The notes under the pieces: generated by a model | Database searches by the model: none | Seen by the model: the letters and a program-made list of their open reading frames with translations, nothing else | Told to the model about the DNA's origin: nothing | Program-made: the position numbers and the translations under genes | In this document: piece by piece, positions 1-64,000 of the stretch | Numbering within the stretch: position 1 is the first letter of the stretch | Layout: every line of letters begins with the position of its first letter | NCBI GenBank assembly: GCA_013177935.1 | Contig: JABLXZ010000002.1 | Location: forward strand, 384,181-448,180 | Length of the DNA: 64,000 bases | DNA from: a candidate division WOR-3 bacterium | GTDB lineage: Bacteria > Hydrothermota > Tepidihabitantia > Tepidihabitantales > Tepidihabitantaceae | Direction of reading: 5' to 3'

Positions 1-201
1 TCCAGATAGATATGGGCTCCGGGGAGCGGTGAGTTTAAAGCATCGGTAACCTTACCTTCAACCGCTCCATGGAAAGCGCTGAGGGTTGATATCAAGAATG
101 CTGTTACGAGTATAACTTTCAAAAGGCACATATTTATTCCCCTTTTTCCCTTGCTGATATTTTGTCACACGGAAGCAAGTGTTATCCTCCGTGGTTAGTT
201 T

Positions 202-3200
202 TTACCGGTGAACAATGAGTTTGTCACGGCAGGATGCGGAGCGGGTTTGAAACTGGTCGCCACTCAGGATTTCGCCAGTTTGAGCGTCAATTTTATAGAG
301 GTAGATGCCGTTGGCAAGAGGGGTGCCGTCGCGGTCGCAGCCATCCCACTCAATCTGGTTGTAGCCGAAACCGCACTCCTGGGGCCCGATGATGCGCACC
401 AGGCGGCCCGAAATGGTGAAGATTTTTACCGTGACCCGAGCCGGGCGCGTAAGGGTGAAAGTAAAAATTGCCCGGTCTTTTACTGGATTGGGAAAGACAA
501 GGCAGGTGTCGATGCGGAGTTGTTCCCGCAGGTCAGTTTTGAGGTAGTAAGTTCCAATACGGCGGTTGAGGAGGTTGTCGGCGACCAGGATAATCAGAGA
601 GTCGAATGTTTGCTCCAGTGTCAAGGGGTAAGAAAACCTGCCGGTGGTGGCGGAGTTGTCGTCGTAGGTGAAGCGGTCGTTTAACTGAATTTGTTTAGCC
701 GGGTCGCTCAGGTACAGTTTTAGTCCATAAGCGGGGTCGGGTAAAAGCAGAACCCCGGACGGGTCAGTAACGGTGCCGTGCAGGGTAAACCTTTTTGGAA
801 CCCAGGTTGTGTCTTTAAGCCGGAGTAGGACATTGTCAGCCCGGAGGGTGATTTCAGGTGCTTGGCTGTCGGTTGTTGGCGCCGGGTTCGGGCTAAGGTA
901 CATCGGTGCGGAGAGTAAGGTTCTGGCGTCGGTTCCGTGCCAGAGGATTGCGGAGATTAAACAGGTTTCGCGTTTGCGGACATATCTGCCATTGCCGACA
1001 ACAATGGTATCCGGATAGTCGGTTTTAGGGACGATGAAGGTTCCTGAAAAGGTGCTGTTTTGGAAGCTGCCGGTGCCACGGAAGATTTCCTGTCCGGGAA
1101 GGATATAGGTGATGTTCGCGGCATCCGAGAAGTAGTACCGTTCTCGGGCGGCTTCGGTTGCTCTGATTTCATAATAACCCTGGTTTAACTCCGGCGTGAT
1201 TTCCCACTGAACCCAGCCACCAGGGTAAAAAGTATCCGGGGTTGCGGTCGGGCGGTTGCCAATCTGGGGGAGTCGCAGTTTTGTTGCCGGGTCCCCAAAG
1301 AGAATGTAGAGGTTACTCTGGAACCAGGCTTCATAGAATGCCGGGCCAATCGGCTCTTCAGGGTGGGCAAGGAGATGGGTAAAAAGTTTGTGGGCAAAGT
1401 TTTCGTTGGAGCCCGAGTAGGTCGCTTTTGAGGCGCCGATAGTGGCGATGCATCCTTCGGCACTGCGTACCAGTTCTTCGGCAATCGCCTCGTATTTGGT
1501 GTCGTCGAAGCGGCCCACGCCACAGGAGCCGAAGAAGGCAAGCGGGTTTCGGCTGCCATTGTTGACCAGCGGAACATCTTCGATATTGAACGCCCGTTCG
1601 TGACACAACTGGAAACCGGCGCCGTGCCCAAAGAAACACCAGAGAAGGGCGCCGAGGTCTAACTGGCGCAAAAGTTCGACTTCAGCCTTGGGCTTTGATT
1701 TGATTGCCTCCAGGGGGTATTCGGTTAAATATACCTTGACAATGTCGAGCTGGTTGCCGGCAAGCGGGGCGATGCGCTCGCAACCTTCGATGTGAATGGT
1801 ACTCTCCCTTTTTGTGGGGTCACCAAGGTACTCGTCATCACCGAGTAAAAGCAGCCGTTTTGCCCAGAGCCCGAGTTCCTGGGTCTCATATCTTTTTACT
1901 TTATCCAGAAACTGACGCAGTTCCTGAGGGGTGCGGCTGGTGACACGGGCGAGAATCATATCCGGACTGGAGCCGCTGCCATCAAAGTCAGCAAACCAGG
2001 CGTCAAGGGCTTTGACATAAGGGTTGTAGACTTCGTAGTCAAGGTCAAAACCGATTTCGTAAGCGGGCACACCGGGGTGTTTTCCCAGCCCGAGGTTGTC
2101 TTTGTAGTCGTAGGTGGCATCACCGGCAAGGAGTCCGTAGGCAGGCTGTTTTGTGGCGAGGAAGGTTTTAATCGCACCGGGCTCTTCCATACCGAAGGCA
2201 TAGTCGTCGTAGATTTGGCTCAACGGGACCGCCTTGGCGCTTGCGCCGGTGATACCTGAGATGTTGTTCTCGCGATAGCGAGCAAATTGCCGGGCAACGG
2301 GTAGAAACTCGTCCGGGCAGATGATGTAGTAGTCGGCTTTCTCCTCCGGATTGCGCAGGGTGCCGGGCTGGCGTTTTTTAAGCGAGACCGGTGTGCGCAG
2401 TCCGGCAGCGGGGCTGCCGAAGAAGTTTCCCGAGCCGTTCCACTGGAAACGGCCCTGGTTTTCCGCAAAGGTTAACGAAATGCGCTGGGGTTGGAACGGA
2501 TTTGTGACATCAAGGATAATAAAATCTTCACCGACACCGCTGATTGAGAAGGCGCCACCGCTGCGGGTGTAAAATTCGATGGCGGATTGATTGCGGGTAA
2601 TCGTCAGGTTTTGAGTGTAGTCCGCCTCGATGTAGTCAAGATAAACATCAGCCGCGCCCAGGAGCGTTACCGTGAGGGTGTCTTTCTTATTTTCGGGAGC
2701 GGCGGCAGCGAGCGGCAGATTTTCAAACACGAACACATTTGCCGGGCAGTTCTGGTTAGTGGCGGCAATTGCCACAGTGTCCAGTATCGTGCCGTTAAGA
2801 TACAGCACCGCATAATAGGTTTCTGAAGTTTTATCGGTCCAGGCGTAAAAACGGACGGTAAGTTTATTTATTGTGTCGCGATTGGGCAGATTGAGTTCGC
2901 GGTAGAAGGTTGCGCTCGGCGCACCGGCGTTGGAGTAGCGTTCCCAGACCCAAAGCAGTCCGGAGCGAGCCGGACAGAGTTTGTCTTCTTCAAGACGAAC
3001 CCGGTTCAGGGCACGGGTTTGCGGATTTGCCGGGTTTGCGGCCGGGACCTGAGCCATCCTTTTTCCATTGTCCGAACCCCAGGTGAGCCAGAACACCCGA
3101 TACCGGGTGTAGTAGTTTTGCTGCCATTCCGTCAAGGAGTCGTTCCAATAGGATGGCGCCCGGGCGTAGAACAGGATTTGGTCCTGGGGGTCAAATTTTC

Positions 3201-4050
3201 CATCTTCAGTACCCGAAACATCGATGGCAACCTCAATCATCGTGTCCGGATATGGTCCGTTCAGGGGATAGGGACCGATGGTGTAAAGCCGGAAGGTGCG
3301 CGGGTCGATTGTTACCGGGTCAAAACCGGCGTTCTTCAAATCGTTGGGGGTGATTTTGTAAATACCGGTCGTCTCGGTTTTCACCTGGCACCAGACCGGA
3401 AACCGGTTGAAGAAGTTGAAAGAGTCCTTTTCTGGTCCGGGTGTTTTCCAGTGGATTGCGGTTTTGCCGTTAAGGAGTAATCGGGTTAGCACCGAATCGA
3501 AGGGGTCGGGCTTGAGATTTTGCCGGGCAGGACGGCTGAAGTTGAGGACACAGTTTACCTGATGGTGAATCAACGCCCTTTTTTGGACCGGATTGTATTG
3601 GACTGGATTCAGTTTGATGCGGGCGACCCTGATGTTGCGGACTGTTTCAATACTCAGCAGTTCTGCTGGGGCTTTGGGCCAGAACTCATCTTTTTCATAC
3701 ATTCCGCCCGGTGCAACCGGTTGTTCGCTCAGTGCTGGTGCCGGGCGAATTTCAACTCCGGTCTGTTTCTCGGTTCTGGCTGTCGAGTATTGAAGCCGGA
3801 CTTCACCTTCCTGAGGCACGCCCACTAAAACGATTTTGCCCGGCAGGTCAGGTTCACCAGGTAGAGCGATGCGGTCGGCATCGGGTAAATCTATTCCGGT
3901 TCTTCCGGTGGTGATGTCAAGGGAGTCGATACAAAACTCAAACTGGACCTGGGTTGGGGTTTCAGAGATTAAGCGGGTTGAACTGGCACCGAAGGTTAAA
4001 AGCGGGAACAGGGATAAAAAAATGATAAGGGCGGGTGCCGATTTTTTCAT
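202..4050 (-). CDS. Large secreted peptidase C25 (gingipain-like) family protein with T9SS C-terminal sorting domain
   Basis: N-terminal signal peptide MKKSAPALIIFLSLFPLLTFGASS; FGHGAG ... 33 aa ... FFGSCGVGRF reproduces the His/Cys dyad spacing of gingipain catalytic domain; C-terminal ~80 aa beta-sandwich tail (KIFTISGRLV...GIYLYKIDAQ) typical of Por/T9SS cargo. Confidence 0.6.
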   Translation of the reverse strand: MKKSAPALIIFLSLFPLLTFGASSTRLISETPTQVQFEFCIDSLDITTGRTGIDLPDADRIALPGEPDLPGKIVLVGVPQEGEVRLQYSTARTEKQTGVEIRPAPALSEQPVAPGGMYEKDEFWPKAPAELLSIETVRNIRVARIKLNPVQYNPVQKRALIHHQVNCVLNFSRPARQNLKPDPFDSVLTRLLLNGKTAIHWKTPGPEKDSFNFFNRFPVWCQVKTETTGIYKITPNDLKNAGFDPVTIDPRTFRLYTIGPYPLNGPYPDTMIEVAIDVSGTEDGKFDPQDQILFYARAPSYWNDSLTEWQQNYYTRYRVFWLTWGSDNGKRMAQVPAANPANPQTRALNRVRLEEDKLCPARSGLLWVWERYSNAGAPSATFYRELNLPNRDTINKLTVRFYAWTDKTSETYYAVLYLNGTILDTVAIAATNQNCPANVFVFENLPLAAAAPENKKDTLTVTLLGAADVYLDYIEADYTQNLTITRNQSAIEFYTRSGGAFSISGVGEDFIILDVTNPFQPQRISLTFAENQGRFQWNGSGNFFGSPAAGLRTPVSLKKRQPGTLRNPEEKADYYIICPDEFLPVARQFARYRENNISGITGASAKAVPLSQIYDDYAFGMEEPGAIKTFLATKQPAYGLLAGDATYDYKDNLGLGKHPGVPAYEIGFDLDYEVYNPYVKALDAWFADFDGSGSSPDMILARVTSRTPQELRQFLDKVKRYETQELGLWAKRLLLLGDDEYLGDPTKRESTIHIEGCERIAPLAGNQLDIVKVYLTEYPLEAIKSKPKAEVELLRQLDLGALLWCFFGHGAGFQLCHERAFNIEDVPLVNNGSRNPLAFFGSCGVGRFDDTKYEAIAEELVRSAEGCIATIGASKATYSGSNENFAHKLFTHLLAHPEEPIGPAFYEAWFQSNLYILFGDPATKLRLPQIGNRPTATPDTFYPGGWVQWEITPELNQGYYEIRATEAARERYYFSDAANITYILPGQEIFRGTGSFQNSTFSGTFIVPKTDYPDTIVVGNGRYVRKRETCLISAILWHGTDARTLLSAPMYLSPNPAPTTDSQAPEITLRADNVLLRLKDTTWVPKRFTLHGTVTDPSGVLLLPDPAYGLKLYLSDPAKQIQLNDRFTYDDNSATTGRFSYPLTLEQTFDSLIILVADNLLNRRIGTYYLKTDLREQLRIDTCLVFPNPVKDRAIFTFTLTRPARVTVKIFTISGRLVRIIGPQECGFGYNQIEWDGCDRDGTPLANGIYLYKIDAQTGEILSGDQFQTRSASCRDKLIVHR

Positions 4051-4083
4051 AACTAAAAAATTTTAATAGTTAAATGTTAGTGG

Positions 4084-5238
4084 TCAAGGTAAAATCAGTC
4101 CTAAAATCGCGCCGGCGAGAAGGAGCCAGATTGGCTCAACCCGGAAACGCAACAGCAAAATCAGGGTGATAACGGCAATGAGCGCCGGAACCAGTCCGGT
4201 TAAGGTGGTTTTGGCAATAAAAACGGTTGACACCAGAAGCATACCGCAGACCGCTGGCATAACCCCGCTGAGAAACGCCTGTGCCCAGGTGTTTCCTCTT
4301 ATCCGGTTGTAGGCGTGAATCAAGCCGAGAAGCATCAGGGCAGAGGGTAGAAATGTTCCAATGGTCGCGATGAGGGCACCGGGCAAGCCGAGCACTTTGA
4401 ACCCGATGAAGGTTGCCATAATTGCGACCGGTCCTGGGGTCATCTGACCGAGCGCGACCGCATCGACGAACTCCTGCATTGTAAGCCAGCCCCGTAACTG
4501 GACCACTTCATGCTGTAAAAATGGGATGGCGGCAAACCCACCGCCAAAGATGACGGTTCCCATTTTGAAGAAGACCAGCGCCAGTTCGCCCGCTTTCTGA
4601 ATTGACGGTCCTAAAGAACTGGCGGTAGTGATAAGAAAGGGAACTGGTGTCAGGGTCATAATTGGAGGGGTTTTCTTGGGCTTAATGCCAGACAGGACGA
4701 TTCCCAGTACCCCACAACCGAGAACAACGAGCAGGACATCACCTTTGAAAAAGAGCGCAATTGCGGCGATTGTGCCAATTATTACTCCCTTTAAACTCTT
4801 GATATTTGACCTGCCAATAGACCAGGTTGCCCAGGCAAGGATGCCGGCAACCACCGGTTGGATACCGGCAAAGATTTTTGCAATCAAAGGCAGCGTACCA
4901 AAGCGGAAATAGAGGATGCCAAGGGCACACATCAGAATAAAGCCGGGTAAAAGCAGGGCGACCGCAGCACAAACCATCCCTTTTATGCCGGCAAGGCGAT
5001 AGCCAATATATTCGGCGTAATTAGAGACGAAAGGACCGGGTAACATCTGACCCATCGCCACCGCGGTTGCGAGTTCCTCATCGCCAATCCACTTTTTCTT
5101 TTCAACAACCTCCTGGCGGATGATTGCCAGCATTCCAGGTCCGCCGCCAAAGCCGATTAAGCCGACTTTAAAGAAGGTCAAGCCAATTTGTTTTAATGAG
5201 ACCGGTTTGGTGTTATCGGTGTCTTGTGAACTGCTCAC
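4084..5238 (-). CDS. chrA: Chromate transporter, CHR family (two fused ChrA halves)
   Basis: Duplicated CHR motifs FGGGPGMLAIIRQEV and FGGGFAAIPFLQHEV, polytopic hydrophobic protein. Confidence 0.75.
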   Translation of the reverse strand: MSSSQDTDNTKPVSLKQIGLTFFKVGLIGFGGGPGMLAIIRQEVVEKKKWIGDEELATAVAMGQMLPGPFVSNYAEYIGYRLAGIKGMVCAAVALLLPGFILMCALGILYFRFGTLPLIAKIFAGIQPVVAGILAWATWSIGRSNIKSLKGVIIGTIAAIALFFKGDVLLVVLGCGVLGIVLSGIKPKKTPPIMTLTPVPFLITTASSLGPSIQKAGELALVFFKMGTVIFGGGFAAIPFLQHEVVQLRGWLTMQEFVDAVALGQMTPGPVAIMATFIGFKVLGLPGALIATIGTFLPSALMLLGLIHAYNRIRGNTWAQAFLSGVMPAVCGMLLVSTVFIAKTTLTGLVPALIAVITLILLLRFRVEPIWLLLAGAILGLILP

Positions 5239-5285
5239 CTGCCAATTTTAGATTGCAGGCAGTAAAACTCAAGAAATGTTGCGGG

Positions 5286-5915
5286 TTACCTTCTGGGTTT
5301 ATATCCCAGTCCGACACCAAGCGAGGCGGCAGGGAGACGCATCGGCCTCCCCCACATCTCACCCGATGTGAGGTTGGCACCGATGTGCAGCAAAAGGTTG
5401 CGCTTCAGGGGTAAGGTGCCGGTTAAACCAAGCGCGATGCCGCGCAGGCCGATGCCGGCGGTGCCGGTAAAATAGGGGTTGAAGTCATAAATATACCAGA
5501 TGTCCAGAAGTCCCGGAAAACCCAGGGTAGTTTGAAGCGCTCCCTTTTTGCCGGTGCGGAACTTGGCGCCGATTTGAAAGTCGTAAATAAGTGGTGAAAA
5601 GTATGGACCCTCATGACTGTGTGTCAACCATATACCGTTACCAACAATACCCTGCAAAACCAGCCCTGCCTTTTCTGAAAATCCGTAGTTCAGGCGCAAG
5701 GTTCCTGCTATGTCTAAGTAGTAATCACTATAGCCGAAACCTATCGGATAAGGTGGTACTGGTGAAAATCCAGAGGTGGCGTATCCGGTGTTCAGGCTTA
5801 TTCCGCCGGTGATTTTAGGTCCGGGCACTATTTCTGCCCGGTCAAAAAACGGGATTGAACACCCCGCCAAAGCCAACAGGACAAGTATCACGAATCGGCA
5901 GCCATTTTTGAACAT
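5286..5915 (-). CDS. Hypothetical lipoprotein / outer-membrane beta-barrel-like protein
   Basis: Lipoprotein signal LLALAGCS, Gly/Tyr-rich alternating pattern, GGAGG SD 5 nt upstream. Confidence 0.45.
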   Translation of the reverse strand: MFKNGCRFVILVLLALAGCSIPFFDRAEIVPGPKITGGISLNTGYATSGFSPVPPYPIGFGYSDYYLDIAGTLRLNYGFSEKAGLVLQGIVGNGIWLTHSHEGPYFSPLIYDFQIGAKFRTGKKGALQTTLGFPGLLDIWYIYDFNPYFTGTAGIGLRGIALGLTGTLPLKRNLLLHIGANLTSGEMWGRPMRLPAASLGVGLGYKPRR

Positions 5916-5946
5916 CCAACCTCCTCAGTGCGGTTTTTACTACCGC

Positions 5947-6594
5947 CTATTTGATAGTTGCCGAAATTAGTTCGCCGTGATAGATAAATGTGTAACCGGC
6001 AAAAGTTTGTTCAAAATGGTACTGGACATTACCCACTCTGTCGGCATACCATTCGTACATTCGTAAGGTGTCGGCACCGGAGATGGAACGGGTTTCAATC
6101 TTCCAGGCATTGCGGTAAGTGCCAGCGGCTACGGTGATGTCTTCCTTCTTCAACACTTCAGCGGTCATATCTTGATTTACCCGCCACTGTTTTCCCGCGG
6201 CAAGCGGTAGTGCCAAAATGGTATCGGGTTCAGTGTCGTCTTTGCTGTCATAGCTCAAAACAAATTTGTCGGTTTCTCTTACATAACAGGTTTCATCAAT
6301 CGTATAGGTGCTTTCGCGCGGATAACGGATGTGAACGGTGCCAACTTTTATCAGTTCAACAACATCTTCCCCTGAACTCAGTTTGTCGTTCTTTGTTGCC
6401 CGGGTATTGATGGTTAAGGTTTGCACCGTGTCCGGTGTGCCGACGGTGCTGGTTGTCATTAAGGTCCAGGCATACCAGTTCCAGGTGCTGCCAATGGAAA
6501 GCGGGTAATAGTCCGGTTTGCTGCCGAAGATGTCGCAGGAGACGAATAAGGCGAGGGTGCCGAACAGGGTCAGGATAATTAGCGCTTTACGCAT
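5947..6594 (-). CDS. Hypothetical lipoprotein
   Basis: Start refined to MRKALIILTLFGTLALFVSC (lipobox) with GGAGG SD; ORF-track start at 6642 probably too long. Confidence 0.45.
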   Translation of the reverse strand: MRKALIILTLFGTLALFVSCDIFGSKPDYYPLSIGSTWNWYAWTLMTTSTVGTPDTVQTLTINTRATKNDKLSSGEDVVELIKVGTVHIRYPRESTYTIDETCYVRETDKFVLSYDSKDDTEPDTILALPLAAGKQWRVNQDMTAEVLKKEDITVAAGTYRNAWKIETRSISGADTLRMYEWYADRVGNVQYHFEQTFAGYTFIYHGELISATIK

Positions 6595-6693
6595 AAGCCT
6601 CCTTTCTGATAAAAGGGTAGAGTCCAAACTCGTTTCTGTCAATCCGGGCGTATTTTGTTGCCCAGAAGAAGTTTTCCGGTATATTTTCCGATA

Positions 6694-7668
6694 ATGAAGG
6701 TTTTAGTTACCGGTGGTGCGGGCTATATTGGCAGCGTTACCAGTTTACTTTTAGCCGAATCCGGTTGTGATGTTGTGGTGTTTGACAACCTGAAAGGCGG
6801 GCATCGTTCCGCAGTTTTGCCGCCAGTGCGGCTGGTTCCGGGTGACCTTGCTGATGCCGATTTGATTGACCGGATAATTAAAGCGGAAAAACCGGACTGT
6901 GTGATGCACTTTGCGGCTTTGATTGCGGTTGGTGAGTCGGTGGAAAAGCCCGATTTGTACTTTTACAACAATGTGGGTTGCGGGCTCAATCTGTTGAATG
7001 CGGTAGGCAGAAACCGGGTGCCGCGATTTATTTTCTCCTCAACCGCGGCGGTTTACGGCACACCGCACGATGTGCCTGTGACAGAAGCCGCGCCCTTGCA
7101 ACCGGAAAATCCGTACGGTGAGACCAAGAGGTTTTTTGAAGAGTTGTTAAAGGTGTATGCCCGCATCTACCGGTTTTCCTATTGCATCCTGCGTTACTTC
7201 AATGTTGCCGGTGCGTATAAAGGGCTGGGTGAAGACCATAGGCCCGAAACCCATCTGATTCCGCGGATTTTGCGCTCGGTTCTGCATCCAGGCGAGACCT
7301 TTGAGATTTACGGTGCGGACTATCCGACCCGGGACGGCACCTGTGTGCGGGACTACATCCACATCTATGACCTGGCACGGGCGCATCTTTTCGCCTTGAG
7401 GGCGCTAAAAGAGGAAAACCTTTTGTTCAACCTTGGGTCGGAAAACGGTTATACCGTCAAAGAGGTTTTTGCCACCTGTGAAAAGGTGGTGGGTGAGAAA
7501 ATTAACTATCGGATTGCGCCCCGCCGGCACGGCGATGTGCCGGTACTGATTGCCTCTTCGGCAAAGATTAAAAGAGAACTGGGCTGGAAGCCGGAGAAAA
7601 CGCTCGAAGATATGGTGCGTGATGCCTGGGAGTGGCACAAAACACACCCCCGGGGTTATTTAGATTGA
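6694..7668 (+). CDS. galE: UDP-glucose 4-epimerase (NAD-dependent epimerase/dehydratase)
   Basis: MKVLVTGGAGYIGS Rossmann motif at refined start, catalytic YxxxK (YGETK), GalE-like length. Confidence 0.8.
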   Translation: MKVLVTGGAGYIGSVTSLLLAESGCDVVVFDNLKGGHRSAVLPPVRLVPGDLADADLIDRIIKAEKPDCVMHFAALIAVGESVEKPDLYFYNNVGCGLNLLNAVGRNRVPRFIFSSTAAVYGTPHDVPVTEAAPLQPENPYGETKRFFEELLKVYARIYRFSYCILRYFNVAGAYKGLGEDHRPETHLIPRILRSVLHPGETFEIYGADYPTRDGTCVRDYIHIYDLARAHLFALRALKEENLLFNLGSENGYTVKEVFATCEKVVGEKINYRIAPRRHGDVPVLIASSAKIKRELGWKPEKTLEDMVRDAWEWHKTHPRGYLD

Positions 7669-7701
7669 CAAGATAGGTAGAGGTTGTTTAAATAATTTAA
7701 T

Positions 7702-8691
7702 ATGAAAAAGGTTGGTATTGCAGGAGCAACCGGTCTCGTTGGCGAAACGCTAATCAGCCTTCTGGAATCAGGACCATATAAAATTGATGAATTAAGGCTT
7801 TTCGCCTCGGAGAAGAGTGCCGGGAGAAAGGTGCAGTTTCGGGATAAGGAAATTGAGGTTAAGACCCTAACGGTTGACGGGTTCAAAGGGCTGGACATCG
7901 CCTTTTTCTGTGTTGAGAACGAACTGGCGCGGCAGTTTGTGCCCGAGGTGGCGAAGTTCTGTCCGGTGATTGACAAGTCAAGCGAGTTCCGGCTGAAAGA
8001 GGATGTGCCGCTTGTGGTGCCCGAGGTTAATCCCGACGCAGTTAAAGAGCACAAAAACATCATCGGCAATCCTAACTGCACAACGATTCCGCTCGTGGTT
8101 GCGGTCAATCCCCTGCACCAGGAGTTCGGGTTAAAAGAGATTTTTCTTGCTACCTATCAGTCGGTATCGGGTGCGGGTCGGGCAGCGGTCGAGCAACTTT
8201 ATTACGAGAGCGAGTTTTTCTGTGTCCAGCGCCAGCCCGACACCGAAGGAAGCCCGTTTCCGGTGCAGATTGTGGACAATGTGATTCCCTGGATTGGCGG
8301 CGGTGATAGGTCTGGTATGAGCGGTGAGGAGCAAAAGACGGTTCTCGAAACGCGGAAAATCCTCGGGCTTGCGGATTTGAAAATCAACTCAACCTGTGTC
8401 CGGGTGCCGATTACGGTCGGGCACAGCCTTGCGGTTACCTGCCGGTTTGAGAATAAGGTAAACCGGGAAAGGGCGCTGGAACTGCTTAAGAAGGCGCCCG
8501 GTGTCGTGTTAAAAGAGGGTATAGAACCGCTTACACCGCTTCACTGTCGCGGTAAAAACGAGGTGTTTGTCAGTCGGGTGCGGCAGGGCGCAAACGAGAA
8601 TGACTTAAACCTCTGGATTGTTGCCGACAACCTGTACAAGGGTGCGGCGACCAATGCCCTGCAGATTGCCGAACTTTTGTTTAAATCTTAA
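7702..8691 (+). CDS. asd: Aspartate-semialdehyde dehydrogenase
   Basis: N-terminal GIAGATGLVGE NAD(P)-binding motif, active-site GNPNCTTI cysteine motif. Confidence 0.8.
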   Translation: MKKVGIAGATGLVGETLISLLESGPYKIDELRLFASEKSAGRKVQFRDKEIEVKTLTVDGFKGLDIAFFCVENELARQFVPEVAKFCPVIDKSSEFRLKEDVPLVVPEVNPDAVKEHKNIIGNPNCTTIPLVVAVNPLHQEFGLKEIFLATYQSVSGAGRAAVEQLYYESEFFCVQRQPDTEGSPFPVQIVDNVIPWIGGGDRSGMSGEEQKTVLETRKILGLADLKINSTCVRVPITVGHSLAVTCRFENKVNRERALELLKKAPGVVLKEGIEPLTPLHCRGKNEVFVSRVRQGANENDLNLWIVADNLYKGAATNALQIAELLFKS

Positions 8692-8701
8692 AAGGGGGCA
8701 G

Positions 8702-10687
8702 ATGAAAAGTTTTCTTTTCTGTTTTCTAACTATTTTGCTCGTGCCGGGCGCAATTTTTGCCCAAGCCGAGTTTGACCAATTTATACCCGAGCACGGCTGG
8801 CGAAACCAGTTTCCACCTGGTACAACTTTTGCCGAGTCGCTGCACACTTACGATGTCCGGCATTACCGGCTTGACTTTGACCTGCCGATGAGTGATGCCA
8901 GTTACCGTTGTTTTGAACGGGTGACAATAAAAAGCAATGTTTCGTCCCTTGACACTTTCAGTCTGGACTTTGCCGGGTTGGTTTGCGATTCGGTGAAAAG
9001 GGGTCCGGTGGCGTTAACTTTTTCCACCCCGCCGGAACGGCTTTTAATTCAACTTGATAGCCCCTTGGCGCTCGGTGAGTCCACGGCGATTGACATTTTT
9101 TTCCATCGGGAAGCGAGCGCACCACAGCGGGGTTTTTTCTTTGCGCGGCCGCCCACGGTGCTTTATGCCCATGCGATGACCTGTGGCTGTCCTCGTGACA
9201 ACCATTACTGGTTTGCCTGCTGGGACTGGCCCAGCGATAAGGCGGAGCGGGGTTGTGAAATCAATATCACGGTGCCGGACACCTTTCAGGCATGTGCCAA
9301 CGGGCTGCTTGATTCAATAACCAGTGCCCCGGGTGGGAAAAAGACCTACTGGTGGCGTCACACCTATCCCATCGCTACATATCTGATGACCTTTTCCGCT
9401 TCAAGGTTCGCCTTTTGGGATACGGTGGTTGTCTGTCCGAATGGTGACACCGTTCCTTTAATGTACTTTATGTGGCCCCGGGATTCGGCGGCAACCCGCA
9501 CCGGTTATCGGCTGGTGCCGGATATGATGCTCTATTTCAGCGATACCAGTCGGTTTGGTCCTTATCCGTTTGAGCGGTATGGCATGGTGCCGGGGTATTA
9601 TGGGTTTCCCTGGGGTGGAATGGAGCATCAGACCCAGGTGATGATTCACACCAGTTATATTGGTGGTGGTGAGGCGACCATCTGTCATGAACTTGCCCAT
9701 ATGTGGTGGGGCGATATGGTTACCCATATCGGTTATGCTGATGTCTGGCTCAATGAAGGGTTTGCCTCCTGGGCAGAGTGTTTATATATGGGGCACCTGA
9801 ACGGAAGGAATTACTTCCAGAATTACATTGCGGTTAAGGCGCGGCAGTACTTCACCCAGCACCGCAGCCGGGACTTTCCGATTTACAATCCGCCCTGGAG
9901 TGAAATCTACAACTACGGGATTGTTTACTGTAAGGGCTCCTGGATATTGCGGATGCTGCAGTTTCTTACCGGTGATACCACCTGGCAAACGCCCGGGATA
10001 CTGTTTCGGGCGCTGCGGGTTTATGCTGACTCATTTAAGTACGGCACGGTGTCAACCGCCGATTTCCAGCGGATTGTGGAACAGGTTACCGGCATTGACT
10101 TCGACACCTTTTTCAACGAGTGGGTTTATGACCGGGGCTATCCGAAATTTCATTTATACTGGACAAAAAGGGCGCAGGCAGACTCGTATCAGGTGGTGAT
10201 TAACCTTTATCAGCGCAATGACACCAACTCGGCACCGCTGTTCCACATTCCGCTGCCCATCAGGTTTAACTGCGTCGGGGAAAGCGTGCTGGCGACACTG
10301 GATGTTCAGGACACACTGGTCGTTGACACATTTGTGCTGGCACAGGAGCCATTGAGCATCACCCCGGACCCGGACAACTGGATTTTAGACAGTTGCTATG
10401 TGACGCCGGTTGGATTAGAGGAAGAGGCAGGGGTTGCAGTTCGGCTCCAGGGTGTCCAGCCCAATCCGGCACGAGCCCGGGTACGGTTTATTTTGAACCG
10501 GGCAGGCACGACACCCATTGAGATTTACGACCACACAGGCCGTTTGGTGGTGAAGGTTCAACCGGGCAGAGAAACAGTGGAATGGAACGGTGTTGACCAA
10601 AAGGGGAATCAGGTACCCGCCGGGGTTTACTTTGCCCGTTTGGGCAGAGAAGAGGTACTACCGGTGCGGTTTGTTCTTTTAAGATAA
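8702..10687 (+). CDS. M1-family zinc aminopeptidase with T9SS C-terminal sorting domain
   Basis: HELAHMWWGD ... WLNEGFASWAE (HExxH+E gluzincin M1 signature); signal peptide MKSFLFCFLTILLVPGAIFA at refined start; T9SS-type tail. Confidence 0.7.
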   Translation: MKSFLFCFLTILLVPGAIFAQAEFDQFIPEHGWRNQFPPGTTFAESLHTYDVRHYRLDFDLPMSDASYRCFERVTIKSNVSSLDTFSLDFAGLVCDSVKRGPVALTFSTPPERLLIQLDSPLALGESTAIDIFFHREASAPQRGFFFARPPTVLYAHAMTCGCPRDNHYWFACWDWPSDKAERGCEINITVPDTFQACANGLLDSITSAPGGKKTYWWRHTYPIATYLMTFSASRFAFWDTVVVCPNGDTVPLMYFMWPRDSAATRTGYRLVPDMMLYFSDTSRFGPYPFERYGMVPGYYGFPWGGMEHQTQVMIHTSYIGGGEATICHELAHMWWGDMVTHIGYADVWLNEGFASWAECLYMGHLNGRNYFQNYIAVKARQYFTQHRSRDFPIYNPPWSEIYNYGIVYCKGSWILRMLQFLTGDTTWQTPGILFRALRVYADSFKYGTVSTADFQRIVEQVTGIDFDTFFNEWVYDRGYPKFHLYWTKRAQADSYQVVINLYQRNDTNSAPLFHIPLPIRFNCVGESVLATLDVQDTLVVDTFVLAQEPLSITPDPDNWILDSCYVTPVGLEEEAGVAVRLQGVQPNPARARVRFILNRAGTTPIEIYDHTGRLVVKVQPGRETVEWNGVDQKGNQVPAGVYFARLGREEVLPVRFVLLR

Positions 10688-10700
10688 AGGGAGAAAAAAC

Positions 10701-10731
10701 AAAAGGGGCGGCAGAACGCCGCCCCTTTTTT
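10701..10731. terminator. Bidirectional rho-independent terminator between convergent genes
   Basis: AAAAGGGGCGGCagaacGCCGCCCCTTTTTT hairpin with flanking A and T runs. Confidence 0.7.
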
Positions 10732-10740
10732 CGTCTCGGT

Positions 10741-12204
10741 CTAAGGTTCCCGGATATCGCCGTCAACACAGTCGTAAAATGTGTTGTTGGCACGGAGTTC
10801 CGCGGGTGATGGATATTCGCTACCGGTAAGATAGATGCCATAGGCGGCGCTGTGGCCGATTGAGTCGCCCTGAATTTGGGGCAGGGCGTCGTCGATGTAG
10901 ATGTTGCCATAGCCGTCACCGGCGCCATATTCAATTGTGCAGTTGATAAGTTTAGCATCGGTGTCAATGGTGTTGTCGTAAAATCCGATTGACTGCCAGT
11001 CGCCCCGGCTGGGTGATGGTGATGAGCTGATAAATCGGATGCGGCCGCTGGTGCCATCGGCATTAATTGCACCTCTGCCGCTGTAGCCGCAGTAAAACTC
11101 CACTTCGGGCATAAGTTGAATCGTTGTACCGGGCGCGATGGTCAGAACCGGGTTGTTGGTGTTGCTGCCAACGCTGACATCGCTGTTGATAACATAAGGG
11201 ACACCGGGATTTATCCAGGTGCCGGAGGTGATAACCGAGCCTCCTTTAATCAGGATACCATTCTGGGTGTTACCAGTGAAACTGTTGCCGGTGCCAATGG
11301 TCCGGGCATATTCGGCATGGATGCGCAAGGGAAACTGGTTGCAACTGGTAATGGTGTTGTTGGTAAAGGTCTGGAAACCGGCATCATCGGTGAGATAAAC
11401 ACCGTAATTTCCGCTGTAACGGAAGGTGCAGTTGGTAATTTTAACGCTGGTGATGGCGCTGGCGTAGAGCTCGCCGGGCCAGCTTGACGAGCCGCCACCG
11501 TATTCAAATGTGCAGTAACTGAAACTGGAGGTGCTCATCGCGAGGTCATAAAGTCCCACATTGTACCAGTCGCCTGGTGCTGGCGTGGCAACATTTGAGG
11601 TGAAAAGGATGGTGGAGTCCGGAGTGCCGTTGGCAATGATGGCACCGGCGGTGCCGGCGTAGCCGGTATAAAGTTCAGTTTCCGGAGCAAATTTGACAAT
11701 GCAGCCCGGTTTGATGGTCAGGGTGGCGTTGTTTTCAACCGAGATGTCGTTGTCAATGATGTGCGGGTTGCCTGAAGGGTACCAGGTTTCGTCCTGGGTG
11801 ATTGTGCCGGAGTGGTGCGTTGGTCCGGTGCCGCCGCCACCGCCGGCAATAACAATTGTGATGGCGGTTGATGTTGCCGAATTATCCGCCGCATCATAGG
11901 CTTTGGCATAGACAGTGTGAACCGAGCCAGGTGTTTCGGCAGCAGCGTCCCAGATGTAGCGGAAGGTGTCGGCGGTGCCAGCCTGGTCTGAGCCCTTTAG
12001 GGTGTTGTCGATAAAAAATTCAACTTTGGTTACCGCTTTGTTGTCAGTGGCATAGGCTTTAATCAAGATGTTACCGGCGGCAATGGTATCGTTGTTTAAT
12101 GGACTGACAATTGTAACTTGGGGGTTGGTGGTGTCACTGGTCACGCAGGTTGCCAGTATCGCAACCAGTGCGGCGACCACAGAGAGGATAGTAACTTTTC
12201 TCAT
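10741..12204 (-). CDS. Secreted right-handed parallel beta-helix repeat protein with N-terminal Ig-like domain
   Basis: Signal peptide; repeated NxT/GxY beta-helix rungs (pectate-lyase-like), Ig-like N-terminal segment. Confidence 0.5.
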   Translation of the reverse strand: MRKVTILSVVAALVAILATCVTSDTTNPQVTIVSPLNNDTIAAGNILIKAYATDNKAVTKVEFFIDNTLKGSDQAGTADTFRYIWDAAAETPGSVHTVYAKAYDAADNSATSTAITIVIAGGGGGTGPTHHSGTITQDETWYPSGNPHIIDNDISVENNATLTIKPGCIVKFAPETELYTGYAGTAGAIIANGTPDSTILFTSNVATPAPGDWYNVGLYDLAMSTSSFSYCTFEYGGGSSSWPGELYASAITSVKITNCTFRYSGNYGVYLTDDAGFQTFTNNTITSCNQFPLRIHAEYARTIGTGNSFTGNTQNGILIKGGSVITSGTWINPGVPYVINSDVSVGSNTNNPVLTIAPGTTIQLMPEVEFYCGYSGRGAINADGTSGRIRFISSSPSPSRGDWQSIGFYDNTIDTDAKLINCTIEYGAGDGYGNIYIDDALPQIQGDSIGHSAAYGIYLTGSEYPSPAELRANNTFYDCVDGDIREP

Positions 12205-12525
12205 CTCGACTCCTTTTAGGTTAGAGCTCTTGAATACCTTGTCTTAATTAAGAAAGACAAACGGCATCCGCCAATACTATACCCGGTGCCGGGGTTTTGT
12301 CAAATGGATAATGACCAGTGGGATAAACGCCGGCAGTTGCCGGTCCCGTCTTTGACTGGTATTAAACCTTGCGAACTAAGACCAGTGGCGGCGCAACAAT
12401 GGCAAAACACACAATATCCAACATCATCCCCGATACCGCCCCGGGGTTGGGTATGGAAAATTAAGCCCCAGTTGCCTAACGCTTTAAAATACGAAATGTT
12501 AGAAGAAAAAAGTGCGTTCAGCGGT

Positions 12526-12545
12526 AGTATACTTTAAAGTATACT
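12526..12545. promoter_or_regulatory. 20-bp perfect palindrome AGTATACTTTAAAGTATACT in divergent intergenic region (candidate operator)
   Basis: Exact self-complementarity read directly; core 17-mer GTATACTTTAAAGTATA recurs at 51718-51734. Confidence 0.5.
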
Positions 12546-12642
12546 TAGTTCCGGACGCAAATTTTCAATCGATGCTGGGAATGGGTGATGCTTGACCAGG
12601 GATTTTTAATCGGGAAAATTATAGAGTGAAAGGAGTTGTAAG

Positions 12643-13152
12643 ATGAAAAGGTTAATTGTCATTGTCAGCGCGCTGCTTTTTATCGTCTGTGGTGGACAGA
12701 AGCCGGCACAAACTGAGGCGCCGTCAACGGTTTCGGACACAGTAAGTTTGAAAACAGCCGAAACGGCTAAGCCGGAGTCAACCGGGTCAGCAGTTGCTCC
12801 AGAACCGACACCGGCAACGCCGGCAGAAAATGTTTCGCCAGAAAAGGTGGCGGGAAAGAGTGAAAAGCCGGCAGAACTGCCCAAACTGTGGGACTTTTTT
12901 GCAACCTGGTGTCCGCCCTGTAAGAAGCAGGCACCGATTGTGGAGGAGATTGCCCGTGAGTTTGAGGGCGTGGTTGAGGTCCGTTCCATTGACACCGACA
13001 AGGAGCAGGAACTGGCACGCAAATTCAACATTCAGGCGATTCCAACGCTGGTATTTTTGGACCCATCAGGCAAGGAACTTTCCCGTAATGTCGGCTTGAT
13101 GAGCAAAGACTCAATCATCGCCCGGTTCAAGACGCACGGGTTTATCAAGTAG
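12643..13152 (+). CDS. Membrane-anchored thioredoxin-family thiol-disulfide oxidoreductase
   Basis: WCPPC active site, N-terminal lipoprotein-like signal, Pro/Ala/Glu-rich linker, AAAGGAG SD. Confidence 0.7.
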   Translation: MKRLIVIVSALLFIVCGGQKPAQTEAPSTVSDTVSLKTAETAKPESTGSAVAPEPTPATPAENVSPEKVAGKSEKPAELPKLWDFFATWCPPCKKQAPIVEEIAREFEGVVEVRSIDTDKEQELARKFNIQAIPTLVFLDPSGKELSRNVGLMSKDSIIARFKTHGFIK

Positions 13153-13395
13153 GGCAGAAGAAAAAGGCACTATTTACTTTTTATACGGGTTTTTAGACAA
13201 ACCTTCTGGTTTTATCGAATAGCAACGCAATCTTTATCCAAATAGATTGAAAACTTTGCGAAACCATTTCATAGAACAGTGTTTATAAGAAGACCGGTCA
13301 ATCTTAACAGCGGGAACAACGCACCTAAAATGACGGGGTTCAGTTAGCTTGATAAAATAATACTTTACAAAAGAAAAAAGTCAGTTAATAATATA

Positions 13396-14034
13396 ATGGT
13401 GGTAGTGAATATGATCGGCAGATGCTCGCGTTGGAAAAAATGCAAAGCGGGTAAAAACCCAAAGATAGGGTGTTATGGGTGTGGATTTAAACATTTTGAG
13501 AATATATTAAATGAGAACAAAGAAAATAAAATGTTACAATTTTTAGCAGAAAAATTTTTTGATTTATGCTCGGAAAGACAAAATCGGGGAGGAAGGATTG
13601 CTCTTGATAAACCAATAAATGAGTTGCTCATAAAAGAGATTCAAGAGCTTAACGAGTTGAATATCGAAGACCTTACACTGACCATTAATGGAGAGGAGGT
13701 CAATTTTAAGGTTAAGTGTGACGGGAAATTTGAGTATAACAAAATATACTTTTTTTACGAGGTCAAAGGATTAGGAGAGGGTTCCAATGATATACTCTCT
13801 GCAATCACTGCTGCCCAGTTATTAAAGGAGGCAATAGGAAGTAACTACCACTATTATTATATTGGGATTACTAGAAACAACTCCAATAACGCCTTTCGCA
13901 ATAAGAAGAAGAGTAAGATTTACCCATATGTGAAATGGGCAGAAAATAAAGGTTTTTTGAAGTTCTATAGCATTGTAGACATTCAAGAACTTGTAAACGA
14001 AATTAAACAGGTAATTAATAAAAAAGAATCTTAA
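13396..14034 (+). CDS. Hypothetical protein with N-terminal Cys4 zinc-ribbon, first gene of AT-rich RM islet (possible nuclease/accessory)
   Basis: CSRWKKC...GCYGCG zinc-ribbon-like motif; K/N/I-rich AT codon usage; possible D...EVK PD-(D/E)xK-like motif; function not recognisable. Confidence 0.4.
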   Translation: MVVVNMIGRCSRWKKCKAGKNPKIGCYGCGFKHFENILNENKENKMLQFLAEKFFDLCSERQNRGGRIALDKPINELLIKEIQELNELNIEDLTLTINGEEVNFKVKCDGKFEYNKIYFFYEVKGLGEGSNDILSAITAAQLLKEAIGSNYHYYYIGITRNNSNNAFRNKKKSKIYPYVKWAENKGFLKFYSIVDIQELVNEIKQVINKKES

Positions 14035-14069
14035 AAGGCGGCATCATCTTACACGCATAAGAAGAGATT

Positions 14070-14918
14070 ATGACCCATCATAAGTTGATAATTGGCAATT
14101 GCATGAGTATGAAAGAGATTCCAGATGAGAGTGTCCATCTGATGGTTACTTCCCCACCATATTTCAATGCACCTTTTGACTATAAAGGGCTATTTAAAAA
14201 TTATGACCAGTACCTTGGTGTTCTTAATAGGGTAGCCAAAGAAGTTTATAGAGTATTAAAAGAAGGCAGGATTGCTGTCTTAAACATTGATGATATGCTT
14301 GTCAATAGTGAAAAGTTTCCTATTGTTGCGGATGCAACGAAAATATTTCAAAGTGCGGGTTTCCGGTATCGGGATAGGATTATCTGGAAAAAACCTGATG
14401 GCTATTTAAGAATCAGCAGGAGAAGCGGGGTACTTCTCCAAAATCCTTATCCGATGTACTTTTACCCGGATAATCTTTTAGAAAGTATAATTATTTTTCA
14501 AAAAGGGAAATTTAACTATCATTCCATCCCCAAGGAAATTAGGGAAGCATCAAAGATAGACCTAAAGGAATTTTCTGATAACAAATGGTATATGACATTA
14601 TGGGAAATGGTTAATGTTTTGCCCAACTCGCCGTTAGAAAAGGAAATTGCGGCATTTCCCGAAGAGTTGCCTTATAGGATAATTAAACTATTTTCGTATA
14701 AAGGAGAAACAGTCTTAGACCCGTTTGTCGGCAGTGGTACCACAATGAAGGTTGCCCGAGAACTCGGCAGAAACAGTATCGGGATTGAGATAAAAAAGTC
14801 ATTGATTCCGATTATCAAGAAAAAGGTGGGTTTTGAAGGACAGTTGAAGATTGAGAACAGCGATGACACATTTGAGGTTATAATAAGGGAAGGCGTCAAG
14901 TATGGATGTGTCGGCTAA
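14070..14918 (+). CDS. Beta-class N4-cytosine/N6-adenine DNA methyltransferase (Type II RM)
   Basis: Motif IV SPPY near N-terminus (MVTSPPYFN) and motif I FVGSGTT near C-terminus = beta-class amino-MTase order. Confidence 0.8.
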   Translation: MTHHKLIIGNCMSMKEIPDESVHLMVTSPPYFNAPFDYKGLFKNYDQYLGVLNRVAKEVYRVLKEGRIAVLNIDDMLVNSEKFPIVADATKIFQSAGFRYRDRIIWKKPDGYLRISRRSGVLLQNPYPMYFYPDNLLESIIIFQKGKFNYHSIPKEIREASKIDLKEFSDNKWYMTLWEMVNVLPNSPLEKEIAAFPEELPYRIIKLFSYKGETVLDPFVGSGTTMKVARELGRNSIGIEIKKSLIPIIKKKVGFEGQLKIENSDDTFEVIIREGVKYGCVG

Positions 14919-15975
14919 AATTACCGGCATTAAATATTCGCCCCTTTTATGCCGAAATCTGAATACATATTCATTAAGGCAACTTGATGAGGCGTTATCA
15001 AGAGATAGCGCTTTTATTTTAAATGTGGATAACATGGGGCAAGTTGCAGTAAGTTGGTGGGTTTCAGCGAAGAGAACAAGGTCTTATCCTTACGCCCGGG
15101 TTTACGATACCCTTAGCTTTCAAGGTAAAAAAGTCACCATAATCCCAATTGTGAAAGATGAAGGAAAAGAAGGAGACCGAGACTTTTTACAGTGGGATAC
15201 TATTTCGTTAATGAGTTTATTAGGTGTTTACACAATTATCTCTTATTACAATTATGCGGAAAGAAGTCGTAGATATCGGCACAAAATAACAAGCCAGCGG
15301 TTTGATATCACACACCTTACAAGGGAAGTAAACAACCTTATGTCCTATCAATCAGATGCCTTACATTGGAACCTTGCTCAAATTGAGAATGTTGGAGAGA
15401 TAGGCAAACGGGCAATTGATTCCTATGAAAGGATTTCAAAAGAGCTTGGTGTTGAAATGCACTCCAGAGAGTCAGCCAGGGAAAGAATTGCAGAGCTCCT
15501 TAAAGGTAAAGAAAATTTTATGACGCTTTCGAGAGATTTGGCGAGGAAAGCACAAGAACGGGAATCGCAAACAAACCAACCCAAAGAAAAGTTATCCGGA
15601 ATAAAAGCAACTCTAACGATAAAAAACTATATTGGCGGTTATTATTTTTTTACCTGCGACGAGGTTAATATCGAAAAGGGAGTTATACAGTTAATAGAGG
15701 GAAAACATAGCAAGCAAAGCATCATTCCTTCATTGGAAGACATAAAAGATGGATTAGTGAAAATGATTTTATTTACTAATTTGACGGAAGTGAAAATTGG
15801 GGATGTTAAGTATAAGCCTGTCTCGATCTTAAAACTTACAAGCGACCGGAAGTTTTCATTAGCATCTTTAAGCAAGTCAAGGGTAAACGATTTACGACTT
15901 CTGAAAAGAGAAGCGATAGTGAATAATTTTAAGGTATTGGTAAACAATATCGATTTGCAGGAAATTGATATATGA
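14902..15975 (+). CDS. Candidate cognate Type II restriction endonuclease (hypothetical)
   Basis: Overlaps MTase by 17 nt (translational coupling), same AT-rich codon usage; possible PD-x13-ExK (CDEV...IEGK); no recognisable family. Confidence 0.4.
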   Translation: MDVSAKITGIKYSPLLCRNLNTYSLRQLDEALSRDSAFILNVDNMGQVAVSWWVSAKRTRSYPYARVYDTLSFQGKKVTIIPIVKDEGKEGDRDFLQWDTISLMSLLGVYTIISYYNYAERSRRYRHKITSQRFDITHLTREVNNLMSYQSDALHWNLAQIENVGEIGKRAIDSYERISKELGVEMHSRESARERIAELLKGKENFMTLSRDLARKAQERESQTNQPKEKLSGIKATLTIKNYIGGYYFFTCDEVNIEKGVIQLIEGKHSKQSIIPSLEDIKDGLVKMILFTNLTEVKIGDVKYKPVSILKLTSDRKFSLASLSKSRVNDLRLLKREAIVNNFKVLVNNIDLQEIDI

Positions 15976-16123
15976 GAAGGACGATTAGCGGTGGATAATA
16001 CACCGAAAAGGTGTGCACATAATGGAATGCACAATGATTTTAATGCAATATAACAAAAGATATAACACATTCATAGCAGGTAGAACCTTGCAAATAGGCT
16101 ATTTTTGAGGAGCACAAAACCTA

Positions 16124-16151
16124 TTGACAAAAATTAATTTTGCATTATAAT
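16124..16151 (+). promoter_or_regulatory. Sigma70-like promoter TTGACA-N16-TATAAT
   Basis: Consensus hexamers read directly, ~85 nt upstream of start at 16236. Confidence 0.55.
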
Positions 16152-16235
16152 TAAACTGGACGCAGAGTTTGATGAGTACTGAAGTTAAGCGCGACGCTAA
16201 AGCCACTCACTTTTTAAAGTGGGGAAGGAGGTGAT

Positions 16236-18899
16236 ATGGTAAATAAACCGTTGTGTTTGTTAATCGGTTTAGCCCTTTTGTTTTCGGTTTTGGTTAGTTC
16301 CCCGGTTACAAAGTTGCCACCCTCCACCCCAAGCCAAAACAATTCCGAGACTTTTTATCTAAACAACAACCGCTTTGTCACCAGAATTTATGCCCAACCT
16401 ATTGACCAGCATCGTGAGAGTGAAAGGCTGCCGGTTATGGCAGAATCAACCCGGCGCGCCTATCCTCAGAATGACGGTTTCTGGACCGGCAATGTGAGGA
16501 CCAGAACCAACAATTGGGAAAAAAACTCGGGGGATATTGTCGCGACCAGTCAACCCCAAAGCGCCTCCCAGTGGTGGTATCAAGGCTGGTTTAAATTTGA
16601 CCTGTCCACCATTCCGGACGATGCGATAATTGACACGGTGAGTCTTAATTACTACTGCTACGAAGCGGCAAGCGGTCCCAGTACCTTTATCCGTCTGTTG
16701 CCTGGTGACCCGGTGCCGCAAACACCTCAAACGCTCTGGAACTGGATAACGACCGGTACCGCACTAACTCTCGCCCAGACGCATGGACTGGGCTGGATAA
16801 CGCGCGTTCTGAACAGTACGGGCCGCGCCGCGGTAGAGTCCTGCTTGACCCAGAACTGGATTGCGCTTGGTTTGCACGAATGGACCAACCGCACCGGAGC
16901 GATTTTAAGGGCGTATGGTATTGGTACCGGGCAGTACGTTCCTTACCTTGAAATCGCTTACAACCTGCCAGCGCGCACCGATATTTCTGCGGAAGAGGTG
17001 CTGGAACCGGTGGGTAATATCCCTCAGGGAACAATAATCGTACCGACCGGAAGGTGGCGTAATCGGCAACCCCATCCGGATGATTACTATGCCTGGTTTA
17101 TCTTCATTAGCCCGACAAATCAACGCTACACATTGCCCGGAAAGTTTGTCCAGGGGCACCCGGGTTTGAGTGATACTATTCTGTTCTTTACCCCGTTTGC
17201 TTTAAACGATACCGGCCGCTGGACCGTTAAATGTTCCACTTATGCCGAGGGCGATATTGACCAGAATAACGATGTTATTCTACGGTTCTTCCGGGTATTC
17301 TCCAGTGGTTCTGGGAATAACTTTGATGTGGCGGTCACCGAAATTTTTTCGCCGGTTGGGGTTTATGACACCAACGCAACGATTGTGCCCCGCGCCTCCT
17401 GGAAGAATAACTCTGCCAATTCAGCGACATTTTATGCCTATGTGGGCTTGACCAATCCAGCCGGTATTAGAACATACACCAATTCGTATATTGTTACCAA
17501 TCTGCCGGCAGGGGCTGATACTACAATTGAATTTGTTCCTTATAATGTGGGTATGGATACCGGGCGCTGGGCGGTATGTTGTTCGACCGTGGCAATCGGT
17601 GACACATATCCGGATAACGACTGGCGTCTTGGTCAATTTGCCGTTTATGAGGGTGGTGGTGCCAACCAAGCGGGCTGGTATGAAAAAACACCGATGCCGT
17701 TACAGCCTTCGGGTAAATCGATAAAAGACGGTGGCTGGCTGACCTTTGACCAGGGAAGCGGTTTACTTTTCGCTGCCAAGGGGAATAAGACCGGTGATTT
17801 CTACTGTTATGACCCGCAGGCTGATACCTGGCACGAACTGAACTTCTGGCCCGGGGGAATAGAAGGTAAAGGTCCGTCAAAGGGTGCGGTCGGTATTGCG
17901 GATGGGTATGGCCGGATTTTTGCGGTAAAAGGAAACAACACCCGGGGGTTCTGGTGCTATTATCATGAAGGGGACTCCTGGCGTCAACTTCCGGATGTGC
18001 CGCTTGGACCATCAAACAAAAAGGTCAAGGGGGGCAGTGATGTTGTGTATGTTGAACAGGGAGGTACGCCTTTTGTTTATCTCTTGAAGGGGTATAAAAA
18101 TGAGTTTTATCGTTTTAACTTAACGACCGACTCCTGGGAGCTTTTGCCCGAAGCACCCCAGGCGATTCACCCGAAATGGGACAAAGGGTCGTGGCTGGTG
18201 TACGATGGCAATCAGTACATATATGCGCACAAAGCAAAGTATCACGAATTCTGGCGGTTTGACCTTTACACCCTTACCTGGGATACAACGCGGCTGCAGG
18301 GGATGCCATTTTTGAGCCGGACCGGGAAAAACAAAAAAGCAAAGGATGGCAGTAGTGCGGCATATCGGGATGGCGCGATATTTGCATTAAAGGGTGGCAA
18401 TACCTGTGAGTTCTACTGCTATGACATTATCGGCGATACCTGGACCGAGCTGGCACCAATGCCCGAGGTTGGTTCAACCGGCAGAAAGAAAAGGGTGAAG
18501 GGCGGCGGCGACATTACCGTATATTCGCCAACTATGATTTTTGCCCTGAAAGGTAACAAAACCCGGGAACTTTGGTGCTATTACACGCCGACATTAAATT
18601 CGGCGGCGCCCTTACAGGGGATAACCAGTGCCTCCTCAACGCCGCGATTTGATTTTGGTCTCTTTCCCAATCCCTGCCGTGCTAACGAAGTCACTGTTTT
18701 CTGTCCGGATACACGAAGCGGCTTATTGACAATCTCGCTTTACGACATAACCGGCGCGCTCCGCCTGAAAAAACAGTTAAACCTCACAAAAACTGCCGGG
18801 CGCACCCTGGACCTGTCGTCGATACCTAACGGCATCTACTGGGTAAAATTAGAACAGGGCAAAAGGGCACGGGCGCAGAAGTTAGTTGTCAATCGGTAG
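16236..18899 (+). CDS. Large secreted beta-propeller (Kelch-like) / CARDB-like repeat protein with T9SS C-terminal domain; paralog of 46891..50931
   Basis: Signal peptide, repeated KGxxxEFxxYD...W propeller blades, C-terminal T9SS tail; C-terminal 300 aa ~60 percent identical to 46891 ORF. Confidence 0.6.
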   Translation: MVNKPLCLLIGLALLFSVLVSSPVTKLPPSTPSQNNSETFYLNNNRFVTRIYAQPIDQHRESERLPVMAESTRRAYPQNDGFWTGNVRTRTNNWEKNSGDIVATSQPQSASQWWYQGWFKFDLSTIPDDAIIDTVSLNYYCYEAASGPSTFIRLLPGDPVPQTPQTLWNWITTGTALTLAQTHGLGWITRVLNSTGRAAVESCLTQNWIALGLHEWTNRTGAILRAYGIGTGQYVPYLEIAYNLPARTDISAEEVLEPVGNIPQGTIIVPTGRWRNRQPHPDDYYAWFIFISPTNQRYTLPGKFVQGHPGLSDTILFFTPFALNDTGRWTVKCSTYAEGDIDQNNDVILRFFRVFSSGSGNNFDVAVTEIFSPVGVYDTNATIVPRASWKNNSANSATFYAYVGLTNPAGIRTYTNSYIVTNLPAGADTTIEFVPYNVGMDTGRWAVCCSTVAIGDTYPDNDWRLGQFAVYEGGGANQAGWYEKTPMPLQPSGKSIKDGGWLTFDQGSGLLFAAKGNKTGDFYCYDPQADTWHELNFWPGGIEGKGPSKGAVGIADGYGRIFAVKGNNTRGFWCYYHEGDSWRQLPDVPLGPSNKKVKGGSDVVYVEQGGTPFVYLLKGYKNEFYRFNLTTDSWELLPEAPQAIHPKWDKGSWLVYDGNQYIYAHKAKYHEFWRFDLYTLTWDTTRLQGMPFLSRTGKNKKAKDGSSAAYRDGAIFALKGGNTCEFYCYDIIGDTWTELAPMPEVGSTGRKKRVKGGGDITVYSPTMIFALKGNKTRELWCYYTPTLNSAAPLQGITSASSTPRFDFGLFPNPCRANEVTVFCPDTRSGLLTISLYDITGALRLKKQLNLTKTAGRTLDLSSIPNGIYWVKLEQGKRARAQKLVVNR

Positions 18900-18984
18900 T
18901 AACGCGCGGTATCGGACAATTTACCGTCAGTGATTTAGGGTATTTCCCGGGTTGAGACCAGAGCAATAAATAGGAAGTTAGCCG

Positions 18985-19296
18985 ATGCTAAAGGGTAAAC
19001 TGAAAAATGAGCCTGGTTATCTTGAAACCTGGGGAACAATTAAAGGGCTTCTGGAGGTGTGGGAAAAGGGTCAAGACCTTGAGGTCAGGGGTTTCTGCAC
19101 CGATATTGTGGAACTGTACAGCTGGCTTTTGCCTTCAATCGCCGCTGCCCATCCCCGGCAGGAGATTTACCTCGGTGCGATTCGGATTTGTGAGACCGAA
19201 ACAGAGCGGGAAATACTCAAGCAGGAAATTCGATTGTATCTGGAGGCGCAATCCGGGAAAATGGAGCGGGTAACACCAAGCCGTCAGGTAAGATAG
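18985..19296 (+). CDS. Hypothetical small protein
   Basis: ORF bracketed by intergenic region with AGGAAG SD and a downstream terminator. Confidence 0.35.
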   Translation: MLKGKLKNEPGYLETWGTIKGLLEVWEKGQDLEVRGFCTDIVELYSWLLPSIAAAHPRQEIYLGAIRICETETEREILKQEIRLYLEAQSGKMERVTPSRQVR

Positions 19297-19311
19297 TAAA
19301 CGCCCGAAAAG

Positions 19312-19342
19312 CAAAGCGGGGCGAAAACTCGCCCCGCTTTTT
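19312..19342. terminator. Bidirectional rho-independent terminator
   Basis: AGCGGGGCGaaaactCGCCCCGCTTTTT between convergent genes. Confidence 0.7.
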
Positions 19343-19357
19343 GTTCTGTTGCAATAG

Positions 19358-20482
19358 TTACTTTCGTTCGTCCATTGTCCAGGGTAGAGGTGGGTCGGTT
19401 TCAATGGTGTTCAGGTCGGTGATTGTGCCGTTGACCGCATTCAGTTTGAACACATGCCACCACATCCGGTTGTTCGCTGGTTCGGTGGGAACATTGTAGG
19501 TACGGATGAGGTTGCCGTACTGATAAATCCGGACCACAGCACCGGAACCGGTGATTGTGCTGTCTGATGACCACTGATGGACCGCGTAGATGTATTCGCC
19601 CGGGAATGCCTGAGTGATAGTGATGTGTTCTGGTCCATAACTGGTTACATCGTCAACATCAAGCGAGCAGTAGGGTGCGATATGACTATAGCCTTTGCGA
19701 CCGAAGTAGACATGCCAGGAGTCACCTTCAATTTCCGGGGTCCAGATGTGGGAGTCAAGGTCGCGCGGATATTCACCCCAGGTCAATGCGATGGTGTAAG
19801 GATAGGCGGTGTCGGTGACAACAAAGCCCAGAGGCTCAGACCAGTCTGACACACCACCCAGTTTATCCTGTGCCTGAACTGAGACATAGTAAACGCCACC
19901 CTGTGCCCAGGAGTAAGAAGCGGAGTCCAGTGCGCCACTGGGAACCGGCACACCCCAATCTGAGGTGTCGCCGTTGCCCCAGTAAAACCGGAACTGAACC
20001 GCATCACCATCCGGGTCGGTGGTTGTCGCCGAGAAGTAGTAGGTTCGTCCTTTGACGCCGCTTATTGGTCCGGTTGGTATTGCCGGAGTTACAGGGTCCT
20101 GGTTGGCGCGCACCGTAACAACGAGCGCTGCTGACCAGTCGGACACATTGCCCTTGGTGTCTTTTGCCCGGGCAACAACTGAATATGTTCCCGCAGCATT
20201 CCAGAAGATTGATATCAACACCGAATCACCGCTCGGCACAAAAACGCTCCAGGCAGAGGTGTCGCTGGCAGCGGAGCCGTACTTGAATTGGTAGGAAATA
20301 CTGTCGCCATCAGGGTCAGTTGTTTTGGCGCTGTACACACCGATGATGCCGATTCCCCTCATATCAGGTCCGTTTGGCTTGGCTGGTTTGTTAGGCACGC
20401 CAACACGGCCAAATAGGTTGCAGCCGGCAGTTGCCAAAATTACGGCAAACATTGCCAGAGCCAAGAACTTTTTGGTATGCAT
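19358..20482 (-). CDS. Lipoprotein with tandem PKD/cadherin-like domains
   Basis: Start refined to MHTKKFLALAMFAVILATAGC (lipobox, GGAG SD); two TTDPDGD-containing Ig-like repeats. Confidence 0.5.
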   Translation of the reverse strand: MHTKKFLALAMFAVILATAGCNLFGRVGVPNKPAKPNGPDMRGIGIIGVYSAKTTDPDGDSISYQFKYGSAASDTSAWSVFVPSGDSVLISIFWNAAGTYSVVARAKDTKGNVSDWSAALVVTVRANQDPVTPAIPTGPISGVKGRTYYFSATTTDPDGDAVQFRFYWGNGDTSDWGVPVPSGALDSASYSWAQGGVYYVSVQAQDKLGGVSDWSEPLGFVVTDTAYPYTIALTWGEYPRDLDSHIWTPEIEGDSWHVYFGRKGYSHIAPYCSLDVDDVTSYGPEHITITQAFPGEYIYAVHQWSSDSTITGSGAVVRIYQYGNLIRTYNVPTEPANNRMWWHVFKLNAVNGTITDLNTIETDPPLPWTMDERK

Positions 20483-20539
20483 TAATAACTCCTTAGTTAG
20501 TTTTACAGCCTGCAAAACAATAGCGGATAAATTTCTTAA

Positions 20540-20578
20540 TGTCAAATTGTTTGACAGACAATAAAGTATGTGTATTAT
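20540..20578 (+). promoter_or_regulatory. ars promoter with ArsR-type operator: palindrome TGTCAAAttgTTTGACA overlapping -35 TTGACA, -10 TATTAT
   Basis: 7-3-7 inverted repeat read directly; immediately upstream of arsR; tandem TGCACATA TGCACATA at transcript start. Confidence 0.55.
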
Positions 20579-20587
20579 TGTGCACAT

Positions 20588-20905
20588 ATGCACATAAAGA
20601 CAGGTCTGAGCCCTGATGTTGTGTTTGCGGCGCTGGCGCACCCGGTGCGGCTGGAGATTTTAGCACTGCTTGCTCAGGGTCAGGGGTGCTTATGCAGTGG
20701 TAATGAGATGTGTGTTTGTGAAATCGCCCCGCATCTGGAGCGGGATCGGACGGTGATTTCAAGGCATCTGGCTATTCTGGAGCGGGCTGGGATTCTTGAG
20801 TCAAGACAGGAGGGAAGAAAGGTGATTTATCGGATTGCTGACCCGAGGGTTTTACAGTTGATTGAAATCGTTCAGGATATGGTAAAGAGGGAGGATAAAA
20901 GATGA
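20588..20905 (+). CDS. arsR: ArsR/SmtB family metalloregulator
   Basis: HTH region ALAHPVRLEILALL, metal-sensing Cys cluster CLCSGNEMCVCE; start moved to ATG 20588 because ORF-track start overlaps the -10. Confidence 0.7.
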   Translation: MHIKTGLSPDVVFAALAHPVRLEILALLAQGQGCLCSGNEMCVCEIAPHLERDRTVISRHLAILERAGILESRQEGRKVIYRIADPRVLQLIEIVQDMVKREDKR

Positions 20906-20990
20906 AAAAAAGATGGGCTAACATTGCCGTGATCGTGTTGCTTGTTGTTGTGGTGGGTGCAGTTTTATTTGTCTAATATGGAGTGCATAG

Positions 20991-22160
20991 ATGAAAGAAA
21001 GGTACAGGTTTCTAATCATCCTCGGGGTTTTTCTTCTTTTCTATTTTCTACCTTTTGAGCGGAGTCGGGTTCAGAATGCAATTCTTGAAGGTTTTCTGAT
21101 GCTCCAGGACTATGCCCGGCTCCATGTGCTTTTGTGCCTTGTTCCTGCCTTCTTTATTGCGGGGGCGATACAGAACTTTATCTCAAAAGAGGCGGTGTTA
21201 AAGTACTTCGGTCCCAAAGGAAACAAGGTGCTTGCCTATTCCATTGCCTCAATATCCGGTGCGATTCTTGCGGTCTGCTCCTGCACGGTTTTGCCGATGT
21301 TTATGGGCATCTACTATGCGGGTGCGGGCTTAGGGGTGGCGACAACATTTCTCTATTCGGGTCCGGCGATTAATGTCTTAGCGATAATTATGACCGGCAG
21401 GGTTCTTGGTTTAGAACTGGGTGCGGCAAGGGCGATTGGTGCGGTTGTTTTTTCGGTGGTTATCGGGCTTTTGATGGCGGCAATTTTCTTTCGTTCGGAA
21501 AAACAGCGGGCTGAGGCGGCGGAGTTTTCAATCAGCACGGAGCCGCCAAGGCGTCGGTTATGGCAGAATGTCCTTTACTTCGGGGCGATGATTTTTTTCC
21601 TCGTATTTGCCAACTGGGGCAAGCCCAAAGAACCGATTGGCTTCTTCAACACGGTCTATTCGGTGAAGTGGTTTCTTGCCGGGGGTTTTCTTGTACTGAC
21701 TTTGCTAATGGTCTGGCGCTGGTTTAATGGTGAGGAGCGCAAATCCTGGGTTTTAGCCACCTGGGGTTTTGCCAGGCAGATTCTACCTTTGCTTCTTGCC
21801 GGGGTGTTTGTTGCTGGATTCTTACTGGGCAGACCGGGTTTGAATCGGGGTGTAATTCCCGATTCGGTGATTGCCGGGCTCGTGGGCGGAAACTCGTTGT
21901 TCGCCAACCTTTTTGCCTCGGTCTCTGGTGCCCTGATGTACTTTGCGACTCTGACCGAGATTCCAATCCTGCAGGGGCTTTTGGGTTCAGGAATGGGTAA
22001 GGGTCCGGCACTGGCACTACTCCTTTCCGGCCCGGCGCTCTCCCTGCCTTCAATGATTGTCATCATCAGGACAATTGGATTTAAAAAAGCGATTACCTAT
22101 ATCCTTCTGGTGGTTATTCTGTCAACCGTTGTCGGAATCGTTTATGGCGCATTATTTTAG
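20991..22160 (+). CDS. arsP: ArsP-like/DUF318 permease (putative organoarsenical efflux)
   Basis: Polytopic membrane protein with CSC motif (AVCSCTVLP) resembling ArsP TPFCSCS; ars operon context. Confidence 0.55.
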   Translation: MKERYRFLIILGVFLLFYFLPFERSRVQNAILEGFLMLQDYARLHVLLCLVPAFFIAGAIQNFISKEAVLKYFGPKGNKVLAYSIASISGAILAVCSCTVLPMFMGIYYAGAGLGVATTFLYSGPAINVLAIIMTGRVLGLELGAARAIGAVVFSVVIGLLMAAIFFRSEKQRAEAAEFSISTEPPRRRLWQNVLYFGAMIFFLVFANWGKPKEPIGFFNTVYSVKWFLAGGFLVLTLLMVWRWFNGEERKSWVLATWGFARQILPLLLAGVFVAGFLLGRPGLNRGVIPDSVIAGLVGGNSLFANLFASVSGALMYFATLTEIPILQGLLGSGMGKGPALALLLSGPALSLPSMIVIIRTIGFKKAITYILLVVILSTVVGIVYGALF

Positions 22161-22219
22161 ACGCAATGCGAAAAAATGGTTTCAAACTGGCTGGAACCAA
22201 CAGTTTAGGATTGGAGGCG

Positions 22220-22627
22220 ATGATGATTAAAATTCTTTTCGCCTGCGTGGGCAACTCCTGCCGGAGTCAGATGGCAGAGGGGTTTTGCCGGGCGTTGGGC
22301 AGTGATGTGGAGTGTGCTTCGGCAGGAACTCAGCCCGAAGAAGCAGTTTCTGTTGAGGCGATTAGGGTGATGCAGGAGGTGGGGATTGATATATCAAAGG
22401 CAAAGCCGAAAAGTTTTGGCGACCTGCCCGATTTAAAGTTTGACTATCTGGTGACGATGGGTTGTGAGGTGGAATGCCCGTATATTCCCGGCGTAAAAAG
22501 GATTGAGTGGAACATCCCGGACCCGAAGGGCAAGAGTCTGGATGAGTTCCGTCGGGTACGGGAGATAATAAGACAGGAGGTGGTGAAACTGTTTGCCGAT
22601 ATCGGCAGGCTGAGAGAAAAAAGATGA
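22220..22627 (+). CDS. arsC: Arsenate reductase, LMW-PTP family (thioredoxin-coupled)
   Basis: P-loop CVGNSCRS (CX5R) at N-terminus; GGAGG SD before refined start MMIKILF. Confidence 0.75.
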   Translation: MMIKILFACVGNSCRSQMAEGFCRALGSDVECASAGTQPEEAVSVEAIRVMQEVGIDISKAKPKSFGDLPDLKFDYLVTMGCEVECPYIPGVKRIEWNIPDPKGKSLDEFRRVREIIRQEVVKLFADIGRLREKR

Positions 22628-22663
22628 ACCCGAATTGGGAAATTAGCAAAAAGGAGGAGCAAG

Positions 22664-22900
22664 ATGAACATTCAGATTCTTGGTGTTGGTTGTCCCCGCT
22701 GCACTGAACTGGAGAAGCGGGTGATTGACACTCTGGCAGAACTGCAAATCGCTGCCAGTGTGGAAAAGGTGACCGACATTAAAAAGTTTGCGGCAATGGG
22801 TGTGTTGATGACCCCGGGTTTGGTGATTGACGGCAAAGTGGTAAGTCAGGGGAAAGTTCTGTCCAAAGAGGAACTGAAAAAACTGCTTACCGGTAAATAG
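22664..22900 (+). CDS. Small thioredoxin-fold protein (redox-active disulfide protein 2-like)
   Basis: GCPRC CxxC motif in 78-aa protein, AAGGAGG SD, ars operon context. Confidence 0.65.
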   Translation: MNIQILGVGCPRCTELEKRVIDTLAELQIAASVEKVTDIKKFAAMGVLMTPGLVIDGKVVSQGKVLSKEELKKLLTGK

Positions 22901-22910
22901 GGTGCGATAA

Positions 22911-23141
22911 TTGAAAAACATCTTACGCCGCTTTGCCGGTATCTTCCGCTTCTTCGGACTCTGGGTTGGAATTGGCGGCACCTATGCGCTGCTGGCTAAC
23001 ACCTGCCCCTGTTGTGGTAGGGCAAGTTGTCCGGTTGGTCTGGGCATCGCTGCCTTTTTTGGCGCGCTCGGCTCGTTTCTGATTCTCAAAGGCAAAACGT
23101 TTATCCAGCGGCTCTTGTGGTGGTTGCACAAAAACGGTTGA
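22911..23141 (+). CDS. Small membrane protein with CPCC motif (hypothetical)
   Basis: Two hydrophobic segments, CPCCGRASC motif; last gene of ars cluster. Confidence 0.4.
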   Translation: MKNILRRFAGIFRFFGLWVGIGGTYALLANTCPCCGRASCPVGLGIAAFFGALGSFLILKGKTFIQRLLWWLHKNG

Positions 23142-23206
23142 CTTTTTAGGTTGCCTTATACTACAATTATAAAAGAGGCAGGTGTTTATCTTTAGGGAAG
23201 AAAAGT

Positions 23207-25714
23207 ATGAGCGGTTCTAAGTGGCAGTTTGTTTCTATCGGGATTTTCCTTACCCTGACCTGGGCGCAGCCGGCAATAGAATGGCGTTCAATCGGAATGG
23301 GTGGTGGTGGCTGGTTTACAACTATCGCTATTGACACCCTGAACCCGGGTACAGTTTATGTTGGTTCGGATGTGGGCGGGTTTTATAAGTCAACCGATTA
23401 CGGCTCTTCCTGGCGGATACTCAACAACGGTTTGATTGACTACTATGTAGAAAAGATTGTGCCCCATCCCCAAAATCCCAATGTGATTTATCTTGGTACC
23501 TGGGGCGGTGTCCACAAATCAACCGATGGCGGTGAAACCTGGGTGCCAAAACGGGACGGTTTTCCTGTGCCCAGCCGGTCAAATTACACCGCACCGATTG
23601 GGGCACTGACCTTTGACCCGACAAATCCTAATGTAATTTATGCGGGAATCGGTATGCCCCGGCTTATGTACACCGAATCCCGCTGGATTCAGACCTCGAC
23701 CAAAGGAGCGATTTTCAAAAGCACTGATGGTGGCGAAACCTGGCAGATGCTAAGAGGCACAACCGGTATTGATACCACGGCGATGTTTTATTCCCTTGCG
23801 GTTGACCCGCACAATCCGAATGTGATTTTTGCCGGTACCCATTTAGGTGTTTATCGCAGCACCGACGCCGGGTTGACCTGGGAGATGAAAAATTCCGGTT
23901 TGCCCCCAATGCCGGACAGTGTTGTCGTGCGGGAGGTTGCGATTGACCCGGTTGACACGGGCAGGGTTTACGCCGCACTCTGTCCAATTAATGATAGTGA
24001 ACGCAACTCGGTGTGTAGCGGGATATGGTTGACAACCAATTATGGCGAAATGTGGCAGCCCTGCACCACCGGTGCCTGGCGGATTAACTTCCGGCGGATA
24101 GTTGTTAACCATAAGAATCCGAATGTCCTTTACGCCGGTGCGCTTTATGGTTATGGCGGGCGCGGCGGTGTTTACAAAAGCACCAATCGCGGCCAAAACT
24201 GGGTTCGGGTAACGAATAACAACAATGTCAGCCGGGGCTGGATTTACTTCTGGGGTTATACACCTGATGGTCTGGCGCTGGACCAGAGGGACACAGCGAT
24301 AATTTTCTATTGTAATTCCCATGCGGTGATGAAGTCAACCGATGCGGGTGGTAACTGGACTTACTGTTACGCTGAGTCGCTGGGCAATGGTAACTGGCGT
24401 GGCACCGGTCTTGAGGTAACCTGTCTGCGCCAGGTTGTTCCTGACCCGGTGGACTCAAATACTATTTACTTTGCAATGAACGATGTCGGACTGATAAAGT
24501 CAACCGACCGGGGCGCTTCGTTCCGGTATATCTTTGCGCCGATGTATCCCTACGGCAACACCACCTATACCATTGCCATTCATCCTGCTAATCACAACAT
24601 CCTCTATGCGGGCACCGGACCCTGGACCTGGGTTTATGGTAAACTCTGGCGCTCGACCGATGCGGGTGCAACCTGGACACTGCTTTCTGGTTTGCCGGAC
24701 ACCGGTTACAAAAGTACCATCCTGATTGACCCGAACAGTACCGAAGACTCCACCATTCTTTATGTCTGGGTGGCAAAATGGGGTGTATACAAGTCAACCG
24801 ATGGCGGTGAGAACTGGAAGCGCAAGGACAACGGGTTGAATATCACCATCCGCAGCGACTCGTTTATCCACAGCCATCCGCAGATGATGGCGATGGCGTC
24901 TAATGAGCCGAACACCCTTTACCTGTGTCTGCCCAAACGGGGCAAAATTTATAAAACCACCGATGGCGGTGACCACTGGTTTGAACTTCCTTTGTCCAGA
25001 AGGCTGGAAACCTGGGGTGTGGCGGTTTCACCGCTCAATGGTGCGGTGTTTCTGATAGCACGTGCCTCAATGTATGGTGGCGTTTACCGCTCATTTGATG
25101 GCGGTATGACCTGGGACTCCATACCCCGTTTCCGGATTGATGGTTATCGTCCCTGTGTGCGGACGGTTGCCTTCAGTCCGTTTGATACCAATCTGGTGGC
25201 GCTGGGTACTCTTGACTGGGCTCAGAATGACTCCTGTACCGGCTGGGGCGTTTATCTTTCCACGGACCAGGGTGAGACCTGGTTTGAGGCAAATCAGGGG
25301 CTGGGAAATCGGCGGATTTATTATCTTGCCTTTGATTTGTTCAACCCGCAACTTTTGTATGCGGGCACCAGTGGTAACGGTGTTTTTGCCGCCTCAATCA
25401 GTACAGTGGCAACAGCGGAAGCAAAAACCAGGGGAGGGAAAGATTACTATCTTCGGGTTTGCCCCAGTGTTGTCAATCAACAAACTCGGATTAGTTTTGT
25501 TCTTCCCAACCAGACCGATATCAGCCTTGCCATTTACGATGCGCTGGGTAGAAAGGTTTCTAACCTTTGCAACCAGCGCCTTGGTCCGGGTCAATATGAG
25601 TTCACCTGGCAGGGAGATTTACCAAACGGTCGTTTCGTAAACAACGGGGTTTACTTTGTGGTTCTTAACGCCGACACCGAAGTGTTGCGGCAGAAAATAA
25701 CAATTAGCCAATAG
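23207..25714 (+). CDS. BNR/Asp-box repeat beta-propeller protein with T9SS C-terminal domain
   Basis: At least 8 SxDxGxTW Asp-box repeats (STDGGETW, STDAGLTW ...), signal peptide, T9SS tail. Confidence 0.65.
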   Translation: MSGSKWQFVSIGIFLTLTWAQPAIEWRSIGMGGGGWFTTIAIDTLNPGTVYVGSDVGGFYKSTDYGSSWRILNNGLIDYYVEKIVPHPQNPNVIYLGTWGGVHKSTDGGETWVPKRDGFPVPSRSNYTAPIGALTFDPTNPNVIYAGIGMPRLMYTESRWIQTSTKGAIFKSTDGGETWQMLRGTTGIDTTAMFYSLAVDPHNPNVIFAGTHLGVYRSTDAGLTWEMKNSGLPPMPDSVVVREVAIDPVDTGRVYAALCPINDSERNSVCSGIWLTTNYGEMWQPCTTGAWRINFRRIVVNHKNPNVLYAGALYGYGGRGGVYKSTNRGQNWVRVTNNNNVSRGWIYFWGYTPDGLALDQRDTAIIFYCNSHAVMKSTDAGGNWTYCYAESLGNGNWRGTGLEVTCLRQVVPDPVDSNTIYFAMNDVGLIKSTDRGASFRYIFAPMYPYGNTTYTIAIHPANHNILYAGTGPWTWVYGKLWRSTDAGATWTLLSGLPDTGYKSTILIDPNSTEDSTILYVWVAKWGVYKSTDGGENWKRKDNGLNITIRSDSFIHSHPQMMAMASNEPNTLYLCLPKRGKIYKTTDGGDHWFELPLSRRLETWGVAVSPLNGAVFLIARASMYGGVYRSFDGGMTWDSIPRFRIDGYRPCVRTVAFSPFDTNLVALGTLDWAQNDSCTGWGVYLSTDQGETWFEANQGLGNRRIYYLAFDLFNPQLLYAGTSGNGVFAASISTVATAEAKTRGGKDYYLRVCPSVVNQQTRISFVLPNQTDISLAIYDALGRKVSNLCNQRLGPGQYEFTWQGDLPNGRFVNNGVYFVVLNADTEVLRQKITISQ

Positions 25715-25722
25715 GGAGAAAT

Positions 25723-25842
25723 ATGGGCAGCGAAAAGAAGTGCCAGAAGCCGGGAAACCTGAAGGGTAAGCCGGAAAAGTGCACGCCCGAACAGGTTCGC
25801 AAGTGCCACGGCACGACTAAAAATCACCCCTGCGCGAAGTAG
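25723..25842 (+). CDS. Putative 39-aa Cys/Lys-rich small peptide
   Basis: MGSEKKCQKPGNLKGKPEKCTPEQVRKCHGTTKNHPCAK preceded by AGGGAG SD at 6 nt; not in ORF track (below length cutoff). Confidence 0.3.
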   Translation: MGSEKKCQKPGNLKGKPEKCTPEQVRKCHGTTKNHPCAK

Positions 25843-25871
25843 GCGGCAGGGATTTACGGATTTAAGTACTC

Positions 25872-26438
25872 CTACTGTTTCAGGAGTTTAAACGTATTAG
25901 TTTCTGACTCCCGGCCAAGAAAAGTTGCATCATCAAGGTTTTTGACATCACCCTCCATCTGCAATGAGGTGTAGATGAAATTGTACTCCTCGCGGGGCAT
26001 TGTGTGCTCCACCTTAAAACTCTGGACGCTGTTTGTTATTGCGCCATTCGCGGTAGCCACTGGCCAGTTGAGCAGTAGCACGACAGGCGATTTTAAATTC
26101 AGTTTTTTATAATAAGAGATATTTTCCGCCGCAAGGGTGGGTTCGGGTGCTGCTGGGTCGCCACTTGGGGTGGGCAAATGCTCCTGGACCACTTCGCTTA
26201 ACCCAAACTCAATGTCCAGAATCTCGTGATTGACCGGATTGTACTTTACGCACATAAATGGTTTGCCGGTGACTTTCAGCGCCCGTTCGCCCCACATATT
26301 CAGACAGTAATAACTGTTGGGAATGTCTCCTTTCCAGTATTCATAGCGATTGCCGGAGATAAGGTTACACGCCAGTAACAAAACCAATGCCAATGCTACA
26401 GGCAAAATCCAGGTGCCGGAACGAACGATTCGCTTCAT
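25872..26438 (-). CDS. Hypothetical secreted protein
   Basis: N-terminal signal/TM segment, GGAGG SD. Confidence 0.4.
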   Translation of the reverse strand: MKRIVRSGTWILPVALALVLLLACNLISGNRYEYWKGDIPNSYYCLNMWGERALKVTGKPFMCVKYNPVNHEILDIEFGLSEVVQEHLPTPSGDPAAPEPTLAAENISYYKKLNLKSPVVLLLNWPVATANGAITNSVQSFKVEHTMPREEYNFIYTSLQMEGDVKNLDDATFLGRESETNTFKLLKQ

Positions 26439-26652
26439 AATTACCTCCTTTAAGTTTTCAATTTTTATAATATTATTTGATAGTCTGTCAATAAATAACT
26501 CTTTTGGGCGGGGGGTGGTAATTGACGACCCAGAGAACGCCTTTGCCGGAGTGTTTCAAAACCTTGCCGCACGGCTAACTGAACAATGAAAGCGGGTATT
26601 TGACCGGTGGGCGAACTCGGTTAGGATTAGTCAACAAGAAAGCGAGGTTGAT

Positions 26653-27132
26653 GTGAAAGCCATTGACATTGTAAAGTTAATTATCAGCATCGCCCTGCCC
26701 CTGGCAGCAGGCGCGCTCGGCAATATCGCCACGGCGCCGGCAATTCCTGACTGGTATCAGAGTTTAAACAAACCGGTGTTCAACCCGCCGAGATGGCTCT
26801 TCGGTCCTGCCTGGACATTGCTTTTTATCCTGATGGGTATCGCTCTGTTTTTAGTCTGGCGCAAAGGGTTTAATGCCCCGGGTATCAAACTGGCGCTACT
26901 CGTTTTTGTGATTCAGTTGGTGCTCAATGTCCTCTGGTCGTTTCTCTTCTTTGGCTTACGCTCCCCCCTTGCTGGACTCGTGGAGATTGTTATCCTCTGG
27001 CTGGCGATTCTTCTTACCATCATTCTCTTCTTCCGGATTTCTGTCCCTGCCGGTATCTTACTTTTGCCTTACATTGGCTGGGTCACCTTTGCCACTGTCC
27101 TCAACGCCGCGATAGTAAAACTGAATTCGTGA
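26653..27132 (+). CDS. tspO: TspO/MBR tryptophan-rich sensory protein
   Basis: Five TM segments with conserved Trp pattern (WYQSLNKPVFNPPRWLFGPAWTLLF...LWSF), GTG start. Confidence 0.7.
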   Translation: MKAIDIVKLIISIALPLAAGALGNIATAPAIPDWYQSLNKPVFNPPRWLFGPAWTLLFILMGIALFLVWRKGFNAPGIKLALLVFVIQLVLNVLWSFLFFGLRSPLAGLVEIVILWLAILLTIILFFRISVPAGILLLPYIGWVTFATVLNAAIVKLNS

Positions 27133-27300
27133 AAAGACTTAGTACGTTTTACTGATTAATTAAACTTTTTCTTAAACGCTTGCGTGATATGCTGTCTTAC
27201 CTTTTCTCAACAAGGAACAAAGGATCTCTAGATAATTTTTTGTGAAGGGAAGTTTTGCGCTAAGCAAAAACATGGACTATCGCCCCCCAGAAAAATGGAA

Positions 27301-29430
27301 TTAAAAATTGGTTTCATAATTTGGCGTTTTGTTCATATTTTGTAAAGTGTTTACCATTTCCGACAAAATTTTTCGGACAGTATTTATATTCCCCATTTTT
27401 TCTTGGCATACGGCTTGCCAAAGCATTGCTTTGATCATACCGGCTTTGTGATTCTCAGTTTTATAAGTTTCGAAAGTTTTAATAAATAAGCCAATTGCTT
27501 CTTGCAGATTTCCCTCGTAGTACATTTTTATACCTAAACAACACCCTAAATTTGCTATACCTTCTGTTTCTGAAAATTCCATTGATAGCTCTCTTCCCCA
27601 CTCAAAAAATTTTTTTGCTTCTTCAATTAACCTATTTACCTCTGTGAAATTTTTTGTTCGACTGTGCATTATGACTTCAGCTAAACGGTGTTTTTGAAAA
27701 AAGAACCAGCTTGATTTCTGCAGAGGAATTTGGAGCGACAGCCTATAAAAGAAAACTGAGATTCGAGCGACAATTGGGATAAAAAATTTTAGTATTTTGG
27801 TAATGAATTTTCTGCTACTTTTTGTCGCGTACAATAACGTTAGATAAAATAATCCTTCGACGATAAAATGAAAAAAATCAGCGCATTCGAAGTATAACAT
27901 GGAAGTAAATGTTCCAATGTCAAAGTCAGTCAATTTTGTTCGCCATATTCGTGTTTTCAAAACAGAGACGGCGAAGCAATAACAGGCATATAGATAATAC
28001 TTTAATGCCAAAACTTTTCTTAACCCTTTCTTTGTGCATGTATGCTTAAATAGCCCCATGTAGTCAGACCCATTTCTAATTGTTTCATGGATGAACGCAG
28101 CCAGCCGCCTCTCAGGTTTATATGTCGTATATGGCAAATATTCAATTGCTTGGTTACGTTCTTTTATAGCTAAAGTTAAGTTCCCTGCATTTCTGTAAAC
28201 TTCTCCCAAGTTTGATGAAAAAGCGTATCTTAGGTCAAAATTATTTTTTGGGATGTCTCCCCGCAAGGTCTGAAGTAGCTTCTCTGCTATTTCCCACAGT
28301 CCTGGTTTTTCCAAAATATTAGCCAAAATTAATCTCGCCGTAGCGGGGTGAAAAAAATATTTCCTTGTGTAATAATCAATAAATGTATTAATTTCATTTA
28401 TTCTGATGAGCGCCAATTCGCGCTCCCTTATTTTAATTTCATCAAAAGAGGAAATATTTATCTTAGGGAAAATAATAGTAGATAAATCTAAATTCAATCG
28501 TTTAGCAATATTGTGGAGTATTTTACTTAAATCGCCCACAAGAATGTAATGTTCCCGATGGGACAAAAATTTTATAATTTCTTTGAAACTCTGATTATCT
28601 AAAATAGATTTTTTAGGAGTATGCCATATTACTTTTTTATTTGACTTGGTACGAGCAATAACTGGGAAAACATCAATGTCGTTATTACTATAACCCATAA
28701 AGAAAATATCATAATTAGCTGAAACTGATTGTAAAAATTCTGTTTTATACGAGGGTAAGCCTATGCCTACCATTTCTACCGTGGCTAATAACTTGGTATT
28801 TTGCGGATCTTCTGTTTCATCTAACGTGCCGTGCAATTTGTATAGGTAATTATTTTTGTTGGGATAACGTAAAGCGTTCGAGTAAATTTTAGATTCATGA
28901 CCTCCCATTTGTTCGGGTACAATTAAAGGGACACCTAAGAGATGAAAGGCGTTTTCCACCAAATTATCAAAGTTTACTGTGATGAAGTGCCTACAATATC
29001 CGTATTTTGCCATTAACGCGAGGAAATAATGTCTGTAATTTGGGCCATAATTTTCTTTAAGGTATTTTGGCTTCAAAATATCGTAAAACTCTAATGAAGT
29101 TTCGCCTATCGTCCTTGATATAAAGTCTAATAATACTTCTAATGCAAGTCTTTTGACTTCATTGGTACCTTTTTCAGTGAGTATATTCTCGATTCCTGCT
29201 TCTCTGAAAAGCATATTCCTAATAAGTTGTTTGAGTCCGGGCAATACAAGATTCGAGGATAATTCACAATTATCAGAGAGAGGTAATAGAGAGGGATATT
29301 CTAAAGAGATTCCTGCTCCAAAGAAGAAAATAAGACAAGAATTTCTAAGCGAATTTGCAATTTCCTCTAATGCCTCGTCAAGATTGCGGGATACGATTAA
29401 AGTACTCTTTTCTACCTTATAGCACTCCAT
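27301..29430 (-). CDS. SIR2-domain (defense-type, SIR2_2/DSR-like) protein with ~400-aa C-terminal alpha-helical/TPR-like domain; candidate NADase anti-phage effector
   Basis: N-terminal SIR2 motifs GAGIS (FFFGAGISLEYP), TVNFDNL (cf. TTNYDxL) and KLHGT (cf. KLHGS) in the order and spacing of ThsA/DSR SIR2 domains; AT-rich codon usage; flanked by AT-rich non-coding DNA. Confidence 0.6.
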   Translation of the reverse strand: MECYKVEKSTLIVSRNLDEALEEIANSLRNSCLIFFFGAGISLEYPSLLPLSDNCELSSNLVLPGLKQLIRNMLFREAGIENILTEKGTNEVKRLALEVLLDFISRTIGETSLEFYDILKPKYLKENYGPNYRHYFLALMAKYGYCRHFITVNFDNLVENAFHLLGVPLIVPEQMGGHESKIYSNALRYPNKNNYLYKLHGTLDETEDPQNTKLLATVEMVGIGLPSYKTEFLQSVSANYDIFFMGYSNNDIDVFPVIARTKSNKKVIWHTPKKSILDNQSFKEIIKFLSHREHYILVGDLSKILHNIAKRLNLDLSTIIFPKINISSFDEIKIRERELALIRINEINTFIDYYTRKYFFHPATARLILANILEKPGLWEIAEKLLQTLRGDIPKNNFDLRYAFSSNLGEVYRNAGNLTLAIKERNQAIEYLPYTTYKPERRLAAFIHETIRNGSDYMGLFKHTCTKKGLRKVLALKYYLYACYCFAVSVLKTRIWRTKLTDFDIGTFTSMLYFECADFFHFIVEGLFYLTLLYATKSSRKFITKILKFFIPIVARISVFFYRLSLQIPLQKSSWFFFQKHRLAEVIMHSRTKNFTEVNRLIEEAKKFFEWGRELSMEFSETEGIANLGCCLGIKMYYEGNLQEAIGLFIKTFETYKTENHKAGMIKAMLWQAVCQEKMGNINTVRKILSEMVNTLQNMNKTPNYETNF

Positions 29431-29629
29431 AAATTACCTTTTATTCAGTTTTTTGTCTTGGCCTGCTACATATCCAACTTTGATATGAATGCCTAAATTA
29501 CCATATAAACGCTGTTGGATATTTGGCATCGTTGATATTTATAATTTATTTACATCACAAAGTCAAGGATTTTGGGTAAAAGTTTGCGATGGTCCGGGGC
29601 GGAAGGTTAGGTCCCGAAAAAGTCCCTTT

Positions 29630-31003
29630 TTAGTGCCGGAGCAGGCGTAAGCCGTTGATGGGCTGGAACCACGCCTGGACGCGAATGTCCTGATTGGAGA
29701 TTCTTATCTGGGTCACTTTGACAATTGCATAGTAGTCGTCTTCGGTGCGAATGGCAAAGGAGACCGGTGCAGTGTTGAGCCGGATGATGTTATGGTAGGA
29801 TGTGTCGCCGGCAGGTGGCACTGGTCCCTGTTCATCGGCGAGCAGGGCGAGCGCGGTCTGGCGCCAGGGTCCGGCAGGCACATTGGCGCTGGTGTCATAA
29901 GGTGCGATGTTGGGGCTGGCAACAAAGTAGAAAGGTCCGTTGGAGCCAAGAGCGAAGTCGGTGCAGAACCAGTCAATTGAGTCGCAGTACAGGGTGTCGT
30001 CCATCGGATAAGCCTTGCCCGTGCCGGTCAAGCGGTTCCAGCCGTAGCCCGGTTTATCTGGTCCAGAAAGTTCGCCCACAGTCACGGAGCCGGTCTGGAC
30101 CGGTATGGTGGAAAGGGGAACGGTGTCTTCGTAAACGGTGGCGCCAAAGACCGCAGCGATTTTGTACATTCCGGTTAAGCCGTGCGGGTTGTGTTCCACG
30201 CTCAAAGCGGTGGTTTCAGCGACGGTGCTCCAGCCGGTGCCGCCAATCTCTTTGAACTGCAACCGGTAAAAGTTGGGCACACCTTCAACCGGCGGTTGCC
30301 AGGACAGGCGCACGGTGGTGTCGGTTGCGGCTTCAATTGTGAAGGCGGTTGGCGGACCACCCGGAATCGCCACGACCGTAACAAGAAGGGTGTCGGACCA
30401 GTTGGTCATCTGCATCCGGCTGTCGCGGGCGCGCACCGCTACCGCATAGATGCCCGCAGTGTCAAAGGTGTGGTTGACGAAAAGGTATGTGTCGCTTGGC
30501 ACCGGTCCGCGCCAGTCGTCAACTGTGCCGCCCCAGTCAATCTGGTACCACAAACTGTCGTTCTGGGGATGGGAGGCACGAAAGCGGTATTGATAGGATA
30601 CGCCGGTGGTGCAGAAGGCAGGACCAGCCGGCTTTTCCGGAACTCCGGGCGGCAGTAAGCGGATGTTGATAATCAAACTGTCGCTCCAGGGCGACTCTTT
30701 CAGTTGCGGGTCCCGGGCGATTGCCTTGATGGTGTAGGTGCCGGTGTCCGGATAGGTATGGGAACGCCGCACAGGCTGGCCGCTGGCATAGAATGGTGAC
30801 CAGTCAATACTGGAGGTGTCGCCCCAGACGATTTTGTAGGAGACCTCTTTGCCTTCGGGGTCAGTGGCGACAAAGGTAAAGGTGACGGTGTCATAGGGAC
30901 GGGCGGTTGTGGGACCGGAGATTTCCGGTGCGGTTGGTGGCTGGTTGGTGACACAGTTGACAATCACCAGTATCAGACACAAGAAAAACAGGCTTTTGTT
31001 CAT
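29630..31003 (-). CDS. Secreted protein with tandem PKD/FN3-like Ig domains
   Basis: Signal peptide, repeated TDPEG/W-x-D Ig-like modules. Confidence 0.45.
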   Translation of the reverse strand: MNKSLFFLCLILVIVNCVTNQPPTAPEISGPTTARPYDTVTFTFVATDPEGKEVSYKIVWGDTSSIDWSPFYASGQPVRRSHTYPDTGTYTIKAIARDPQLKESPWSDSLIINIRLLPPGVPEKPAGPAFCTTGVSYQYRFRASHPQNDSLWYQIDWGGTVDDWRGPVPSDTYLFVNHTFDTAGIYAVAVRARDSRMQMTNWSDTLLVTVVAIPGGPPTAFTIEAATDTTVRLSWQPPVEGVPNFYRLQFKEIGGTGWSTVAETTALSVEHNPHGLTGMYKIAAVFGATVYEDTVPLSTIPVQTGSVTVGELSGPDKPGYGWNRLTGTGKAYPMDDTLYCDSIDWFCTDFALGSNGPFYFVASPNIAPYDTSANVPAGPWRQTALALLADEQGPVPPAGDTSYHNIIRLNTAPVSFAIRTEDDYYAIVKVTQIRISNQDIRVQAWFQPINGLRLLRH

Positions 31004-31058
31004 AAAAACTCCTTTCGGCAGGATGGGTGTTTAAGAGGCACTGCCCAATAATATCGTG

Positions 31059-32438
31059 TTATTTTAAAAGTGTCAAGCGGGCGGTGTGCACATCTTCCGG
31101 TGTCTGGAGCAGGGCAAAGTAGGTGCCGGCGGTCAGGTTTCGGGCGTTGAGATGAATGCGGTGTTCGCCGGATGCGAGCCAGTTCTGTTTCAGCAGAATC
31201 TGCTCCCTGCCCAGGGGGTCAAATAGGGCAAGTTTTATCGGGCTTGCCTTTTTCAGGTGAAATTTGAGGCAAATCTGATTGGGCGAAGATAAAAAGGCGG
31301 TCAGATTGGTTGTGAGGCGGCTGGTGTTGCCATCTTCACCGATGCCGGGAATCAGGTTGAATGTCTCCATAATACTGCCGTCGGCACGCACCACTTCACA
31401 GGTGACAAGGTCGCCCGCGACATCAACGATGACAAACTGGTAGTTCGCTTCCCGATAAACGGTATAGGGCTGAATTGAGTCCCATTCGGTATGGAGCGGG
31501 GCGCCACCGCCGCCGCTGGTGATGTAGTGGATGCCATTGACCAGACTGTGCTCATAGGCGTGGACATGGCCATTGAACACCGCGCGCACCCGAAACCGTT
31601 CAAAAAGCGGGCAGAGGTACTCCTGGACCTGTTCATTATTGGAATGGTTGGAACTGGTGGTAAAGGGTGGTTCGTGAAAGGTGACAAAGATGTGTCGGAT
31701 TGTGGGGTTGGCGCTATCGGCAAGGAGATGGGCAAGGAGCCACTCGTACTGCTCACTGCCGGGTGCAAAGTCGGAGTAGTTGTCAAGAAAGTAAAAGGCG
31801 GCGTTGCTGTACTGGAAGTGATACCACCGTTCATTGCCGGGGAGAAAAAAGTTGTCAAACCAGTTTGGTAGCGTTCTTATGTCGTGATTACCAAGAACCG
31901 GGTAAAGTGGTGCCTGACGCAAAAGCGCCTGTTCAATCTGGAAAAATGTCCGGTACTCTTCAACTGTGCCGTTGTCGGTCAGGTCGCCGGCATTGAGCAC
32001 AAATTGAGCAGGCGGGCTGGTCAAGACCATCCGGTCAATTACCGCCTGATGTGCGGCGCTGTCGGTGCGATTGTCGGCGTAAACAAGAAAGCGAAAAGGT
32101 GCCGGAGCAGAACGCCGGGTAAAAAATGTGGCGTCGGCGGTCGTGTCCGGTCCGGAAATCACCTGATAGTGGTAAACGGTGTCGGGAAGTAGCTGGTTCA
32201 AAACAAGGTGGTGCGCGGTTGTTGGTGCGGTTTCTGAGATTTCCAGCGGGTAGTTGGTGTTAAGACCATACCGCACTTTGCCGATGTTTGACTCCGCAGA
32301 TTGCCAGACCACAGTTATTGTGGAGTCGGTCAGGTTCTGCAGATAGGGCGGATGGACAAAAAGGCCAAATGCGGTACCGACAATGAACAGCAGAACGAGA
32401 TAAACTTTACCTGATGCCATATGCATAGATAATAACAT
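31059..32438 (-). CDS. Calcineurin-like metallophosphoesterase (purple acid phosphatase-like) with T9SS C-terminal domain
   Basis: Metallophosphatase motifs YADNR...GDLTDNG...GNHD...GHVH; T9SS tail; true start may be M5/M7 (MASGKVYLVLLF). Confidence 0.65.
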   Translation of the reverse strand: MLLSMHMASGKVYLVLLFIVGTAFGLFVHPPYLQNLTDSTITVVWQSAESNIGKVRYGLNTNYPLEISETAPTTAHHLVLNQLLPDTVYHYQVISGPDTTADATFFTRRSAPAPFRFLVYADNRTDSAAHQAVIDRMVLTSPPAQFVLNAGDLTDNGTVEEYRTFFQIEQALLRQAPLYPVLGNHDIRTLPNWFDNFFLPGNERWYHFQYSNAAFYFLDNYSDFAPGSEQYEWLLAHLLADSANPTIRHIFVTFHEPPFTTSSNHSNNEQVQEYLCPLFERFRVRAVFNGHVHAYEHSLVNGIHYITSGGGGAPLHTEWDSIQPYTVYREANYQFVIVDVAGDLVTCEVVRADGSIMETFNLIPGIGEDGNTSRLTTNLTAFLSSPNQICLKFHLKKASPIKLALFDPLGREQILLKQNWLASGEHRIHLNARNLTAGTYFALLQTPEDVHTARLTLLK

Positions 32439-32852
32439 AATTATATCATTCGAGCAATGTTTAACATACGGCAGGAAAAGATGTTATGCGGCAAGAGATA
32501 AAATTTATAATATAACTATCCTTTTTTCAAATGGTTATTGAATTTTGCCGTCCAGTGGGCAGTCCGGGGGTAATTCCCGGGATAGTCTCTTACGCCCTTT
32601 TCGGGGCATTTTTCCCCGCTATTTTTATGGTGCTGGTTGGTACTGTCTTTGTTGTTGCCCTGCTGGCTCGTTGCCCATATATTTAGAGCCCGATTTTCAC
32701 TGTTATTAACGGGTCAATTTCTTATCGGGTCTCAAGCGTGGTTTAAGGGCGGACATCAGGGATAGTTTTCAGTATCGTCGTTCAAATAACTTCCAGTTGA
32801 ACAGCCGGGTTACACCTGTAGTAAATCTTCCTGTTTCTTTAAGGCTGTGCCT

Positions 32853-33689
32853 TCAGTGCAGTATCATTCCCAGTGAGAATGATAGGGCGCCAAGCCAGTT
32901 TGATGTGTAGCCGGTGCTGTTGGGGTTTTCCGGTTTCTTCTGGGTGCCTTCGGCGCCGCCGCCGAGATAGCGCAGGTTGACAAAGCCATCAAGGAACCGG
33001 TTGATGCGACCACCCAGGCGTAAGGAGCCGTCAAGGATTGCGCCCTTGAAACTGCTTTCGACATTGGTGGAGCCGGTGACAACAGTGCCCTGCGCATAGA
33101 TGCCATCAACTTCTGCTGCCCACCAGAGATAGCGGTTTAAAGGCATCCAGATGCGCGCTTTTAGCGCCGGTACCGGACCAAGGTTGTTGTAAACCCGCTG
33201 TTTGGTGCCGTCAAGCGCGGTGAAGGAGATGGAGGCGTTGCGCAATTGAAGGGAAAGACCGATTCCCAGTTCCTGGTCGGCATCACGCAAAAGGTCGTAG
33301 AGCCAGCTGATGCGGTAGAAGTCAAATCCGTAGCGTAAACTCATCGGTGTGCCGGCAGGAAATGTGTCGGAGTCAAGAATCAGTTGTTCAGGCAGGGTGG
33401 TCAGGGTGCGGACATCAAGCGGTTGATAGAGGAATACAAAGGTATGGCGCGGTTTTAAGTGCAGTTCAAATGAGCCGCGCTGGAAAGGGAAGAGGTTTTT
33501 CTGGCCACCGTTCTGGACATAGTCAAAGGTTGTGCCATCAGGTCCAAAGCGGATTGAGTGTTTCTGGAACCGGAATGCCCCGGTTTCGTATATTGCCCGC
33601 AGTTCGTAGTTGTGCGCGGGATTGTTAATCTGGGCACAGGCGGGCAGGATAAGTGCCGCCAGGAATAGGATGCTAACAAAATTCTTCAT
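32853..33689 (-). CDS. Hypothetical outer-membrane beta-barrel protein
   Basis: Signal peptide, alternating amphipathic beta strands, C-terminal aromatic residue. Confidence 0.4.
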   Translation of the reverse strand: MKNFVSILFLAALILPACAQINNPAHNYELRAIYETGAFRFQKHSIRFGPDGTTFDYVQNGGQKNLFPFQRGSFELHLKPRHTFVFLYQPLDVRTLTTLPEQLILDSDTFPAGTPMSLRYGFDFYRISWLYDLLRDADQELGIGLSLQLRNASISFTALDGTKQRVYNNLGPVPALKARIWMPLNRYLWWAAEVDGIYAQGTVVTGSTNVESSFKGAILDGSLRLGGRINRFLDGFVNLRYLGGGAEGTQKKPENPNSTGYTSNWLGALSFSLGMILH

Positions 33690-33893
33690 TTTGACCTCCT
33701 TTGAGAGATATTACAGTTATTGTTGAGTTTGTTCAATAAAATCTGCGATGAGGAGGAAAATCAAAGGCGATTGGAAAAGTTGACAGAGTGGTTAAGAAGA
33801 CTTATACTGTTGATAGAAAACTCGTCCCCCCTTTGGCAACGGGAGAGGTTGAGTTAATTTTCCGCCAATGCCCGTAAACTATAAGGAGGTTTA

Positions 33894-35576
33894 ATGCAAC
33901 GGGCTAAAGTTATTTCGGTTCTGCTGTTAACATTTGGCACCCTCGTCTGGGCGGCAGAACAAGCCAGTTCCATTGGAACTGTAAATCGGGGTGCGTTTGA
34001 CCCGCGGGTTAAGGCGTTGCGGCAGGAGCAGGAACAGGTAAAGGACAATCCGACAAAGGTGAGGGAGATTGAGAATCGAATTCAAGAAATCTATCTTGAA
34101 TACGACCAGTCGGGTGGCAGGGCAGATAATGCCATAATCCTTGCCGCCAACGACGAGCAACAGTTATTTTCTGATGGACCGGATGTGGTGATTGACACCG
34201 GTACCATCTGGGCAACCGCTGCCGACTACGAGATGGACGGCACGATGTGGGTGGCATATTCCCGGGAGCGTGATTCAAGTGTGCGGGTGGTGAAGTCAAC
34301 CGACCATGGCAGTACCTGGCAACCGGTAATAGGATTTTATACCAATCCCCGTTCTTTAATTAAACGGCTGGGAATGGTGGTTGGTGCCGGAGATTCGGCA
34401 TTTGTGTATGTTGGGGTTATTCACCCGAATAACAACGGTGATATGCTCTGCATCCGGTTCAATCGTGATGGCAGCGGTTTCACAGGTTTCATGGCGCTTC
34501 AGGGTGCGGACACCATCAACAACTTCACAATGTGCCGGGACTATGTTTACCCTTACTATTTATATATCTGCGCGGGCGACGAAGACAATACACAGGAGTT
34601 GGATGATTTCATGCTGCGTTCCACCGACTTTGCCAAAAACTGGACTACGACAAACACATTTCGTTTTGTCAGCTGGGGTTCCTATCAGGCGGGTGCGGGT
34701 TCTTATCTCTACCTTGCAGGATATCCAGGTTTCAGTCCCGCTCGCGGGCGTGTTAATCTATTAGTAAATAGGTTTTTTGGCGTACCCGACTCCTGGCATG
34801 AACGGCAGGTTCAGTATGATACATTTGAAGTTGCGGACCCGGTGATGGCACCTTCATTTGTTACACCACCCCAGAACGCGGTGATCTGGGTGGTATATGC
34901 GCACAATTATCTGAACTCGGGCGACTGGGACATCATGTATGCGTATTCAACCGATGCGGGCAACTCCTGGAGTTCCAGTTACTATCTTGCGAGCAGGACT
35001 GACCGCTATGAGCGGTATCCAGACCTCAAGAACTACACATCGGTTGGTAACGAGTATGTCAACGCCTCTTATGTCAGTGAGGCGACTTACCGTTATGTTT
35101 ACCGGCACTGGGCAGCACAGAGTGACCCGGTTAACTGGTCTGACACCTTGCGGATTAACTCCAATTCCGCAGGAACCGGTAGAGAGATAAAGCCCCTGTT
35201 AGTGTATTCACCGGGTGCGCCCGCTACCGGTGCCGGGTGTGTATTTGTTGGTCAGGGTTTGCGGGGTCTCTACTGGAACGCACCCTGGATGGTTGGTATT
35301 CAGGGGGAGAATGCCGCACTGTCAGTAAATAAGAGCGGTTTTGAGGTGCTGCCCAATCCGGTTACCAATCACACCACATTTTTCTGGAGCGGCAATGCTT
35401 CCCGGTTGACAGTCTATGATGCCAGCGGCAGACAGGTGTGGTATTGCAACAATCCAACAAGCGGTGTGCAGTGGAACCGAACCGATTTGTCCGGAAAGCG
35501 GGTGAGTGCAGGAGTTTACTTTGCGCAACTGACCAGGGCGAATGGTATCAGCAAAAGTACCCTGGTGGTGAAATAA
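33894..35576 (+). CDS. Secreted sialidase-like/BNR-propeller protein with T9SS C-terminal domain; paralog of 37834..39528
   Basis: STDHGSTW and STDAGNSW Asp-boxes, conserved block GD.A.V.VG...PYYLY shared with 37834 ORF, T9SS tail. Confidence 0.55.
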   Translation: MQRAKVISVLLLTFGTLVWAAEQASSIGTVNRGAFDPRVKALRQEQEQVKDNPTKVREIENRIQEIYLEYDQSGGRADNAIILAANDEQQLFSDGPDVVIDTGTIWATAADYEMDGTMWVAYSRERDSSVRVVKSTDHGSTWQPVIGFYTNPRSLIKRLGMVVGAGDSAFVYVGVIHPNNNGDMLCIRFNRDGSGFTGFMALQGADTINNFTMCRDYVYPYYLYICAGDEDNTQELDDFMLRSTDFAKNWTTTNTFRFVSWGSYQAGAGSYLYLAGYPGFSPARGRVNLLVNRFFGVPDSWHERQVQYDTFEVADPVMAPSFVTPPQNAVIWVVYAHNYLNSGDWDIMYAYSTDAGNSWSSSYYLASRTDRYERYPDLKNYTSVGNEYVNASYVSEATYRYVYRHWAAQSDPVNWSDTLRINSNSAGTGREIKPLLVYSPGAPATGAGCVFVGQGLRGLYWNAPWMVGIQGENAALSVNKSGFEVLPNPVTNHTTFFWSGNASRLTVYDASGRQVWYCNNPTSGVQWNRTDLSGKRVSAGVYFAQLTRANGISKSTLVVK

Positions 35577-35596
35577 AGAGTTAGCGGGAAGTTGAA

Positions 35597-35623
35597 CGGG
35601 GCGGCGCAATGCCGCCCCTTTTT
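35597..35623. terminator. Bidirectional rho-independent terminator
   Basis: GGGGCGGCGcaatGCCGCCCCTTTTT between convergent genes. Confidence 0.7.
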
Positions 35624-37475
35624 ACTGTTCAATTTTCTCTATCTGATAGACCGCAATCTGACGGTTAACATCCATTAACAGCAGGGTGAAGCGGTAGCCG
35701 GCAGAGATGTAACTTTCACCATCTGCCATATACGCCATAAACTCCGGATGCCACGCCGGGTCCTGAAAAACCCAGAAGGCAAGCGCAGGCAGGCAGGCAT
35801 CAAACTCTTCTTGCCCCTGTTTTGCCCGGAGGTACAGTTCGGTATAACTGAGTACCTGCGGCGCCAGGGGGCGTGCGGCGTTGACCGTGGAAGTTTTATG
35901 ATAACGGCTGGGCAGAAAGACCGAGCGTAAAGTGCCTTTGATAAGCGGCTTAACTTCGGCACAGGCGGCAATCAGGAGGCTTTCGGTCGCCGCGGTGGGC
36001 GCGGTGACCGGAAAGACCGCAAGGTTACTGCCCAGTTCGGGCTGATTGGAAACCAGTGGCATGCCCCAGCCGCCATCAAACACCCAGATGGTCCGGTTAT
36101 CACGGAAAGGGTAGTAGTGGAAAAGCGAGTCAAGCGCGGTGAGGAACTGGAGCCGGTTAAAACTCCACTCGGTGCTGGACACCACAAGATACTCCCCGTA
36201 GTTGAACTCCCAGAAAGGACCAACCGTCTTGCCAAAGAACGGTACCGGTTTGGTGTGGTCGGCAAGGTAGTAACTCAACAGGACGCTGCTCTGATAGTCG
36301 GCGAAGATGGTGTCGCCTTCTGGGGCGTTGTCTTTTAGAGTTGCAATCGCCCGGTGCATAAGTTCTTGACGGGCGTTTGGTCGGGAGATGTGCTGTGCCG
36401 GCGGCGTGAGAAAGATGTTGGTTGCGAGCATCAGGATGCCGGCGCTGGCGGGTTTGAGCCAGTCAATTTTAGGTATTGAACTTAATGCGGCGGTGATGCC
36501 GATTACGACAAAAAGGGCAAGGACGATTGAATGCCGGGTGCCGCCATAGGGCAAGAGATGGAAAAAGGCGCAGAGGATATTAATAACAAATGGTGCGATG
36601 AGCAGAATGGTCAGGTTCCAGCGGCGTTTGATGATGGTGAATACGGTGCCAAAAAGAAACAAAAGTAGTCCGACAATACCGAAGGGACGGGAAGAAAAGA
36701 GATAGGAGAATAAGTCAAAGGTGGTGCGGAGAAGGAAGCGGATGGGTGATTCCAGTTCTGGATGGAAGTAAGAGGCGCGGAGCCAGCCGGTCAGGGCAAA
36801 CTGCTGCATCGGGCTACCTTTTAGATGCACGATGTGGGTAAAGTAGAAGAAGGCATAGGTTATAAGTGCGAACAGCTGACCCAAGCCGCCCCAGAGCCAG
36901 AGCCGCTTTTTTACCTTCTTGCTTATCGCCCGGAACAGAAAAAGGATGCCAAGTGCAGCCGAAAGCACCAGACCGGAGTACTGAGTGGCGCCCGCCAGTG
37001 CCGAGAAAATTCCGGAAAGAAAAAGGGCACCAGGACGGGATTGGGAAAAGCCGAGTTCCATAAGGTAAAGGGCGACGGTCATTAAGAAAAGGAGCAGGGC
37101 GTACTGGCGAACTTCGGCAGAAAGTCCGACCACCGCGGGCAGGAAGGCAAACAAAATCGCACCGGACAGGGCGCTTTGTTGATTCATTTTTAAGCGGAGG
37201 AACTTGTAGAAGAAATAGACCGCAGCGGTGCCGGTGAGAACCGAAAACAGCCTGAGCCATAGTTCCGAAGTTCCGAGCAGACGCCAGAAGTAGAGAAGGA
37301 TAAAGGTTAATGGCGGATGGGGCTGGGTTAAACCGGCTTGAATTACTGCGCTCAGGTTCGGTTGATTGGCAACGAGAAATACAATCGCTTCATCCGGGTT
37401 GAGAAATGTGCCGCGGGCGGTTAACAGCCGCAAAAGCAACCCGCCAGCAAGGATTGGGATTATAAGGTAACGCAC
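35622..37475 (-). CDS. GT-C family membrane glycosyltransferase (ArnT/PMT-like, GT39/GT83)
   Basis: About 12 TM segments; N-terminal-loop DE motif (FLNPDEAIVF) typical of ArnT/PMT; large C-terminal periplasmic domain. Confidence 0.6.
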   Translation of the reverse strand: MRYLIIPILAGGLLLRLLTARGTFLNPDEAIVFLVANQPNLSAVIQAGLTQPHPPLTFILLYFWRLLGTSELWLRLFSVLTGTAAVYFFYKFLRLKMNQQSALSGAILFAFLPAVVGLSAEVRQYALLLFLMTVALYLMELGFSQSRPGALFLSGIFSALAGATQYSGLVLSAALGILFLFRAISKKVKKRLWLWGGLGQLFALITYAFFYFTHIVHLKGSPMQQFALTGWLRASYFHPELESPIRFLLRTTFDLFSYLFSSRPFGIVGLLLFLFGTVFTIIKRRWNLTILLIAPFVINILCAFFHLLPYGGTRHSIVLALFVVIGITAALSSIPKIDWLKPASAGILMLATNIFLTPPAQHISRPNARQELMHRAIATLKDNAPEGDTIFADYQSSVLLSYYLADHTKPVPFFGKTVGPFWEFNYGEYLVVSSTEWSFNRLQFLTALDSLFHYYPFRDNRTIWVFDGGWGMPLVSNQPELGSNLAVFPVTAPTAATESLLIAACAEVKPLIKGTLRSVFLPSRYHKTSTVNAARPLAPQVLSYTELYLRAKQGQEEFDACLPALAFWVFQDPAWHPEFMAYMADGESYISAGYRFTLLLMDVNRQIAVYQIEKIEQ

Positions 37476-37628
37476 GCTAAATCTTCTTTGTACAAAAGGT
37501 TAAGTCAAGAACGCGCGGCCAGAAGGTTTACAATTAAGTGCAGTGCACGCCGTAAACATTGATTACTGCGGGTCAGTATCAGGAGAAGCGAAAACCTATC
37601 ATTCACTAACCGAGCCATCACAACCTAA

Positions 37629-37661
37629 CAGGCAGGGCGGTAAACCCCGCCCTGCCTTTTT
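37629..37661 (+). terminator. Orphan plus-strand rho-independent terminator (no upstream plus-strand CDS)
   Basis: GGCAGGGCGGtaaaCCCCGCCCTGCCTTTTT; T-run only on plus strand. Confidence 0.5.
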
Positions 37662-37833
37662 CCGTCCCGGACCGGAACACGATATTAAAGGATTGAAAAC
37701 CGTTACGCAAAGGTTTGCTTGACTTTAATGTTAGATAGATTACACTTTAATCGAAGTATCCCTGAAGCAGTCCACCAACGGGTGCTGAGATGCCTTAAGG
37801 ATATTTCACAAGTAAAAAGAAAAGGAGCATAAG

Positions 37834-39528
37834 ATGAGAAGTATGATAGTCACGCTGGCATTAGTTTTAATGCTCAGCAGTATCTGGGCGGCGGTTGACC
37901 GCAACGCCCCGGGCACTCTGTTTCAAGACCGATTTCCCGTTTTTCAGAACGGAGGTTCATCGGAAGGAGCGGTTCCGTACCGATTCACAAACGAAGGCGA
38001 TGCACTACCTGGACAGGTTGATAAACCAGCAGCACCCGCTTTTGGCGCGCCGCCCCAAATTTTAGAAATGACTGATGAGGGGAATCCGGTTGAACCCAAG
38101 CCATTGTGGGGAGAGGATATTCAGGTTTATGATGGCGGAATCAAAAGCCCAGTACCAGCGGGTTCGGAGCGGATGATTGCCTATGACCAGACCCACGCCG
38201 GTGTTCTGTTTGCGGCATTTGTGGTTGAGAATGGTGACACAATCAGGATTTACCGATCAACCGATAGCGGCAATACCTGGAGTAATTGGAATGGGGTGCA
38301 GCATCCGAGCAATGTGCTGAGTTCACCAGAACTGGTTGTCGCAGAGGGCGACTCCAGTTTTGTATTCCTTTTTTTCCGCACATCGGCGAATAATGGCGAT
38401 GCTTACTGTGCCAGATTCGGATTAACCGGCGGTATTAATATGTTTTCGGTTAAGGTGGATAGCGATACCATTGTCAATCTTGCCGCATGCAAGGACAACG
38501 GCAATCCTTATTATCTCTATGTTACTTATGAGTTACATGATGGCACTTATGATGTTTGGCTGATGCGTTCAACCAATTATGGAATAACCTGGACCGCACC
38601 ATCGGGTTTTGTTAATGATACCCGTATTCCACCTAAACCGGACATCGCGGTCGGTTACAACAACCGGGTCTATGTCTCTTGGCTTGATAAACGGCAGAGT
38701 TCGGTTGACTCGGCTTCTTTCCGGATTAAGCGTTCTACGGACCGGGGGAATACCTGGGAGCAGTCAAGGCAGGTGGGAGGACCGCAGGTGCGGGTGTTTG
38801 ATGGCGTGATTGGAGCGGATAATACCGACCCGAGCATCTGGCTGGTTCATGTCCGGGATATGGAGCCCTTTAATGGGATGGGGCTGGGTGTATTCTATTA
38901 CTACACCACGACTGATGACACAATCTGGTATTACGGTGGTGATGAAGGTATTGGCCACGGTGATACCGATAACAACGAAAAGATGCCCAGTATCGCTACC
39001 CATTGGTCATCGGGCGTTCCGACCGTATGTTATGCCATCGTGCCATCGGAATCACTGATGTTCACCTGGTGTCCTGGAGATACGAACTGGACAACGCCGC
39101 ACAAGGTGAACAACCATCGGCACACCGGCAATTTTGCACCAGCCGCCGGGTGGAAAAATGTCGGTTCCGCTTCTTTTTCAACTGTGCTCTATGCCGGTGT
39201 TGGACCAGAGGACCTGTGGTTTGACTCCTGGGATAATACAACCGGAGTGAATGAGGAGAATCCGGCAGGAATCAAACAGGTGGTTGCGGTGAAACCAAAC
39301 CCGGCAACGGGTAGAGCGGTAATCAACTGGGCAACTGTTAGCAGCGGCACAGTGCAACTGACGATTCACGATGTTACGGGCAGACGAGTTGCAACACTCG
39401 TTCAGGGACATTTGAATCCGGGTGATTACCAGACGGTCTGGAACTGCGCGGATGTGCCCGCAGGTGTTTATCTGTACCGGTTGAATGGAACATCAGCGGA
39501 AACAGGCAGGATTGTAGTTTCCCATTAA
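37834..39528 (+). CDS. Secreted sialidase-like/BNR-propeller protein with T9SS C-terminal domain; paralog of 33894..35576
   Basis: Asp-boxes STDSGNTW, STNYGITW, STDRGNTW; T9SS tail; AAAGGAG SD. Confidence 0.55.
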   Translation: MRSMIVTLALVLMLSSIWAAVDRNAPGTLFQDRFPVFQNGGSSEGAVPYRFTNEGDALPGQVDKPAAPAFGAPPQILEMTDEGNPVEPKPLWGEDIQVYDGGIKSPVPAGSERMIAYDQTHAGVLFAAFVVENGDTIRIYRSTDSGNTWSNWNGVQHPSNVLSSPELVVAEGDSSFVFLFFRTSANNGDAYCARFGLTGGINMFSVKVDSDTIVNLAACKDNGNPYYLYVTYELHDGTYDVWLMRSTNYGITWTAPSGFVNDTRIPPKPDIAVGYNNRVYVSWLDKRQSSVDSASFRIKRSTDRGNTWEQSRQVGGPQVRVFDGVIGADNTDPSIWLVHVRDMEPFNGMGLGVFYYYTTTDDTIWYYGGDEGIGHGDTDNNEKMPSIATHWSSGVPTVCYAIVPSESLMFTWCPGDTNWTTPHKVNNHRHTGNFAPAAGWKNVGSASFSTVLYAGVGPEDLWFDSWDNTTGVNEENPAGIKQVVAVKPNPATGRAVINWATVSSGTVQLTIHDVTGRRVATLVQGHLNPGDYQTVWNCADVPAGVYLYRLNGTSAETGRIVVSH

Positions 39529-39540
39529 ACGCCGCTGATT

Positions 39541-39576
39541 AAAGGGGCAGGATGTGTTTAATCCTGCCCCTTTTTC
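39541..39576 (+). terminator. Rho-independent terminator
   Basis: GGGGCAGGATgtgtttaATCCTGCCCCTTTTT. Confidence 0.7.
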
Positions 39577-39641
39577 TGTTGGTAACCGGTATCACGGGCG
39601 CACCTTCTTAATCGATGGTCAGCATCAGCCGGATAATTGAT

Positions 39642-39670
39642 TTGACTTTCAAAGATGGGGTAATTATAAT
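39642..39670 (+). promoter_or_regulatory. Sigma70-like promoter TTGACT-N17-TATAAT upstream of rpmA
   Basis: Consensus hexamers read directly, ~45 nt upstream of rpmA start. Confidence 0.55.
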
Positions 39671-39715
39671 GTAATCTTGTACAGATTTTAGTAGAATTAA
39701 GAGAAAGGAGCGTTT

Positions 39716-39973
39716 ATGGCGCATAAGAAGGGTGGCGGTACCGCCAAAAATGGCCGCGACAGTGCGGGCAAGCGGCTGGGTGTAAAGGCTTATGGCGGTG
39801 AGTTTGTACGCACCGGTGAGGTGCTGGTGCGGCAGCGCGGGACCAGGATTCTGCCGGGCAAAAATGTTGGTCGGGGTAGCGATGACACACTTTATGCCCT
39901 GCAGGATGGGGTGGTCCGCTTTGAATGGGCAAGCCGGGATAAGAAGCGGATTTCGGTCTATCCGGCGAATTAA
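39716..39973 (+). CDS. rpmA: 50S ribosomal protein L27
   Basis: [24 protein letters not shown] canonical bL27 N-terminus, 85 aa. Confidence 0.9.
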
Positions 39974-40002
39974 AGGATGACATTTTCCGCAAAGGGGATG
40001 CA

Positions 40003-40659
40003 ATGAAGGTCAAGTGGTTGGGCCATGCCGCATTCCTTTTTACCACTGATGAGGGGTTGAAGATTCTTACCGACCCTTATGTGCCCGGTGCTTATGATGG
40101 CGCGGTCGGGTACGGCAAGATTCAGGAGGTGGCGGACATTGTTACGGTCAGCCATGAGCACGCGGACCACAATGGCGCGCGCGATTTGCCGGGAAGACCG
40201 CAGGTTCTGAAAGGCGAGGGTGAATGGACGATAAAAGGGGTGAAGATAAAAGGGGTTGCGACCTTTCACGACCCGGTAAAGGGCAAAGAGCGGGGCACAA
40301 ACACCGTCTTTATCTATGATGTTGACAACCTGCGTCTGGTGCACCTGGGTGATTTGGGGCACATTCCTGATAAGGCGGTGTTGTCGGTTCTGGGCAGGGT
40401 TGATGTCATCTTAGTGCCAGTGGGTGGTGTGTTTACGATTGACGCCCATCAGGCGGCTGAACTTGTCAGACTGGTTAAACCCCGGCTGGTAATTCCGATG
40501 CACTACAAGACACCGAAATTAGGGTTTGGTATCGCCGGGGTTGATGAGTTTTTGAAACTGGCGCCCGGAGTGAAGCAGACTGGCAAATCTGAGGTTGAGG
40601 TGAAAGCGGAACTGCTACCGGCAGGGACCGAAACCTGGGTGCTTTTACCAGCACTGTAA
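40003..40659 (+). CDS. MBL-fold metallo-hydrolase
   Basis: HxHxDH motif (SHEHADHNG), ~220 aa. Confidence 0.6.
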   Translation: MKVKWLGHAAFLFTTDEGLKILTDPYVPGAYDGAVGYGKIQEVADIVTVSHEHADHNGARDLPGRPQVLKGEGEWTIKGVKIKGVATFHDPVKGKERGTNTVFIYDVDNLRLVHLGDLGHIPDKAVLSVLGRVDVILVPVGGVFTIDAHQAAELVRLVKPRLVIPMHYKTPKLGFGIAGVDEFLKLAPGVKQTGKSEVEVKAELLPAGTETWVLLPAL

Positions 40660-40665
40660 GCGGAG

Positions 40666-41538
40666 GTGATGGTGGCGCAATCGGGTAACAGTCAATGCCG
40701 GGAGATTCCTTTTGAACTGGTGAAAGAGACGGTTGCCCGGTTGTGTATTGAGGCGAACTGCGTTTTAGGCGCGGATATGGTGCGGGCGCTGGAGAATGGC
40801 TTAAAGGCAGAAGAGTCGGAGACCGGCAAGGAGATTTTCCGGCAATTGCTGAAGAATCAGGAGATTGCCCGCGCCGATATGATGCCGATATGTCAGGACA
40901 CCGGTTGGGCGGTTGTCTGGGTTGAGATTGGTTCTGAGGTGCGAATTACCGGTGGTGAGCTGGGCACCGCGATTCAGGAAGGGGTGGCAAAAGGCTATAC
41001 CGAAGGTTATTTGAGAAAGTCAATTGTTGCGGACCCGTTGCGCCGAAAAAACACCGGCAACAACACGCCGGCGATTGTTTACTATGAGATTGTGCCCGGT
41101 AACCAGTTGAAGATAACAGTGCAGCCCAAAGGTGGGGGTAGTGAAAATATGAGTGAGGTGAAGATGCTCTCTGCCGCGGATGGGGTTGAAGGGATAAAGC
41201 GATTTGTGGTGGACCGGGTGTGGCGCTCGCAGGCGAACCCGTGTCCGCCGATTATCGTGGGCGTTGGTATTGGCGGGACATTTGAGAAGTGTGCACAACT
41301 GGCAAAACGGGCACTTTTACGCGAGGTGGGTTCGGTGCATCCGGACCCGTTTTATGCGCAACTGGAAGAGGAGTTGCTTAATGAAATCAACCGGCTGGGA
41401 ATTGGTCCGCAGGGTCTTGGGGGCAGGATTACTGCTCTGGCGGTGTTCATTGAGGCTTTCCCCTGTCACATTGCGATGATGCCCTGTGCGGTCAATATCA
41501 ACTGCCATGCGGCAAGGCATAAGAGTGCGGTTTTATGA
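40666..41538 (+). CDS. fumA: Class I fumarate hydratase / Fe-S hydro-lyase alpha subunit
   Basis: Fe-S hydro-lyase signature MPICQDTGWAVVWVEIG with conserved Cys ligands; followed by beta subunit with overlapping stop/start. Confidence 0.7.
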   Translation: MMVAQSGNSQCREIPFELVKETVARLCIEANCVLGADMVRALENGLKAEESETGKEIFRQLLKNQEIARADMMPICQDTGWAVVWVEIGSEVRITGGELGTAIQEGVAKGYTEGYLRKSIVADPLRRKNTGNNTPAIVYYEIVPGNQLKITVQPKGGGSENMSEVKMLSAADGVEGIKRFVVDRVWRSQANPCPPIIVGVGIGGTFEKCAQLAKRALLREVGSVHPDPFYAQLEEELLNEINRLGIGPQGLGGRITALAVFIEAFPCHIAMMPCAVNINCHAARHKSAVL

Positions 41539-42098
41539 CGGGTGAGCGTAAAAGAATCAGTACACCGTTGACCGATGATGTGGTCCGGCTTTTGCGTGCC
41601 GGAGATGCGGTGCTTTTGTCGGGCAGGGTTTACACCGCCCGGGACCTGGCACACAAAAGACTGGTGGAGAGTTTAGAGCGGGGTGAAAAACTGCCGTTTG
41701 AGATTCAGGGTGCGGTTATTTACTATGTTGGTCCCAGTCCGGCAAAACCGGGCAAACCAATTGGTGCGTGCGGGCCAACCACATCTTATCGGATGGACCC
41801 TTACACCCCGAAACTTTTGTCGGTCGGACTCAAAGGGATGATTGGCAAGGGCAACCGCAGTCCGGCAGTGATTGAGGCGATAAGGCGGCACGGTGCGGTT
41901 TACTTTGCCGCGGTGGGTGGTGCGGCAGCGCTTCTTGCCCAGTGCGTGAAACAGGCAACGCCGATCGCCTACGAGGATTTAGGTCCGGAAGCAATCCAGG
42001 AACTTTTAGTTGAAAACCTGCCGCTGATTGTGGTCAATGACTGTTATGGTGGCGACCTTTACGAGGAGGGCGTGAGGAGGTTTCGAAAGGAGGGTTGA
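41535..42098 (+). CDS. fumB: Class I fumarate hydratase / Fe-S hydro-lyase beta subunit
   Basis: ~185-aa beta-type catalytic domain, translationally coupled (ATGA overlap) to alpha subunit. Confidence 0.65.
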   Translation: MTGERKRISTPLTDDVVRLLRAGDAVLLSGRVYTARDLAHKRLVESLERGEKLPFEIQGAVIYYVGPSPAKPGKPIGACGPTTSYRMDPYTPKLLSVGLKGMIGKGNRSPAVIEAIRRHGAVYFAAVGGAAALLAQCVKQATPIAYEDLGPEAIQELLVENLPLIVVNDCYGGDLYEEGVRRFRKEG

Positions 42099-42856
42099 GG
42101 ATTATGGAAAAGCAAAAGACCAAAGGACGCCGGGCTAAGATAAAAGAGAACCAGGAGCAGGTACCGGGAAACGGTTCGCAGCAGTTTGTGACGATATATG
42201 TGATGGGTGAGGCGTATCAGGTGCCCAAAGAGTTGACGATTATGAAGGCGATGGAGTATGCCGGTTATCGGTTTATCCGGGGGTGCGGGTGCCGGGGAGG
42301 TTTTTGCGGTGCCTGCGGCACGGTGTATCGAACCAAAGACTCCTATAAACTGAAGGTTGGGCTCGCCTGCCAGACGGTGGTGGAAGATGGGATGTATCTG
42401 ACCCAGATTCCCTTTTATCCGGCAAACAAAAAGATTTACAACATTGACGAACTCAAAGCGGACACCCAGGTTTTGGTGCGGTACTATCCGGAACTGATGC
42501 GCTGTATCGCCTGCAACTCCTGCACAAAAATCTGTCCCCAGGACATTGATGTGATGGGTTATGTGCAGGCGGCGATTAGGGGCGACATCGCTAAGGTCGC
42601 AGATATGTCGTTTGACTGTATTATGTGCGGGCTCTGTGCCAGCCGCTGTCCAGCCGAGATTGTCCATTACAATGTGGCACTACTTGCCCGCCGGCTTTAC
42701 GGTGCGAAGATTGCACCCCGGGCGGCGCATCTTCAGGAACGGCTGAAGGAGATTGAAACCGGGGCGTTTGAGCCGGGGCTGGACAAACTGACAAGGATGA
42801 GTGAAGAAGAGCTTTCCCGTCTCTACTACGAGGCGCGGGATATTGAACCGGAGTAA
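42095..42856 (+). CDS. Succinate dehydrogenase/fumarate reductase iron-sulfur subunit
   Basis: [2Fe-2S] CGCRGGFCGACG plus two ferredoxin-type clusters CIACNSCTKICP / CIMCGLCASRCP. Confidence 0.7.
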   Translation: MRIMEKQKTKGRRAKIKENQEQVPGNGSQQFVTIYVMGEAYQVPKELTIMKAMEYAGYRFIRGCGCRGGFCGACGTVYRTKDSYKLKVGLACQTVVEDGMYLTQIPFYPANKKIYNIDELKADTQVLVRYYPELMRCIACNSCTKICPQDIDVMGYVQAAIRGDIAKVADMSFDCIMCGLCASRCPAEIVHYNVALLARRLYGAKIAPRAAHLQERLKEIETGAFEPGLDKLTRMSEEELSRLYYEARDIEPE

Positions 42857-42859
42857 AAG

Positions 42860-44488
42860 ATGTATCCAGAGTCAATGCAGGAGTCAATAAAAAAACTGGA
42901 GGCGACCAGGCAGGAGCGAATCAAGCAGGGGAAGATTCCGTTGCTTGATGCCGAAAGTAAGAAGGCGCTCTTGAAGTCGTTCCATCCCGATTACATTGAG
43001 ACCAGTATGCGGGCGCTCACCGTTGGTCCAAACAAGGGCGACCGAACACCGCACGAACTGGCAGACCTGCTGGAAGCCTGGCCCCTGGTTGAGCCGAAGC
43101 GGTTTGACCCGGACAATCCAAAGTTTGATGTTGATGTGTTAATTATCGGTGGTGGTGGTGCCGGCGTGGCAGCGGCGTTAACTGCGGCAGAGTACGGGGC
43201 AAAGGTGCTTTTGACCACGAAACTGCGGCTTGGTGATGCCAATACGATGATGGCACAGGGCGGAATTCAGGCGGCAGACAAGCCGAACGACTCGCCGGAA
43301 AGGCACTACCTTGATGTTTTGGGTGGGGGGCATTTCAAAAATATTCCGGAACTGGCACGGGCGCTGGTTACCGACGCACCGGGCATCATCGCCTGGCTGG
43401 AAAAGTTGGGGGTGATGTTTGACAAAGAGCCGGACGGCACGATGAAGACGATTCACGGCGGTGGCACATCCCGTAAGCGGATGCACGCCTGCCGGGACTA
43501 CACCGGTGCCGAGATTATGCGCACCCTGCGGGACGAGTTTCGCAACCGGGAACTGATGGTCCTGGAGTTCTGTGCGGCGCTGGAACTTTTGACCGACGAT
43601 GAGGGCGCCTGCACCGGTGCGGCGTTTGTCAACTTAGATACGAATGAGTTGTTCACGGTGCGGGCAAAGACGGTGATTCTCGCGACCGGCGGCTGTGGCA
43701 GACTGCACATTCAGGGGTTCCCCTGCACCAACCATTATGGCGCAACCGCGGATGGTCTGGTTTTAGCCTATCGGGCAGGGGCAAAACTGGCGTTTATCGA
43801 CACGATTCAGTACCATCCCACCGGTGTTGCCTATCCGGAGCAGATTGTCGGGCAGTTGATTACCGAAAAGGTGCGCGGGCTTGGTGCCCATCTGGTCAAT
43901 GTGCACGGCAACCGGTTTATCTACGAACTGGAGAGCCGGGACATTACCGCATCGGCAATCATCCGGGAGTGCGTGGGCAGAAAAAACGGGGTTGTGACCC
44001 CAACTGGCAGGCTTGGAGTGTGGCTTGATACACCGCTGATTGAAATCCTTAAAGGTGAAGGTGCGGTCAAGGCTAATCTGCCCGCGATGTACCACCAGTT
44101 TGCCCGGTTCGGGATTTATATGGACAAAGAGCCGATTTTGACCTATCCCACCCAGCACTATCAGAACGGTGGGGTTTTAATCAACGACCAGGGCGAGACC
44201 GGGGTAAAGAACCTTTATGCCGCGGGTGAAGTGGCAGGTGGTATTCATGGCAGAAACCGGCTGATGGGCAACTCGCTTCTGGACATCCTGGTTTTTGGTC
44301 GCAGGGCGGGCAGAAGTGCGGCGGAAAAGGCAAAAAAGACAGCGGTGCGCAGTTGCGGGTTCAAGCATCTGAGCCAGTTTGAGGCGGAATTGAAAAAGGC
44401 AGGGGTGCCGAAAAACCGGCGCTCACCGATGGTCTTACCCGAATACCGCAGACCCGAACTGCAGACCCCGCTGGCGTTTGTCGAATAG
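42860..44488 (+). CDS. Succinate dehydrogenase/fumarate reductase flavoprotein subunit (FAD-binding)
   Basis: N-terminal FAD dinucleotide fold VLIIGGGGAGVAAAL, ~540 aa, downstream of Fe-S subunit. Confidence 0.65.
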   Translation: MYPESMQESIKKLEATRQERIKQGKIPLLDAESKKALLKSFHPDYIETSMRALTVGPNKGDRTPHELADLLEAWPLVEPKRFDPDNPKFDVDVLIIGGGGAGVAAALTAAEYGAKVLLTTKLRLGDANTMMAQGGIQAADKPNDSPERHYLDVLGGGHFKNIPELARALVTDAPGIIAWLEKLGVMFDKEPDGTMKTIHGGGTSRKRMHACRDYTGAEIMRTLRDEFRNRELMVLEFCAALELLTDDEGACTGAAFVNLDTNELFTVRAKTVILATGGCGRLHIQGFPCTNHYGATADGLVLAYRAGAKLAFIDTIQYHPTGVAYPEQIVGQLITEKVRGLGAHLVNVHGNRFIYELESRDITASAIIRECVGRKNGVVTPTGRLGVWLDTPLIEILKGEGAVKANLPAMYHQFARFGIYMDKEPILTYPTQHYQNGGVLINDQGETGVKNLYAAGEVAGGIHGRNRLMGNSLLDILVFGRRAGRSAAEKAKKTAVRSCGFKHLSQFEAELKKAGVPKNRRSPMVLPEYRRPELQTPLAFVE

Positions 44489-44505
44489 TTTATAAATAAT
44501 AAAAC

Positions 44506-44533
44506 AAAAGGCGGGCAAAACGCCCGCCTTTAC
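44506..44533. terminator. Bidirectional rho-independent terminator
   Basis: AAAAGGCGGGCaaaaCGCCCGCCTTT between convergent genes. Confidence 0.65.
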
Positions 44534-44547
44534 TTTCTTTCAGTTTC

Positions 44548-45183
44548 TCAGTTCAATAATAGGAGTTTCCCCTGCCATGTGATGTATTCGGAACGGACCT
44601 TCAGGATATAGACACCTTTTGATAGATGACAGACATTGAGATGAGCAGCGCCGGAACCGGCTGGGGTAATTGAGCGAGTAAGAACTAAAGTGCCGTTAGG
44701 TGCGTAGATTTGGACAATTGCCCGATTTGTTGGTGGAAGTCCGTTTACCTGAATCCAGCCTTTGGGTGCAGGATTAGGAGTAACCGTAAGGTGAAATACA
44801 TTGTGATTAATTGGGCCATTCAATCCGCTGAGCGTTGTGTCAAAGCGCACCGCACTTCCTTCTATGTCATACCAGGTGTCACAGAGAACTTGGTCAATGA
44901 CAAATGAACGGGGCATACCGTTGATTTGAGCAAACAGTTCGATTCTTATGGGCCATTGCTCCTTGGGAGAAAACTGAAATGTGTCAAGAGAACTTGGCGG
45001 ACCACCCCAGCCCGGAGTTGATTCCATTACCGGTTGAGGCTGAAGGAAAAAGTACCAGCGCATGCTGTCAATCTGAGTAGAATTCATACCGGTGTTAAGG
45101 TAGCCGTAGATGTCCAGCGCCGGCAGTCGGACAGGAATGAGCAAGACAACTAAAACTACGGCGGGAATCAATCCTTTTTTCAT
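44548..45183 (-). CDS. Hypothetical secreted protein with T9SS-like C-terminal domain
   Basis: Start refined to MKKGLIPAVVLVVLL (AGGAG SD); C-terminal beta tail (KGVYILKVRSE...). Confidence 0.45.
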   Translation of the reverse strand: MKKGLIPAVVLVVLLIPVRLPALDIYGYLNTGMNSTQIDSMRWYFFLQPQPVMESTPGWGGPPSSLDTFQFSPKEQWPIRIELFAQINGMPRSFVIDQVLCDTWYDIEGSAVRFDTTLSGLNGPINHNVFHLTVTPNPAPKGWIQVNGLPPTNRAIVQIYAPNGTLVLTRSITPAGSGAAHLNVCHLSKGVYILKVRSEYITWQGKLLLLN

Positions 45184-45249
45184 ATTCACTCCTTTCCCTT
45201 TTCCCAAGTAGAATTATACCAGAATTTAGCGCTAAAGTCCAGTGTGAGG

Positions 45250-46578
45250 TTATTCAAGTTTAATGAACTTCGCGGTATTGGTTTCGCCTTGGCGCACAAA
45301 ATAGACACCGGGCATAAGGTTGCTGATGTTGTTTTCTCCCGGGGTTAATATGACGGTTAATTTGCCGGTGGCGTCGTACAGGGCAACGGGCGTGGTGCTT
45401 AAAACCCGGAGGGTATTGTATGCCGGATTAGGAGTAATGAGTTTGGTTTTCGGTTGGCACAAACCTTCGGTGCCGTTTTCTTCTATGCCGAGGGAGTTAA
45501 AGCGATAAAAAACTTCAACATTACCGGTCTGGCGGCTGGTCCAGAAGGCGTGGAGGTCGTTCATTCCGTCAACTGCGATTTGAGGTTTGGCACGAGTGCC
45601 TTCGGCATCACCCGATATTTTCACCGTATCGGACCAAGAAGAGCCATTGTCGGTGGAATAAAACCAGAGGACGCGATTGTCTTCTTTAAGACTGAGCGCA
45701 TGGGTTACGCCGGTGGGTAAAAATGCGATATCGTTGATAAGGGCGCGCAGGGTTGTTTCATTAAGCCAGTTGTCGCCGCCATCGGTGGACCGTCGGAAAT
45801 TGCGGGTCTGGCCAAAAATTGTAAAGGATAGGAATAGATAATTACCATTAGCCCAGATGCCTACGGGAACCGTCTGACTGGAGGTCGAAATTTGCCGCGG
45901 TGAATTCCATGTTGTGCCATTATCGGTGGAACGGAGATAATAGGTTTGGGCGTTACCCATACCGCCATAGGCGTAAGCGATATGAATTGCGCTGCCACTG
46001 GTAGCAGCACAGATGCTCTGGAAACCGGTCTGAGTGATAACATCAGTACGGTTCCAGTTTGTCCCGCCATCGGTTGACTTGTAGAGTTCTAATTGAGGCG
46101 GGGTGGTGGGTTTAACATTTAGTATATATACATTTTGGGGACCATTTGTTAATAAAAGAGGGACATCAACTTCAGCGGTTACCTGTTGAGCGGTGGACCA
46201 GGTTGCGCCGGCGTCGGTCGAGCGTCGATACCACAATCCGCCATCAGCCCGGCGATTGATAAAGTGCACATTACCGGAACTATCGGCAGCGATGCTGAAT
46301 GTATAACTATAAGGCATCTCGTCAATTACAGACGGCGAAGCCCATGTTGCTCCCCGGTCTGTGGAGCGAAGATAGAGTACTTTCCTATCGCCGCCAACCA
46401 CATCAGAATAAACGATATGCAGGTTATTACCCATTACCGCTACCGCTCTACCAGAGAAGGGCATATTGGAGTTGTCTGGTGAGACGGTTAGCTGACGGAT
46501 TGCTCCCCAGTCGGCATAGGCATTGAGGCTACAAATCAGCATCAAACCGATGCTTATTACTATTGGCAGTCTTTGCAT
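45250..46578 (-). CDS. BNR/Asp-box repeat beta-propeller protein with T9SS C-terminal domain
   Basis: Six Asp-boxes (STDRGATW, STDAGATW, STDGGTNW, STDNGTTW, STDGGDNW, STDNGSSW); start refined to MQRLPIVISIGLMLICSLNAYA with GGAGG SD. Confidence 0.6.
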   Translation of the reverse strand: MQRLPIVISIGLMLICSLNAYADWGAIRQLTVSPDNSNMPFSGRAVAVMGNNLHIVYSDVVGGDRKVLYLRSTDRGATWASPSVIDEMPYSYTFSIAADSSGNVHFINRRADGGLWYRRSTDAGATWSTAQQVTAEVDVPLLLTNGPQNVYILNVKPTTPPQLELYKSTDGGTNWNRTDVITQTGFQSICAATSGSAIHIAYAYGGMGNAQTYYLRSTDNGTTWNSPRQISTSSQTVPVGIWANGNYLFLSFTIFGQTRNFRRSTDGGDNWLNETTLRALINDIAFLPTGVTHALSLKEDNRVLWFYSTDNGSSWSDTVKISGDAEGTRAKPQIAVDGMNDLHAFWTSRQTGNVEVFYRFNSLGIEENGTEGLCQPKTKLITPNPAYNTLRVLSTTPVALYDATGKLTVILTPGENNISNLMPGVYFVRQGETNTAKFIKLE

Positions 46579-46736
46579 TTTTCTTCCTCCTTTTTTATCT
46601 TTTTTATAATAATACATTAGTGGTGTGCGACCGGGTTGTGTGCCGTTATAAACCACAGGTAATAAATATACCAAATTAATTTTTATTGTCAAATAAAACC
46701 CGTTGCTGGAATTGTGACGGTCTTTTAAAAAATTGC

Positions 46737-46764
46737 TTGACAAGAGGAATTATAGAAATATAAT
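46737..46764 (+). promoter_or_regulatory. Sigma70-like promoter TTGACA-N16-TATAAT
   Basis: Same architecture as promoter at 16124; ~125-nt leader contains 8-bp hairpin ATGAGGTG/CACCTCAT. Confidence 0.55.
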
Positions 46765-46890
46765 ATATACGCTCACCAAAAGGGTGACATCCGAATTAAA
46801 ATGGGTGAGAGAATGCACCTGAAAATATGAGGTGGCACAAAACACCTCATAAGGTGCGGTAAAAAGTAAAAACCAAAAAAGGAGGCTTGG

Positions 46891-49800
46891 ATGAACAGAA
46901 GCATAGGAATGGGCGTTCTGACGCTGCTCGTTTTGACCGGCGTCGGGTTTGCGCTCACTCCGACCCTACCACCGGCATCCCTTACCGATTTGCCGCCGGA
47001 GGTTGCCTATGCACAGACCGTTCAGTTCTGGGTTACGGGTGACGGTCAGGTAATTCACACCCCGACCCTGAAGGATGTGCAGGAGGCAATTGAGGCGGGA
47101 ATTCTGGCGCCGGGAACGGTTCTTGGTAACGGCGGCGGTGAGCCTCAGCCCTTACCGGTTGACGAGTTTATGTGGCCCATGCATGGACACGATGTCTACC
47201 AGAACGCATGGAACCCATTAATCCCTCAGGATACACTGCGTTCGCTCTGGACTGCGACCTATACAAGCGCGGCTTGGGCACCATGGTTCGGCTATCCAGC
47301 AATCGCTGCCGGGAAAGTGGTTTATGTCGATTGCGGCACGGGCTATCTATACTGCCGTGATATAACCGATGGAACCGTAATTTGGAGCACCCAAGTTCAG
47401 GCATCCTCTTACTATCCTGGTTCACCGGTGATTTTTGAGGGTACCGGCGGTCAGCTCTGGGTCGCAGTTCCGAACTATGGAACAAGCGGCAACACCCCAA
47501 GGGTTAGCTGCTATCGGCTGGATAACGGTCAATCGGTCTGGACAGCAGCAGTACCGCTGGGTTCTGCTGGTGCCAGTAGTACGAACCTCAACTTCAACCG
47601 TCCGGTTTACTATAATGGCTACATCTATCACATAACCCTTGAATTTAGTACTCCCTACGGTGGCGTACTCTATCGGGTGAACGCTCTGACCGGCGACACA
47701 ATGCGGTTAAGCACCCGGGGTTCTTCCTGCGGTGGTGCTCTTACCATCGACCCGAATGGTCAGTATGGTTACTGGCCCTGCTGGAACCCGGCATCGCCTT
47801 CCAACCCGAAGATTATGAAGATCAACCTGGCGACGGGCGCGCTGGTTGACTCCACGCCGGTGATTACCGACTATCCAAGAGGTTCGGTAGCAATTAACCC
47901 GACAACGAGAAGGCTGTTCTGTGGTGGTTCCGCTTCCACTTCCGGTTCTGGTTCCATTCGCTGCTATAATGCCGATAATCTTGCTGCCGGTCCGATATGG
48001 ACCTTCACAACCAGTGGCGGGCACGACATCCAGTACCCGGCGATTGACTATGAAAATGTATATTACACCACACAGTCTACACCCGGCCGTCTGTATGCGG
48101 TAAAGCAGTCGGATGGTACCGGTGCCTGGAACACGCAGGGATACATTACGGTTCCTGACAACAGCGCAATATACGATGGTGTACCTTGTGTCACCGGCGC
48201 GGTCGGTTCAACCCGTTATGTTTACCTGACACCAGGGTACTACACTGGTGCCAACATCTGGGTGGTCAATGCGGCTAATGGTAACACGGTGCAGTATCGG
48301 CAGGTATCATCCAGTGAGTATATGTTCACTGGTGCGTCTCGGCCCGCTGGGTACTTTGTTTCCAAATCGGGTTACGGAACGATATTCTGTTTCCGTTCAC
48401 CGAACGACCTGACAATCCGCAATCATGACATCGCAGCCTATCGCATTGACATTCCAGAGGGTGTCAAACTTACACCCGGACAGACAATCACACCTACAGT
48501 AACCTACATCAACTACGGCACCAACAATGAGGCGAACTTCCTGGTGGCTTTCCGGGTGGACTCGGCAGACCAGAACCTTTATCTTGAAGGTGTACTGATT
48601 ACCGACTCGGTCCTTTCCGGTGACACATTCAGCGTAACTTTCCCGGATTGGACACCGGCGAATCAGTACTGGGCTGGATACCAGATTAAGGCGTGGGTGG
48701 AACTGACAGGCGATGAGGCACCAGGCAACGACACGGTGCGGCGCGCCTGTATGACTACGACCGACACCTGCTACTCCTACCGCAGCAACAATGCGCCCTC
48801 AATTGACGGCTATCTTGCCGCGGGCGAATGGGACGACGCCTACTATGTGAATGTTTCCAATATTGCCGGATGGGGTGGAATGACACAGAGTAGTAATGCC
48901 GCCTGGATGCGGTTGAAGCACGACGGCAATAACCTCTACCTCGCATTCGGTATGCCGCAGGCGATGACCCGTGATGCCGGAGACCAGATTGGTTTCTATC
49001 TGGATGAGAGTGGTGATGGTGAATGGGCAACCGACAACTCGGAAGGCAACTACTGGTTCTGGGTGAACCAGTACAACAATGACGAGGTGCTATACCGCTG
49101 GCATACCCCGGACACCTTCGGTCAGCAGTTAACCGTGCCGGGTGCTCAGTCTGCATCTGGTACTCTCAATGGCTATCTGGTGTTTGAGGTGAAGGTGCCG
49201 TTTGGTACACTGCCTTACCAGATTTCGATGAATCCGGTGAATGACACCGGCAAGTTGTGGCTGTTTAGCCTTGACGGCTCTTCGTTCTACGGCTGGTGGC
49301 CCGCTGATATGCCTGATACCCTCTGGCGACAGCCGATGTATTACGGTACATTCATCCTGCGCACCCTGCAGACCGGTGATGTGGGTGTGAAGTCGATTGA
49401 TGCCCCGCGCAGCGCTCGTCCGGGCGATGCGGTTGTGCCCAAGGCGACCTGGAAGAACTTTGGCACAACATCAATGAACTTCACCGCCTACTACCTGATG
49501 AACGACCCGAGCGGGACAAGGGTTTACTCCGAGTCTCAGACCGCAACCCTGGCGGGTGGCGCTGAGATTCAGTTGACCTTCCCGTCCTATGTGGTCAACA
49601 CTGAGGGTGATTGGGCGGTTAAGTGCTCAACCGTTGCCGGCGGTGATGTCAATGCCGCAAACGACATCAGGACCGGCACATTCCGGGTGAGCACCGCACC
49701 ACCGGTAACTCCGGGCTGGGTTGAGGTGAAGTCGATTCCGGGTGCGCCGAAAGACGGTGCGTTCCTTGCATTCAATCCGGACAACGGGTTGATTTATGCG

Positions 49801-50931
49801 GCACGCGGCTACAAGTCCGGCGACTTCTACGCCTATGACCCGAACGCGGACAGTGCGGGTAACTGGACAACTCTGACTCCGATTCCGGCGACCGAGGGTA
49901 AACTGCCTTACAAGGGTGCGAACGGCTGCTATGGTGACGGCTATATCTACGCCACCATCGGCAACAACACCCAGGGCTTCCTGCGTTACTCGATTGAGGG
50001 TAACTCCTGGGAGCCGCTGGCAGCGGTACCGCTGGGTGCGAGTGGCAAGAAGGTCAAAGGTGGTACCGACCTCGTGTATGTGGACGGCTATGTGTACCTG
50101 TTGAAGGGTTACAAGACCGACTTCTTCCGGTACAATGTTGCCGCCTCTGCCTGGGAGTCGCTGCCTTCAGCACCGGCTGGTACTCGTCCGAAATGGGACA
50201 AGGGCTCCTGGCTGGTCTGGGATGGTCAGAACACGCTCTATGCTCACAAGGCGAAGTACGGTGAGATGTGGACATTTGACCTGACAACCCAGCAGTGGGG
50301 CACCGCGTCACTTCCGGGTATGCCGACCTCAAGCAGCAAGACCGGCAAGAACAAGAAGTCCAAGGACGGTTCTGATGGCGCCTACTACAACGGCTACATC
50401 TATGCGCTCAAGGGTGGCAACACCGTTGAGTGGTGGCGTTATGAGGTTGCCGGTAATGCCTGGACCGAACTTGACCCGATGCCGGAGGTTGGTTCTACCG
50501 GCAAGAAGAAACGGGTCAAGGCGGGTGGCGCACTTGCTGGCTACGGTGACAACCCAATCTTCTTTGCCCTGAAGGGTGGCAAAATCCAGGAGTTCTGGCG
50601 CTACTACGACACCACAGTGGTGGTGTATGCTGCGAAGCCGGAGCGCTCGGGCGTGATGGCGGAGCAGGTGAATGCGAACCGGTTTGGGTTCAGCGTGGCG
50701 CCGAATCCGGTGGTCAAGGGTTATGGCTTGCTCTCCTACAGCGTGCCGCAGCAGGCACCGGCGCGGTTGACGGTGTATGATGTGACCGGTCGAGATGTGA
50801 TGCATCTCACCTTTGTCGCTTCGGGCACCGGCACGCGCAACCTTGACCTGCGGTCGCTGGCAGCGGGTGTGTATCTGGTGAAGTTTGAGAGCGCCGGATA
50901 CAACGCGAGCCAGAAGCTCATCGTCCGGTAG
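46891..50931 (+). CDS. Giant secreted multi-domain protein (PQQ-like propeller, CARDB-like, Kelch-like propeller) with T9SS C-terminal domain; paralog of 16236..18899
   Basis: Signal peptide; N-terminal PQQ/BamB-like repeats; C-terminal 300 aa ~60 percent identical to 16236 ORF incl. KWDKGSWLV and PMPEVGSTGKKKRVK blocks; T9SS tail; AAAGGAGG SD. Confidence 0.6.
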   Translation: MNRSIGMGVLTLLVLTGVGFALTPTLPPASLTDLPPEVAYAQTVQFWVTGDGQVIHTPTLKDVQEAIEAGILAPGTVLGNGGGEPQPLPVDEFMWPMHGHDVYQNAWNPLIPQDTLRSLWTATYTSAAWAPWFGYPAIAAGKVVYVDCGTGYLYCRDITDGTVIWSTQVQASSYYPGSPVIFEGTGGQLWVAVPNYGTSGNTPRVSCYRLDNGQSVWTAAVPLGSAGASSTNLNFNRPVYYNGYIYHITLEFSTPYGGVLYRVNALTGDTMRLSTRGSSCGGALTIDPNGQYGYWPCWNPASPSNPKIMKINLATGALVDSTPVITDYPRGSVAINPTTRRLFCGGSASTSGSGSIRCYNADNLAAGPIWTFTTSGGHDIQYPAIDYENVYYTTQSTPGRLYAVKQSDGTGAWNTQGYITVPDNSAIYDGVPCVTGAVGSTRYVYLTPGYYTGANIWVVNAANGNTVQYRQVSSSEYMFTGASRPAGYFVSKSGYGTIFCFRSPNDLTIRNHDIAAYRIDIPEGVKLTPGQTITPTVTYINYGTNNEANFLVAFRVDSADQNLYLEGVLITDSVLSGDTFSVTFPDWTPANQYWAGYQIKAWVELTGDEAPGNDTVRRACMTTTDTCYSYRSNNAPSIDGYLAAGEWDDAYYVNVSNIAGWGGMTQSSNAAWMRLKHDGNNLYLAFGMPQAMTRDAGDQIGFYLDESGDGEWATDNSEGNYWFWVNQYNNDEVLYRWHTPDTFGQQLTVPGAQSASGTLNGYLVFEVKVPFGTLPYQISMNPVNDTGKLWLFSLDGSSFYGWWPADMPDTLWRQPMYYGTFILRTLQTGDVGVKSIDAPRSARPGDAVVPKATWKNFGTTSMNFTAYYLMNDPSGTRVYSESQTATLAGGAEIQLTFPSYVVNTEGDWAVKCSTVAGGDVNAANDIRTGTFRVSTAPPVTPGWVEVKSIPGAPKDGAFLAFNPDNGLIYAARGYKSGDFYAYDPNADSAGNWTTLTPIPATEGKLPYKGANGCYGDGYIYATIGNNTQGFLRYSIEGNSWEPLAAVPLGASGKKVKGGTDLVYVDGYVYLLKGYKTDFFRYNVAASAWESLPSAPAGTRPKWDKGSWLVWDGQNTLYAHKAKYGEMWTFDLTTQQWGTASLPGMPTSSSKTGKNKKSKDGSDGAYYNGYIYALKGGNTVEWWRYEVAGNAWTELDPMPEVGSTGKKKRVKAGGALAGYGDNPIFFALKGGKIQEFWRYYDTTVVVYAAKPERSGVMAEQVNANRFGFSVAPNPVVKGYGLLSYSVPQQAPARLTVYDVTGRDVMHLTFVASGTGTRNLDLRSLAAGVYLVKFESAGYNASQKLIVR

Positions 50932-50949
50932 TAGAGACCGGTTAAAAGT

Positions 50950-50982
50950 GAAGGGGGGCTTTAAGCCCCCCTTCTTTTTTAT
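50950..50982. terminator. Bidirectional rho-independent terminator
   Basis: AAGGGGGGCTTtAAGCCCCCCTTCTTTTTT between convergent genes. Confidence 0.7.
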
Positions 50983-50995
50983 TTAAGTTGTTAAC

Positions 50996-51541
50996 TTAAT
51001 GGATGACGAGAAAGCGGCGCACGATGTTGGGCTGTTCAGTGGAACGGAAGAAATAAATCCCGGGTGTCAGAGGCCGGGAGCGCACCACCATTCCCGAAGC
51101 GTTCAGGATTTCAATCCGGGAGTCGGCAAGCAGGTTGTTGAGCAGAGCCGGAAAGGCAATCATACCCGGTGTCTCCTCAATGCCGGTCTGACCCTGAAAC
51201 TTGATTTTCACCAGGTCAAACGGCGGTGGGAACGAGTACCAGGAGTCGTTAACCGGACGGTAGATGCTATCAGAAACGGGCATCCCGGCAACCATTGCAG
51301 AGTATTTTATTATTGCGGGCCAGCCCGGAAACTCCGGGAACTGGAATGGATTGGTTTCGCCCGGATTAGCTTCCCAGCCCGGGGTTGGGAACCAGGTTCC
51401 GGTGGAGCCATAGAAAAAGTAGACCGAATCGACTACAACCGGTTCTGTTTCGGTTGTCAGGTAGCCGGTAATCTGCCACTGGGCGGTGCTCAGCGTCACC
51501 AATCCCAGAGCGATGAGGGTGATAAAGAACTTCTGTTTCAA
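50996..51541 (-). CDS. Small secreted protein with T9SS-like C-terminal domain
   Basis: Signal peptide MKQKFFITLIALGLVTLSTA, AAGGAGG SD, beta-rich C-terminal tail. Confidence 0.45.
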   Translation of the reverse strand: MKQKFFITLIALGLVTLSTAQWQITGYLTTETEPVVVDSVYFFYGSTGTWFPTPGWEANPGETNPFQFPEFPGWPAIIKYSAMVAGMPVSDSIYRPVNDSWYSFPPPFDLVKIKFQGQTGIEETPGMIAFPALLNNLLADSRIEILNASGMVVRSRPLTPGIYFFRSTEQPNIVRRFLVIH

Positions 51542-51718
51542 AATTACCTCCTTTTTAATGCAATAAGTTTAGTAACACCGTTTTTTAATGTCAAGGAAAA
51601 AAGTCGGGCAGGGTTGCGTTCTTAAATCAAAGGAAGAGGTTTGCGAAGTAAAATTTGCTGGGCAGATATTATAAAGGAAGGTTTAAACCGTGATACGCGG
51701 TTTTGTTTTTCCAACCTG

Positions 51719-51734
51719 TATACTTTAAAGTATA
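51719..51734. promoter_or_regulatory. 16-bp palindrome TATACTTTAAAGTATA (second copy of motif at 12526)
   Basis: Perfect palindrome; shares 17-mer GTATACTTTAAAGTATA with 12527-12543. Confidence 0.45.
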
Positions 51735-52284
51735 ATAGCCGTAAATGGCTGTTTTCATATAACATATTGTAATTTAGATAGTTAACATAATGGGATACAA
51801 TTTTCCCTACCCAACCCCGGGGTAGTCTCCGGAATGGTATGGGAAATTGAAGTTGAGGTGGTTTTGGGGTGAGAACCTGATTCACCTGACCGGCTAATAA
51901 TCGGCACCATTAACGGGTTTGAGTGCAGGGTAAAATTGGGTTGGGTGGTGATAAGATAGAAGACCGGAAAACCGGGCGGGGTGGGTTGAGCCGAATTTCA
52001 GGCTTGACCGGGTATAATTTGCCAGTTAAAATTGGGATGATGAACTCAGTTAGAGCCGTGGTTTGCAGGAGGTGGCGTAGATGAACCGCCCATTTTACCG
52101 GAGCGGTCTGCTCCACCTTCAAGGACAGAATAGCGCGGCTCGTTTAGTTTCCCCAAAACAGTCAGGGACCGGCAGTCGGGAAAGATGAAGCTCCGGTTTT
52201 GTGCCGGCGGTCTGCCGGTTCGTAAAAGTAAGCACCAACTAAAAGCCCAACAAAAAAACAACCAGACAAAACAAAGGAGGTAAA

Positions 52285-53076
52285 ATGGCAAAGCGTTACG
52301 ACTATACCGGTAAGGATGTCCAGGAGGTTTATGACGGTCCGGGCGGTCTGCTCTGGGAAGCGGTGATGGGCGAGCAGATTCACTCAGGCGGACCAGAGGC
52401 AACCGACCGTCTGGCAAAGGCGCTGGGACTGAAACCCGGGATGCAGGTGCTTGATGTGTGCAGTGCGCTGGGCGCGCCGGCAAGGCACATCGCCCAGAAG
52501 TACGGGGTTAAGGTTACCGGTCTTGACTTTACCAGGACGATGCTGGAGAAGGCAAGACAGCGGACCAAAGAGGCAGGGCTTGACCATCTGATTACCTTTG
52601 TTGAAGGCACTGCGCTTGATATGCCGTTCAAGGCGAACACCTTTGATGTGGTCTGGGGTCAGGAGGCGTGGTGCTATGTTACGGACAAGGACCTCCTGGC
52701 GCGGGAGTGTTATCGGGTGTTGAAACCGGGCGGCAAGATTGGTTTTACCGACTGGGTGATTACCGGCAAAATTGAGGAGGACCTGCTCGCAAAACTTTAC
52801 GAGTCGATGGCGTTTCCCTATATGGAGACATTTGAAGGGTGGCAGGAGGTTTTGAAGCGCGCCGGGTTTAAGGTGCTTGATGCCCAGGACCAGACTGAGG
52901 AGTTTGCCCGCTGCTTTGATGAGTACAAGGTGATGGTGGAAGAGAAACTGAAACCGGCGATTCTGCAAAACTTTGGCAAGGACTTGTTTGATTTTGCGGT
53001 CAACCTGGTGAATATGTGGCGCGATGCGGCGCATCGGCATCAGGTAGGCAGAGGGTTTTACATCGGGCAGAAGTGA
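52285..53076 (+). CDS. Class I SAM-dependent methyltransferase
   Basis: Motif I VLDVCSALGAP and downstream acidic-loop motifs; AAAGGAGG SD. Confidence 0.6.
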   Translation: MAKRYDYTGKDVQEVYDGPGGLLWEAVMGEQIHSGGPEATDRLAKALGLKPGMQVLDVCSALGAPARHIAQKYGVKVTGLDFTRTMLEKARQRTKEAGLDHLITFVEGTALDMPFKANTFDVVWGQEAWCYVTDKDLLARECYRVLKPGGKIGFTDWVITGKIEEDLLAKLYESMAFPYMETFEGWQEVLKRAGFKVLDAQDQTEEFARCFDEYKVMVEEKLKPAILQNFGKDLFDFAVNLVNMWRDAAHRHQVGRGFYIGQK

Positions 53077-53226
53077 CCAGGCGTATTCTATTCTGGGTGC
53101 TAATCGGGCTCGGTACCGGCGCGCTGGTTTTTGGCTCTTTCATTGGTGCCTGGGCACGGATTGGCTACTTCAGCAGTCAGATATGCCTCTCCTGTATGGG
53201 TTTGGTTTAATAAAAAGGAGGTGTTT

Positions 53227-55026
53227 ATGAGGGGTAAGTTGCTGATAGTTGCCGGGCTGTTTTTGCTATCCGGCACAGTAATGGCAACGCAGCGGGTGAT
53301 GGTGATGGAGGACTTCACCGCCACCTGGTGTACCTATTGTCCGGGCGCGGCACGCGGTGCTGAGGAGTTGAAGTTTCGGGCGTTTGATTCGGTGGTGGTG
53401 ATTGCCTATCACTCGTCAACCAGCGACCCGTTTTACACCCCAGAGGCGGCGAGCCGGATGAGTTATTATGGCGTGACCGGCTATCCGACGATGCGGCTTG
53501 ATGGCGGACAGGCGGTGGTTGGAGGTCTGCATTACGGCACGATGTATCCGGCATACCGGCAGTTCTTTGACACCCGAAAACTGGAGCCGAGTCCGCTCGA
53601 TATCAGATTGACGGTCACCTATGATTCTTCATCAAGGAGCGGGGTGTTGACAATCGTGGTTCGGAATACCAGTTCCAGCGCGGTCAGCGGTCAGTTGCAC
53701 ACCGTTCTTACCGAAAGTCACATCTACTACCCCTGGCAGGGGATGGATAGCCTGCACGATGTCCAGAGGTTGATGCTTCCTAACGCTGCGGGCGAGGCGA
53801 TAACGGTCAACCCCGGGGATTCGGTGGTGCGAACAAGGAATTTCACCATCAATTCGGGCTGGGTGGCAAGGAACTGCGAATTTGTCGTTTTCGTCCAGAA
53901 CAACACCACGAAGTGGATGTATCAGGGTGCGAGTATCGAAGTGATACCGGAGCCGGAACTGGAGTTTGTCGGTTATCAGCCGGTACTGCCCCGCCCTGGG
54001 CAAAACTTCAATCTGACGCTCGGGTTGCGTAACATCGGCAGTGGGGCGCTGAGCGGTGCCAGTGCGGTGCTGTCAACCGATGACCCGTATCTTACCGTTC
54101 TCCAGGGCACGAGCAGTTTCGGGCAAATCAACCGGGGTGCGGAAGGTTATTGTAACACGCCGTTTCAACTGCAGGTGAGTTCTTCGTGCCCGGACCCGCA
54201 TCAGGCGACACTAAAACTGGTAATTACAACAACCGATATGGTGGTTGATACGGTGACATTTCCTTTGAACATCACCACGAGCCCGGGTTTTGCCGATGAT
54301 ATGGAGCACGGCATCGGTGGCTGGACCCATAGCGGCACCCGGGACAACTGGCACCTTTCGAATTACCGCGCCTCTTCACCCAGTTACTCCTGGTACTGTG
54401 GGGTAGAGTCAAACCACCAGTACACAAACGAGAACGATGCCCGACTTGTGACGCCGTTTTTCACCCTGGGCGACTCTGCCTGGGTGCGGTTCCAGCATTA
54501 CTACGACACGGAGGCGGACTTTGATTTCTGTGTGCTGGAGATAAACAACGGTTCACCGTTCTGGGTGCCGGTCGGGATGTGGAGCGGGTCAAGTAACGGC
54601 TGGCAAGAGGAGGCGTTCGATTTAAGCCCGTTGCGCAATCAGACGGTGCGGTTGCGGTTCCGGTTTATCAGCGACTACAATGTTACGGGCGAGGGCTGGT
54701 ATGTTGACGACTTTGAGTGTGGTACAAGGGTCGGCGTTGCCGAACAAGAAGGGCAAAAGGTGCTGCCCGTGCTGGCGGTGAGCAGTCCGGTACGAACGCG
54801 GGCTAAGGTGCGGTTTGTTTTGCCCGCCGGGGTCAAGGCGGAGGCGCGGGTTTACGACATCAGCGGGAAACTGGTGCGACAACTGAGTGACAACCTTAGT
54901 GGCAGCGGAACCGTGGTCTGGAATCTGACCGATGTCACAGGCAGGATGGTGAGTGCTGGTGGCTACTTTATCCGGATGAGTTATGACAACACCACGGTCT
55001 GTGTACCGATGGTGGTGGTGCGATAA
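53227..55026 (+). CDS. Secreted thioredoxin-fold (WCxYC) multidomain protein with T9SS C-terminal domain
   Basis: Start refined to MRGKLLIVAGLFLLSGTVMA (AAAGGAGG SD); TATWCTYCPG redox motif; T9SS tail. Confidence 0.5.
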   Translation: MRGKLLIVAGLFLLSGTVMATQRVMVMEDFTATWCTYCPGAARGAEELKFRAFDSVVVIAYHSSTSDPFYTPEAASRMSYYGVTGYPTMRLDGGQAVVGGLHYGTMYPAYRQFFDTRKLEPSPLDIRLTVTYDSSSRSGVLTIVVRNTSSSAVSGQLHTVLTESHIYYPWQGMDSLHDVQRLMLPNAAGEAITVNPGDSVVRTRNFTINSGWVARNCEFVVFVQNNTTKWMYQGASIEVIPEPELEFVGYQPVLPRPGQNFNLTLGLRNIGSGALSGASAVLSTDDPYLTVLQGTSSFGQINRGAEGYCNTPFQLQVSSSCPDPHQATLKLVITTTDMVVDTVTFPLNITTSPGFADDMEHGIGGWTHSGTRDNWHLSNYRASSPSYSWYCGVESNHQYTNENDARLVTPFFTLGDSAWVRFQHYYDTEADFDFCVLEINNGSPFWVPVGMWSGSSNGWQEEAFDLSPLRNQTVRLRFRFISDYNVTGEGWYVDDFECGTRVGVAEQEGQKVLPVLAVSSPVRTRAKVRFVLPAGVKAEARVYDISGKLVRQLSDNLSGSGTVVWNLTDVTGRMVSAGGYFIRMSYDNTTVCVPMVVVR

Positions 55027-55029
55027 GGG

Positions 55030-55791
55030 ATGCGGGTGCAAAGGGGCAGGTTGCTGTTTTTCTTCAGCAGCCTGCCCCTGATTTTGGGCTGTTCAGATGC
55101 GCCGTTGATTCCACTCGTGCCCACCAATCGGGTGGTGCTGGTTGAGTTTTTTACCTGGCAGCGGTGCGTTTACTGCCCTTATGCGGCACAGGCACTGGAC
55201 AGTTTGACAAAGGAGTTTTCGGACAGTGTGGCAATAATTGCCTATCACCGGCGCGTTGCGGGCGACACCCTTTCTCCGGAGTATGTTGAGGAGCGGCGTC
55301 AGTTCTATTACGAGTCCGGCGGTGAGCCGGCAACGGTTTTTGATGGCGGTCCGGTGGTGCGCACGCCTGGACCGGAGTACAACTACGAGACATTTAAGAA
55401 TTACATTCTCGGGGCGAAGGCGGTTTTGCCCGGGGTGGAACTGGTGATTACGACGCAGCGCGACTCTTCTCGGGCAACAGTTCTCGCCCGTGTTTTCGGG
55501 GTCGATTCGACACCGGAAGAGAGTTTGCGGCTTTATCTGGTGATAACCGAAGATTCGATACGAACGGTTTTACCCGGTGCAACCGACTCGGTTTTTAACA
55601 ATGTGATGCGGCTGATGCTGCCGGATGTCAATGGTTGGTCGTGCTGGTTGCGCCGGGGCGACAGTTTGCAATTTGACCAGACGGTACCGCTGCCGTCCTA
55701 CTGGAATCACCAGCGGTTGAGTGTTGTGGGTTTTGTGCAACAACCCTCAACCGGGCGGGTTTTACAGGCGTGTAAAAAGAGACTGGATTGA
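55030..55791 (+). CDS. Thioredoxin-fold (CxYC) protein paralogous to N-terminus of 53227 ORF
   Basis: FTWQRCVYCPYAA motif and conserved IAYH block shared with preceding gene. Confidence 0.45.
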   Translation: MRVQRGRLLFFFSSLPLILGCSDAPLIPLVPTNRVVLVEFFTWQRCVYCPYAAQALDSLTKEFSDSVAIIAYHRRVAGDTLSPEYVEERRQFYYESGGEPATVFDGGPVVRTPGPEYNYETFKNYILGAKAVLPGVELVITTQRDSSRATVLARVFGVDSTPEESLRLYLVITEDSIRTVLPGATDSVFNNVMRLMLPDVNGWSCWLRRGDSLQFDQTVPLPSYWNHQRLSVVGFVQQPSTGRVLQACKKRLD

Positions 55792-55800
55792 TAAAAGGAG

Positions 55801-56385
55801 GTGAAGATGAGAAGGATGTTTTTTTGTCTCTTAATTTTTGCCGGATTGGTGACACCGGCTAAAGCCGATTACAGTTTTAGTTTTGTGTGCCGGAGCGAGA
55901 CTTTGCAGCAGGTGGTGCCGGAAGGAGTTGCCGTTTACTACTTCACCCTGACCAACACCGGAACCGAGCCGGACATTTACCTTTTTGACTGCCGGGTTTT
56001 ACAGGAGGTGCCGGGCTGGAGCGCCATCTACTGTTTGCGCGGGCGGTGTGTTGAACCCGGGATACCGATGTTTGACACGCTGGCGCCGGGTGAAGCGGAC
56101 ACGACAATTGACATCACGGTGTTCACGACCAGTACCGAGGGTGAGCAGGTGATTCAAATGACGGTTACCTCTCAAGGCGACCCGTCACAGGTCAGTTCAA
56201 TTAGAACTTATACCCGGGTAAGTTGCGGTATTGAGGAAGGGGTAACTCGTTTTGGGTATAAGGCGGTGCCGGGTCTGGTTTTTGATTATGCGGGAAGAAG
56301 GGTGCGGGCGGTATTGACGCCCGGTATCTATTTTGTCCGTCGGGATGACGGTGGTGGTTTTCAGAAGGTTGTAGTTTTGCGTTAG
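55801..56385 (+). CDS. Hypothetical secreted protein with T9SS-like C-terminal tail
   Basis: Signal peptide MKMRRMFFCLLIFAGLVTPAKA, AAAGGAGG SD. Confidence 0.45.
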   Translation: MKMRRMFFCLLIFAGLVTPAKADYSFSFVCRSETLQQVVPEGVAVYYFTLTNTGTEPDIYLFDCRVLQEVPGWSAIYCLRGRCVEPGIPMFDTLAPGEADTTIDITVFTTSTEGEQVIQMTVTSQGDPSQVSSIRTYTRVSCGIEEGVTRFGYKAVPGLVFDYAGRRVRAVLTPGIYFVRRDDGGGFQKVVVLR

Positions 56386-56394
56386 GATATTAAT

Positions 56395-57435
56395 TTGAGA
56401 AAAAGGGGGCTTTTGAGTTTTGCCCGCGCTGCGGGCTGTGCGGGCAAGGCGTGTCAGGCTGACCTGTTTGCCATTTTAGACGGGTTACCCGGTTTTAAAC
56501 ATCCCGATTTGCTGGTGAGCGGCGCAACCGCAGACGATGCCGGGGTGTTTCGGCTGGATAAAAGACGGGCGCTGGTTCTGACTGTGGATGTTTTACCCCC
56601 GGTTGCAGATGAGCCTTATGTGTTCGGGCAGATTGCAGCGGCAAACTCCCTTTCTGATGTGTATGCGATGGGCGGTATGCCGCTTGCCGCACTGGCAGTT
56701 CTCGGGGTACCGGTTAAAGAGATTGAGTTTGAGACCGTGCGGAGGGTGCTTGCCGGTGCCTGGGACAAGGTTAAGGAGGCGGGTGCGGTTGTTGCGGGCG
56801 GTCACACGGTAAGAGACCAGGAGTTAAAGTTCGGTCTGGCTGTTACCGGGATTGTTCATCCGGCAAAGGTTGTGACCAATGCCGGTGCCAGACCTGGGGA
56901 CCGGTTGTTTTTGACCAAACCGCTCGGAACCGGGGTTATTACAACCGCCCAGAAGAACCGCCGGGCGCCACCGTATCTCGTGGCGCGGGCAAACCGATTG
57001 ATGGCGCAGTTGAACCGGCTGGCAGCAGAGGCGATGACCACAGTCGGGGTAAGCGCGGCAACCGACATTACCGGTTTCGGGTTGCTGGGTCATTGCTGGG
57101 AGATGGCACAGGCGAGCGGGGTTGACATAGTTATCAACGCAACAGCGGTGCCGTTTATTCCCGGAGTGAAGAAACTGGCTCAGGAGGGATGGTTTTGCGA
57201 AGGGACCTTGAACAATTATAAGTTTATGAAAAGCCGTGCCGATTTTGCCCCGGGGATAGACAAAACGATGCGTCTTTTACTGTGCGACGCCCAGACTTCA
57301 GGCGGTTTGTTGATTGCCGTGCCAGAAAAGAAGGTAAGGCGACTTATCAACGAGTTGGTGAGAGCCGGAGTTGATGGTGTCCGGGCGGTGGGTGAGGTGC
57401 GAGCCGGAACCGGAAGGGTACGGGTGGTCGAATGA
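56395..57435 (+). CDS. selD: Selenide, water dikinase (selenophosphate synthetase), Cys-type
   Basis: N-terminus LLSFARAAGCAGKACQADL aligns with E. coli SelD SHGAGCGCKISPKVL; PurM-like DDAGV motif; apparent TTG start. Confidence 0.65.
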   Translation: MRKRGLLSFARAAGCAGKACQADLFAILDGLPGFKHPDLLVSGATADDAGVFRLDKRRALVLTVDVLPPVADEPYVFGQIAAANSLSDVYAMGGMPLAALAVLGVPVKEIEFETVRRVLAGAWDKVKEAGAVVAGGHTVRDQELKFGLAVTGIVHPAKVVTNAGARPGDRLFLTKPLGTGVITTAQKNRRAPPYLVARANRLMAQLNRLAAEAMTTVGVSAATDITGFGLLGHCWEMAQASGVDIVINATAVPFIPGVKKLAQEGWFCEGTLNNYKFMKSRADFAPGIDKTMRLLLCDAQTSGGLLIAVPEKKVRRLINELVRAGVDGVRAVGEVRAGTGRVRVVE

Positions 57436-57480
57436 TAAGTTTGTTGCCGAAAGTTTTTGATTTCCTATAATATCTGACTT

Positions 57481-58119
57481 ATGGCAGAGAGAGCGGATTT
57501 ATTCTCCTTGCTCGTCGATGCGGTTGTTGCCCTGAAACCGGAACAGGTGCAGCGGTTGTGCGCAGAGGCTTTGCGTCAGGGTGTGCAACCGGAGGAGGTG
57601 CTGGAGAAGGGGCTGGCACGGGGTATGCGGGTGGTGGGTGAGAAGTTTGCGGCAAAAGAGTATTTTGTGCCCGAGGTGCTTTTGGCATCAAAGGCGATGT
57701 ATGCCGGGTTTGACATCATAAAAGAGAAAATGGCACCAAAAACCAAAAACCCGGGCCGGGTGGCGCTGGGTGTGGTGCAGGGCGACATCCACGATATCGG
57801 CAAGAATATTGTCAAGGTGATGGTGCAGGCGGCAGGGTTTGAGGTCGTGGATTTGGGCAGGAATGTGCCGATTGAGCGGTTTGTTGCCGCAGCGGAAGAG
57901 GGGGTGCAGATTATCGGAATGTCATCTTTAATGACGACGACGATGCCCAATATGGCAAAGGTGATTGAGGCGCTGAAAAAGAAGGGGTTACGGGAAAGGG
58001 TCAAGGTGCTGGTTGGCGGCGCACCGGTGACGCGCCTCTTTGCCGAACGGATTGGTGCGGACGGCTATGCGCCGGATGCCCACAGCGCGGTGGTAGAGGT
58101 GGAGCGGCTGTTGAAATAA
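57481..58119 (+). CDS. Corrinoid (B12-binding) protein of methyltransferase system
   Basis: B12-binding DxHxxG motif (GDIHDIGKN), ~210-aa two-domain (helical cap + Rossmann) layout like MtaC/MtbC. Confidence 0.7.
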   Translation: MAERADLFSLLVDAVVALKPEQVQRLCAEALRQGVQPEEVLEKGLARGMRVVGEKFAAKEYFVPEVLLASKAMYAGFDIIKEKMAPKTKNPGRVALGVVQGDIHDIGKNIVKVMVQAAGFEVVDLGRNVPIERFVAAAEEGVQIIGMSSLMTTTMPNMAKVIEALKKKGLRERVKVLVGGAPVTRLFAERIGADGYAPDAHSAVVEVERLLK

Positions 58120-58122
58120 GGC

Positions 58123-59115
58123 GTGGAACGGGCAAGGGAGCGGTTAAATACCGTTTTGCAAGCAGAACGGTCCAGAGTCACGCCGCCGGTGGTGTTTCCG
58201 ATTGTCGTGGCAAATCATGCGGCTCGGGTTGCGGGTGAAAGGTTGCGCCGTGCCCTGACCGATAGTTGGGTTCTTGCTGAGGTACTCTATCATGCGTATC
58301 GGCTCTACAATTACGACCTGATAATGGTGTTCGCTGATGTTCTAATTGAGGCGGAGGCGATGGGGTGTGAGATTGAGATGGTGGAGGATGAACCGCCAAT
58401 TTTAGCACGACCCGCAGGCACCGCGGCACAGGTTGCCGATGTGGAGCGCGGGTGCCGGATGAAGGTAATTCTTGATGCAACCGGTGAACTGGTCAAAAGG
58501 GTGGGCAAAGAGGTGTATGTGTTGACATCGCTCAAGGGTCCATTTTCCCTTGCCAGTTTTCTTGCGGGACCCGAGGAGTTTCTCGAAAGTTTGATTTCGG
58601 CACCGGAAAGGGCAGAGTGGTTTTTACAAAGGGCGAGCGAGAACCAGAAAAATTTTGCCCGGGCGATTGTGCAGCGGGGTGGAGTACCGTTTATCGGCGA
58701 CCCAATGGCTTCCGGTAGTATTATCAGTCCAGGTTTGTTTGCGCGGTTTGCCCTGCCCTATTTAAAGGAACTGGTGGCAGAGATTCATCGGTTGGGCTGT
58801 TGGACCGGGTTGCATATCTGCGGGGACACGACCGGGATTTTGCGGATGATGCGCGACAGCGGTGCTGAAATATTAAGTGTGGATGAGATGGATATCAGTT
58901 TTGTCCGTCAGGAGGTCGGTCCGGACCGGGTAATTATGGGCAATGTTTCAACCGGCTTGCTGGAGAGCGGGACACCAGAAGAGGTGCAGCAGGCGGCTCG
59001 GGACTGTCTGAAAAAGGGGTTGCCCAGGATGATTCTTGCCAGCGCCTGCGATGTGCCAGCCGGGGCACCGGTGGCGAATGTCCAGGCGCTGGTGTCTGCA
59101 GCGCAGGGGTGGTGA
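58123..59115 (+). CDS. URO-D-family methylcobamide methyltransferase (MtaA/MtbA/MtoB-like)
   Basis: URO-D/MtaA-like length and conserved blocks; immediately follows corrinoid protein. Confidence 0.55.
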   Translation: MERARERLNTVLQAERSRVTPPVVFPIVVANHAARVAGERLRRALTDSWVLAEVLYHAYRLYNYDLIMVFADVLIEAEAMGCEIEMVEDEPPILARPAGTAAQVADVERGCRMKVILDATGELVKRVGKEVYVLTSLKGPFSLASFLAGPEEFLESLISAPERAEWFLQRASENQKNFARAIVQRGGVPFIGDPMASGSIISPGLFARFALPYLKELVAEIHRLGCWTGLHICGDTTGILRMMRDSGAEILSVDEMDISFVRQEVGPDRVIMGNVSTGLLESGTPEEVQQAARDCLKKGLPRMILASACDVPAGAPVANVQALVSAAQGW

Positions 59116-60518
59116 TGAGAGTGCGCTGTGTTCCAAACGGAATGAAATCCCTTCAAGAGCTGCTCTGGGCAAAAGGGGTGAATTTATCCGGTGATTGTGG
59201 CGGCAGGGGCAGGTGCGGTAAGTGCCGGGTGCGGCTCGTGCCGGATGGTAAAACGGTGCTTGCCTGTCAGTTTGTTCCCAAACATCCAGTCACGGTTGAG
59301 GTTGAGCAAGGGTTTAACCGGTACAACGCTCGGGTTAAGAGGAGCAGGTCAGCGCCCAGCCCAATGAACAAGGATTTGGTGCTGGTTGCGGACATTGGCA
59401 CAACAACTTTAAGGCTGGCAGTAATTGACCAGGCACAGGGGCGTCGGGTTAAAACCGAGACGCAGTTAAATCCGCAGATAAGATTTGGTACGGATGTTCT
59501 TACCCGGATAGGTGCGGCAAGCAAGGTGCAGCGGGCAGGGGTGAATGAGTCGCTTCAGGAGTTTATGGACCGGAACGGAGTTCCCCGGTCAGGTCTGGTC
59601 ACGGTGGTGGGTAATACGGTGATGATGCACTTTGTTTTTGGCAAGAGTCCGAAAGGTCTGGGGCAATTCCCTTATCGCACAAGGTTGCCCTTGAGGCGGG
59701 TGATTCAAGGTGCCCGAAACGGATTGAAGTTGCGCACCCTGCCGCTGCTCGGTTCGTTCATCGGCAGCGACTGCACCGCCGCAATTTTTGCCGCGGGGAT
59801 ACACAAAACCGAACGGCTGACGCTTTTAGTTGATGCCGGAACTAATGGTGAGGTGGTTTTGGGTAACCGGCACAAAATTGTTGCCTGTTCCACCGCAGCC
59901 GGACCGGCTTTTGAAGGGGCAACTTTGAGTTGTGGTGTGCTTGCGGTACCAGGGGCAATTAAGAGTTGCCGGTTGCGGCGGGGCATATGGGTCGTGAAGA
60001 CGGTGGGAAGTAAAGTTCCAACTGGAATCTGTGGTTCGGGCGTACTGGATGTTATTGCTGAAGCGTTGCGCGTAGGTTTGATTGAGCCCGGGGGTAGACT
60101 GAACCAGGGCGAGCGGCTTCAAATTTATGGTAAGGAACCGGCAGGTGTTTATCTCACGCAGGCGGACATCAGAGAGGTGCAACTGGCAAAGGCGGCGATT
60201 GCCACGGGCATAAAGTTGTTGTGGCAAGAGTGGTCGGGAAGGAAAATCGAGCGGGTGGTGATTACCGGTCGGTTTGGCGGTAAGTTAAACCACCGGGCAG
60301 CAATGGCGATTGGGCTTTTGCCGGTTTTGCCGGAGTCGGTGATTTACCAGAAACCAGACCTGGCACTGGCAGGAGCGATAAAGGCGGTGCTTGAGCCGGA
60401 AGTGCTAAAACAGGCTGAGGAGTTGAGTAATCGGGTGACCGAGATTCGGCTTGCGGAGCATCCCGATTTTGAAAAGATGTTTGTTGAATCACTGGCGTTA
60501 ACAGAATGGCACTCTTAG
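59109..60518 (+). CDS. RACo/RamA-like reductive activator of corrinoid proteins (N-terminal [2Fe-2S] ferredoxin + ASKHA ATPase domain)
   Basis: Plant-type 2Fe-2S motif CGGRGRCGKCRV...C followed by ~400-aa ASKHA-like region. Confidence 0.55.
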   Translation: MVMRVRCVPNGMKSLQELLWAKGVNLSGDCGGRGRCGKCRVRLVPDGKTVLACQFVPKHPVTVEVEQGFNRYNARVKRSRSAPSPMNKDLVLVADIGTTTLRLAVIDQAQGRRVKTETQLNPQIRFGTDVLTRIGAASKVQRAGVNESLQEFMDRNGVPRSGLVTVVGNTVMMHFVFGKSPKGLGQFPYRTRLPLRRVIQGARNGLKLRTLPLLGSFIGSDCTAAIFAAGIHKTERLTLLVDAGTNGEVVLGNRHKIVACSTAAGPAFEGATLSCGVLAVPGAIKSCRLRRGIWVVKTVGSKVPTGICGSGVLDVIAEALRVGLIEPGGRLNQGERLQIYGKEPAGVYLTQADIREVQLAKAAIATGIKLLWQEWSGRKIERVVITGRFGGKLNHRAAMAIGLLPVLPESVIYQKPDLALAGAIKAVLEPEVLKQAEELSNRVTEIRLAEHPDFEKMFVESLALTEWHS

Positions 60519-61627
60519 AAAGAAAACGGCTGGAAGGTTTGCGCGCGGAACGGCTTGAGGAACTGAAGAGTTTGAAGGCGCAGGGGAAAAAGGTGGTGGG
60601 TTACTTCTGCCTTTATGCGCCGGTGGAAATTATCCAGGCGGCGGGCGCGGTTCCGGTGCGGCTGGCGCGTGCCGATTATCAGAGTGAACTGGAAGGCGAG
60701 CGGTTTCTGCGGGCGGATGCCTGTCCGTTTTGTAAGGCGAGTCTGGGGAAGTTTGCCCACGACCCGTTGTATCAACTAATTGACGCTGTGGTCAGTGTCA
60801 ATACCTGTGATATGATGCGCCGGTTGCCGGAGTCGATAACGGCAAACTTTTCGTTGCCGGTGTTTTCGCTTTATCTGCCGCGCACCAGTGAACCGTTTCC
60901 CAATCGGTTGAGTGCGTTTCAAGCCGGATTGGTGGACTTGAAGGAGTGGTTGGGCAGTTTGACCGGTCAGGAGTGGCAAAACGAGCGGCTGAAAGAAGCG
61001 ATTAATGAGATGAACCAGTTGCGGCGCAAACTTCAGGAACTGGACCAGAGCCGGGCGGAAAAACCGCCGAAAATTCGGGGCGGTGAACTGTTTGATATCG
61101 TAGCACTGGCAACACTGCTACCACCCAGAAGGATGCTAAATTTGCTGAATGAGTTGTTATCAATGGTTTGGGCGGCGCCAGGAACGGTGGACAAGAATCG
61201 GGTCCGGCTGCTGTTGACCGGTAGTATCTTATCAGAAGAGGACCGGACACTAATCGAAATTGTTGAAGAAGGAGCGGATATTGTTGCGGATACGGTATGT
61301 ACCGGTAGTAGATGGTTTCACGAGGAGTTAAAGGTTGAAGAGGAGCCGTTTGCCGGGCTTGCCCGCTTTTATTTTAATCGAACACCGTGCGCCTGCCGCA
61401 GGCCCAACAATGCGCTTTTTGATTACATCAGAGAGCAGGTACAGGAGCGAAAGGTTCAGGGGATTGTCAACAAGAGTTTGCTTTACTGCGACGCCTATCG
61501 TTTTGAGGGAAAATGGCTGCGCCAGGAGATTGGCATTCCGGTGCTGGAGGTTGATGGCGACTATTCCCAGGAGAACCTCCAGCAGTTGCGCACCCGGATT
61601 GAGGCGTTTCTTGAGATGTTGCGATGA
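60506..61627 (+). CDS. 2-hydroxyacyl-CoA dehydratase / benzoyl-CoA reductase subunit-like (HgdB/BcrC family) protein
   Basis: Family-typical length and Cys-containing blocks (YFCLYAPVEII, CPFC, NTCDMM); overlapping start with upstream and downstream genes. Confidence 0.4.
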   Translation: MALLERKRLEGLRAERLEELKSLKAQGKKVVGYFCLYAPVEIIQAAGAVPVRLARADYQSELEGERFLRADACPFCKASLGKFAHDPLYQLIDAVVSVNTCDMMRRLPESITANFSLPVFSLYLPRTSEPFPNRLSAFQAGLVDLKEWLGSLTGQEWQNERLKEAINEMNQLRRKLQELDQSRAEKPPKIRGGELFDIVALATLLPPRRMLNLLNELLSMVWAAPGTVDKNRVRLLLTGSILSEEDRTLIEIVEEGADIVADTVCTGSRWFHEELKVEEEPFAGLARFYFNRTPCACRRPNNALFDYIREQVQERKVQGIVNKSLLYCDAYRFEGKWLRQEIGIPVLEVDGDYSQENLQQLRTRIEAFLEMLR

Positions 61628-63036
61628 GGAAACTGGATTATTACGACCCGGAACCGGCGCGGATTACATTTGATGAGTGGGACGATTTGTTTCAGAAAAT
61701 CCCGGACGAGTTGATTGAAAAATTTCACTACTTTGCACCCAATCAGGAGGCATGGTCAAAATACCTTTTCCCCCCGCAGGTCTTTGCCATCTACGGAGCA
61801 AGGCATCTGCGCCGTCTGAAGTTTGACAACTCGCTTGCCGCATTGCGAATGTGGGGTTTTGTCCAGAATGAGATTGAACGGCTGTTTCGTGCCCGACAGA
61901 TTGGGAAAAAGGTTGTGGCGGTGATGGGCGATTTAGGACCACTAGCGGTGATTGTGGATTCGGTGGGGGCAAAGCCGGGTTCGGATAAAGACGATAGGGA
62001 GTGTGTGGCGTTTTATCCGGACTGCTGGTGGTGGACCCCTTTTGCGATGGAGAGTAAGGTGTTACTGGAAAAGGCGGCAGAGTTAGGTATCGGCGATGCC
62101 ACCTGTTTTTCCCGGGCGGCACTGGGCGCCTTTGCCAAGCACAGTTACTTTCCGGACCCGGATTTGGTGATTGCGGCAACCGGTGCATCGTGCGACGACT
62201 ATTCTGGGGTGGAGAGCCTGGTGGCAAAGATGGTGCCCGAGGTTATTTGGGTGGAAACACCACCCCGCTGCGTTGAATCCAAGGCAAGGGAAAGGGTTGA
62301 GTTGATGCTGGTTGAGGAGTATCAACGGGTGATTGAAAAACTTGAGGGGCTGACCGGTGTCAAGGTGACCGAGGAGATGTTGCAACAGGGGGTGCGACGG
62401 GCAAATCATTTGCGTCGTCTTACCCAGCGGTTTAAGGAACTGGCTTACGGTTATGGTGTGTTCCCGGCGCTGGAAACGATGGTTGTGGAGTTTGGCTGTC
62501 TGCACGGCTACTCCGATTTTGCGGAGTGGACCGCGATTGTCGAGCATCTGGTAGAGACCGCCACAGTGCGATTGCAGCAGGGTAAAACGGTGCTGGCGGG
62601 TGACAGTTTGCGGATTGGCTGGGTGACACCACCCGCCGACCCGTTGCTTTTGTGTTATGTTGAAGACCAGGGAGCACGGGTTGTCGCGACCGAATATGTG
62701 ATTAATCAGGCATTGAGTTTGATTGATGAGACGGTACCGCCCCTTTTAGGTATCGCCCGGTCCCTGCTCAACGCTTCTTTGATTGGTTCGTCAAGAGAAA
62801 GGGCGGCGATGTTTGTCCGGGCAGCGCAGCAATGGCAAGCCGAAGGTGTGATTGTTTCCGGAATTTTAGGTGGTTCGCACTGCGCGATGGAGTCGCGATT
62901 GATTGGTGATTATATTAAACAGAAACTGGACATTCCGATTCTGGAGTTTGATGTTGCGCCGCCGAATAAGGCGATTGACCGTCAAACCCAGACCAGGATT
63001 GACGCATTTCTGGAACTGGTGCGGAGCCGGCGATGA
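61624..63036 (+). CDS. 2-hydroxyacyl-CoA dehydratase / BcrB-like family protein (partner of 60506 ORF)
   Basis: Paralogous architecture to preceding gene, translationally coupled (ATGA overlaps). Confidence 0.4.
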   Translation: MRKLDYYDPEPARITFDEWDDLFQKIPDELIEKFHYFAPNQEAWSKYLFPPQVFAIYGARHLRRLKFDNSLAALRMWGFVQNEIERLFRARQIGKKVVAVMGDLGPLAVIVDSVGAKPGSDKDDRECVAFYPDCWWWTPFAMESKVLLEKAAELGIGDATCFSRAALGAFAKHSYFPDPDLVIAATGASCDDYSGVESLVAKMVPEVIWVETPPRCVESKARERVELMLVEEYQRVIEKLEGLTGVKVTEEMLQQGVRRANHLRRLTQRFKELAYGYGVFPALETMVVEFGCLHGYSDFAEWTAIVEHLVETATVRLQQGKTVLAGDSLRIGWVTPPADPLLLCYVEDQGARVVATEYVINQALSLIDETVPPLLGIARSLLNASLIGSSRERAAMFVRAAQQWQAEGVIVSGILGGSHCAMESRLIGDYIKQKLDIPILEFDVAPPNKAIDRQTQTRIDAFLELVRSRR

Positions 63037-64000
63037 AGGAGTTGCTCAATCCCCGGGAACGGTTTTCTCTGCTCGTGATTGACGAACCTCAGGACCGGGT
63101 GCCGATTTTTCCGTTATTGACCGCCCGTGCCGCAAAATTTTGCGGGGTGAGTTTGCGCGACTACTACACCGATGGGTTGATGATGGCGCAATGTCAGTTG
63201 CGCGCCCGGGAGTTTTACAACACCGACTTCATCTCAATTTTTTCTGAGGTGGGTTTGATTGCCGAGGCAATAGGTTCGGAGTTTGTTTATCCGGAAGACG
63301 ACCTGCCGGTGCTGGCGCGTCCGCGCTGGAACACAGTTGAAGATGCCGCCCGGGGTTTGAAGAGCGAAATGGCGCTTGCGGGTCGGGTGAAGGTTTATCT
63401 GGATGCGATTAGTTATGTCTGGGAGGCGATTGCCGATGTTGTGCCGGTTCTTGCTTATGTACCGGCGCCTTTTACCACCGCCCAGCAGTTAATAGAGCCC
63501 GAGGAGTTTCTGGTTGCCCTGCTGGAAAAACCGGAACTGGTAAAGGTAGTCCTTGACCGTGTGACCCAACTGGTAAAGGCGTTTTCCCGACTATTGATTC
63601 GCGCCGGCGCGTTGCCCATTTTGGTTGACCCACTCGCTTCCGGTAGTGTGCTCAGCCCCAGGGAGTATCAGGAGTTTGCCCTGCCCGCCGAAAAGGCGGT
63701 AATAGATTTCTGGCACCGTTATGACCTGGATGTGGTTTTACACATCTGTGGCGACACGAGTGCAATCGTGATGATGATGCCGGAAACCGGCGCGGATTTG
63801 ATTAGCGTTGATAAGGTGGACCTTGGCTCGGTTATTGCGACGGTGGGAGAAAAGGTGCGGGTCATTGGCAATTTTGATACGACCGAGTTGTGGCTGGGAA
63901 CACCAAAGGAGATTGGCGATAAGGTTAGGGAGATGGTCGCGCAGGCGAAGGGCTGTCCGCGTGGTTATGTGGCAGCGACCGGGTGTGAGGTGCCAATCGC
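63033..64000 (+). CDS. Second URO-D-family methyltransferase (partial, runs off window end)
   Basis: Alignable to 58123 ORF (YNTDFISIFSEVGLIAEAIG vs YNYDLIMVFADVLIEAEAMG); no stop before window end. Confidence 0.5.
   Translation, partial: MKELLNPRERFSLLVIDEPQDRVPIFPLLTARAAKFCGVSLRDYYTDGLMMAQCQLRAREFYNTDFISIFSEVGLIAEAIGSEFVYPEDDLPVLARPRWNTVEDAARGLKSEMALAGRVKVYLDAISYVWEAIADVVPVLAYVPAPFTTAQQLIEPEEFLVALLEKPELVKVVLDRVTQLVKAFSRLLIRAGALPILVDPLASGSVLSPREYQEFALPAEKAVIDFWHRYDLDVVLHICGDTSAIVMMMPETGADLISVDKVDLGSVIATVGEKVRVIGNFDTTELWLGTPKEIGDKVREMVAQAKGCPRGYVAATGCEVPI

Follow-up and report, generated by a model that had tools for sequence, protein, structure and literature searches.

Much is known about the dispersed intergenic repeats of Proteobacteria and Firmicutes; to our knowledge, descriptions of such repeats from candidate phyla are very scarce. 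Among the closest described systems are BIME-1 or RIB/RIP (REP - IHF site - REP) and ERIC or IRU of Enterobacteria, which like the element described here are about 100-130 bp long, non-coding, intergenic, and dispersed. BIME-1/RIP and ERIC consist of palindromic units with a bend or IHF-type motif between them; they are recognised by DNA-binding proteins of the host and are often kept at orthologous positions. The Correia elements of Neisseria, which are classed as MITEs, share with the present element a length in this range (100-160 bp), an internal IHF-like motif, a location near gene starts, and a pattern of presence and absence among related genomes, and BOX elements can be named together with these families as mosaic intergenic repeats that resemble it in their logic.

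The window, i.e. the whole stretch of 64,000 nucleotides analysed here, contains two copies of a lineage-specific, non-coding composite repeat of about 135 bp which belongs to one clade of candidate division WOR-3 and is new. Our preferred reading, to which we give roughly even chances on the strength of sequence comparisons, is that the element may serve as a protein-binding module of double-stranded DNA, the terminal dyad of which would be bound by a dimeric helix-turn-helix (HTH) protein, and that its copies may derive from the region in front of the regulator gene.

A composite element at two sites of the window

The first-pass annotation of the window had pointed out a perfect 20-bp palindrome, AGTATACTTTAAAGTATACT, about 100 bp upstream of a thioredoxin gene, and an exact recurrence of its 17-nt core at a second intergenic site. 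These observations were confirmed: the palindrome is present at 12526-12545, the thioredoxin-like gene (start 12643) begins 97 nt past its end, the 17-mer GTATACTTTAAAGTATA occurs exactly a second time at 51718-51734, overlapping a 16-bp perfect palindrome (51719-51734), and both sites are intergenic. They represent the two longest perfect palindromes of the window, and with up to three mismatches allowed the 17-mer is found in these two places only within the 64 kb. Chance matches in dinucleotide-preserving shuffles had a mean of 0.05, and the observed count was reached in none of 100 shuffles; the recurrence is non-random. The description of the 17-mer as AT-only in a GC-rich genome was inaccurate, because G or C occurs at 3 of the 17 positions and the window has about 52% G+C, with 37-42% between 12 and 16 kb.

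The similarity of the two sites had been thought to comprise 17 nt and in fact covers about 135 nt in inverted orientation. A repeat finder detected a 101-nt inverted repeat (12412-12512 versus 51749-51849) adjoining both palindromes, and pairwise alignment and an nhmmer profile gave a homology of about 135 nt, 12412-12545(+) versus 51849-51716(-), with approximately 73% identity, which ends exactly at the palindrome. A second block perfectly shared by the two copies, CCCCGGGGTTGGGTA[T/G]GGAAAATT, is located about 75 nt from the palindrome. The palindrome is thus the terminal block of a composite element and no stand-alone operator. Of the two readings offered initially, an operator or a small dispersed palindromic repeat, the second was right with respect to dispersal and wrong with respect to the repeat unit, which is the element of about 135 nt. 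The features of both copies and the flanking promoters are listed in Table 1.

Table 1 Positions of the two element copies, their blocks, and the neighbouring promoters in the window
Feature	Position	Strand	Remarks
Element copy 1	12412..12545	+	Inverted-repeat block to palindrome; nhmmer E=3e-44; aligned with 38 other copies
Inverted-repeat ("hairpin") block, copy 1	12412..12461	+	CAATATCCAACATCATCCCCGATACCGCCCCGGGGTTGGGTATGGAAAAT; imperfect dyad
Middle A/T-rich block, copy 1	12476..12501	+	CTAAC ... AA ... C-AA-N4-TTA; near-invariant TAA, AA, A, and TTA columns
20-bp perfect palindrome, copy 1	12526..12545	.	Family-wide core TATACTTTAAAGTATA at 12528-12543; homology ends here
Element copy 2	51716..51849	-	Inverted relative to copy 1; nhmmer E=1.5e-42
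Inverted-repeat block, copy 2	51800..51849	-	CCCCGGGGTTGGGTAGGGAAAATT match at 51799-51822(-); alignment
Middle A/T-rich block, copy 2	51760..51785	-	TTAAC ... GTTA on minus strand
Palindrome, copy 2	51718..51735	.	17-mer 51718-51734; perfect 16-bp dyad 51719-51734
Sigma-70-like promoter of Big_7/beta-helix gene (12204-10741)	12276..12303	-	TTGACA-16-TATAGT; 11/12 matches
Weaker promoter-like sequence before thioredoxin-like gene	12592..12619	+	TTGACC-16-GAAAAT
Promoter of 181-aa secreted-protein gene	51566..51594	-	TTGACA-17-TAAACT; conserved in relatives without the element
Promoter of SAM-methyltransferase gene	52004..52032	+	TTGACC-17-TAAAAT; conserved in relatives without the element

In an alignment of 39 copies, the element is composed of a 50-nt inverted-repeat block, a spacer of 14 nt, a 26-nt A/T-rich block, a spacer of 27 nt, and a 16-bp dyad. 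The 50-nt block (consensus CAATTTCCCATACCATCCCCGAGACTACCCCGGGGTTGGGTAGGGAAAAT) is an imperfect inverted repeat of 17 pairs, 85% of which are Watson-Crick pairs over the 39 copies, and the middle block follows the pattern TTAAC...AA...CAA-N4-TTA. The terminal dyad has the consensus TATACTTTAAAGTATA, after which homology stops; within its core, ATACTTTAAAGTA, 12 of the 13 positions show no variation among the 39 copies, and a single copy deviates at the thirteenth. Outside the element, a weak 'aaaaccg' is recognizable 15-21 nt to the left. The spacers, whose sequences are unrelated, vary in length by at most 1-2 nt and contain almost no indels.

Distribution, conservation, and probable gain of the element

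After removal of duplicates, 44 distinct copies were obtained; sorted by their flanking genes, they represent about 19 ortholog groups or loci. All of them come from a few related genomes of candidate division WOR-3, each with at least 11-15 copies found and about 20 sites estimated; homologues of the window's proteins are likewise named "candidate division WOR-3 bacterium". A scan of 185,579 species-representative genomes with the pattern GGGGTTGGGTANGGAAAA, which does not include the palindrome, returned 82 loci; the full element was present at 24 of them, from only two MAGs, the WOR-3 bin SLF170214_bin_372 (at least 11 loci) and "uncultured bacterium SRP231805_co4_173" (at least 13 loci), and the remaining 58, from many phyla, had no similarity outside the seed pattern. 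The palindrome core was exact in the 23 genome-scan copies that reach the palindrome region, except for one substitution in L085, and in this set the conservation of the dyad is free of ascertainment by the search pattern. Twenty-nine more loci from six JGI samples were found in a metagenome scan with a two-block pattern. A viral origin was rejected, two scans of viral contigs having given chance matches only, and the diagnostic strings ATACTTTAAAGTAT and GGGGTTGGGTAGGG did not occur in the full texts of the papers searched. Copy 1 of the window has orthologous copies in L109 and L134, copy 2 in L101, L145, and L085, and most loci are common to several species, which indicates that the copies are stable. 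The window belongs to a metagenome contig of Logan run SRR6186653, and a second contig of this run, L002 (SRR6186653_17047), ends inside the element (positions 1-137); the repeat breaks short-read assemblies.

The blocks of the element differ strongly in conservation. Between non-orthologous loci, identity was 0.29-0.33 in the flanks, 0.34-0.36 in the spacers, 0.60 in the middle block, 0.85 in the inverted-repeat block, and 0.95 in the dyad, and the corresponding values within ortholog groups were 0.58-0.61, 0.65, 0.81, 0.90, and 0.98; the values for the inverted-repeat block are inflated, because the exact-match search patterns made use of it. Since the spacers have diverged like unrelated DNA whereas their length is fixed and the blocks are kept, both the blocks and their spacing are under purifying selection in place, and a decaying insertion would look different. 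Deviations from the palindrome, which concern outer positions, are never compensated on the opposite arm; the palindrome is conserved as sequence. With up to two mismatches, its core occurs 54 times inside the element and not once outside it in 504 kb of these genomes.

At both loci of the window, more distant WOR-3 relatives possess the same divergent gene pairs and core promoters and lack the element. In L151, where the flanking protein is 73% identical, 314 nt separate the methyltransferase gene from the gene for the 181-aa protein, compared to 743 nt in the window, and L152, L155, and L156 are also devoid of the element at this locus. Similarly, the region between the Big_7 and thioredoxin-like genes measures about 210 nt in L157, L159, and L163 (81-82% identical) compared to 438 nt in the window. 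Overall, the flanking proteins of the relatives without the element are 59-82% identical to those of the window. A decayed copy in opposite orientation is present in L153, an ortholog with 50% identity. The absence from distant relatives makes a lineage-specific gain of the dispersed copies the likelier explanation, repeated losses being less likely. Neither the flank profiles of 19 loci nor the alignments with relatives, which are too diverged for exact borders, revealed a target-site duplication.

Among the approximately 19 loci, the flanking genes are divergent at about 10, tandem and pointing in the direction of the right-hand gene at 2, tandem and pointing the other way at 4, and convergent at 1, and no preferred orientation of the element toward a gene was seen. 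Divergent intergenic regions account for 10% of all intergenic regions by count and for 34% by length in these genomes, and the observed share therefore fits either a preference for promoter regions or a length-weighted insertion. A replication-oriented motif was also considered and rejected, as the two copies of the window have opposite orientations in a region of uniformly positive GC skew.

Such a roughly length-weighted distribution would be expected of a purely selfish, non-autonomous mobile element of the MITE or REP type, with ends recognised in trans and no function for the host, as would the multiple dispersed copies with sharp borders, their presence or absence at orthologous loci (absent at site 2 from L151, L152, L155, and L156 and at site 1 from L157, L159, and L163), the decayed and inverted copy in L153, and the break of an assembly contig. 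We nevertheless consider this explanation rather unlikely. Of the hallmarks of MITEs, the presence/absence pattern was found, whereas terminal inverted repeats are absent, since the ends on the left (CAATTTCCCATACC...) and on the right (...AAAGTATAC) are unrelated and not reverse complements, and the flanks contain no target-site duplication or target motif apart from the weak 'aaaaccg'. Within +/-6 kb of the copies, neither transposase-like nor recurrent genes were present; an all-against-all BLAST of the ORFs in these regions yielded no family at more than three loci, and the families shared near copies are common secreted repeat proteins. Moreover, the copies are old, with spacers at background level and end blocks 90-98% identical at orthologous loci without indels, a pattern which neutral relics would not show, and they are stable at loci common to several species.

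Very large secreted proteins with internal repeats are also encoded in the window (17765-18583, 49791-50606, 23384-25114, 34286-34982, 38251-38292, 45763-46224). Their repeats are BNR/Asp-box-like SxDxGxxW units and periodic repeats of about 150 nt, and FlgD_ig/CHU_C tails of type IX secretion occur; such proteins are usual in this lineage and have no connection with the element.

Coding capacity, RNA structure, and neighbouring promoters

Two ORFs of the window, 12286-12537(+) and 51885-51622(-), overlap the element copies and would encode similar peptides of 83 and 87 aa. A small protein gene was rejected, as substitutions between the window copies, counted by inspection of the pairwise alignment, are equally distributed over the three codon positions, none of the reading frames stays open from a shared start, and the 39 copies have neither start nor stop in common. 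The conserved small ORF with a start codon that characterizes short-ORF repeats, e.g. type I toxin-antitoxin loci, is absent.

The two conserved blocks can both fold as hairpins, and the element might accordingly be viewed as a small structured RNA family or a cis-acting RNA motif, in which the left and palindrome hairpins would constitute the domains. The fixed length of the element would suit such an RNA, and so would the stem re-formed with a different loop or different arms in L134, L130, and L166 and the one-sided changes of the left stem (about 16-18) that keep G-U pairs on the forward strand. In the count of one-sided C-to-T changes in the 5' arm of the inverted repeat, 18 keep G-T or G-U pairing on the forward strand versus 7 resulting in A-C, which leans slightly toward a single-stranded form of the forward strand and against the reading as double-stranded DNA. 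We regard an RNA as quite improbable all the same. RNAalifold, applied to both strands of 39-41 copies with and without 45-nt flanks, predicted the two dyads only, double compensations within the family numbered zero, and covariation was absent from the 14- and 27-nt spacers and with the flanks. Deviations in the palindrome are never compensated, and fold energies were barely better than those of shuffled sequences (z -1.5 to -3.3 as RNA, -0.3 to -2.8 as DNA). A search of Rfam 15 gave nothing at the gathering score and nothing relevant even at E<=10, and no tRNAs were found. In either orientation, a conserved promoter or terminator is lacking, including an internal sigma-70 promoter, the divergent promoters around the element fire away from it, and at the copy in front of the HTH gene described below the element lies upstream of the predicted transcription start. 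The sequence TTTCCA-17-TATAAT at 51708-51736 was rejected as a promoter of the element because it is present in the second window copy alone. A G-quadruplex formed by GGGGTTGGGTAGGG...GGG was also rejected, as several copies have an interrupted third G-run (TATGG or TAAGG).

The plus strand at 51685-51703, immediately to the left of the palindrome of site 2, contains a hairpin followed by a T-run (AAACCGTGATACGCGGTTT TGTTTTT) that resembles a terminator, with no plus-strand gene upstream of it; judged by eye, the hairpin is seemingly not kept in the flank of the ortholog L101. On the other side, the SAM-methyltransferase gene possesses a leader of about 250 nt between promoter and start codon (52033-52284(+)), which is strongly conserved at four orthologous loci and also in L151, a relative without the element. 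Long stems are predicted for it by RNAalifold, Rfam contains no match, and the leader might represent a cis-regulatory RNA, so far undescribed, of a methyltransferase of the ubiE/COQ5 type.

Both window copies are situated between two divergent promoters of the sigma-70 type and overlap neither of them. At the first site, the Big_7 promoter lies 109 nt outside the left end of the element, and the TTGACC on the thioredoxin side is conserved in relatives without the element. The second palindrome had been assigned to the leader of the methyltransferase gene; the gene's own promoter is, however, situated about 270 nt downstream of the palindrome, and the nearer gene is that on the minus strand (51541-50996), whose start is approximately 175 nt away. 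Over the whole family, the dyad was found about 50-170 nt and more upstream of the flanking core promoters, its distance from the flanking -35 boxes ranges from 47 to more than 270 nt in either orientation, and only at the HTH gene does the dyad overlap a promoter.

The neighbouring genes encode, among others, thioredoxin, methyltransferase, adenylate kinase, alanine racemase, Macro-domain, nitroreductase, urocanase, LptF/G, and subtilase proteins. A coherent regulon was rejected, as Pfam annotation of about 25 flanking proteins was heterogeneous and about 40 flanking genes had no common function. A link to the adjacent low-GC island was likewise rejected, the other copies having housekeeping neighbours. 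This island (12000-16000, 37-42% versus about 52% G+C) harbours an N6/N4 DNA methylase gene (14070-14918) between two ORFs (13396-14034 and 14902-15975) without a Pfam match, and is probably a horizontally acquired restriction-modification system. With no fixed promoter distance and no function shared by the neighbours, a regulon is not demonstrated.

As in the operator of a transcription factor, it is the sequence of the dyad and not its pairing that is conserved; a defined promoter position and a coherent target set were not found. The dyad is conserved symmetrically and in place, and binding by a dimeric regulator is plausible. By contrast, the proposal that a stand-alone operator of 17-20 bp co-regulates the thioredoxin and SAM-methyltransferase genes and links the two loci in a regulon is scarcely tenable despite the perfect symmetry, the intergenic sites, and the non-chance recurrence, because the dyad never occurs without the other approximately 115 nt, precedes the -35 box of the thioredoxin gene by 47 nt and that of the methyltransferase gene by about 270 nt, each gene having its own promoter in between, is missing from relatives that keep both genes and promoters, and recurs at about 19 loci with unrelated neighbours.

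The XRE/HTH_31 gene and comparison with known systems

The sequence had been said to give no hint of the regulator. Related genomes do offer a candidate: in L083, L141 (= L069), and L164 a gene for an XRE-type protein of about 335 aa (Pfam HTH_31) begins 12-17 nt past the dyad, which overlaps its promoter. In L083/L141, the 27-nt spacer provides the -35 box and the dyad provides the promoter spacer and the -10 box (TTGCCC-16-TATAAT). The dyad would thus extend from about -24 to -9 relative to the predicted start site. Binding sites of autorepressors usually overlap the promoter near these positions. The protein of L164 is 73% identical and preceded in the same place by a full copy of the element (E=9e-33; TTGCCC-16-TATACT), and that of L166 is 52% identical and preceded by a diverged, still recognisable copy (E=1.4e-5; TTGACG-16-TATAAT). 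In this latter copy, the outer arms of the inverted repeat have changed on both sides and are still complementary (AATTTCCC/GGGAAAAT to AATTATCC/GGATAATT); a point against our reading is that at the position of its dyad no more than 5 of 8 pairs are symmetric. Four species, among them L166, keep a promoter whose spacer and -10 region contain the dyad. As the HTH locus is the only one tested that retains the element at such a divergence, it looks like the ancestral or founder copy.

Among 5.8 billion proteins, the XRE protein family forms 8 clusters, all from WOR-3 or unnamed MAGs, and its named members are annotated as "helix-turn-helix ... [candidate division WOR-3 bacterium]". The C-terminal part of the protein (P0132/P0133; genes at L164 10001-11056 and in L141), some 225 residues, is confidently predicted to fold into an all-helical domain (pLDDT 85-97). 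Conserved Arg, Trp, and Cys are frequent in this domain (e.g. RTSxCxxxCQxGRRWFxIxWRTR), for which neither a Pfam or NCBIfam family nor an informative PDB neighbour was found.

According to our preferred reading of the element as a protein-binding module, it would act as double-stranded DNA, namely as a spacing-constrained platform on which a multi-site protein complex may assemble. A dimeric HTH protein would bind to the dyad, the inverted-repeat block would offer another binding site, and bending of the DNA between the two might be made possible by the A/T-rich block (CAA-N4-TTA), which resembles an IHF site. The clade-restricted XRE/HTH_31 protein is the candidate binder, as the dyad over its own promoter would correspond to the classic geometry of autorepression; this suggestion draws on adjacency at one of about 19 loci and deep conservation there, and one regulator neighbour is expected by chance among about 38 flanking genes. 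That this specific protein is the binder is a tentative assignment in which we place limited confidence. The copy at the HTH gene could then be the founder from which the others spread, and the dispersed copies could represent extra sites for the XRE protein, modulating or insulating the neighbouring divergent promoters. In a combined scenario, the clade-specific regulator, with a helical C-terminal domain not seen before, would have acquired about 20 sites by copying its autoregulatory region of 135 bp (inverted repeat, bend site, and operator, but not the -35 box) to the spacers between other promoters, and selection would have kept the entire module intact since then; we judge this scenario unlikely when taken as a whole. 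If true, it would show a complete cis-regulatory module multiplying across a genome, and such copy-and-paste of a whole module would represent the growth of a regulon or of a set of chromosomal sites.

Apart from this scenario, the element is unusual in having no transposon-like ends and in conserving three blocks and their exact spacing with free sequence in between, as is characteristic of protein-DNA complexes with several binding sites. Moreover, one copy constitutes the promoter of a rare regulator gene and thus provides a concrete candidate protein-DNA pair in an uncultured lineage. In practical terms, the element breaks assemblies and could serve as a marker of this WOR-3 clade.

With respect to known systems, the element is of the kind of the dispersed intergenic repeats, with a testable link to a regulator, and is not categorically new. 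In comparison to BIME-1 and ERIC, it seems unrelated in sequence, its two palindromic units are unlike each other, its copies number in the tens rather than in the hundreds, it resides in promoter-containing and mostly divergent spacers rather than at the 3' ends of operons, and its spacers are fixed in length and free in sequence. It does not conform to REP/BIME (REPIN) sequences, which are short imperfect palindromes of 20-40 nt present in hundreds of copies, located mostly downstream of genes, and associated with a RAYT gene; a RAYT-type gene was not seen within +/-6 kb of the copies. Unlike Correia elements, it has neither terminal inverted repeats nor a duplication of TA or another target, and its copies are ancient and selected in place rather than recent, near-identical insertions. 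The dyad itself can be compared to the PlcR box (TATGNAN4TNCATA), the 16-bp site of a pleiotropic XRE-type regulator: it is likewise a 16-bp A/T-rich sequence of 5-6-5 geometry, and as in the case of PlcR there are tens of sites per genome at variable distances from the -10 box, one of them over the promoter of the regulator's own gene, or in the present case of the candidate's.

Follow-up and report, generated by a model that had tools for sequence, protein, structure and literature searches.

The AT-rich block of three co-directional genes at positions 13153-16235 of the window (the whole 64,000-nucleotide stretch analysed here) raises the question whether it encodes one three-gene restriction-modification (RM) system, or an RM pair with an independent neighbor. 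The original prediction left the choice of the endonuclease between the two ORFs flanking the methyltransferase (MTase), and suggested that the layout could be Type IIG-like or include an accessory specificity or nuclease component. Our data make it rather likely that the islet consists of two independent units, an orthodox RM pair formed by ORF2 and ORF3 and a stand-alone protein of nuclease fold, ORF1, encoded just upstream (Table 1).

Composition, host, and borders of the islet

The host of the islet is a bacterium of candidate division WOR-3 (Caldifarciminota); a WOR-3 metagenome-assembled genome (MAG) encodes NPV14264.1 and NPV14266.1, to which the products of ORF1 and ORF3 are 99-100% identical. 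The ORF coordinates confirm three genes of 212, 282, and 357 aa, all on the forward strand, with a 17-nt overlap between the last two. The GC content of the region is 0.37 versus 0.52 for the host (z about -5); in 1-kb windows across 13-16 kb it stays at 0.367-0.374, with a host mean of 0.525 (sd 0.029) and z-scores of -5.2 to -5.5, and the bordering thioredoxin and Kelch genes have GC of 0.525 and 0.507, respectively. Relative synonymous codon usage (RSCU) of the three ORFs correlates at r = 0.42-0.61 with that of SIR2_2, a gene in the other AT-rich islet (27301-29430, minus strand), as against -0.24 to 0.22 for host genes. Both the predicted resemblance to the SIR2 islet and the horizontal acquisition of an AT-rich Type II RM islet are supported.

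Host-like GC of the same genes at the same locus in a related genome had been named in advance as evidence against acquisition. In a 92%-identical relative (L049), the RM pair does occupy this locus but is AT-rich there as well, with a GC of 0.38 versus 0.50, so that this counter-evidence did not appear; the contig ends inside the MTase gene, and the right junction is 91.8% identical. Repeat, tRNA, and Rfam scans for marks of insertion at the islet borders found neither direct repeats on the flanks nor a tRNA gene nor an Rfam match. ORF1 and ORF3 gave zero matches among plasmid, phage, and IMG/VR sequences, which leaves carriage by a plasmid or phage without evidence.

Table 1. Features of the islet, in window coordinates
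Feature	Position	Strand	GC	Basis or remark
Left junction and intergenic region, AT-rich	13153..13395	+	0.333	Composition
Promoter-like sites upstream of ORF1	13304-13331, 13364-13392	+		Consensus scan, 10/12 matches each; pattern-level only
ORF1, predicted stand-alone protein with restriction endonuclease (REase)-like PD-(D/E)xK fold and N-terminal Cys4(His) metal site	13396..14034	+	0.338	Outside the conserved RM module
ORF2, predicted beta-class DNA amino-methyltransferase (N6/N4), modification subunit of the Type II RM module	14070..14918	+	0.379	PF01555, PADLOC, motifs
ORF2 stop/ORF3 start overlap, 17 nt	14902..14918	+		Kept in every module copy examined (L008-L011, L050-L055, L012)
ORF3, predicted cognate Type II restriction endonuclease	14902..15975	+	0.373	PADLOC REase_II, invariant catalytic residues
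Right junction, AT-rich	15976..16235	+	0.369	Composition
Perfect sigma-70 consensus TTGACA-16-TATAAT, upstream of the host Kelch/T9SS gene	16124-16151	+		Consensus scan, pattern-level

The restriction-modification pair

The beta-class assignment of the MTase, proposed from the order of SPPY and FVGSGTT, is upheld by the translation of ORF2, where TSPPYF and FVGSGTT lie at about residues 28 and 220, respectively, and by the Pfam family PF01555 (E=1.6e-48), which covers residues 22-251 of 282 and leaves no extra domain. ORF2 also matches the PADLOC model MTase_II PDLC03353 (E=2.3e-76), and its closest relative in PDB is TTHA0409/2zie of T. thermophilus (E=2.6e-29). SPPY has been described as the hallmark of m4C and DPPY as that of m6A methylation (PMC10406627, PMC3425538); since motif IV of ORF2 is SPPY, its methylation product is probably m4C. 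Type IIG enzymes combine MTase and nuclease in one polypeptide, whereas here ORF2, ORF1, and ORF3 are separate genes, and ORF2, which at 282 aa has no nuclease fused to it, is therefore not of this type.

ORF3 is recognized by the REBASE-derived PADLOC model REase_II PDLC03572 with E=3.7e-97 over residues 2-349. The PD-(D/E)xK motif suspected in this downstream ORF is real: D253, E254, E266, and K268 do not vary among 38 homologs, and their spacing is D253-x12-E266-x-K268. A beta-rich N-terminal domain (residues ~1-135) is followed by a helical linker (~136-223) and a C-terminal PD-(D/E)xK core (~234-347); single-sequence and profile searches of ORF3 against PDB returned only noise. Because ORF3 matches REase_II and in unrelated genomes constantly accompanies the MTase, overlapping it by the same 17 nt, it is ORF3, and not ORF1, that is the predicted cognate endonuclease of ORF2. 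The previously open choice between the flanking ORFs is thereby settled in favor of ORF3, and ORF1 is set apart from the RM module. The overlap is a likely site of translational coupling: ORF2 would be translated first and coupled through it to ORF3, which would cut the recognition site of ORF2 when this is unmethylated.

Pairs of ORF2 and ORF3 with the same overlap and without ORF1 occur in at least four unrelated chromosomal contexts (L008-L011, L050-L051, L052-L055). In blastn alignments, DNA homology between the window and other copies starts at 14067, 3 nt before the ATG of ORF2, and ends at 15975-15984, at the stop of ORF3; over 14067-15984, copies of the module have 81, 75, and 72% nucleotide identity to the window, and the MTase of L008 is 94% identical to ORF2 in amino acids. 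Elsewhere the module has a GC of 0.26-0.32 in low-GC hosts, tracking those hosts; here it has 0.375 in a host of 0.51. The family of ORF3 numbers 3289 homologs versus 39 for ORF1, and the RM pair is present on thousands of contigs without ORF1. Judged by these alignments, ORF2 and ORF3 (14067-15975) are a self-contained, highly mobile orthodox Type II RM module of an ordinary kind. In L008, the MTase is preceded by a 270-aa gene; considered as a possible relative of ORF1 or ORF3, this gene was unrelated to them on direct comparison.

Palindrome avoidance did not discriminate a recognition site, since several depletions are common to the module hosts: the 4-mers GGCC, CATG, GATC, and CTAG are each depleted in most of them, and the present host avoids many 4-mers together. 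Beta-class m4C methylases of GGCC, M.PhoI and M.SuaI, have been described (PMC3425538, PMC11033074), and by this parallel GGCC might, speculatively, be a candidate site of the module. The pair offers little new biology. At the same time, the ORF3 family spans phyla, with more than 3000 clusters at 66-96% identity, but neither Pfam nor NCBIfam has a model for it, and its members always bear the label 'hypothetical'; this annotation gap would be easy to close.

ORF1, its homologs, and their neighborhoods

Alignment with homologs places the real start of ORF1 probably at Met6 (13411). Cys10, Cys16, Cys26, and Cys29 and the triad D109...E122-V-K124 are constant or replaced conservatively across 34 homologs; position 109 is D or E in all 34 sequences, and E122 and K124 are invariant, so that the possible D...EVK motif of the original prediction is confirmed. 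The zinc-ribbon proposed with it is only partly so. The four cysteines are conserved, but their arrangement, C-x5-C-x9-C-x2-C-x3-H with a helix directly after CxxC in the predicted model, looks more like a metal site of the treble-clef or knuckle type than the classical two-hairpin ribbon. Similarity of the CxxCGFQHF segment to a zinc finger of S. pombe Red1 (E=0.63) was below threshold and was taken as not significant.

The model of ORF1 (pLDDT 90) contains the REase-like alpha-beta-beta-beta-alpha-beta core, with D109 at the start of strand 110-114 and E122-x-K124 within strand 117-124, as in canonical PD-(D/E)xK cores. The closest structural matches found by Foldseek, with E only about 1e-3 and TM 0.44, are REases and defense effectors, among the top neighbors Can2, VC1899, NucC, Cdn1, and Card1; single-sequence and profile searches of ORF1 against PDB gave only noise. 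In Pfam and PADLOC searches ORF1 had no CARF, SAVED, SRA, EVE/YTH, winged helix, or other sensor or reader domain, and the Cys4(His) knuckle is its sole extra module. No HTH or Vsr family matched at E<=1.

The ORF1 family has 51 representatives in 1.84e9 proteins, from archaea, Chloroflexota, and WOR-3. Among 48 loci searched by tblastn, ORF2 and ORF3 adjoin an ORF1 homolog only on the window's own contig. Removal of duplicates from 33 examined loci left about 20 independent ones, of which about 16 have no MTase domain within about 2.6 kb. An RM enzyme adjoins the homolog in four, namely the window, L006 (Type IIG), L036 (Type ISP), and L045 (an MTase and a NotI-like REase), and the MTases in question come from families unrelated to one another (those of Type IIG and Type ISP, a 672-aa N6_N4 MTase, and ORF2). 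Other neighbors are an HSDR_N nuclease and Cas10 (L016, 2 kb from a type III-A Cas10/Csm locus, and the only homolog with Cas10 nearby), SIR2_2 (L024), an AAA ATPase with WYL/WCX (L022), PemK/HicB (L013), and HNH (L002). About half of the loci show no defense genes, and many of the contigs are too short to judge. Three Chloroflexota MAGs have the common synteny YjeF-ORF1 homolog-ADH-nitroreductase with no MTase nearby, host-like GC, and 80-84% identity between the ORF1 homologs, as compared with 74-87% for the flanking genes; on these alignments the homolog is a vertically inherited gene of a housekeeping locus. The window's SIR2_2 has only the domain in common with the SIR2_2 of L024, at 27% identity over 157 aa, which rules out close kinship. 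A 337-aa neighbor in L001 was found on direct comparison to be unrelated to ORF1 and ORF3.

Since ORF1 homologs occur without ORF2 and ORF3, the pair is widespread without ORF1, and the homology of the module starts downstream of it, ORF1 is probably not an RM subunit, and its position beside the pair is best read as a defense-island-like adjacency. The suggestion of a Type IIG-like or accessory component is not supported: ORF1 does not co-occur with M and R genes elsewhere, either across the about 20 loci of its homologs or in the contexts of the ORF3 family. In this lineage, ORF1 lies 35 nt upstream of the pair, co-directional and with no predicted terminator between, and therefore probably supplies the promoter and is co-transcribed with it. 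Because of this probable co-transcription and the same foreign composition, a local functional link between ORF1 and the pair may exist.

Function of ORF1 and comparison with known systems

ORF1 would represent a rare family of ~210 aa, with a Cys4(His) knuckle and a PD-(D/E)xK core with intact D...ExK, found in defense or mobile neighborhoods or as a stable chromosomal gene and normally without a cognate methylase. From the last point, together with the sequence and the model, we infer that it is an independent stand-alone nuclease that spares its own DNA by other means. It would be a Mg2+-dependent DNA nuclease, and it would most plausibly spare the host, without a linked methylase, by depending in a Type IV-like way on a modification or structure that the host lacks. 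Type IV nucleases act without a cognate methylase and stand in defense neighborhoods; ORF1 agrees with this, being mostly solitary and having homologs with defense genes as neighbors, although about half of the loci show none, and the Type IV reading is weakened by the lack of a recognizable modified-base reader domain. That this is an undescribed family of single-gene defense nucleases that repeatedly settle beside unrelated RM types (four of the about 20 loci), being Type IV-like or cooperating with the neighboring RM system, is proposed tentatively, as a rather unlikely reading.

Several other roles were considered. ORF1 could be a second classical Type II endonuclease that uses the adjacent methylase at the same or a nested site, making a one-methylase, two-nuclease RM system; the REase-like fold with intact catalytic residues in the model agrees with this, as do its close co-directional placement and common AT-rich composition with the MTase and the homologs in L045 and L006 that also abut MTase-containing RM genes. 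Yet a classical Type II REase has a linked cognate MTase, which most independent loci of the ORF1 family lack, including the Chloroflexota housekeeping locus, the unrelated MTases that do occur nearby would not have one common specificity, and the RM pair is complete and widespread on its own, so that we hold this role to be quite improbable. Slightly less improbable, but still unlikely, is a housekeeping nuclease of DNA repair or recombination that, like NucS/EndoMS, Hjc, or Bax1, is specific for structures or mismatches and stands beside the RM pair by chance: the very sparse and patchy distribution of the family is atypical for a repair function, ORF1 is foreign by composition in this genome, defense and mobile genes recur as neighbors of its homologs, and its top structural matches are REases and defense effectors.

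Finally, the structural neighbors listed above and the homolog near the Cas10/Csm locus would agree with a signal-activated effector nuclease of the NucC/Can2 type, responding to cyclic oligonucleotides, and the location of ORF1 ahead of the pair, like that of the controller genes of some RM operons, with a non-catalytic regulator. Both are highly unlikely. A cyclic-oligonucleotide-activated nuclease was rejected because ORF1 has no CARF, SAVED, or other sensor domain, and neither the window nor most other loci have a CD-NTase or Cas10 nearby; a C protein or Vsr was rejected because no HTH or Vsr was matched and the adjacent MTase is an amino-MTase and not an m5C enzyme, and the conserved D...ExK speaks against a purely regulatory role.

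Overall, the islet holds an ordinary RM system and a modestly interesting neighbor. As far as sequence and model can tell, ORF1 belongs to a rare family of compact proteins with a nuclease fold and an unusual N-terminus that would bind metal; no relatives of the family have been described, and it is often seen in defense neighborhoods. Should ORF1 turn out to be a restriction or defense nuclease that acts alone, a small new family of enzymes would be gained; if not, it shows that neighbors of RM genes should not be taken as subunits without evidence of co-occurrence.

The pair of ORF2 and ORF3 conforms to orthodox Type II RM systems with a beta-class MTase, of the PvuII or RsrI type of organization, in its separate small MTase and REase genes, motif IV (SPPY) before motif I (FxGxG), a PD-(D/E)xK REase, and an M-then-R operon with overlap. 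ORF1 is only 8-14% identical to the CCGG-family REases (PspGI, NgoMIV, Cfr10I, Bse634I, SgrAI, AgeI, BsaWI, Kpn2I, EcoRII-C), with no detectable sequence homology; it is smaller (212 aa), has the added N-terminal Cys4(His) site, and usually lacks a linked methylase. NgoMIV-type enzymes carry the recognition motif R-(D/E)-R after the ExK strand, where ORF1 has G-x-G-D-x-x-N-D. Compared with NucC, the nuclease domains of Can2/Card1/VC1899, and those of Type IV enzymes such as MspJI or McrC, ORF1 has no sensor or reader domain, and most of its loci have no cyclase or Cas10; conversely, going by the matches, these proteins lack the Cys4(His) module of ORF1. NotI, a Type II REase, also carries a Cys4 metal site at its N-terminus, but is much larger than ORF1 and accompanied by a cognate methylase. 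ORF1 resembles it in having a putative four-cysteine structural metal site in front of a PD-(D/E)xK endonuclease core, but does not match PF12183 (NotI), and the NotI-like gene of L045 is simply a neighbor of an ORF1 homolog.

Composition of the block and its Type II pair

The original prediction of an AT-rich block of three co-directional genes agrees with the measured composition: the GC content is 0.367-0.374 in 1-kb windows at 13-16 kb, compared with a host mean of 0.525 (sd 0.029; z about -5.2 to -5.5), and the ORF positions, the 17-nt overlap of ORF2 and ORF3 and the quoted motifs are all present. The flanking genes are thioredoxin-like (GC 0.525) and Kelch/T9SS (GC 0.507). The proposed likeness in codon usage to the second AT-rich islet was also verified, the RSCU of ORF1-ORF3 correlating with that of the SIR2_2 gene of this islet at r = 0.42-0.61, versus -0.24 to 0.22 for host genes.

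Features of the AT-rich block and of the second islet, in window coordinates
Feature	Location	Strand	Length	GC	Remarks
Left intergenic junction	13153-13395			0.333	
ORF1	13396-14034	+	212 aa	0.338	
ORF2 (MTase)	14070-14918	+	282 aa	0.379	
ORF3 (REase)	14902-15975	+	357 aa	0.373	
Right intergenic junction	15976-16235			0.369	
Sigma-70 consensus	16124-16151				TTGACA, 16-nt spacer, TATAAT
SIR2_2 protein, second islet	27301-29430	minus	709 aa	about 0.35 (islet)	PF13289, E=1.1e-9

ORF2 carries the motifs TSPPYF and FVGSGTT, and the expected beta-class assignment is borne out by its motif order, with IV before I. It matches PF01555 N6_N4_Mtase (E=1.6e-48) and, among PADLOC models, those for Type II MTases (E down to 2.3e-76); of the proteins with a solved structure, T. 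thermophilus TTHA0409 is the nearest (2zie; E=2.6e-29). As judged from its sequence, ORF2 is a DNA amino-methyltransferase. SPPY in motif IV is a hallmark of N4-cytosine enzymes, and DPPY of N6-adenine enzymes (PMC10406627; PMC3425538); the SPPY of ORF2 thus points to m4C as the probable methylated base.

The cognate endonuclease of ORF2 is ORF3, which matches the PADLOC Type II REase model PDLC03572 over nearly its full length (E=3.7e-97), a second PADLOC REase model covering residues 250-316. It has no match in Pfam or NCBIfam, neither of which holds a model for this family. The motif is D-x12-E-x-K; residues D253, E254, E266, and K268 are invariant in homologs, and an AF2 model (pLDDT 82), in which a helical linker joins a beta-rich N-terminal domain to a C-terminal core, places them on a beta hairpin of that core. 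Homologs number 3289, of which the best 120 are 66-96% identical in amino acids, an unusually high conservation for a restriction enzyme. The sources span several phyla and include Bacteroidota, Zixibacteria, Brocadiia, and Caldisericum, and every record is named "hypothetical". The pair belongs to a family already present in REBASE-derived models and is ordinary save for its high conservation and missing annotation.

Extent and history of the transferable unit

Three further ORF3-family members were examined in their chromosomal contexts, which are unrelated: beside a tRNA synthetase gene and RAMP genes (database loci L008-11), behind a penicillin-binding protein gene (L050/51), and behind thioredoxin genes (L052-55). 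In all three the MTase (called at 269-282 aa) lies 5' of the REase with an identical 17-nt overlap, and an ORF1 homolog is absent. The blastn homology to the window (81, 75, and 72% nucleotide identity) begins at 14067, 3 nt 5' of the MTase ATG, and ends at 15975-15984, the REase stop. Two genes, and not three, make up the transferable unit. The original prediction is thus borne out in part: the restriction-modification islet, its horizontal transfer, and the two nuclease-like flanks stand, and a system of three components does not.

Protein identity between the window and L008 is 94% for the MTase and 80% for the REase. Since the GC content of the module is close to that of the flanks in low-GC hosts (0.26-0.32 and 0.28-0.37, respectively) but far lower here than that of the genome (0.375 and 0.51), the data are consistent with import from a low-GC donor. 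In L049, which is closely related to the window (nucleotide identity 92.4% across 5 kb), the pair precedes the same Kelch gene, and therefore the islet is older than the split of the two strains, and has not been ameliorated. Identity is 94.5-98% in the restriction-modification part and 91-92% in the flanks; the L049 contig ends inside the MTase, with the ORF1 position beyond. A candidate division WOR-3 MAG encodes proteins 99-100% identical to ORF1 (NPV14264.1, HPY86_04965) and ORF3 (NPV14266.1, HPY86_04975), which identifies the host lineage and shows that the three genes lie side by side in that MAG as well.

The sigma-70 consensus of the right junction is perfect and sits about 85 nt 5' of the host Kelch/Por_Secre_tail gene; the promoter of this gene may now be supplied by imported DNA. 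The right junction as such is conserved in L049. In L008, the module (4169-6074) is embedded in a larger cluster (L008:1748-9668) with a second N6_N4 MTase (364 aa), an NTP_transf_2/Polbeta protein (107 aa), a 270-aa protein of no known function abutting the MTase start, and RAMP genes downstream; Cas10 was not found in the stretch covered.

Many 4-bp palindromes are extremely underrepresented in the host DNA. Counted on both strands against a Markov expectation (window 1-64000 minus 13153-16235 and 26800-29600), observed/expected numbers are 12/470 for GATC, 2/88 for CTAG, 8/132 for ACGT, 96/686 for GGCC, 82/337 for CATG, and 46/215 for AGCT; CCGG, GCGC, and GTAC are not depleted. The depletions suggest long exposure of the WOR-3 lineage to several 4-cutter systems.

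Family, fold and neighbourhoods of ORF1

Searches of ORF1 against Pfam, NCBIfam, PADLOC, and PHROGs found no match, nor did sequence and profile searches of PDB or searches of plasmids, phages, and IMG/VR. The family is very small: a word-indexed search gave 39 relatives, and scanning all of 1.84 billion representatives with a profile gave 51, the latter of about 200-250 aa and without fusions, the distant ones likewise without Pfam domains. The four N-terminal cysteines and D...EVK of ORF1 fall within a conserved pattern: C10, C16, C26, C29, and H33 (C-x5-C-x~9-C-x2-C-x3-H), R67, D71, K107, and E122-x-K124-G-x-G are invariant in the alignment of 34 members, D109 is D or E in all 34, and a helix N-D-x-L-S-A-I-T-A-A-Q is almost invariant. 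In the AF2 model (pLDDT 90.3, pTM 0.86) the acidic residue heads strand 110-114 and E-x-K lies in strand 117-124, the canonical PD-(D/E)xK arrangement; the top Foldseek matches are marginal (E of about 1e-3, TM 0.44). The modelled structure supports ORF1 as a nuclease, and with the conserved residues it indicates a protein of the restriction-endonuclease fold that keeps its catalytic signature intact, has an additional metal-binding knuckle, and lacks a characterised close relative.

The invariant C-x-G-C-G-F-Q-H-F at residues 26-34 (within 13396-13500) has CCCH-like spacing; its profile match to the zinc finger of S. pombe Red1 (PDB 6ygu) is below threshold and not significant (E=0.63).

Every available locus with an ORF1 homolog was collected, 33 in total and about 20 without duplicates. 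By tblastn, ORF2 and ORF3 were found in the window's own contig and in no other of these loci, and no common partner was found within about 2.6 kb. With neither fusion nor co-occurrence, the Type IIG or accessory-subunit idea fails. In three Chloroflexota/Dehalococcoidia MAGs the gene occupies a housekeeping locus that is syntenic among them, in the order YjeF/NAD(P)HX repair, ORF1 homolog, ADH-like, nitroreductase; the homolog has host-like GC and 80-84% identity, compared with 74-87% for the flanks, and thus is stably and vertically inherited with no methylase nearby.

Elsewhere the homolog lies directly 5' of a Type IIG MmeI-like enzyme with a 7-nt gap (L006), near a Type ISP enzyme (L036), 3' of an unrelated MTase plus NotI-like REase pair (L045/46), or, in an archaeon (L016:4333-5726), in a 4-nt overlap with an upstream 223-aa HSDR_N/PDDEXK_3 nuclease-like gene. 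Other loci adjoin SIR2_2 (L024), an AAA ATPase plus WYL/WCX regulator (L022), PemK/HicB toxin-antitoxin genes (L013), an HNH nuclease (L002), or a DDE transposase (L038). A restriction-modification enzyme touches the homolog in 4 of about 20 loci, which would seem to be more than chance alone gives, and the enzymes come from four unrelated families. ORF1 is most simply read as an autonomous gene that tends to gather in defence or mobile regions and abuts the pair by happenstance in this lineage. The ORF1-ORF2 spacer is 35 nt long and has no predicted terminator, and promoter-like sites lie solely 5' of ORF1; both features suggest local co-transcription, which is compatible with adjacency. In this lineage alone, ORF1 may possibly depend on the adjacent methylase.

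In L016, 2 kb separate the tandem of two PD-(D/E)xK-type genes from a type III-A Cas10/Csm locus, and the tandem also adjoins a UvrD-PDDEXK helicase and an EVE-domain gene. The SIR2_2 neighbour in L024 shares its domain, and nothing more, with the SIR2_2 protein of the window. A gene for a protein of ~190-210 aa with an N-terminal zinc-ribbon domain (Zn_ribbon_3/DZR) flanks the homolog in two unrelated loci, upstream in L002 (5053-5688) and downstream in L045 (4560-5132), and may either recur as a neighbour or be there by chance.

Proposed mechanism and relation to known systems

The ORF2-ORF3 pair would act as a standard Type II system, the methylase being made first and shielding the recognition site, and ORF3, translationally coupled via the overlap, cutting incoming unmethylated DNA. 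Since a lone active nuclease of the restriction-endonuclease fold must spare its host without a linked methylase, we tentatively favour for ORF1 a DNA nuclease whose activity is Type IV-like or conditional in some other way, with the Cys4(His) site as a putative structural or DNA-contact module. No modified-base reader domain is visible in ORF1, and a role in repair or recombination is possible. ORF1 represents a new small family inside the known PD-(D/E)xK superfamily. It is structurally nearest to the CCGG-family REases and the Can2/NucC effectors, and the partners and motifs that define these are absent from it.

Follow-up and report, generated by a model that had tools for sequence, protein, structure and literature searches.

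A candidate single-protein anti-phage NADase with a SIR2–TPR architecture in an AT-rich islet of a WOR-3 bacterium

The islet and its gene

Here we analyze a stretch of 64,000 nucleotides from a candidate division WOR-3 bacterium (hereafter the window), in which one long open reading frame on the minus strand, encoding a protein of 709 aa, lies between AT-rich non-coding flanks (Table 1). The islet formed by the gene and its flanks is the minimum-GC stretch of the whole 64 kb. All 500-nt segments between 27250 and 29499 have a GC of 0.31-0.37, with 0.45-0.60 on either side, and the value for the entire islet is to be compared with 0.51 for the window, where 2.5-kb segments have a mean of 0.509 and a standard deviation of 0.045. 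The coding sequence follows the same trend: its GC3 is 0.325, against 0.56-0.70 in seven neighbouring genes, and the lysine, asparagine and isoleucine contents of its product are 7.8, 6.8 and 8.5%, against 2.6, 5.5 and 6.1% in four neighbours. This AT-rich single gene is compositionally foreign in its host genome and was apparently imported. These measurements agree with a first-pass annotation of the same DNA, which had described a lone minus-strand gene with K/N/I-rich, AT-biased coding unlike that of its neighbours, set in a low-GC islet between about 170-200 bp of AT-rich non-coding sequence on each side. Moreover, the identical product is called as a gene on the Logan contig SRR6186653_7259.

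Table 1. Features of the islet, in window coordinates
Feature	Coordinates	Strand	Basis or description
AT-rich islet: one gene and both non-coding flanks	27133..29629	.	GC 0.344, composition profile
Downstream non-coding region	27133..27300	.	168 bp, GC 0.357
SIR2-TPR protein gene, 709 aa	27301..29430	-	ORF list; N-terminus aligns with homologues
C-terminal all-helical TPR-like solenoid, aa 318-709, 15 helices	27304..28479	-	Presumed sensor and autoinhibitory domain
SIR2_2 domain, aa 1-315	28486..29430	-	Rossmann-type fold, helical insertion at about aa 44-130, no zinc ribbon
KLHGT, aa 198-202, putative catalytic His200	28825..28839	-	Conservation, alignment
TVNFDNL, aa 151-157, putative catalytic Asn153 and Asp155	28960..28980	-	Conservation, alignment
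GAGIS, aa 38-42, NAD-binding glycine-rich loop including Ser42	29305..29319	-	Translation check
Upstream non-coding region, presumed promoter region	29431..29629	.	199 bp, GC 0.362
Imperfect inverted repeat	29464..29528	.	Repeat search; arms of 15 nt at 87%, spacer of 35 nt

A promoter scan returned no sigma-70-like minus-strand site within the upstream spacer, and the host may use a promoter of another type; a terminator scan of the downstream region returned no terminator-like site. The 9-bp inverted repeat that had been pointed out upstream of the gene, at about 29476-29522, is real. Its perfect arms lie at 29470-29478 and 29514-29522, slightly off the position first given, within extended arms at 29464-29478 and 29514-29528. 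Nevertheless, it is no more than chance readily yields and carries no statistical weight, because, when the 199-bp region was shuffled 1000 times with its dinucleotides preserved, 69 of the shuffled sequences contained an inverted repeat of equal or greater length. Two small same-strand ORFs flanking the gene (29434-29529, 31 aa, and 27172-27273, 33 aa) are purely mechanical calls.

Neither an integrase nor an attachment site was detected at the islet, and searches of the 64 kb for tRNA genes and Rfam families returned nothing. The window contains just one more AT-rich islet, which holds a genuine restriction-modification system of type II (MTase_II 254.8 bits, REase_II 323.6 bits).

A SIR2_2 fold and a TPR fold in obligate fusion

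The three motifs that had been read by eye as hallmarks of defence-type SIR2 enzymes, GAGIS, TVNFDNL and KLHGT, occur in the claimed order and at residues 38-42, 151-157 and 198-202. The Pfam model SIR2_2 (PF13289), whose cut-off is 24.5 bits, matches aa 148-267 with 38.9 bits, and it also exceeds this cut-off in each of the ten other full-length members that were scanned, the weak match P0038 among them. In an alignment of 19 family members, which share 24-47% identity with the window protein, G40, N153, F154, D155 and H200 are invariant, and a family alignment likewise shows G38, A39, G40 and S42 of the GAGIS loop as invariant. Furthermore, a profile alignment to the solved anti-phage PsSIR2 (8w9l) places TVNFD on TTNYD and KLHGT on KLHGS. 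In DSR2, the catalytic residues are S51, N133, D135 and H171, the H171A mutant is inactive, and the loop carrying S51 corresponds to GAGIS (PMC11850899).

The N-terminal domain is predicted to adopt a sirtuin Rossmann fold, nearest to the sirtuins of ThsA, SIR2-HerA, KomC and Avs5, with ThsA as the closest solved fold. The early assignment of this region to SIR2 rather than to another Rossmann family, with its catalytic Asn and His in place, is thereby upheld. The canonical deacylase model of Pfam (SIR2, PF02146) gives 16.5 bits, below its cut-off of 24; of the CobB/NCBIfam models, NF001752 gives 18 bits, against a cut-off of 221, and the NCBIfam deacylase models match only faintly, with E-values of 0.002-0.1. 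Neither zinc-ribbon cysteines nor a CxxC motif exist in the 709-aa protein. Judging from homology and context, the N-terminal domain would be a defence-type SIR2_2 with NAD+ glycohydrolase activity. Against the NADase reading counts the fact that some SIR2_2-like enzymes ADP-ribosylate proteins instead of hydrolysing NAD+.

Beyond residue 298 the predicted model contains no beta-strand. The C-terminal domain is built of tandem helix-turn-helix repeats arranged in a superhelix, a TPR solenoid like those of Rap, NprR, AimR and MalT, with 8-13% identity to those receptors, and it scores under every Pfam cut-off. The helical, possibly TPR-like character suspected in the first-pass annotation is therefore recovered in the predicted fold, but the accompanying statement that this domain was unrelated to anything recognisable does not stand, given the resemblance to these receptors and the canonical Pfam TPRs of a sister clade (see below). 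A Walker A motif (GxxxxGK[ST]) is absent, and the protein has no NTPase match in Pfam. Transmembrane helices were considered for the hydrophobic segment aa 470-570 and rejected: relatives are charged there (e.g., P0011), and the model shows long buried solenoid helices. The mean pairwise identity is 0.257 in the sensor part and 0.385 in the effector part, and such faster divergence of the sensor is the expectation for a domain tracking phage targets. The residues of the C-terminal domain that are invariant across the family are almost all structural (L367, G416, Y562, G664); its conserved positions include R425, R452, Y562, W575, E585, W611, Y656 and G664.

Family, neighbourhoods and known systems

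A profile of the C-terminal domain retrieved only 39 proteins from a set of 1.84 billion representative proteins. In that set the domain, which amounts to about 25 clusters, occurs only fused to SIR2_2, which every scanned full-length match carries. A degenerate DNA pattern for PNxRHY...TVNFD found the gene in one of 185,579 species genomes; SIR2-domain searches of a set of 5.8 billion clusters returned few matches, which are no gauge of family size. In IMG/VR, the INPHARED phages and the PLSDB plasmids, no member was found. No islet-free relative genome was found either, the 457-aa flanking protein being recorded on two contigs only, with identical neighbours. Very rare, patchy, foreign in composition and differently surrounded in each relative, the gene is not a conserved core gene, as its description as an islet had implied. 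Models spanning the full length of the protein are absent from PADLOC, Pfam and NCBIfam, and the literature searched holds no description of a SIR2-TPR protein devoid of an NTPase, in line with the early suggestion of an undescribed family.

In the window, the neighbouring genes encode TspO, a PKD/fn3-like protein, a metallophosphatase and BNR/T9SS proteins, and the sole PADLOC match among the flanking genes is a weak, partial one of PDC-S10 to the metallophosphatase-like gene. No TIR, HerA, pAgo, SLOG or STING gene and no NTPase partner lies near the gene, and tblastn with two TIR proteins as queries found nothing in the 64 kb; the absence of such partners claimed at first sight was thus corroborated by the neighbouring genes, PADLOC and, for TIR, tblastn. 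The relatives offer a different setting. Among about 15 loci, many of them on short contigs, most of those that are readable adjoin restriction-modification, Shedu, toxin-antitoxin, integrase or transposase genes. One (L001) is surrounded by TIR, PLD, Mrr and HicB genes; others, by a NotI-type restriction-modification system, by integrase, HATPase and Eco57I genes, by a Shedu SduA_C gene with LexA-like and resolvase genes, by an IS110 transposase with an HTH antitoxin-like gene, or by an AbiEii/DUF6036 gene. A conserved two-gene system was also considered and rejected: in the genes upstream and downstream of these relatives, scanned with Pfam and PADLOC, no family recurs. Neither a HerA helicase nor a short pAgo/APAZ partner occurs in the window neighbourhood or in the relatives' loci examined. 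The gene neighbourhoods of the relatives are suggestive of defence.

Among known systems, DSR2 is close in design: it is likewise one polypeptide in which an N-terminal SIR2 NADase is followed by an alpha-solenoid repeat sensor, with no NTPase, and its S/N/D/H catalytic set corresponds to that of the window protein. Foldseek returned DSR2 of Bacillus subtilis as the best full-length match (E 7e-8), the similarity being partial, with a TM-score of only 0.26. The HEAT-like C-terminal domain of DSR2 clamps the phage tail-tube protein (PMC11850899). However, DSR2 has about 1000 aa, with middle and HEAT-like domains, whereas the protein described here has 709 aa and a TPR solenoid of the Rap/MalT kind. 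No Dsr2 model figures among the PADLOC matches listed for it or among the 23 families listed for the 19 members; the Dsr1 model does not match it and touches only 2 of 19 relatives, at E 4.7e-6. The first-pass label of a DSR-like single-protein sensor-effector thus stands as an architectural analogy, but not as membership in DSR1 or DSR2.

In Avs5 (SIR2-STAND, AVAST type 5), a STAND P-loop NTPase sits centrally, between SIR2 and the repeats, and drives the assembly of filaments; the window protein lacks such a module. The Thoeris effector ThsA binds its signal through a SLOG domain in type I and a Macro domain in type II; Pfam detects neither in the window protein, whose PADLOC matches are partial and weak. 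ThsA is also accompanied by an adjacent TIR gene, ThsB, absent beside the window gene and most of its relatives. In SIR2-HerA (Nezha) and SIR2-pAgo (SPARSA) the partner gene is adjacent, whereas the window gene has neither partner, and the matches of the PADLOC pAgo-associated SIR2 models are confined to the SIR2 core. Rap, NprR, PlcR and AimR receptors, as well as MalT domain III, are coupled to HTH, phosphatase or STAND outputs, while the output here is SIR2. As for PADLOC PDC-S65, a single-gene candidate with a SIR2-like core of which no mention was found in the literature searched, it is the top PADLOC match for 17 of the 19 members; nevertheless, only model positions 5-73 of 503 or 123-164 of 592 are matched by the window protein (E 3e-5), which reflects SIR2-motif similarity and not membership. 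Because the PADLOC models cover just 40-90 residues of the SIR2 core, at E-values around 1e-5, there is no direct tie to a validated defence system.

A sister clade with a TVNFD-type SIR2 (for example L011-L013 and P0050, the latter from a Promethearchaeota MAG) shows the same domain order in proteins of about 635-660 aa (complete ORFs of L011-L013). Its SIR2 domain is homologous to that of the window family (hhalign probability 98.7-98.9, E 1e-16 to 1e-17), and both share GAGxS, PNxxHY, ITVNFDNLIE, K(I/L)HGS and GYSxxDxD. The C-terminal halves of the sister clade match the Pfam models TPR_12, TPR_2 and MalT-TPR strongly, up to 123 bits, but give no hhalign alignment to the C-terminal domain of the window family. 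These proteins are annotated merely as "tetratricopeptide repeat protein".

Proposed mechanism, alternatives and significance

We consider it fairly probable that the SIR2-TPR protein is a self-contained sensor-effector NADase for immunity, similar in this respect to DSR2 and Avs5 and horizontally acquired as one-gene cargo. The TPR solenoid would hold the N-terminal SIR2_2 NAD+ glycohydrolase inactive until infection, when the TPR domain would bind a ligand produced by the phage (in all likelihood a protein or peptide), and this binding would release or oligomerise the SIR2 domains. In turn, NAD+ would be destroyed and phage replication aborted, with the sacrifice of the cell. The gene itself would have reached this genome by horizontal transfer.

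An activity outside immunity is unlikely. The gene product would then act as a regulatory sirtuin (a protein deacylase or ADP-ribosyltransferase) to which the TPR domain brings cellular substrates, or it would be the toxin in a selfish addiction element. The faint deacylase matches of NCBIfam are compatible with a regulatory enzyme, and TPR domains commonly serve as ordinary protein scaffolds, which counts against the immune reading. Yet those scores are far under their cut-offs, the zinc-ribbon cysteines are missing, defence sirtuins are the closer folds, and the extreme rarity, the foreign composition and the mobile or defence neighbourhoods are unlike those of a housekeeping regulator. Distinctly unlikely is an orphan Thoeris-type effector, in which a signal nucleotide made by a TIR protein encoded elsewhere in the genome, either a cADPR isomer or His-ADPR, would be the ligand of the TPR domain, as such a signal is of the SLOG domain in ThsA. 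In favour of such an effector, ThsA is the closest solved fold for the SIR2 part, and there is a parallel in ThsI, the type VIII Thoeris effector whose TPR domain has been proposed, in a preprint, as the sensor that perceives cADPR (10.64898/2025.12.03.692087). Moreover, L001 has a same-strand TIR_2 gene (99.4 bits) 160 bp upstream, and a CAP12/Pycsar-type TIR-like gene of 116 aa lies 1.7 kb downstream in L004, with 25.7 bits against a cut-off of 24.7. However, the TIR of L001 fits the single-gene candidate PDC-S66 best (87 bits vs 42.9 for ThsB) and belongs to a crowded defence island, where adjacency may be incidental. At least 12 further loci, among them that of the window, show no TIR beside the gene, and the sister SIR2-TPR clade shows none either; tblastn finds none in the 64 kb, and the almost exclusively structural invariants of the C-terminal domain are unlike a conserved nucleotide pocket.

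A peptide-gated NADase, in which a Rap/NprR/PlcR/AimR-like TPR domain binds a short linear peptide (of phage communication, host or self origin) and NAD+ depletion depends on a quorum- or arbitrium-like signal, is very unlikely. The same-strand mini-ORFs of 31 and 33 aa on both sides of the gene could be invoked in its favour, but they are devoid of signal-peptide character, and no SIR2 protein has been reported to work in this way. Furthermore, the identity to these receptors is low, as given above, and TPR solenoids of similar length look alike whatever their ligand, APPBP2, TONSOKU and APC5 obtaining about equal scores. A broader form of this idea, unlikely too, is that a Rap/AimR-like TPR receptor would directly gate a SIR2 immune effector devoid of an NTPase, which would be the first of its kind, with a short peptide or other small ligand toggling NAD+ depletion; that ligand could be, for instance, a peptide of phage communication or a nucleotide made by a TIR enzyme and sensed through the TPR domain. 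If this were true, peptide- or signal-sensing TPR receptors would be joined to abortive infection in one protein of 709 aa.

Returning to the sensor-effector NADase that we favour, a one-protein anti-phage suicide switch is the most likely reading, and the protein would then represent a new family whose underlying principle is already known. The combination of a conserved NAD+-depleting effector with a variable repeat sensor is established, and the gain is one of breadth, not of concept. Neither the window family nor its sister clade, which includes a protein labelled by NCBI as Promethearchaeota (Asgard), has models in the defence finders, and both are therefore overlooked by present annotation. 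If defence is confirmed, SIR2 plus TPR without an NTPase would constitute a compact third single-protein SIR2 architecture, beside DSR2, with its HEAT-like sensor, and Avs5, with its STAND module and repeats. This NTPase-less design poses the question of how a sirtuin NADase is controlled by a TPR sensor alone, and its 709 aa are a convenient size for structural and trigger-mapping work.

Composition and surroundings of the islet

Against a window mean of 51% GC, each 500-nt window between ~27,130 and 29,600 has a GC of 0.31-0.37, with flanks at 0.45-0.60, and the islet as a whole is the minimum of all 2.5-kb windows (mean 0.509, sd 0.045). As the first-pass annotation had read it, this foreign-looking stretch holds a single long ORF on the minus strand, framed on each side by about 170-200 bp of AT-rich non-coding DNA and written in an AT-biased codon set. 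Its GC3 is 0.325 vs 0.56-0.70 for seven genes nearby, and the product (the window protein) is richer than its neighbours in K, N, I, F and E. Across family members GC ranges from 0.35 to 0.61, and at two relatives' loci (L002, L008) the gene, as in the window, lies well below its higher-GC flank in GC, the difference being about 0.19-0.21.

Short direct and inverted matches bracket the islet 40-150 nt beyond the GC-change points, within the 3′ ends of both flanking genes. Among 300 mononucleotide shuffles, 2 contained a direct match as good as the 14-nt one (one mismatch) and 4 an inverted match as good as that of 14 nt; these repeats could be due to chance or to an insertion scar. No islet-free comparator genome was found through the records of the flanking 457-aa protein. 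Upstream of the SIR2 gene, the 9-bp inverted repeat reported for the promoter region does exist, its perfect core extending to 15 nt at 87%; 6.9% of dinucleotide shuffles of the 199-bp spacer contain one at least equally long, which makes it uninformative on its own.

The neighbouring genes encode TspO, a PKD/fn3-like protein, a metallophosphatase and BNR/T9SS proteins. No PADLOC match of substance was obtained for them (the metallophosphatase-like gene alone gives a weak partial match to the candidate defence family PDC-S10) and no TIR was detected by tblastn in the 64-kb window, in agreement with the initial impression that no partner lies nearby. The window's only other AT-rich patch is a type II restriction-modification cassette; thus, AT-rich islets of this genome do carry imported defence genes. 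Elsewhere, an arsenic-resistance cluster lies ~5 kb from the islet, and many large secreted proteins across the window bear Por_Secre_tail (T9SS) sorting domains, a hint of an FCB-group-like host; the Logan source contig is SRR6186653_7259.

Coordinates of features in the window, in the window protein (aa) and at loci of relatives (L001, L013, L016)
Feature	Position	Strand	Details
AT-rich islet	27133-29629		GC 0.344
SIR2-TPR gene	27301-29430	-	709 aa
Non-coding flanks of islet			168 bp and 199 bp; GC ~0.36
GAGIS	aa 38-42		from translation
TVNFDNL	aa 151-157		from translation
KLHGT	aa 198-202		from translation
Inverted repeat, 9-bp core	29470-29478 / 29514-29522
Putative mini-ORF, 31 aa	29434-29529	-	mechanical call; ends 3 nt before SIR2 start codon; spans inverted repeat
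Putative mini-ORF, 33 aa	27172-27273	-	mechanical call; downstream spacer
Direct match	26981-26994 / 29695-29708
Direct match	27078-27089 / 29708-29719
Inverted match	27081-27094 / 29752-29765
Second AT-rich patch	about 13.0-16.0 kb		GC 0.367-0.374
212-aa ORF	13396-14034	+	unassigned; upstream of restriction-modification pair
Methyltransferase	14070-14918	+	PADLOC MTase_II 254.8 bits; Pfam N6_N4_Mtase 166 bits
Restriction enzyme	14902-15975	+	REase_II 323.6 bits; overlaps methyltransferase
Arsenic-resistance cluster	20991-22627		ArsP permease, LMW phosphatase; ArsR-type HTH gene nearby
L001, TIR_2 protein	9034-9840	+	268 aa; 99.4 bits
L001, SIR2-TPR homologue	10001-12082
L013, first tandem ORF	3563-5473	+	~636 aa
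L013, second tandem ORF	5834-7741	+	~636 aa; SIR2 + canonical TPR
L016, three genes	605-6357		NTPase, nuclease, SIR2

A SIR2 domain joined to a TPR solenoid

The N-terminal half of the window protein is a defence-type SIR2 domain. The three hallmark motifs occur in the expected order, and the proposed SIR2_2 assignment is confirmed by Pfam at 38.9 bits (cut-off 24.5), whereas neither the classical Pfam SIR2 nor any NCBIfam deacylase model comes near its threshold. Nineteen members sharing 24-47% identity with the window protein were aligned, and G40, N153, F154, D155, K198, L199, H200 and G201 are invariant in all of them, the putative catalytic Asn and His included. When the family profile is compared with the solved anti-phage PsSIR2 (8w9l), TVNFD aligns to TTNYD and KLHGT to KLHGS. 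In DSR2, the catalytic residues have been named as S51, N133, D135 and H171, and the mutants H171A and N133A-H171A are inactive (PMC11850899); all four correspond to conserved residues of the window protein, which contains no CxxC zinc-ribbon motif. AlphaFold2, run on the family alignment, gives a confident model (pLDDT 82.8, pTM 0.79).

The C-terminal half, at first judged possibly TPR-like and unrelated to anything recognised, is a TPR solenoid, so that the former guess holds and the latter does not. Its fold matches include Rap of phage phi105 with peptide (score 21.9), Rap of pLS20 (21.1), MalT domain III (17.9), NprR (17.8) and AimR (16.1), with comparable scores for the generic TPR scaffolds APPBP2, TONSOKU and APC5; Pfam TPR matches at the sequence level are sub-threshold only. 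The protein has no Walker A motif and its model no beta-strand past residue 298, and therefore no STAND or other NTPase lies between the SIR2 and TPR domains. Divergence is faster in the sensor half than in the enzyme half (mean pairwise identity 0.257 vs 0.385), and the sensor half's only family-wide invariants are L367, G416, Y562 and G664.

Rarity and genomic context of the family

SIR2 and this TPR domain form one rare, fixed architecture, an obligate fusion. Among 5.8 billion protein clusters, a word-indexed search returned 14 relatives, 11 of which (P0002-P0012) are near-full-length at 29-45% identity. Exhaustive HMMER with the C-terminal-domain profile picked out only 39 of 1.84 billion representative proteins (25 at E<=1e-10; hits below E 1e-9 are mostly multi-repeat TPR proteins), and SIR2_2 was present at the N-terminus in all 10 further full-length matches scanned. 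Of 185,579 species-representative genomes, 1 matched a degenerate DNA pattern built from two invariant motifs.

A sister clade of ~635-660 aa has a homologous SIR2 domain (hhalign probability 98.7-98.9) but, unlike the window family, canonical Pfam TPR arrays as C-terminal halves. One such SIR2 + TPR protein (P0050), labelled at NCBI merely 'tetratricopeptide repeat protein, partial', is recorded as belonging to a Promethearchaeota (Asgard archaeon) MAG, and the SIR2-TPR architecture may thus span bacteria and archaea. At the sister-clade locus L013, the first of two tandem ORFs, without any Pfam match whatsoever, could be a partner or a paralogue that has diverged. L016 seems to hold a SIR2 arrangement of another, multi-gene kind, in which a distant TVNFD-type SIR2 protein of 698 aa comes after an AAA_16/STAND-like NTPase of 1092 aa and a GIY-YIG nuclease of 119 aa, with operon-like spacing.

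No neighbour gene recurs among the relatives' loci, and searches of IMG/VR, phage and plasmid records yielded no relative. Their surroundings are frequently defence or mobile DNA: a NotI-type restriction-modification system; integrase, HATPase and Eco57I genes; a Shedu SduA_C gene with LexA-like and resolvase genes; an IS110 transposase with an HTH antitoxin-like gene; or an AbiEii/DUF6036 gene. At L001, Mrr, PLD/DrmC-like, HicB and type III REase-like genes make up a dense defence island, and a TIR_2 gene stands directly upstream of the homologue.

Candidate function and relation to known systems

We propose that the window protein is probably a one-protein sensor-effector, whose TPR solenoid would keep the SIR2 NADase off and detect something made by the phage, in all likelihood a protein, upon which the activated SIR2 would deplete NAD+ and infection would be aborted. 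A Thoeris-type effector, its TPR domain reading a TIR-made nucleotide, would accord with the TIR gene adjoining the L001 homologue and with the proposal that the TPR of ThsI senses cADPR (10.64898/2025.12.03.692087); however, at least 12 other loci lack a TIR gene, and the one at L001 resembles a stand-alone candidate (best PADLOC match PDC-S66, single-gene, 87 bits), which makes this option quite improbable.

A non-immune sirtuin or an addiction toxin is unlikely, given a fold closer to defence sirtuins, the missing zinc ribbon and the rare, mobile context. The similarity to Rap/AimR is the one prompt for imagining a peptide-gated NADase on their pattern, a very improbable reading; the putative mini-ORFs would be relevant only if the TPR domain were a peptide receptor.

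The window protein bears every SIR2_2 superfamily feature examined, but departs from each named SIR2 system in what defines that system. Unlike Thoeris, it has neither a SLOG nor a Macro domain, and no ThsB gene accompanies it; the PADLOC matches listed for it include neither the DSR1 nor the DSR2 model, and its size and sensor fold differ from theirs; it is devoid of the NTPase of Avs5; no HerA or pAgo partner is present here, in contrast to Nezha and SPARSA; and it matches just 69/503 model positions of the PADLOC candidate family PDC-S65. In the literature searched, SIR2 + TPR combinations always included a STAND NTPase (Avs5, SAMD9), and nothing appeared on 'SIR2-TPR' or 'PDC-S65'. Of the undescribed DSR-type family suggested at the outset, "undescribed" stands; the likeness to DSR proteins is one of architecture, and the window protein belongs to neither DSR1 nor DSR2.

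Neither this pairing of domains nor the family was found described. The working principle, in which a variable repeat sensor governs a conserved effector that depletes NAD+, is nevertheless well established, as in DSR2 with its HEAT-like sensor (PMC11850899) and Avs5 with STAND and repeats (PMC12931631). The family would be no surprise to a specialist, but it merits experimental validation and a place among the defence-finder models.

Follow-up and report, generated by a model that had tools for sequence, protein, structure and literature searches.

The 743-bp gap (51542-52284) between a minus-strand ORF of 181 aa (50996-51541) and a divergently oriented plus-strand SAM-methyltransferase gene (52285-53076) carries a conserved leader in which two hairpins with a GGUCU loop each follow an in-frame UGA that is overlapped by a start codon. 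Judging from sequence comparison, this leader is probably a translational relay with selenocysteine-decoding checkpoints. In the window, that is the whole 64-kb stretch of DNA that was analysed, no gap is longer on a map of ORFs of at least 150 aa, as the earlier note had stated. The same note had read the region as non-coding, with a cis-regulatory RNA upstream of the methyltransferase. The regulatory part of this proposal held, since the leader is conserved and its GC-rich hairpins are functional elements; the leader is, however, not truly non-coding, since three short overlapping ORFs under frame constraint tile it. Comparison of the gap with 81 loci by blastn first hinted at no conservation, with full-length alignment only to two of them (L001 and L004), and the shared element surfaced when upstream regions were compared side by side.

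A leader tiled by short overlapping reading frames

The leader and the gene behind it consist of the following elements:

52004..52032, plus strand: leader promoter, with -35 TTGACC at 52004-09, a 17-nt spacer and -10 TAAAAT at 52027-32
52037..52084, plus strand: uORF0, ATG at 52037 or 52040, 14-15 codons, to the UGA at 52082-84 (peptide MMNSVRAVVCRRWRR, then stop)
52081..52188, plus strand: uORF1, 35 codons, from the unit-1 ATG to the unit-2 UGA at 52186-88
52145..52147, plus strand: UAG stop in the read-through frame of UGA1, 20 codons past UGA1
52185..52283, plus strand: uORF2, 32 codons, spanning the C/A-rich tract and the main SD, with its stop UAA at 52281-83
52240..52242, plus strand: UAA stop in the read-through frame of UGA2, 17 codons past UGA2
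52285..53076, plus strand: main gene, class-I SAM methyltransferase (Methyltransf_11/25; below cut-off to DVU_1556-family and ArsM-like models)

The TATAAT box at 52013-18, previously put forward as the promoter, lacks a properly spaced -35 and is not conserved in L001 and L004. Both hexamers of the TTGACC/TAAAAT promoter are kept in these two loci, and a consensus scan gives it 10 of 12 matches (sigma70-like); measured from this conserved promoter the leader is about 245 nt long and not about 270 nt as first estimated. In about 19 loci of WOR-3 relatives the -10 ends 4-10 nt before the start of uORF0, and in every examined leader an in-frame ATG or GTG lies beside the promoter, 13-22 codons ahead of the first UGA. 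The predicted transcription start, about 52039-40, coincides with the start codon of uORF0, and the mRNA would therefore be leaderless.

Downstream of uORF0 the chain is held together by reading frame. For every unit, i.e. each junction UGA with its overlapping start codon and hairpin, the UGA is in frame with an ORF that ends on it. Spacings between successive units are in frame in 15/15 cases, (d+1) mod 3 being 0 over 11 different lengths of 86-161 nt, and three more leaders (L084, L088, L091) obey the same rule. In the unit pairs of relatives, the ORF opened at the restart codon runs without a stop precisely as far as the next UGA in 14 of 15, with a chance of staying open by shuffling of 0.07-0.47 per ORF. 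At the end of the chain, the UAA of uORF2 lies 1 nt ahead of the methyltransferase ATG, and across leaders the stop of the last uORF falls between 17 nt ahead of the main start codon and 29 nt inside it (25/25). The frame that a ribosome would keep if it read through the UGA is constrained as well: the median distance to its stop is 19 codons (IQR 16-20), and the stop falls within 16-23 codons in 31/47 units versus 9/47 for the third frame, and is UAA or UAG in 44/47, with an invariant UUA column at the read-through stop in alignment A7. Apart from the hairpin, the invariant features of the leader are codons, namely interchangeable starts, the UGA, frame-locked spacing and a placed read-through stop.

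The minus-strand ORFs in the gap had been judged spurious, and we agree: they have no Pfam match and consist of pieces of 87, 42 and 70 aa in the window as against a single 154-aa ORF in L001. A genuine minus-strand gene in the gap was looked for and was not found.

Proposed checkpoint units and their hairpins

Two units are present in the window, together with helices predicted to involve them:

52065..52119, plus strand: checkpoint unit 1, SD GGAGG at 52068-72, ATG at 52081-83 overlapping the UGA at 52082-84 (AUGA)
52100..52114, plus strand: unit-1 SECIS-like hairpin, GGAGC at 52100-04, loop GGUCU at 52105-09, GCUCC at 52110-14
52068..52120, plus strand: possible SD-sequestering helix of unit 1, GGAGGU(GG) at 52068-75 with (CC)ACCUUC at 52113-20, in the MFE fold
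52169..52223, plus strand: checkpoint unit 2, weak SD GGGAAAG at 52178-84, ATG at 52185-87 overlapping the UGA at 52186-88
52203..52219, plus strand: unit-2 SECIS-like hairpin, GCCGGC at 52203-08, loop GGUCU at 52209-13, GCCGGU at 52214-19
52168-75 with 52212-19, plus strand: long-range competing helix of unit 2, ACCGGCAG pairing with CUGCCGGU, predicted MFE

All the elements that the first description had named by eye are in the sequence: GGAGC-GGUCU-GCUCC (52100-52114) and GCCGGC-GGUCU-GCCGGU (52203-52219) are the two hairpins, the CCGGCAG/CUGCCGG pairing is the competing helix of unit 2 (52168-75 with 52212-19), GGCG...CGCC is also present, and the C/A-rich tract (52233-52272) leads into the strong SD AGGAGG (52275-80). 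With covariance model R1, unit 1 (54.9 bits, E 7e-11) and unit 2 (49.2 bits, E 1.7e-9) are the sole significant matches in the 64 kb, the next best having an E of 0.19, and the presence of two GGUCU hairpins is far beyond chance.

In relatives the hairpin stems covary. Within group A (alignment A2), 92% of cells are paired and both sides have changed in 5/6 pairs; none of 500 shuffles was equally good and slid controls were 27-51% paired. In group B (alignment A4), 83% of cells are paired. The covariation by which the earlier note had proposed to judge its helices was found for the stems of the GGUCU hairpin and for no multi-helix fold: RNAalifold on 10 first units (alignment A7) recovered the SECIS-like hairpin alone, a simple helix of 5-6 bp, and gave neither consensus nor covariation for the SD-sequestering helix. 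Folding models nevertheless suggest that the latter may form in unit 1, where the SD has a predicted unpaired probability of 0.01. Unit SDs are in general predicted to be paired, with a mean unpaired probability of 0.24 versus 0.43 for the SDs of main genes (p=0.01). The strong SD of the methyltransferase has a predicted unpaired probability of 0.54, which would leave it fairly accessible, so that dependence of the gene on a relay is not evident from sequence.

The start codon overlaps an invariant UGA in 48/48 distinct units (AUG 32, GUG 15, UUG 1); in the WOR-3 relatives these starts are preceded by an SD and form AUGA, GUGA or UUGA junctions. Leaders carry 1-3 hairpins each, and the units use 33 distinct stems under loops that are GGUC, GGUCU, GGUUC or AGUYN. 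The hairpin lies about 23 nt past the junction UGA and begins 17-19 nt after the start codon, inside the ORFs; the G of the loop GU is 24 nt after the U of the UGA in 31/45 units, with a range of 20-24. By direct comparison (NC_000913.3), GGUC(U) is the apical loop of the E. coli fdhF SECIS. The unit hairpins also resemble those that follow the Sec codon of WOR-3 SelD (L024/26/29) and of a candidate CU-motif selenoprotein (L030), the UGA-to-loop distance being 24 nt in units versus 26 in WOR-3 SelD and L030 and 22 in fdhF. Model R1 did not detect the fdhF SECIS when run on E. coli fdhF, because, besides the SD and the start codon, another spacing is built into it.

Three sequence hallmarks of a SECIS element, i.e. 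a UGA within an ORF, a covarying hairpin downstream and a loop G-U at a fixed distance, are thus present in the units. Like bona fide SECIS elements (E. coli fdhF, WOR-3 Sec-type SelD), they combine an in-frame UGA with a downstream GC hairpin whose apical loop carries GGUC or AGU(C/U), the GU being 22-26 nt from the UGA across both; unlike these, their host ORFs are tiny and non-conserved, the UGA overlaps an SD-preceded start and the product would end about 19 codons later. Hammerhead, k-turn, C/D-box, CsrA-site and mini-ykkC elements were considered for the combination of 'GAUGA' with tandem hairpins and rejected, as the core is NUGA (N = A, G, U) and the Rfam models are silent.

Selenium-linked gene contexts

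The genes associated with the units are in several cases linked to selenium. Among the same-strand genes that follow the methyltransferase in the window is SelD:

56395-57435, plus strand: SelD (TIGR00476, 1.9e-106)

Synteny between units and SelD is kept in L084-L091, with SelD 4-8 kb downstream. A weak terminator-like site at 53115-28, after the methyltransferase, and a promoter-like site ahead of 57481 mean that co-transcription of the leader genes with SelD is not evident. Elsewhere, units precede the double-cubane reductase NF040772 and its activase, a family almost confined to SelD genomes (955/970 proteins; bioRxiv 2022.07.06.499078), and one unit forms the start of a Se_S_carrier (PF11823) gene that is followed by a YedF-like TusA+DsrE gene. 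Among 80 metagenomic SelD loci scanned, units are confined to WOR-3-like loci; weak matches in L158, L132 and L088:13567 were rejected on inspection.

Sec-type SelD occurs in L024/26/29, which indicates Sec decoding in other WOR-3 lineages. In the clade of the window, the proteins examined are all Cys forms (SelD with AGCAGK, the permease, Omp28-like proteins) and no credible selenoprotein gene was found in the loci; what points to Sec use by this organism is therefore the leader itself. A split permease in L088 that might have been taken for a Sec codon is a frameshift error. No tRNA-Sec was found in the 64-kb window or in the sampled loci, and no selA or selB was seen in those loci, each of which covers a small part of its genome; SelA and SelB are likewise absent from the 10 large ORFs of the window.

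A proposed selenocysteine-decoding relay and its alternatives

Beyond the anatomy, conservation, frame constraints, hairpin covariation and selenium-linked contexts observed above, the relay that we favour would involve SelB binding, Sec insertion, restart at the junctions and a defined sign of regulation, all of which we infer. Transcription would begin at or beside the start codon of the leaderless, 14-15 codon uORF0, and the ribosome on uORF0 would arrive at UGA1, where it would face a SECIS-type hairpin about 23 nt further on and an overlapping, SD-preceded start (AUGA). Should release factor 2 win, termination would be followed by restart on the overlapping start codon; the restarted ribosome would read uORF1 exactly to UGA2, meet an identical choice and continue via uORF2, whose stop 1 nt before the methyltransferase AUG would pass translation to the main gene. 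Should the hairpin-bound complex of SelB, GTP and Sec-tRNA(Sec) win, selenocysteine would be inserted, the ribosome would keep its old frame past the restart codon and be released about 19 codons on, at a dedicated UAA or UAG, and the relay would be broken. In addition, SelB on the hairpin may keep ribosomes off the start site, in the manner of E. coli selAB.

By this logic, output would drop as selenocysteine-decoding capacity rises, and falling output would amount to negative feedback on selenium-handling genes and on Cys-type versions of selenoprotein families. The balance between UGA recoding and RF2 termination does vary with selenium supply (PMC4513850). Recoding at E. coli-like levels of 30-40% at two checkpoints would give just about 2-3-fold control unless amplified. 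The final readout would presumably be translational coupling, Rho polarity or mRNA stability. More tentatively, and with somewhat less than even confidence, we propose that such leaders form a new class in which tandem UGA-SECIS checkpoints fused to restart codons make up a leaderless relay that gauges the charged Sec-tRNA/SelB pool and sets a selenium regulon.

We found no description of such a leader relay in the earlier literature, and the systems closest to it differ in defined ways. The E. coli selAB leader mediates SelB-dependent repression through a SECIS-like element, in a negative translational feedback (Thanbichler & Bock 2002, EMBO J 21:6925, as summarised in PMC13449736). Its single hairpin reportedly lies 3 nt ahead of the SD in RNA that is not translated, with no UGA and no uORFs. 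The leaders described here share with it a SECIS-type hairpin in front of selenium-metabolism genes and, as proposed, SelB with Sec-tRNA as the reader, but have 1-3 hairpins within mini-ORFs, an invariant in-frame UGA overlapping a start, and a frame-locked leaderless relay. An untranslated hairpin beside the ribosome-binding site and free of UGA was not what we found, and the resemblance to a selAB-type operator is functional only. In leader-peptide attenuators, among them the leaderless polycysteine uORFs of mycobacteria (bioRxiv 834739), a short 5' uORF likewise reports the supply of one aminoacyl-tRNA to downstream genes. The frames of uORF0-2, which we take to be translated, are conserved with a UGA(Sec)-type codon at each junction, while in 52040-52284 we found neither a terminator/antiterminator pair nor any intrinsic terminator-like site; here the choice would be between recoding and termination-and-restart at a stop codon, not sense-codon stalling, with checkpoints in series. 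Selenium-dependent transcription of Treponema primitia fdhF(Sec) operates via translational coupling at the Sec codon (PMC3892789), so that UGA-SECIS decoding decides downstream expression there as in our proposal; in that case, however, the site is the catalytic Sec codon of an enzyme gene and selenium raises expression, whereas here dedicated leader sensors would act with the opposite sign.

The gene for RF2, prfB, has an autoregulatory +1 frameshift site at which RF2 termination versus alternative decoding sets expression. As in prfB, an SD-like sequence lies a few nt upstream of an in-frame UGA in the units; unlike in prfB, the proposed alternative is Sec insertion, and it is termination, not its avoidance, that would lead to the productive frame, via restart.

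Other readings of the leader were weighed against the relay. The SelB-GTP-Sec-tRNA complex could act purely as an operator-bound repressor, sterically blocking the adjacent start from its place on the hairpins, with the UGA never decoded and no Sec inserted. Such a mode of action has the E. coli selAB precedent, fits the selenium-linked gene contexts and would place the complex at the edge of the initiating ribosome's footprint, with 17-19 nt between the start codon and the hairpin. Thanbichler and Bock are said to have found, in 2002, that the E. coli selAB operator works without a UGA. Blocking alone leaves unexplained why the UGA is invariant (48/48) and each time in frame with an upstream ORF, as well as the frame-locked spacings and the positioned UAA/UAG in the read-through frame, and we regard it as unlikely.

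Selenium-independent coupling, in which the uORF chain and hairpins tune translation by pausing or as a thermosensor and the likeness to SECIS is a coincidence or a relic, appears to us quite unlikely. AUGA overlaps do often serve to couple translation, the loci of the window's clade showed neither Sec machinery nor a selenoprotein, and the pairing of the SDs suggests generic control of ribosome access. Such coupling does not account for the conservation at the junctions of a GGUC(U) loop, a fixed UGA distance and UGA only, never UAA or UAG, nor for stems that covary within the window's own clade, a constrained read-through stop and the association of the units with SelD, Se_S_carrier, YedF-like and double-cubane genes.

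An in-frame UGA with a SECIS-like hairpin and a defined stop is also the layout of a selenoprotein gene, and the uORF(n)-Sec-extension products (about 35-45 aa) could themselves be functional selenopeptides. This is very improbable: the uORF peptides match no Pfam family, vary in length and sequence and show no conservation except at residues set by the SD and the hairpin, and the overlapping SD-plus-start, the open restart frame and the chain that ends at the main start would be left without explanation.

Hardly credible, finally, is the riboswitch, T-box-like leader or independent small RNA sensing SAM, SAH or B12 that was originally suggested by the long leader, the GC-rich helices, the SAM methyltransferase downstream and the corrinoid genes nearby, as there is no Rfam match, each unit has just a single short hairpin as its consensus structure, which matches the bacterial SECIS apical loop and not any ligand aptamer, the leader has no intrinsic terminator, and what is conserved is mostly codons and frames. 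The Rfam scan that had been called for, with Rfam 15 families including SAM-I/II/III/IV/V/VI, SAM-SAH, SAH, cobalamin and T-box among others, gave 0 matches at gathering thresholds in the 64-kb window, and at E<=10 five chance-level matches only in 51400-52400, none to riboswitch or T-box families. Single-sequence folding of the leader halves is unremarkable (z of -1.1 and -1.7). The whole-gap z of -7.5 (20 shuffles) was rejected as a structure signal since the halves do not support such a value, and we read it as mixed base composition plus pairing between the two divergent SDs.

Little is known of how bacteria sense their selenium status beyond the selAB operator of E. coli, a LysR-type regulator that has been proposed (PMC5322559) and the in-gene coupling of Treponema (PMC3892789). 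If the relay proposed here is true, it would be without precedent both as a dedicated selenocysteine sensor and as a regulator that decides by stop-codon redefinition versus termination-and-reinitiation, a new leader-ORF logic in which the choice between recoding and termination-and-restart is multiplied over serial checkpoints and decoding capacity is read at the ribosome. The motif is computable (SD, start overlapping a UGA, SECIS hairpin, frame-locked repeats) and could be used to search metagenomes for selenium-responsive genes; being compact, it could also be built into synthetic Sec-responsive switches. The regulon would include SelD, Se carriers, double-cubane reductases and Cys-type paralogues of selenoproteins. 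For this uncultured phylum, it would amount to a 'selenium regulon' that links selenium metabolism with the enigmatic double-cubane reductases and a methyltransferase, as well as with thioredoxin-fold outer-membrane proteins and corrinoid methyltransferases.

The intergenic gap and its distal part

The gap upstream of the SAM-methyltransferase gene had been described in the earlier note as a non-coding region of about 740 bp containing a long structured leader, a candidate cis-regulatory RNA or ncRNA. Its length is borne out and all the helices named there are found in the sequence, while the Rfam check proposed with them returned no match at gathering thresholds in the whole 64-kb window, and only chance-level matches at E<=10 in the gap region.

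Gap, flanking ORFs and distal features
50996-51541, minus strand: 181-aa ORF, no Pfam or NCBIfam match
51542-52284: intergenic gap, 743 bp, between divergent ORFs
51594-51566, minus strand: promoter, TTGACA..TAAACT
51685-51703, plus strand: covarying terminator-like hairpin, with a U-run after it (51685-51710 in all)
51719-51734: perfect 16-nt palindrome TATACTTTAAAGTATA, overlapping a plus-strand promoter-like site (51708-51736)
51798-51849: invariant hairpin CAAUUUUCCCUACC...GGUAUGGGAAAUUG
52285-53076, plus strand: class-I SAM methyltransferase (Methyltransf_11/25)

Neither half of the gap stands out in folding free energy (z -1.7 and -1.1), and the z of -7.5 for the whole gap is best explained by shuffles that mix AT-rich with GC-rich segments, together with pairing between the two divergent Shine-Dalgarno (SD) sequences. 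The source is assigned to candidate division WOR-3: a WOR-3 MAG encodes a methyltransferase 96% identical to this one, and about 40 more of the loci retrieved come from WOR-3 or Stahlbacteria. Full-length blastn alignment of the gap is limited to the two closest relatives.

The distal 460 bp, outside the leader, are unusually conserved among the window and the related loci L001 and L004, and the distal half (51560-51870) is more conserved than the leader itself. The hairpin at 51798-51849 is the same in all three, and the one at 51685-51710 carries compensatory changes in L004 (AAACCG.G/CGCGGUUU to AAGCCC/GGGCUU). As no plus-strand gene lies upstream of the latter, it hints at a short unannotated transcript. 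For 51560-51870, neither an Rfam match nor a significant folding z-score was obtained; an operator for a transcription factor, another promoter and a small RNA are possible identities.

A repeated SECIS-like unit and its reading frames

Side-by-side reading of the methyltransferase upstream regions of a dozen relatives revealed a repeated unit, made up of GGAGG, a start codon 6-8 nt further on and, beyond about 19 nt of free sequence, a GC-rich hairpin with a 5-7 bp stem and a GGUC, GGUCU or GGUUC loop, rarely AGUYN. The start codon lies directly 5' of an A and so overlaps a UGA (AUGA, GUGA and, once, UUGA). Searches with a pair of covariance models, representing the window's clade and more distant WOR-3 lineages respectively, find exactly two units in the 64-kb window (next best match E=0.19) and 1-3 per leader in about 25 related leaders.

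Features of the leader, all plus strand
52004-09 and 52027-32: promoter, -35 TTGACC and -10 TAAAAT
52037/52040: ATG of uORF0, adjoining the promoter
52065-52119: unit 1, 54.9 bits (covariance model)
52169-52223: unit 2, 49.2 bits (covariance model)
52281-83: UAA of the last uORF, followed by A and the AUG of the methyltransferase

All 48 distinct units have the UGA; their start codons are AUG (32), GUG (15) or UUG (1), and 33 different stems occur. In the window's clade 92% of stem cells are paired, with both-sided changes in 5 of 6 pairs; none of 500 shuffles matches these values and slid registers give 27-51%. Pairing reaches 83% in the distant WOR-3 group. These lineage-specific models found nothing credible in 70 SelD loci of other lineages, and units were seen in WOR-3 relatives only.

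The unit looks like a bacterial SECIS. The Sec codon and SECIS of E. coli fdhF (NC_000913.3; UGA CAC GGC CCA UCG GUU GCA GGU CUG CAC C) share the GGUC(U) apical loop, their UGA and GU being 22 nt apart; the distance from the U of the UGA to the G of the loop GU is 24 nt in 31 of 45 units (range 20-24). The GU lies at 26 nt in the WOR-3 Sec-type SelD (L024:1630-2658, L026:1584-2612 and L029:1617-2645; …TVKCAG-U-ASKLSAAQL…), where the UGA is followed by GCC-GCGC-AGUUG-GCGC-A-GGC, whereas the window SelD is a Cys form (AGCAGK). The same distance is found in L030, where an unannotated ORF of about 355 aa (5470-6540, UGA at 6078) is a candidate selenoprotein with a Cys-Sec dipeptide (GWERC-U-GDF; CU motif) and the hairpin AUCGCUC-AGUCU-GAGCGA.

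Four independent frame constraints, read from sequence, show a leader that appears to be translated as a relay. A short ORF of 13-22 codons, uORF0, invariably stops at the first UGA; in about 19 loci a good TTGACA-17-TAnnnT promoter precedes it, with 4-10 nt between the -10 box and its ATG or GTG, so that the mRNA would be leaderless or nearly so. In all 15 adjacent unit pairs the next UGA is in the frame opened by the preceding start codon, with 11 different inter-start distances from 86 to 161 nt, and this frame is open exactly to that UGA in 14, the exception being L004 with an additional in-frame UGA three codons earlier; the chance of it staying open in shuffled sequences is 0.07-0.47 per case. 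Three more leaders, from metagenome SelD loci (L084, L088, L091), obey the spacing rule. Without exception, the last uORF stops in the region of the main start codon, no farther than 17 nt upstream of it or 29 nt into the gene. Finally, the read-through frame closes at a median of 19 codons (IQR 16-20), with stops within 16-23 codons in 31/47 cases, vs 9/47 for the third frame; this stop is UAA or UAG in 44/47, and forms an invariant column amid unalignable sequence in an alignment of ten first units. The uORF peptides match no Pfam family and display no conservation beyond that imposed by the SD and hairpin.

Besides, unit SDs are predicted to be mostly paired (mean unpaired probability 0.24 vs 0.43 for main-gene SDs, p=0.01). 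In the window, the unit 1 SD could pair with CCACCUUC immediately 3' of the hairpin, and the unit 2 start region could form an enclosing helix, ACCGGCAG/CUGCCGGU, competing with the SECIS-like hairpin. We infer these helices from predicted folds; no consensus helix for them was recovered in the alignment of ten first units. As the main-gene SD looks accessible in the predictions, the relay may require amplification, through mRNA decay or through Rho polarity on the C/A-rich tract.

Gene context and the link to selenium

The methyltransferase opens a same-strand cluster.

Cluster 52285-63036, plus strand, in order
Methyltransferase
Two Omp28/thioredoxin-fold (WCxxC) proteins with MAM and T9SS tails, related to the Omp28-related selenoprotein family NF045500
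194-aa ORF
SelD (TIGR00476, 1.9e-106)
Corrinoid protein, MtaA-like methyltransferase and RamA-like activase
Two double-cubane reductases

Every member is the Cys form of a family that has selenoprotein versions elsewhere, and the cluster is possibly a pathway processing methylated or organo-selenium compounds; SelD may or may not be co-transcribed with the methyltransferase. Flanking the locus (46891-50931 and 53131-55026) are very large secreted proteins that carry T9SS C-terminal sorting domains (Por_Secre_tail, FlgD_ig) as well as beta-propeller, Kelch and CARDB repeats.

Synteny of units and SelD is retained in metagenome loci L084-L091. In distant WOR-3 lineages, units precede a double-cubane reductase (NF040772), activase and methyltransferase, or an FTR-like protein and methyltransferase. 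In L010 (6836-7906) a fourth unit provides the start codon, GUG at 6997, of a Se_S_carrier (PF11823) gene, placing the SECIS-like hairpin in its first ~15 codons, and a TusA+DsrE (YedF-like) gene follows. Independent comparative genomics supports a selenium link of these genes: DUF3343 (Se_S_carrier), YedF and 2-hydroxyglutaryl-CoA-dehydratase-like/activase genes are tied to selenium loci (PMC5322559), and NF040772 proteins come almost exclusively from SelD genomes (955/970; bioRxiv 2022.07.06.499078). No selA, selB or tRNA-Sec was seen in the window or retrieved loci, which cover part of each genome only, and no selenoprotein gene in the loci of the window's clade.

In L088 (4026-5730) a Sao-like ABC permease and ATPase each seem split into two ORFs; Sec codons were rejected as the cause, since comparison with L089 shows contig frameshift errors, and the permease carries a Cys form (FRPLCPIAW). 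Outside WOR-3, the closest methyltransferase homologues (L042-L050, 45-48% identity) come from Asgard archaea (Hodarchaeota, Heimdallarchaeota), and this sequence comparison suggests that the gene moved between domains.

A proposed relay governed by Sec-tRNA supply

In the proposed mechanism, a ribosome from leaderless uORF0 would reach the UGA of unit 1 when the SECIS-type hairpin stands at its mRNA entrance. Were RF2 to terminate translation there, the ribosome would be left on the SD-backed overlapping start codon, where it would restart and translate uORF1 to the UGA of unit 2; the same decision would be taken again and translation finally handed to the methyltransferase start. If SelB-Sec-tRNA inserted Sec, the old frame would be kept and release would occur about 19 codons on, with no start codon there, breaking the relay. 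Bound SelB may also cover the restart site, by analogy with the E. coli selAB leader.

The split between recoding and termination at a UGA-SECIS is known to depend on selenium supply (PMC4513850). The relay is predicted to be ON when Sec-tRNA is scarce, a sign that we infer and that fits the content of these operons, namely SelD, Se carriers and Cys-type members of selenoprotein families. The sign could instead be feed-forward, as with a detoxifying methyltransferase induced by selenium.

A full-text literature search turned up no earlier account of leader uORFs with UGA-SECIS checkpoints, and SECIS-like, leader or autoregulatory elements go unmentioned in a 2026 review of prokaryotic selenoproteomes. 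Related systems are the E. coli selAB operator, in-gene Sec-codon coupling in Treponema primitia (PMC3892789), LysR-type candidates (PMC5322559) and mycobacterial leaderless polycysteine uORF attenuators (bioRxiv 834739). The leader is thus built from known parts, SECIS, leader uORF and termination-reinitiation, in an apparently new combination, and the chance that a new class of sensor is the right name for it is substantial.
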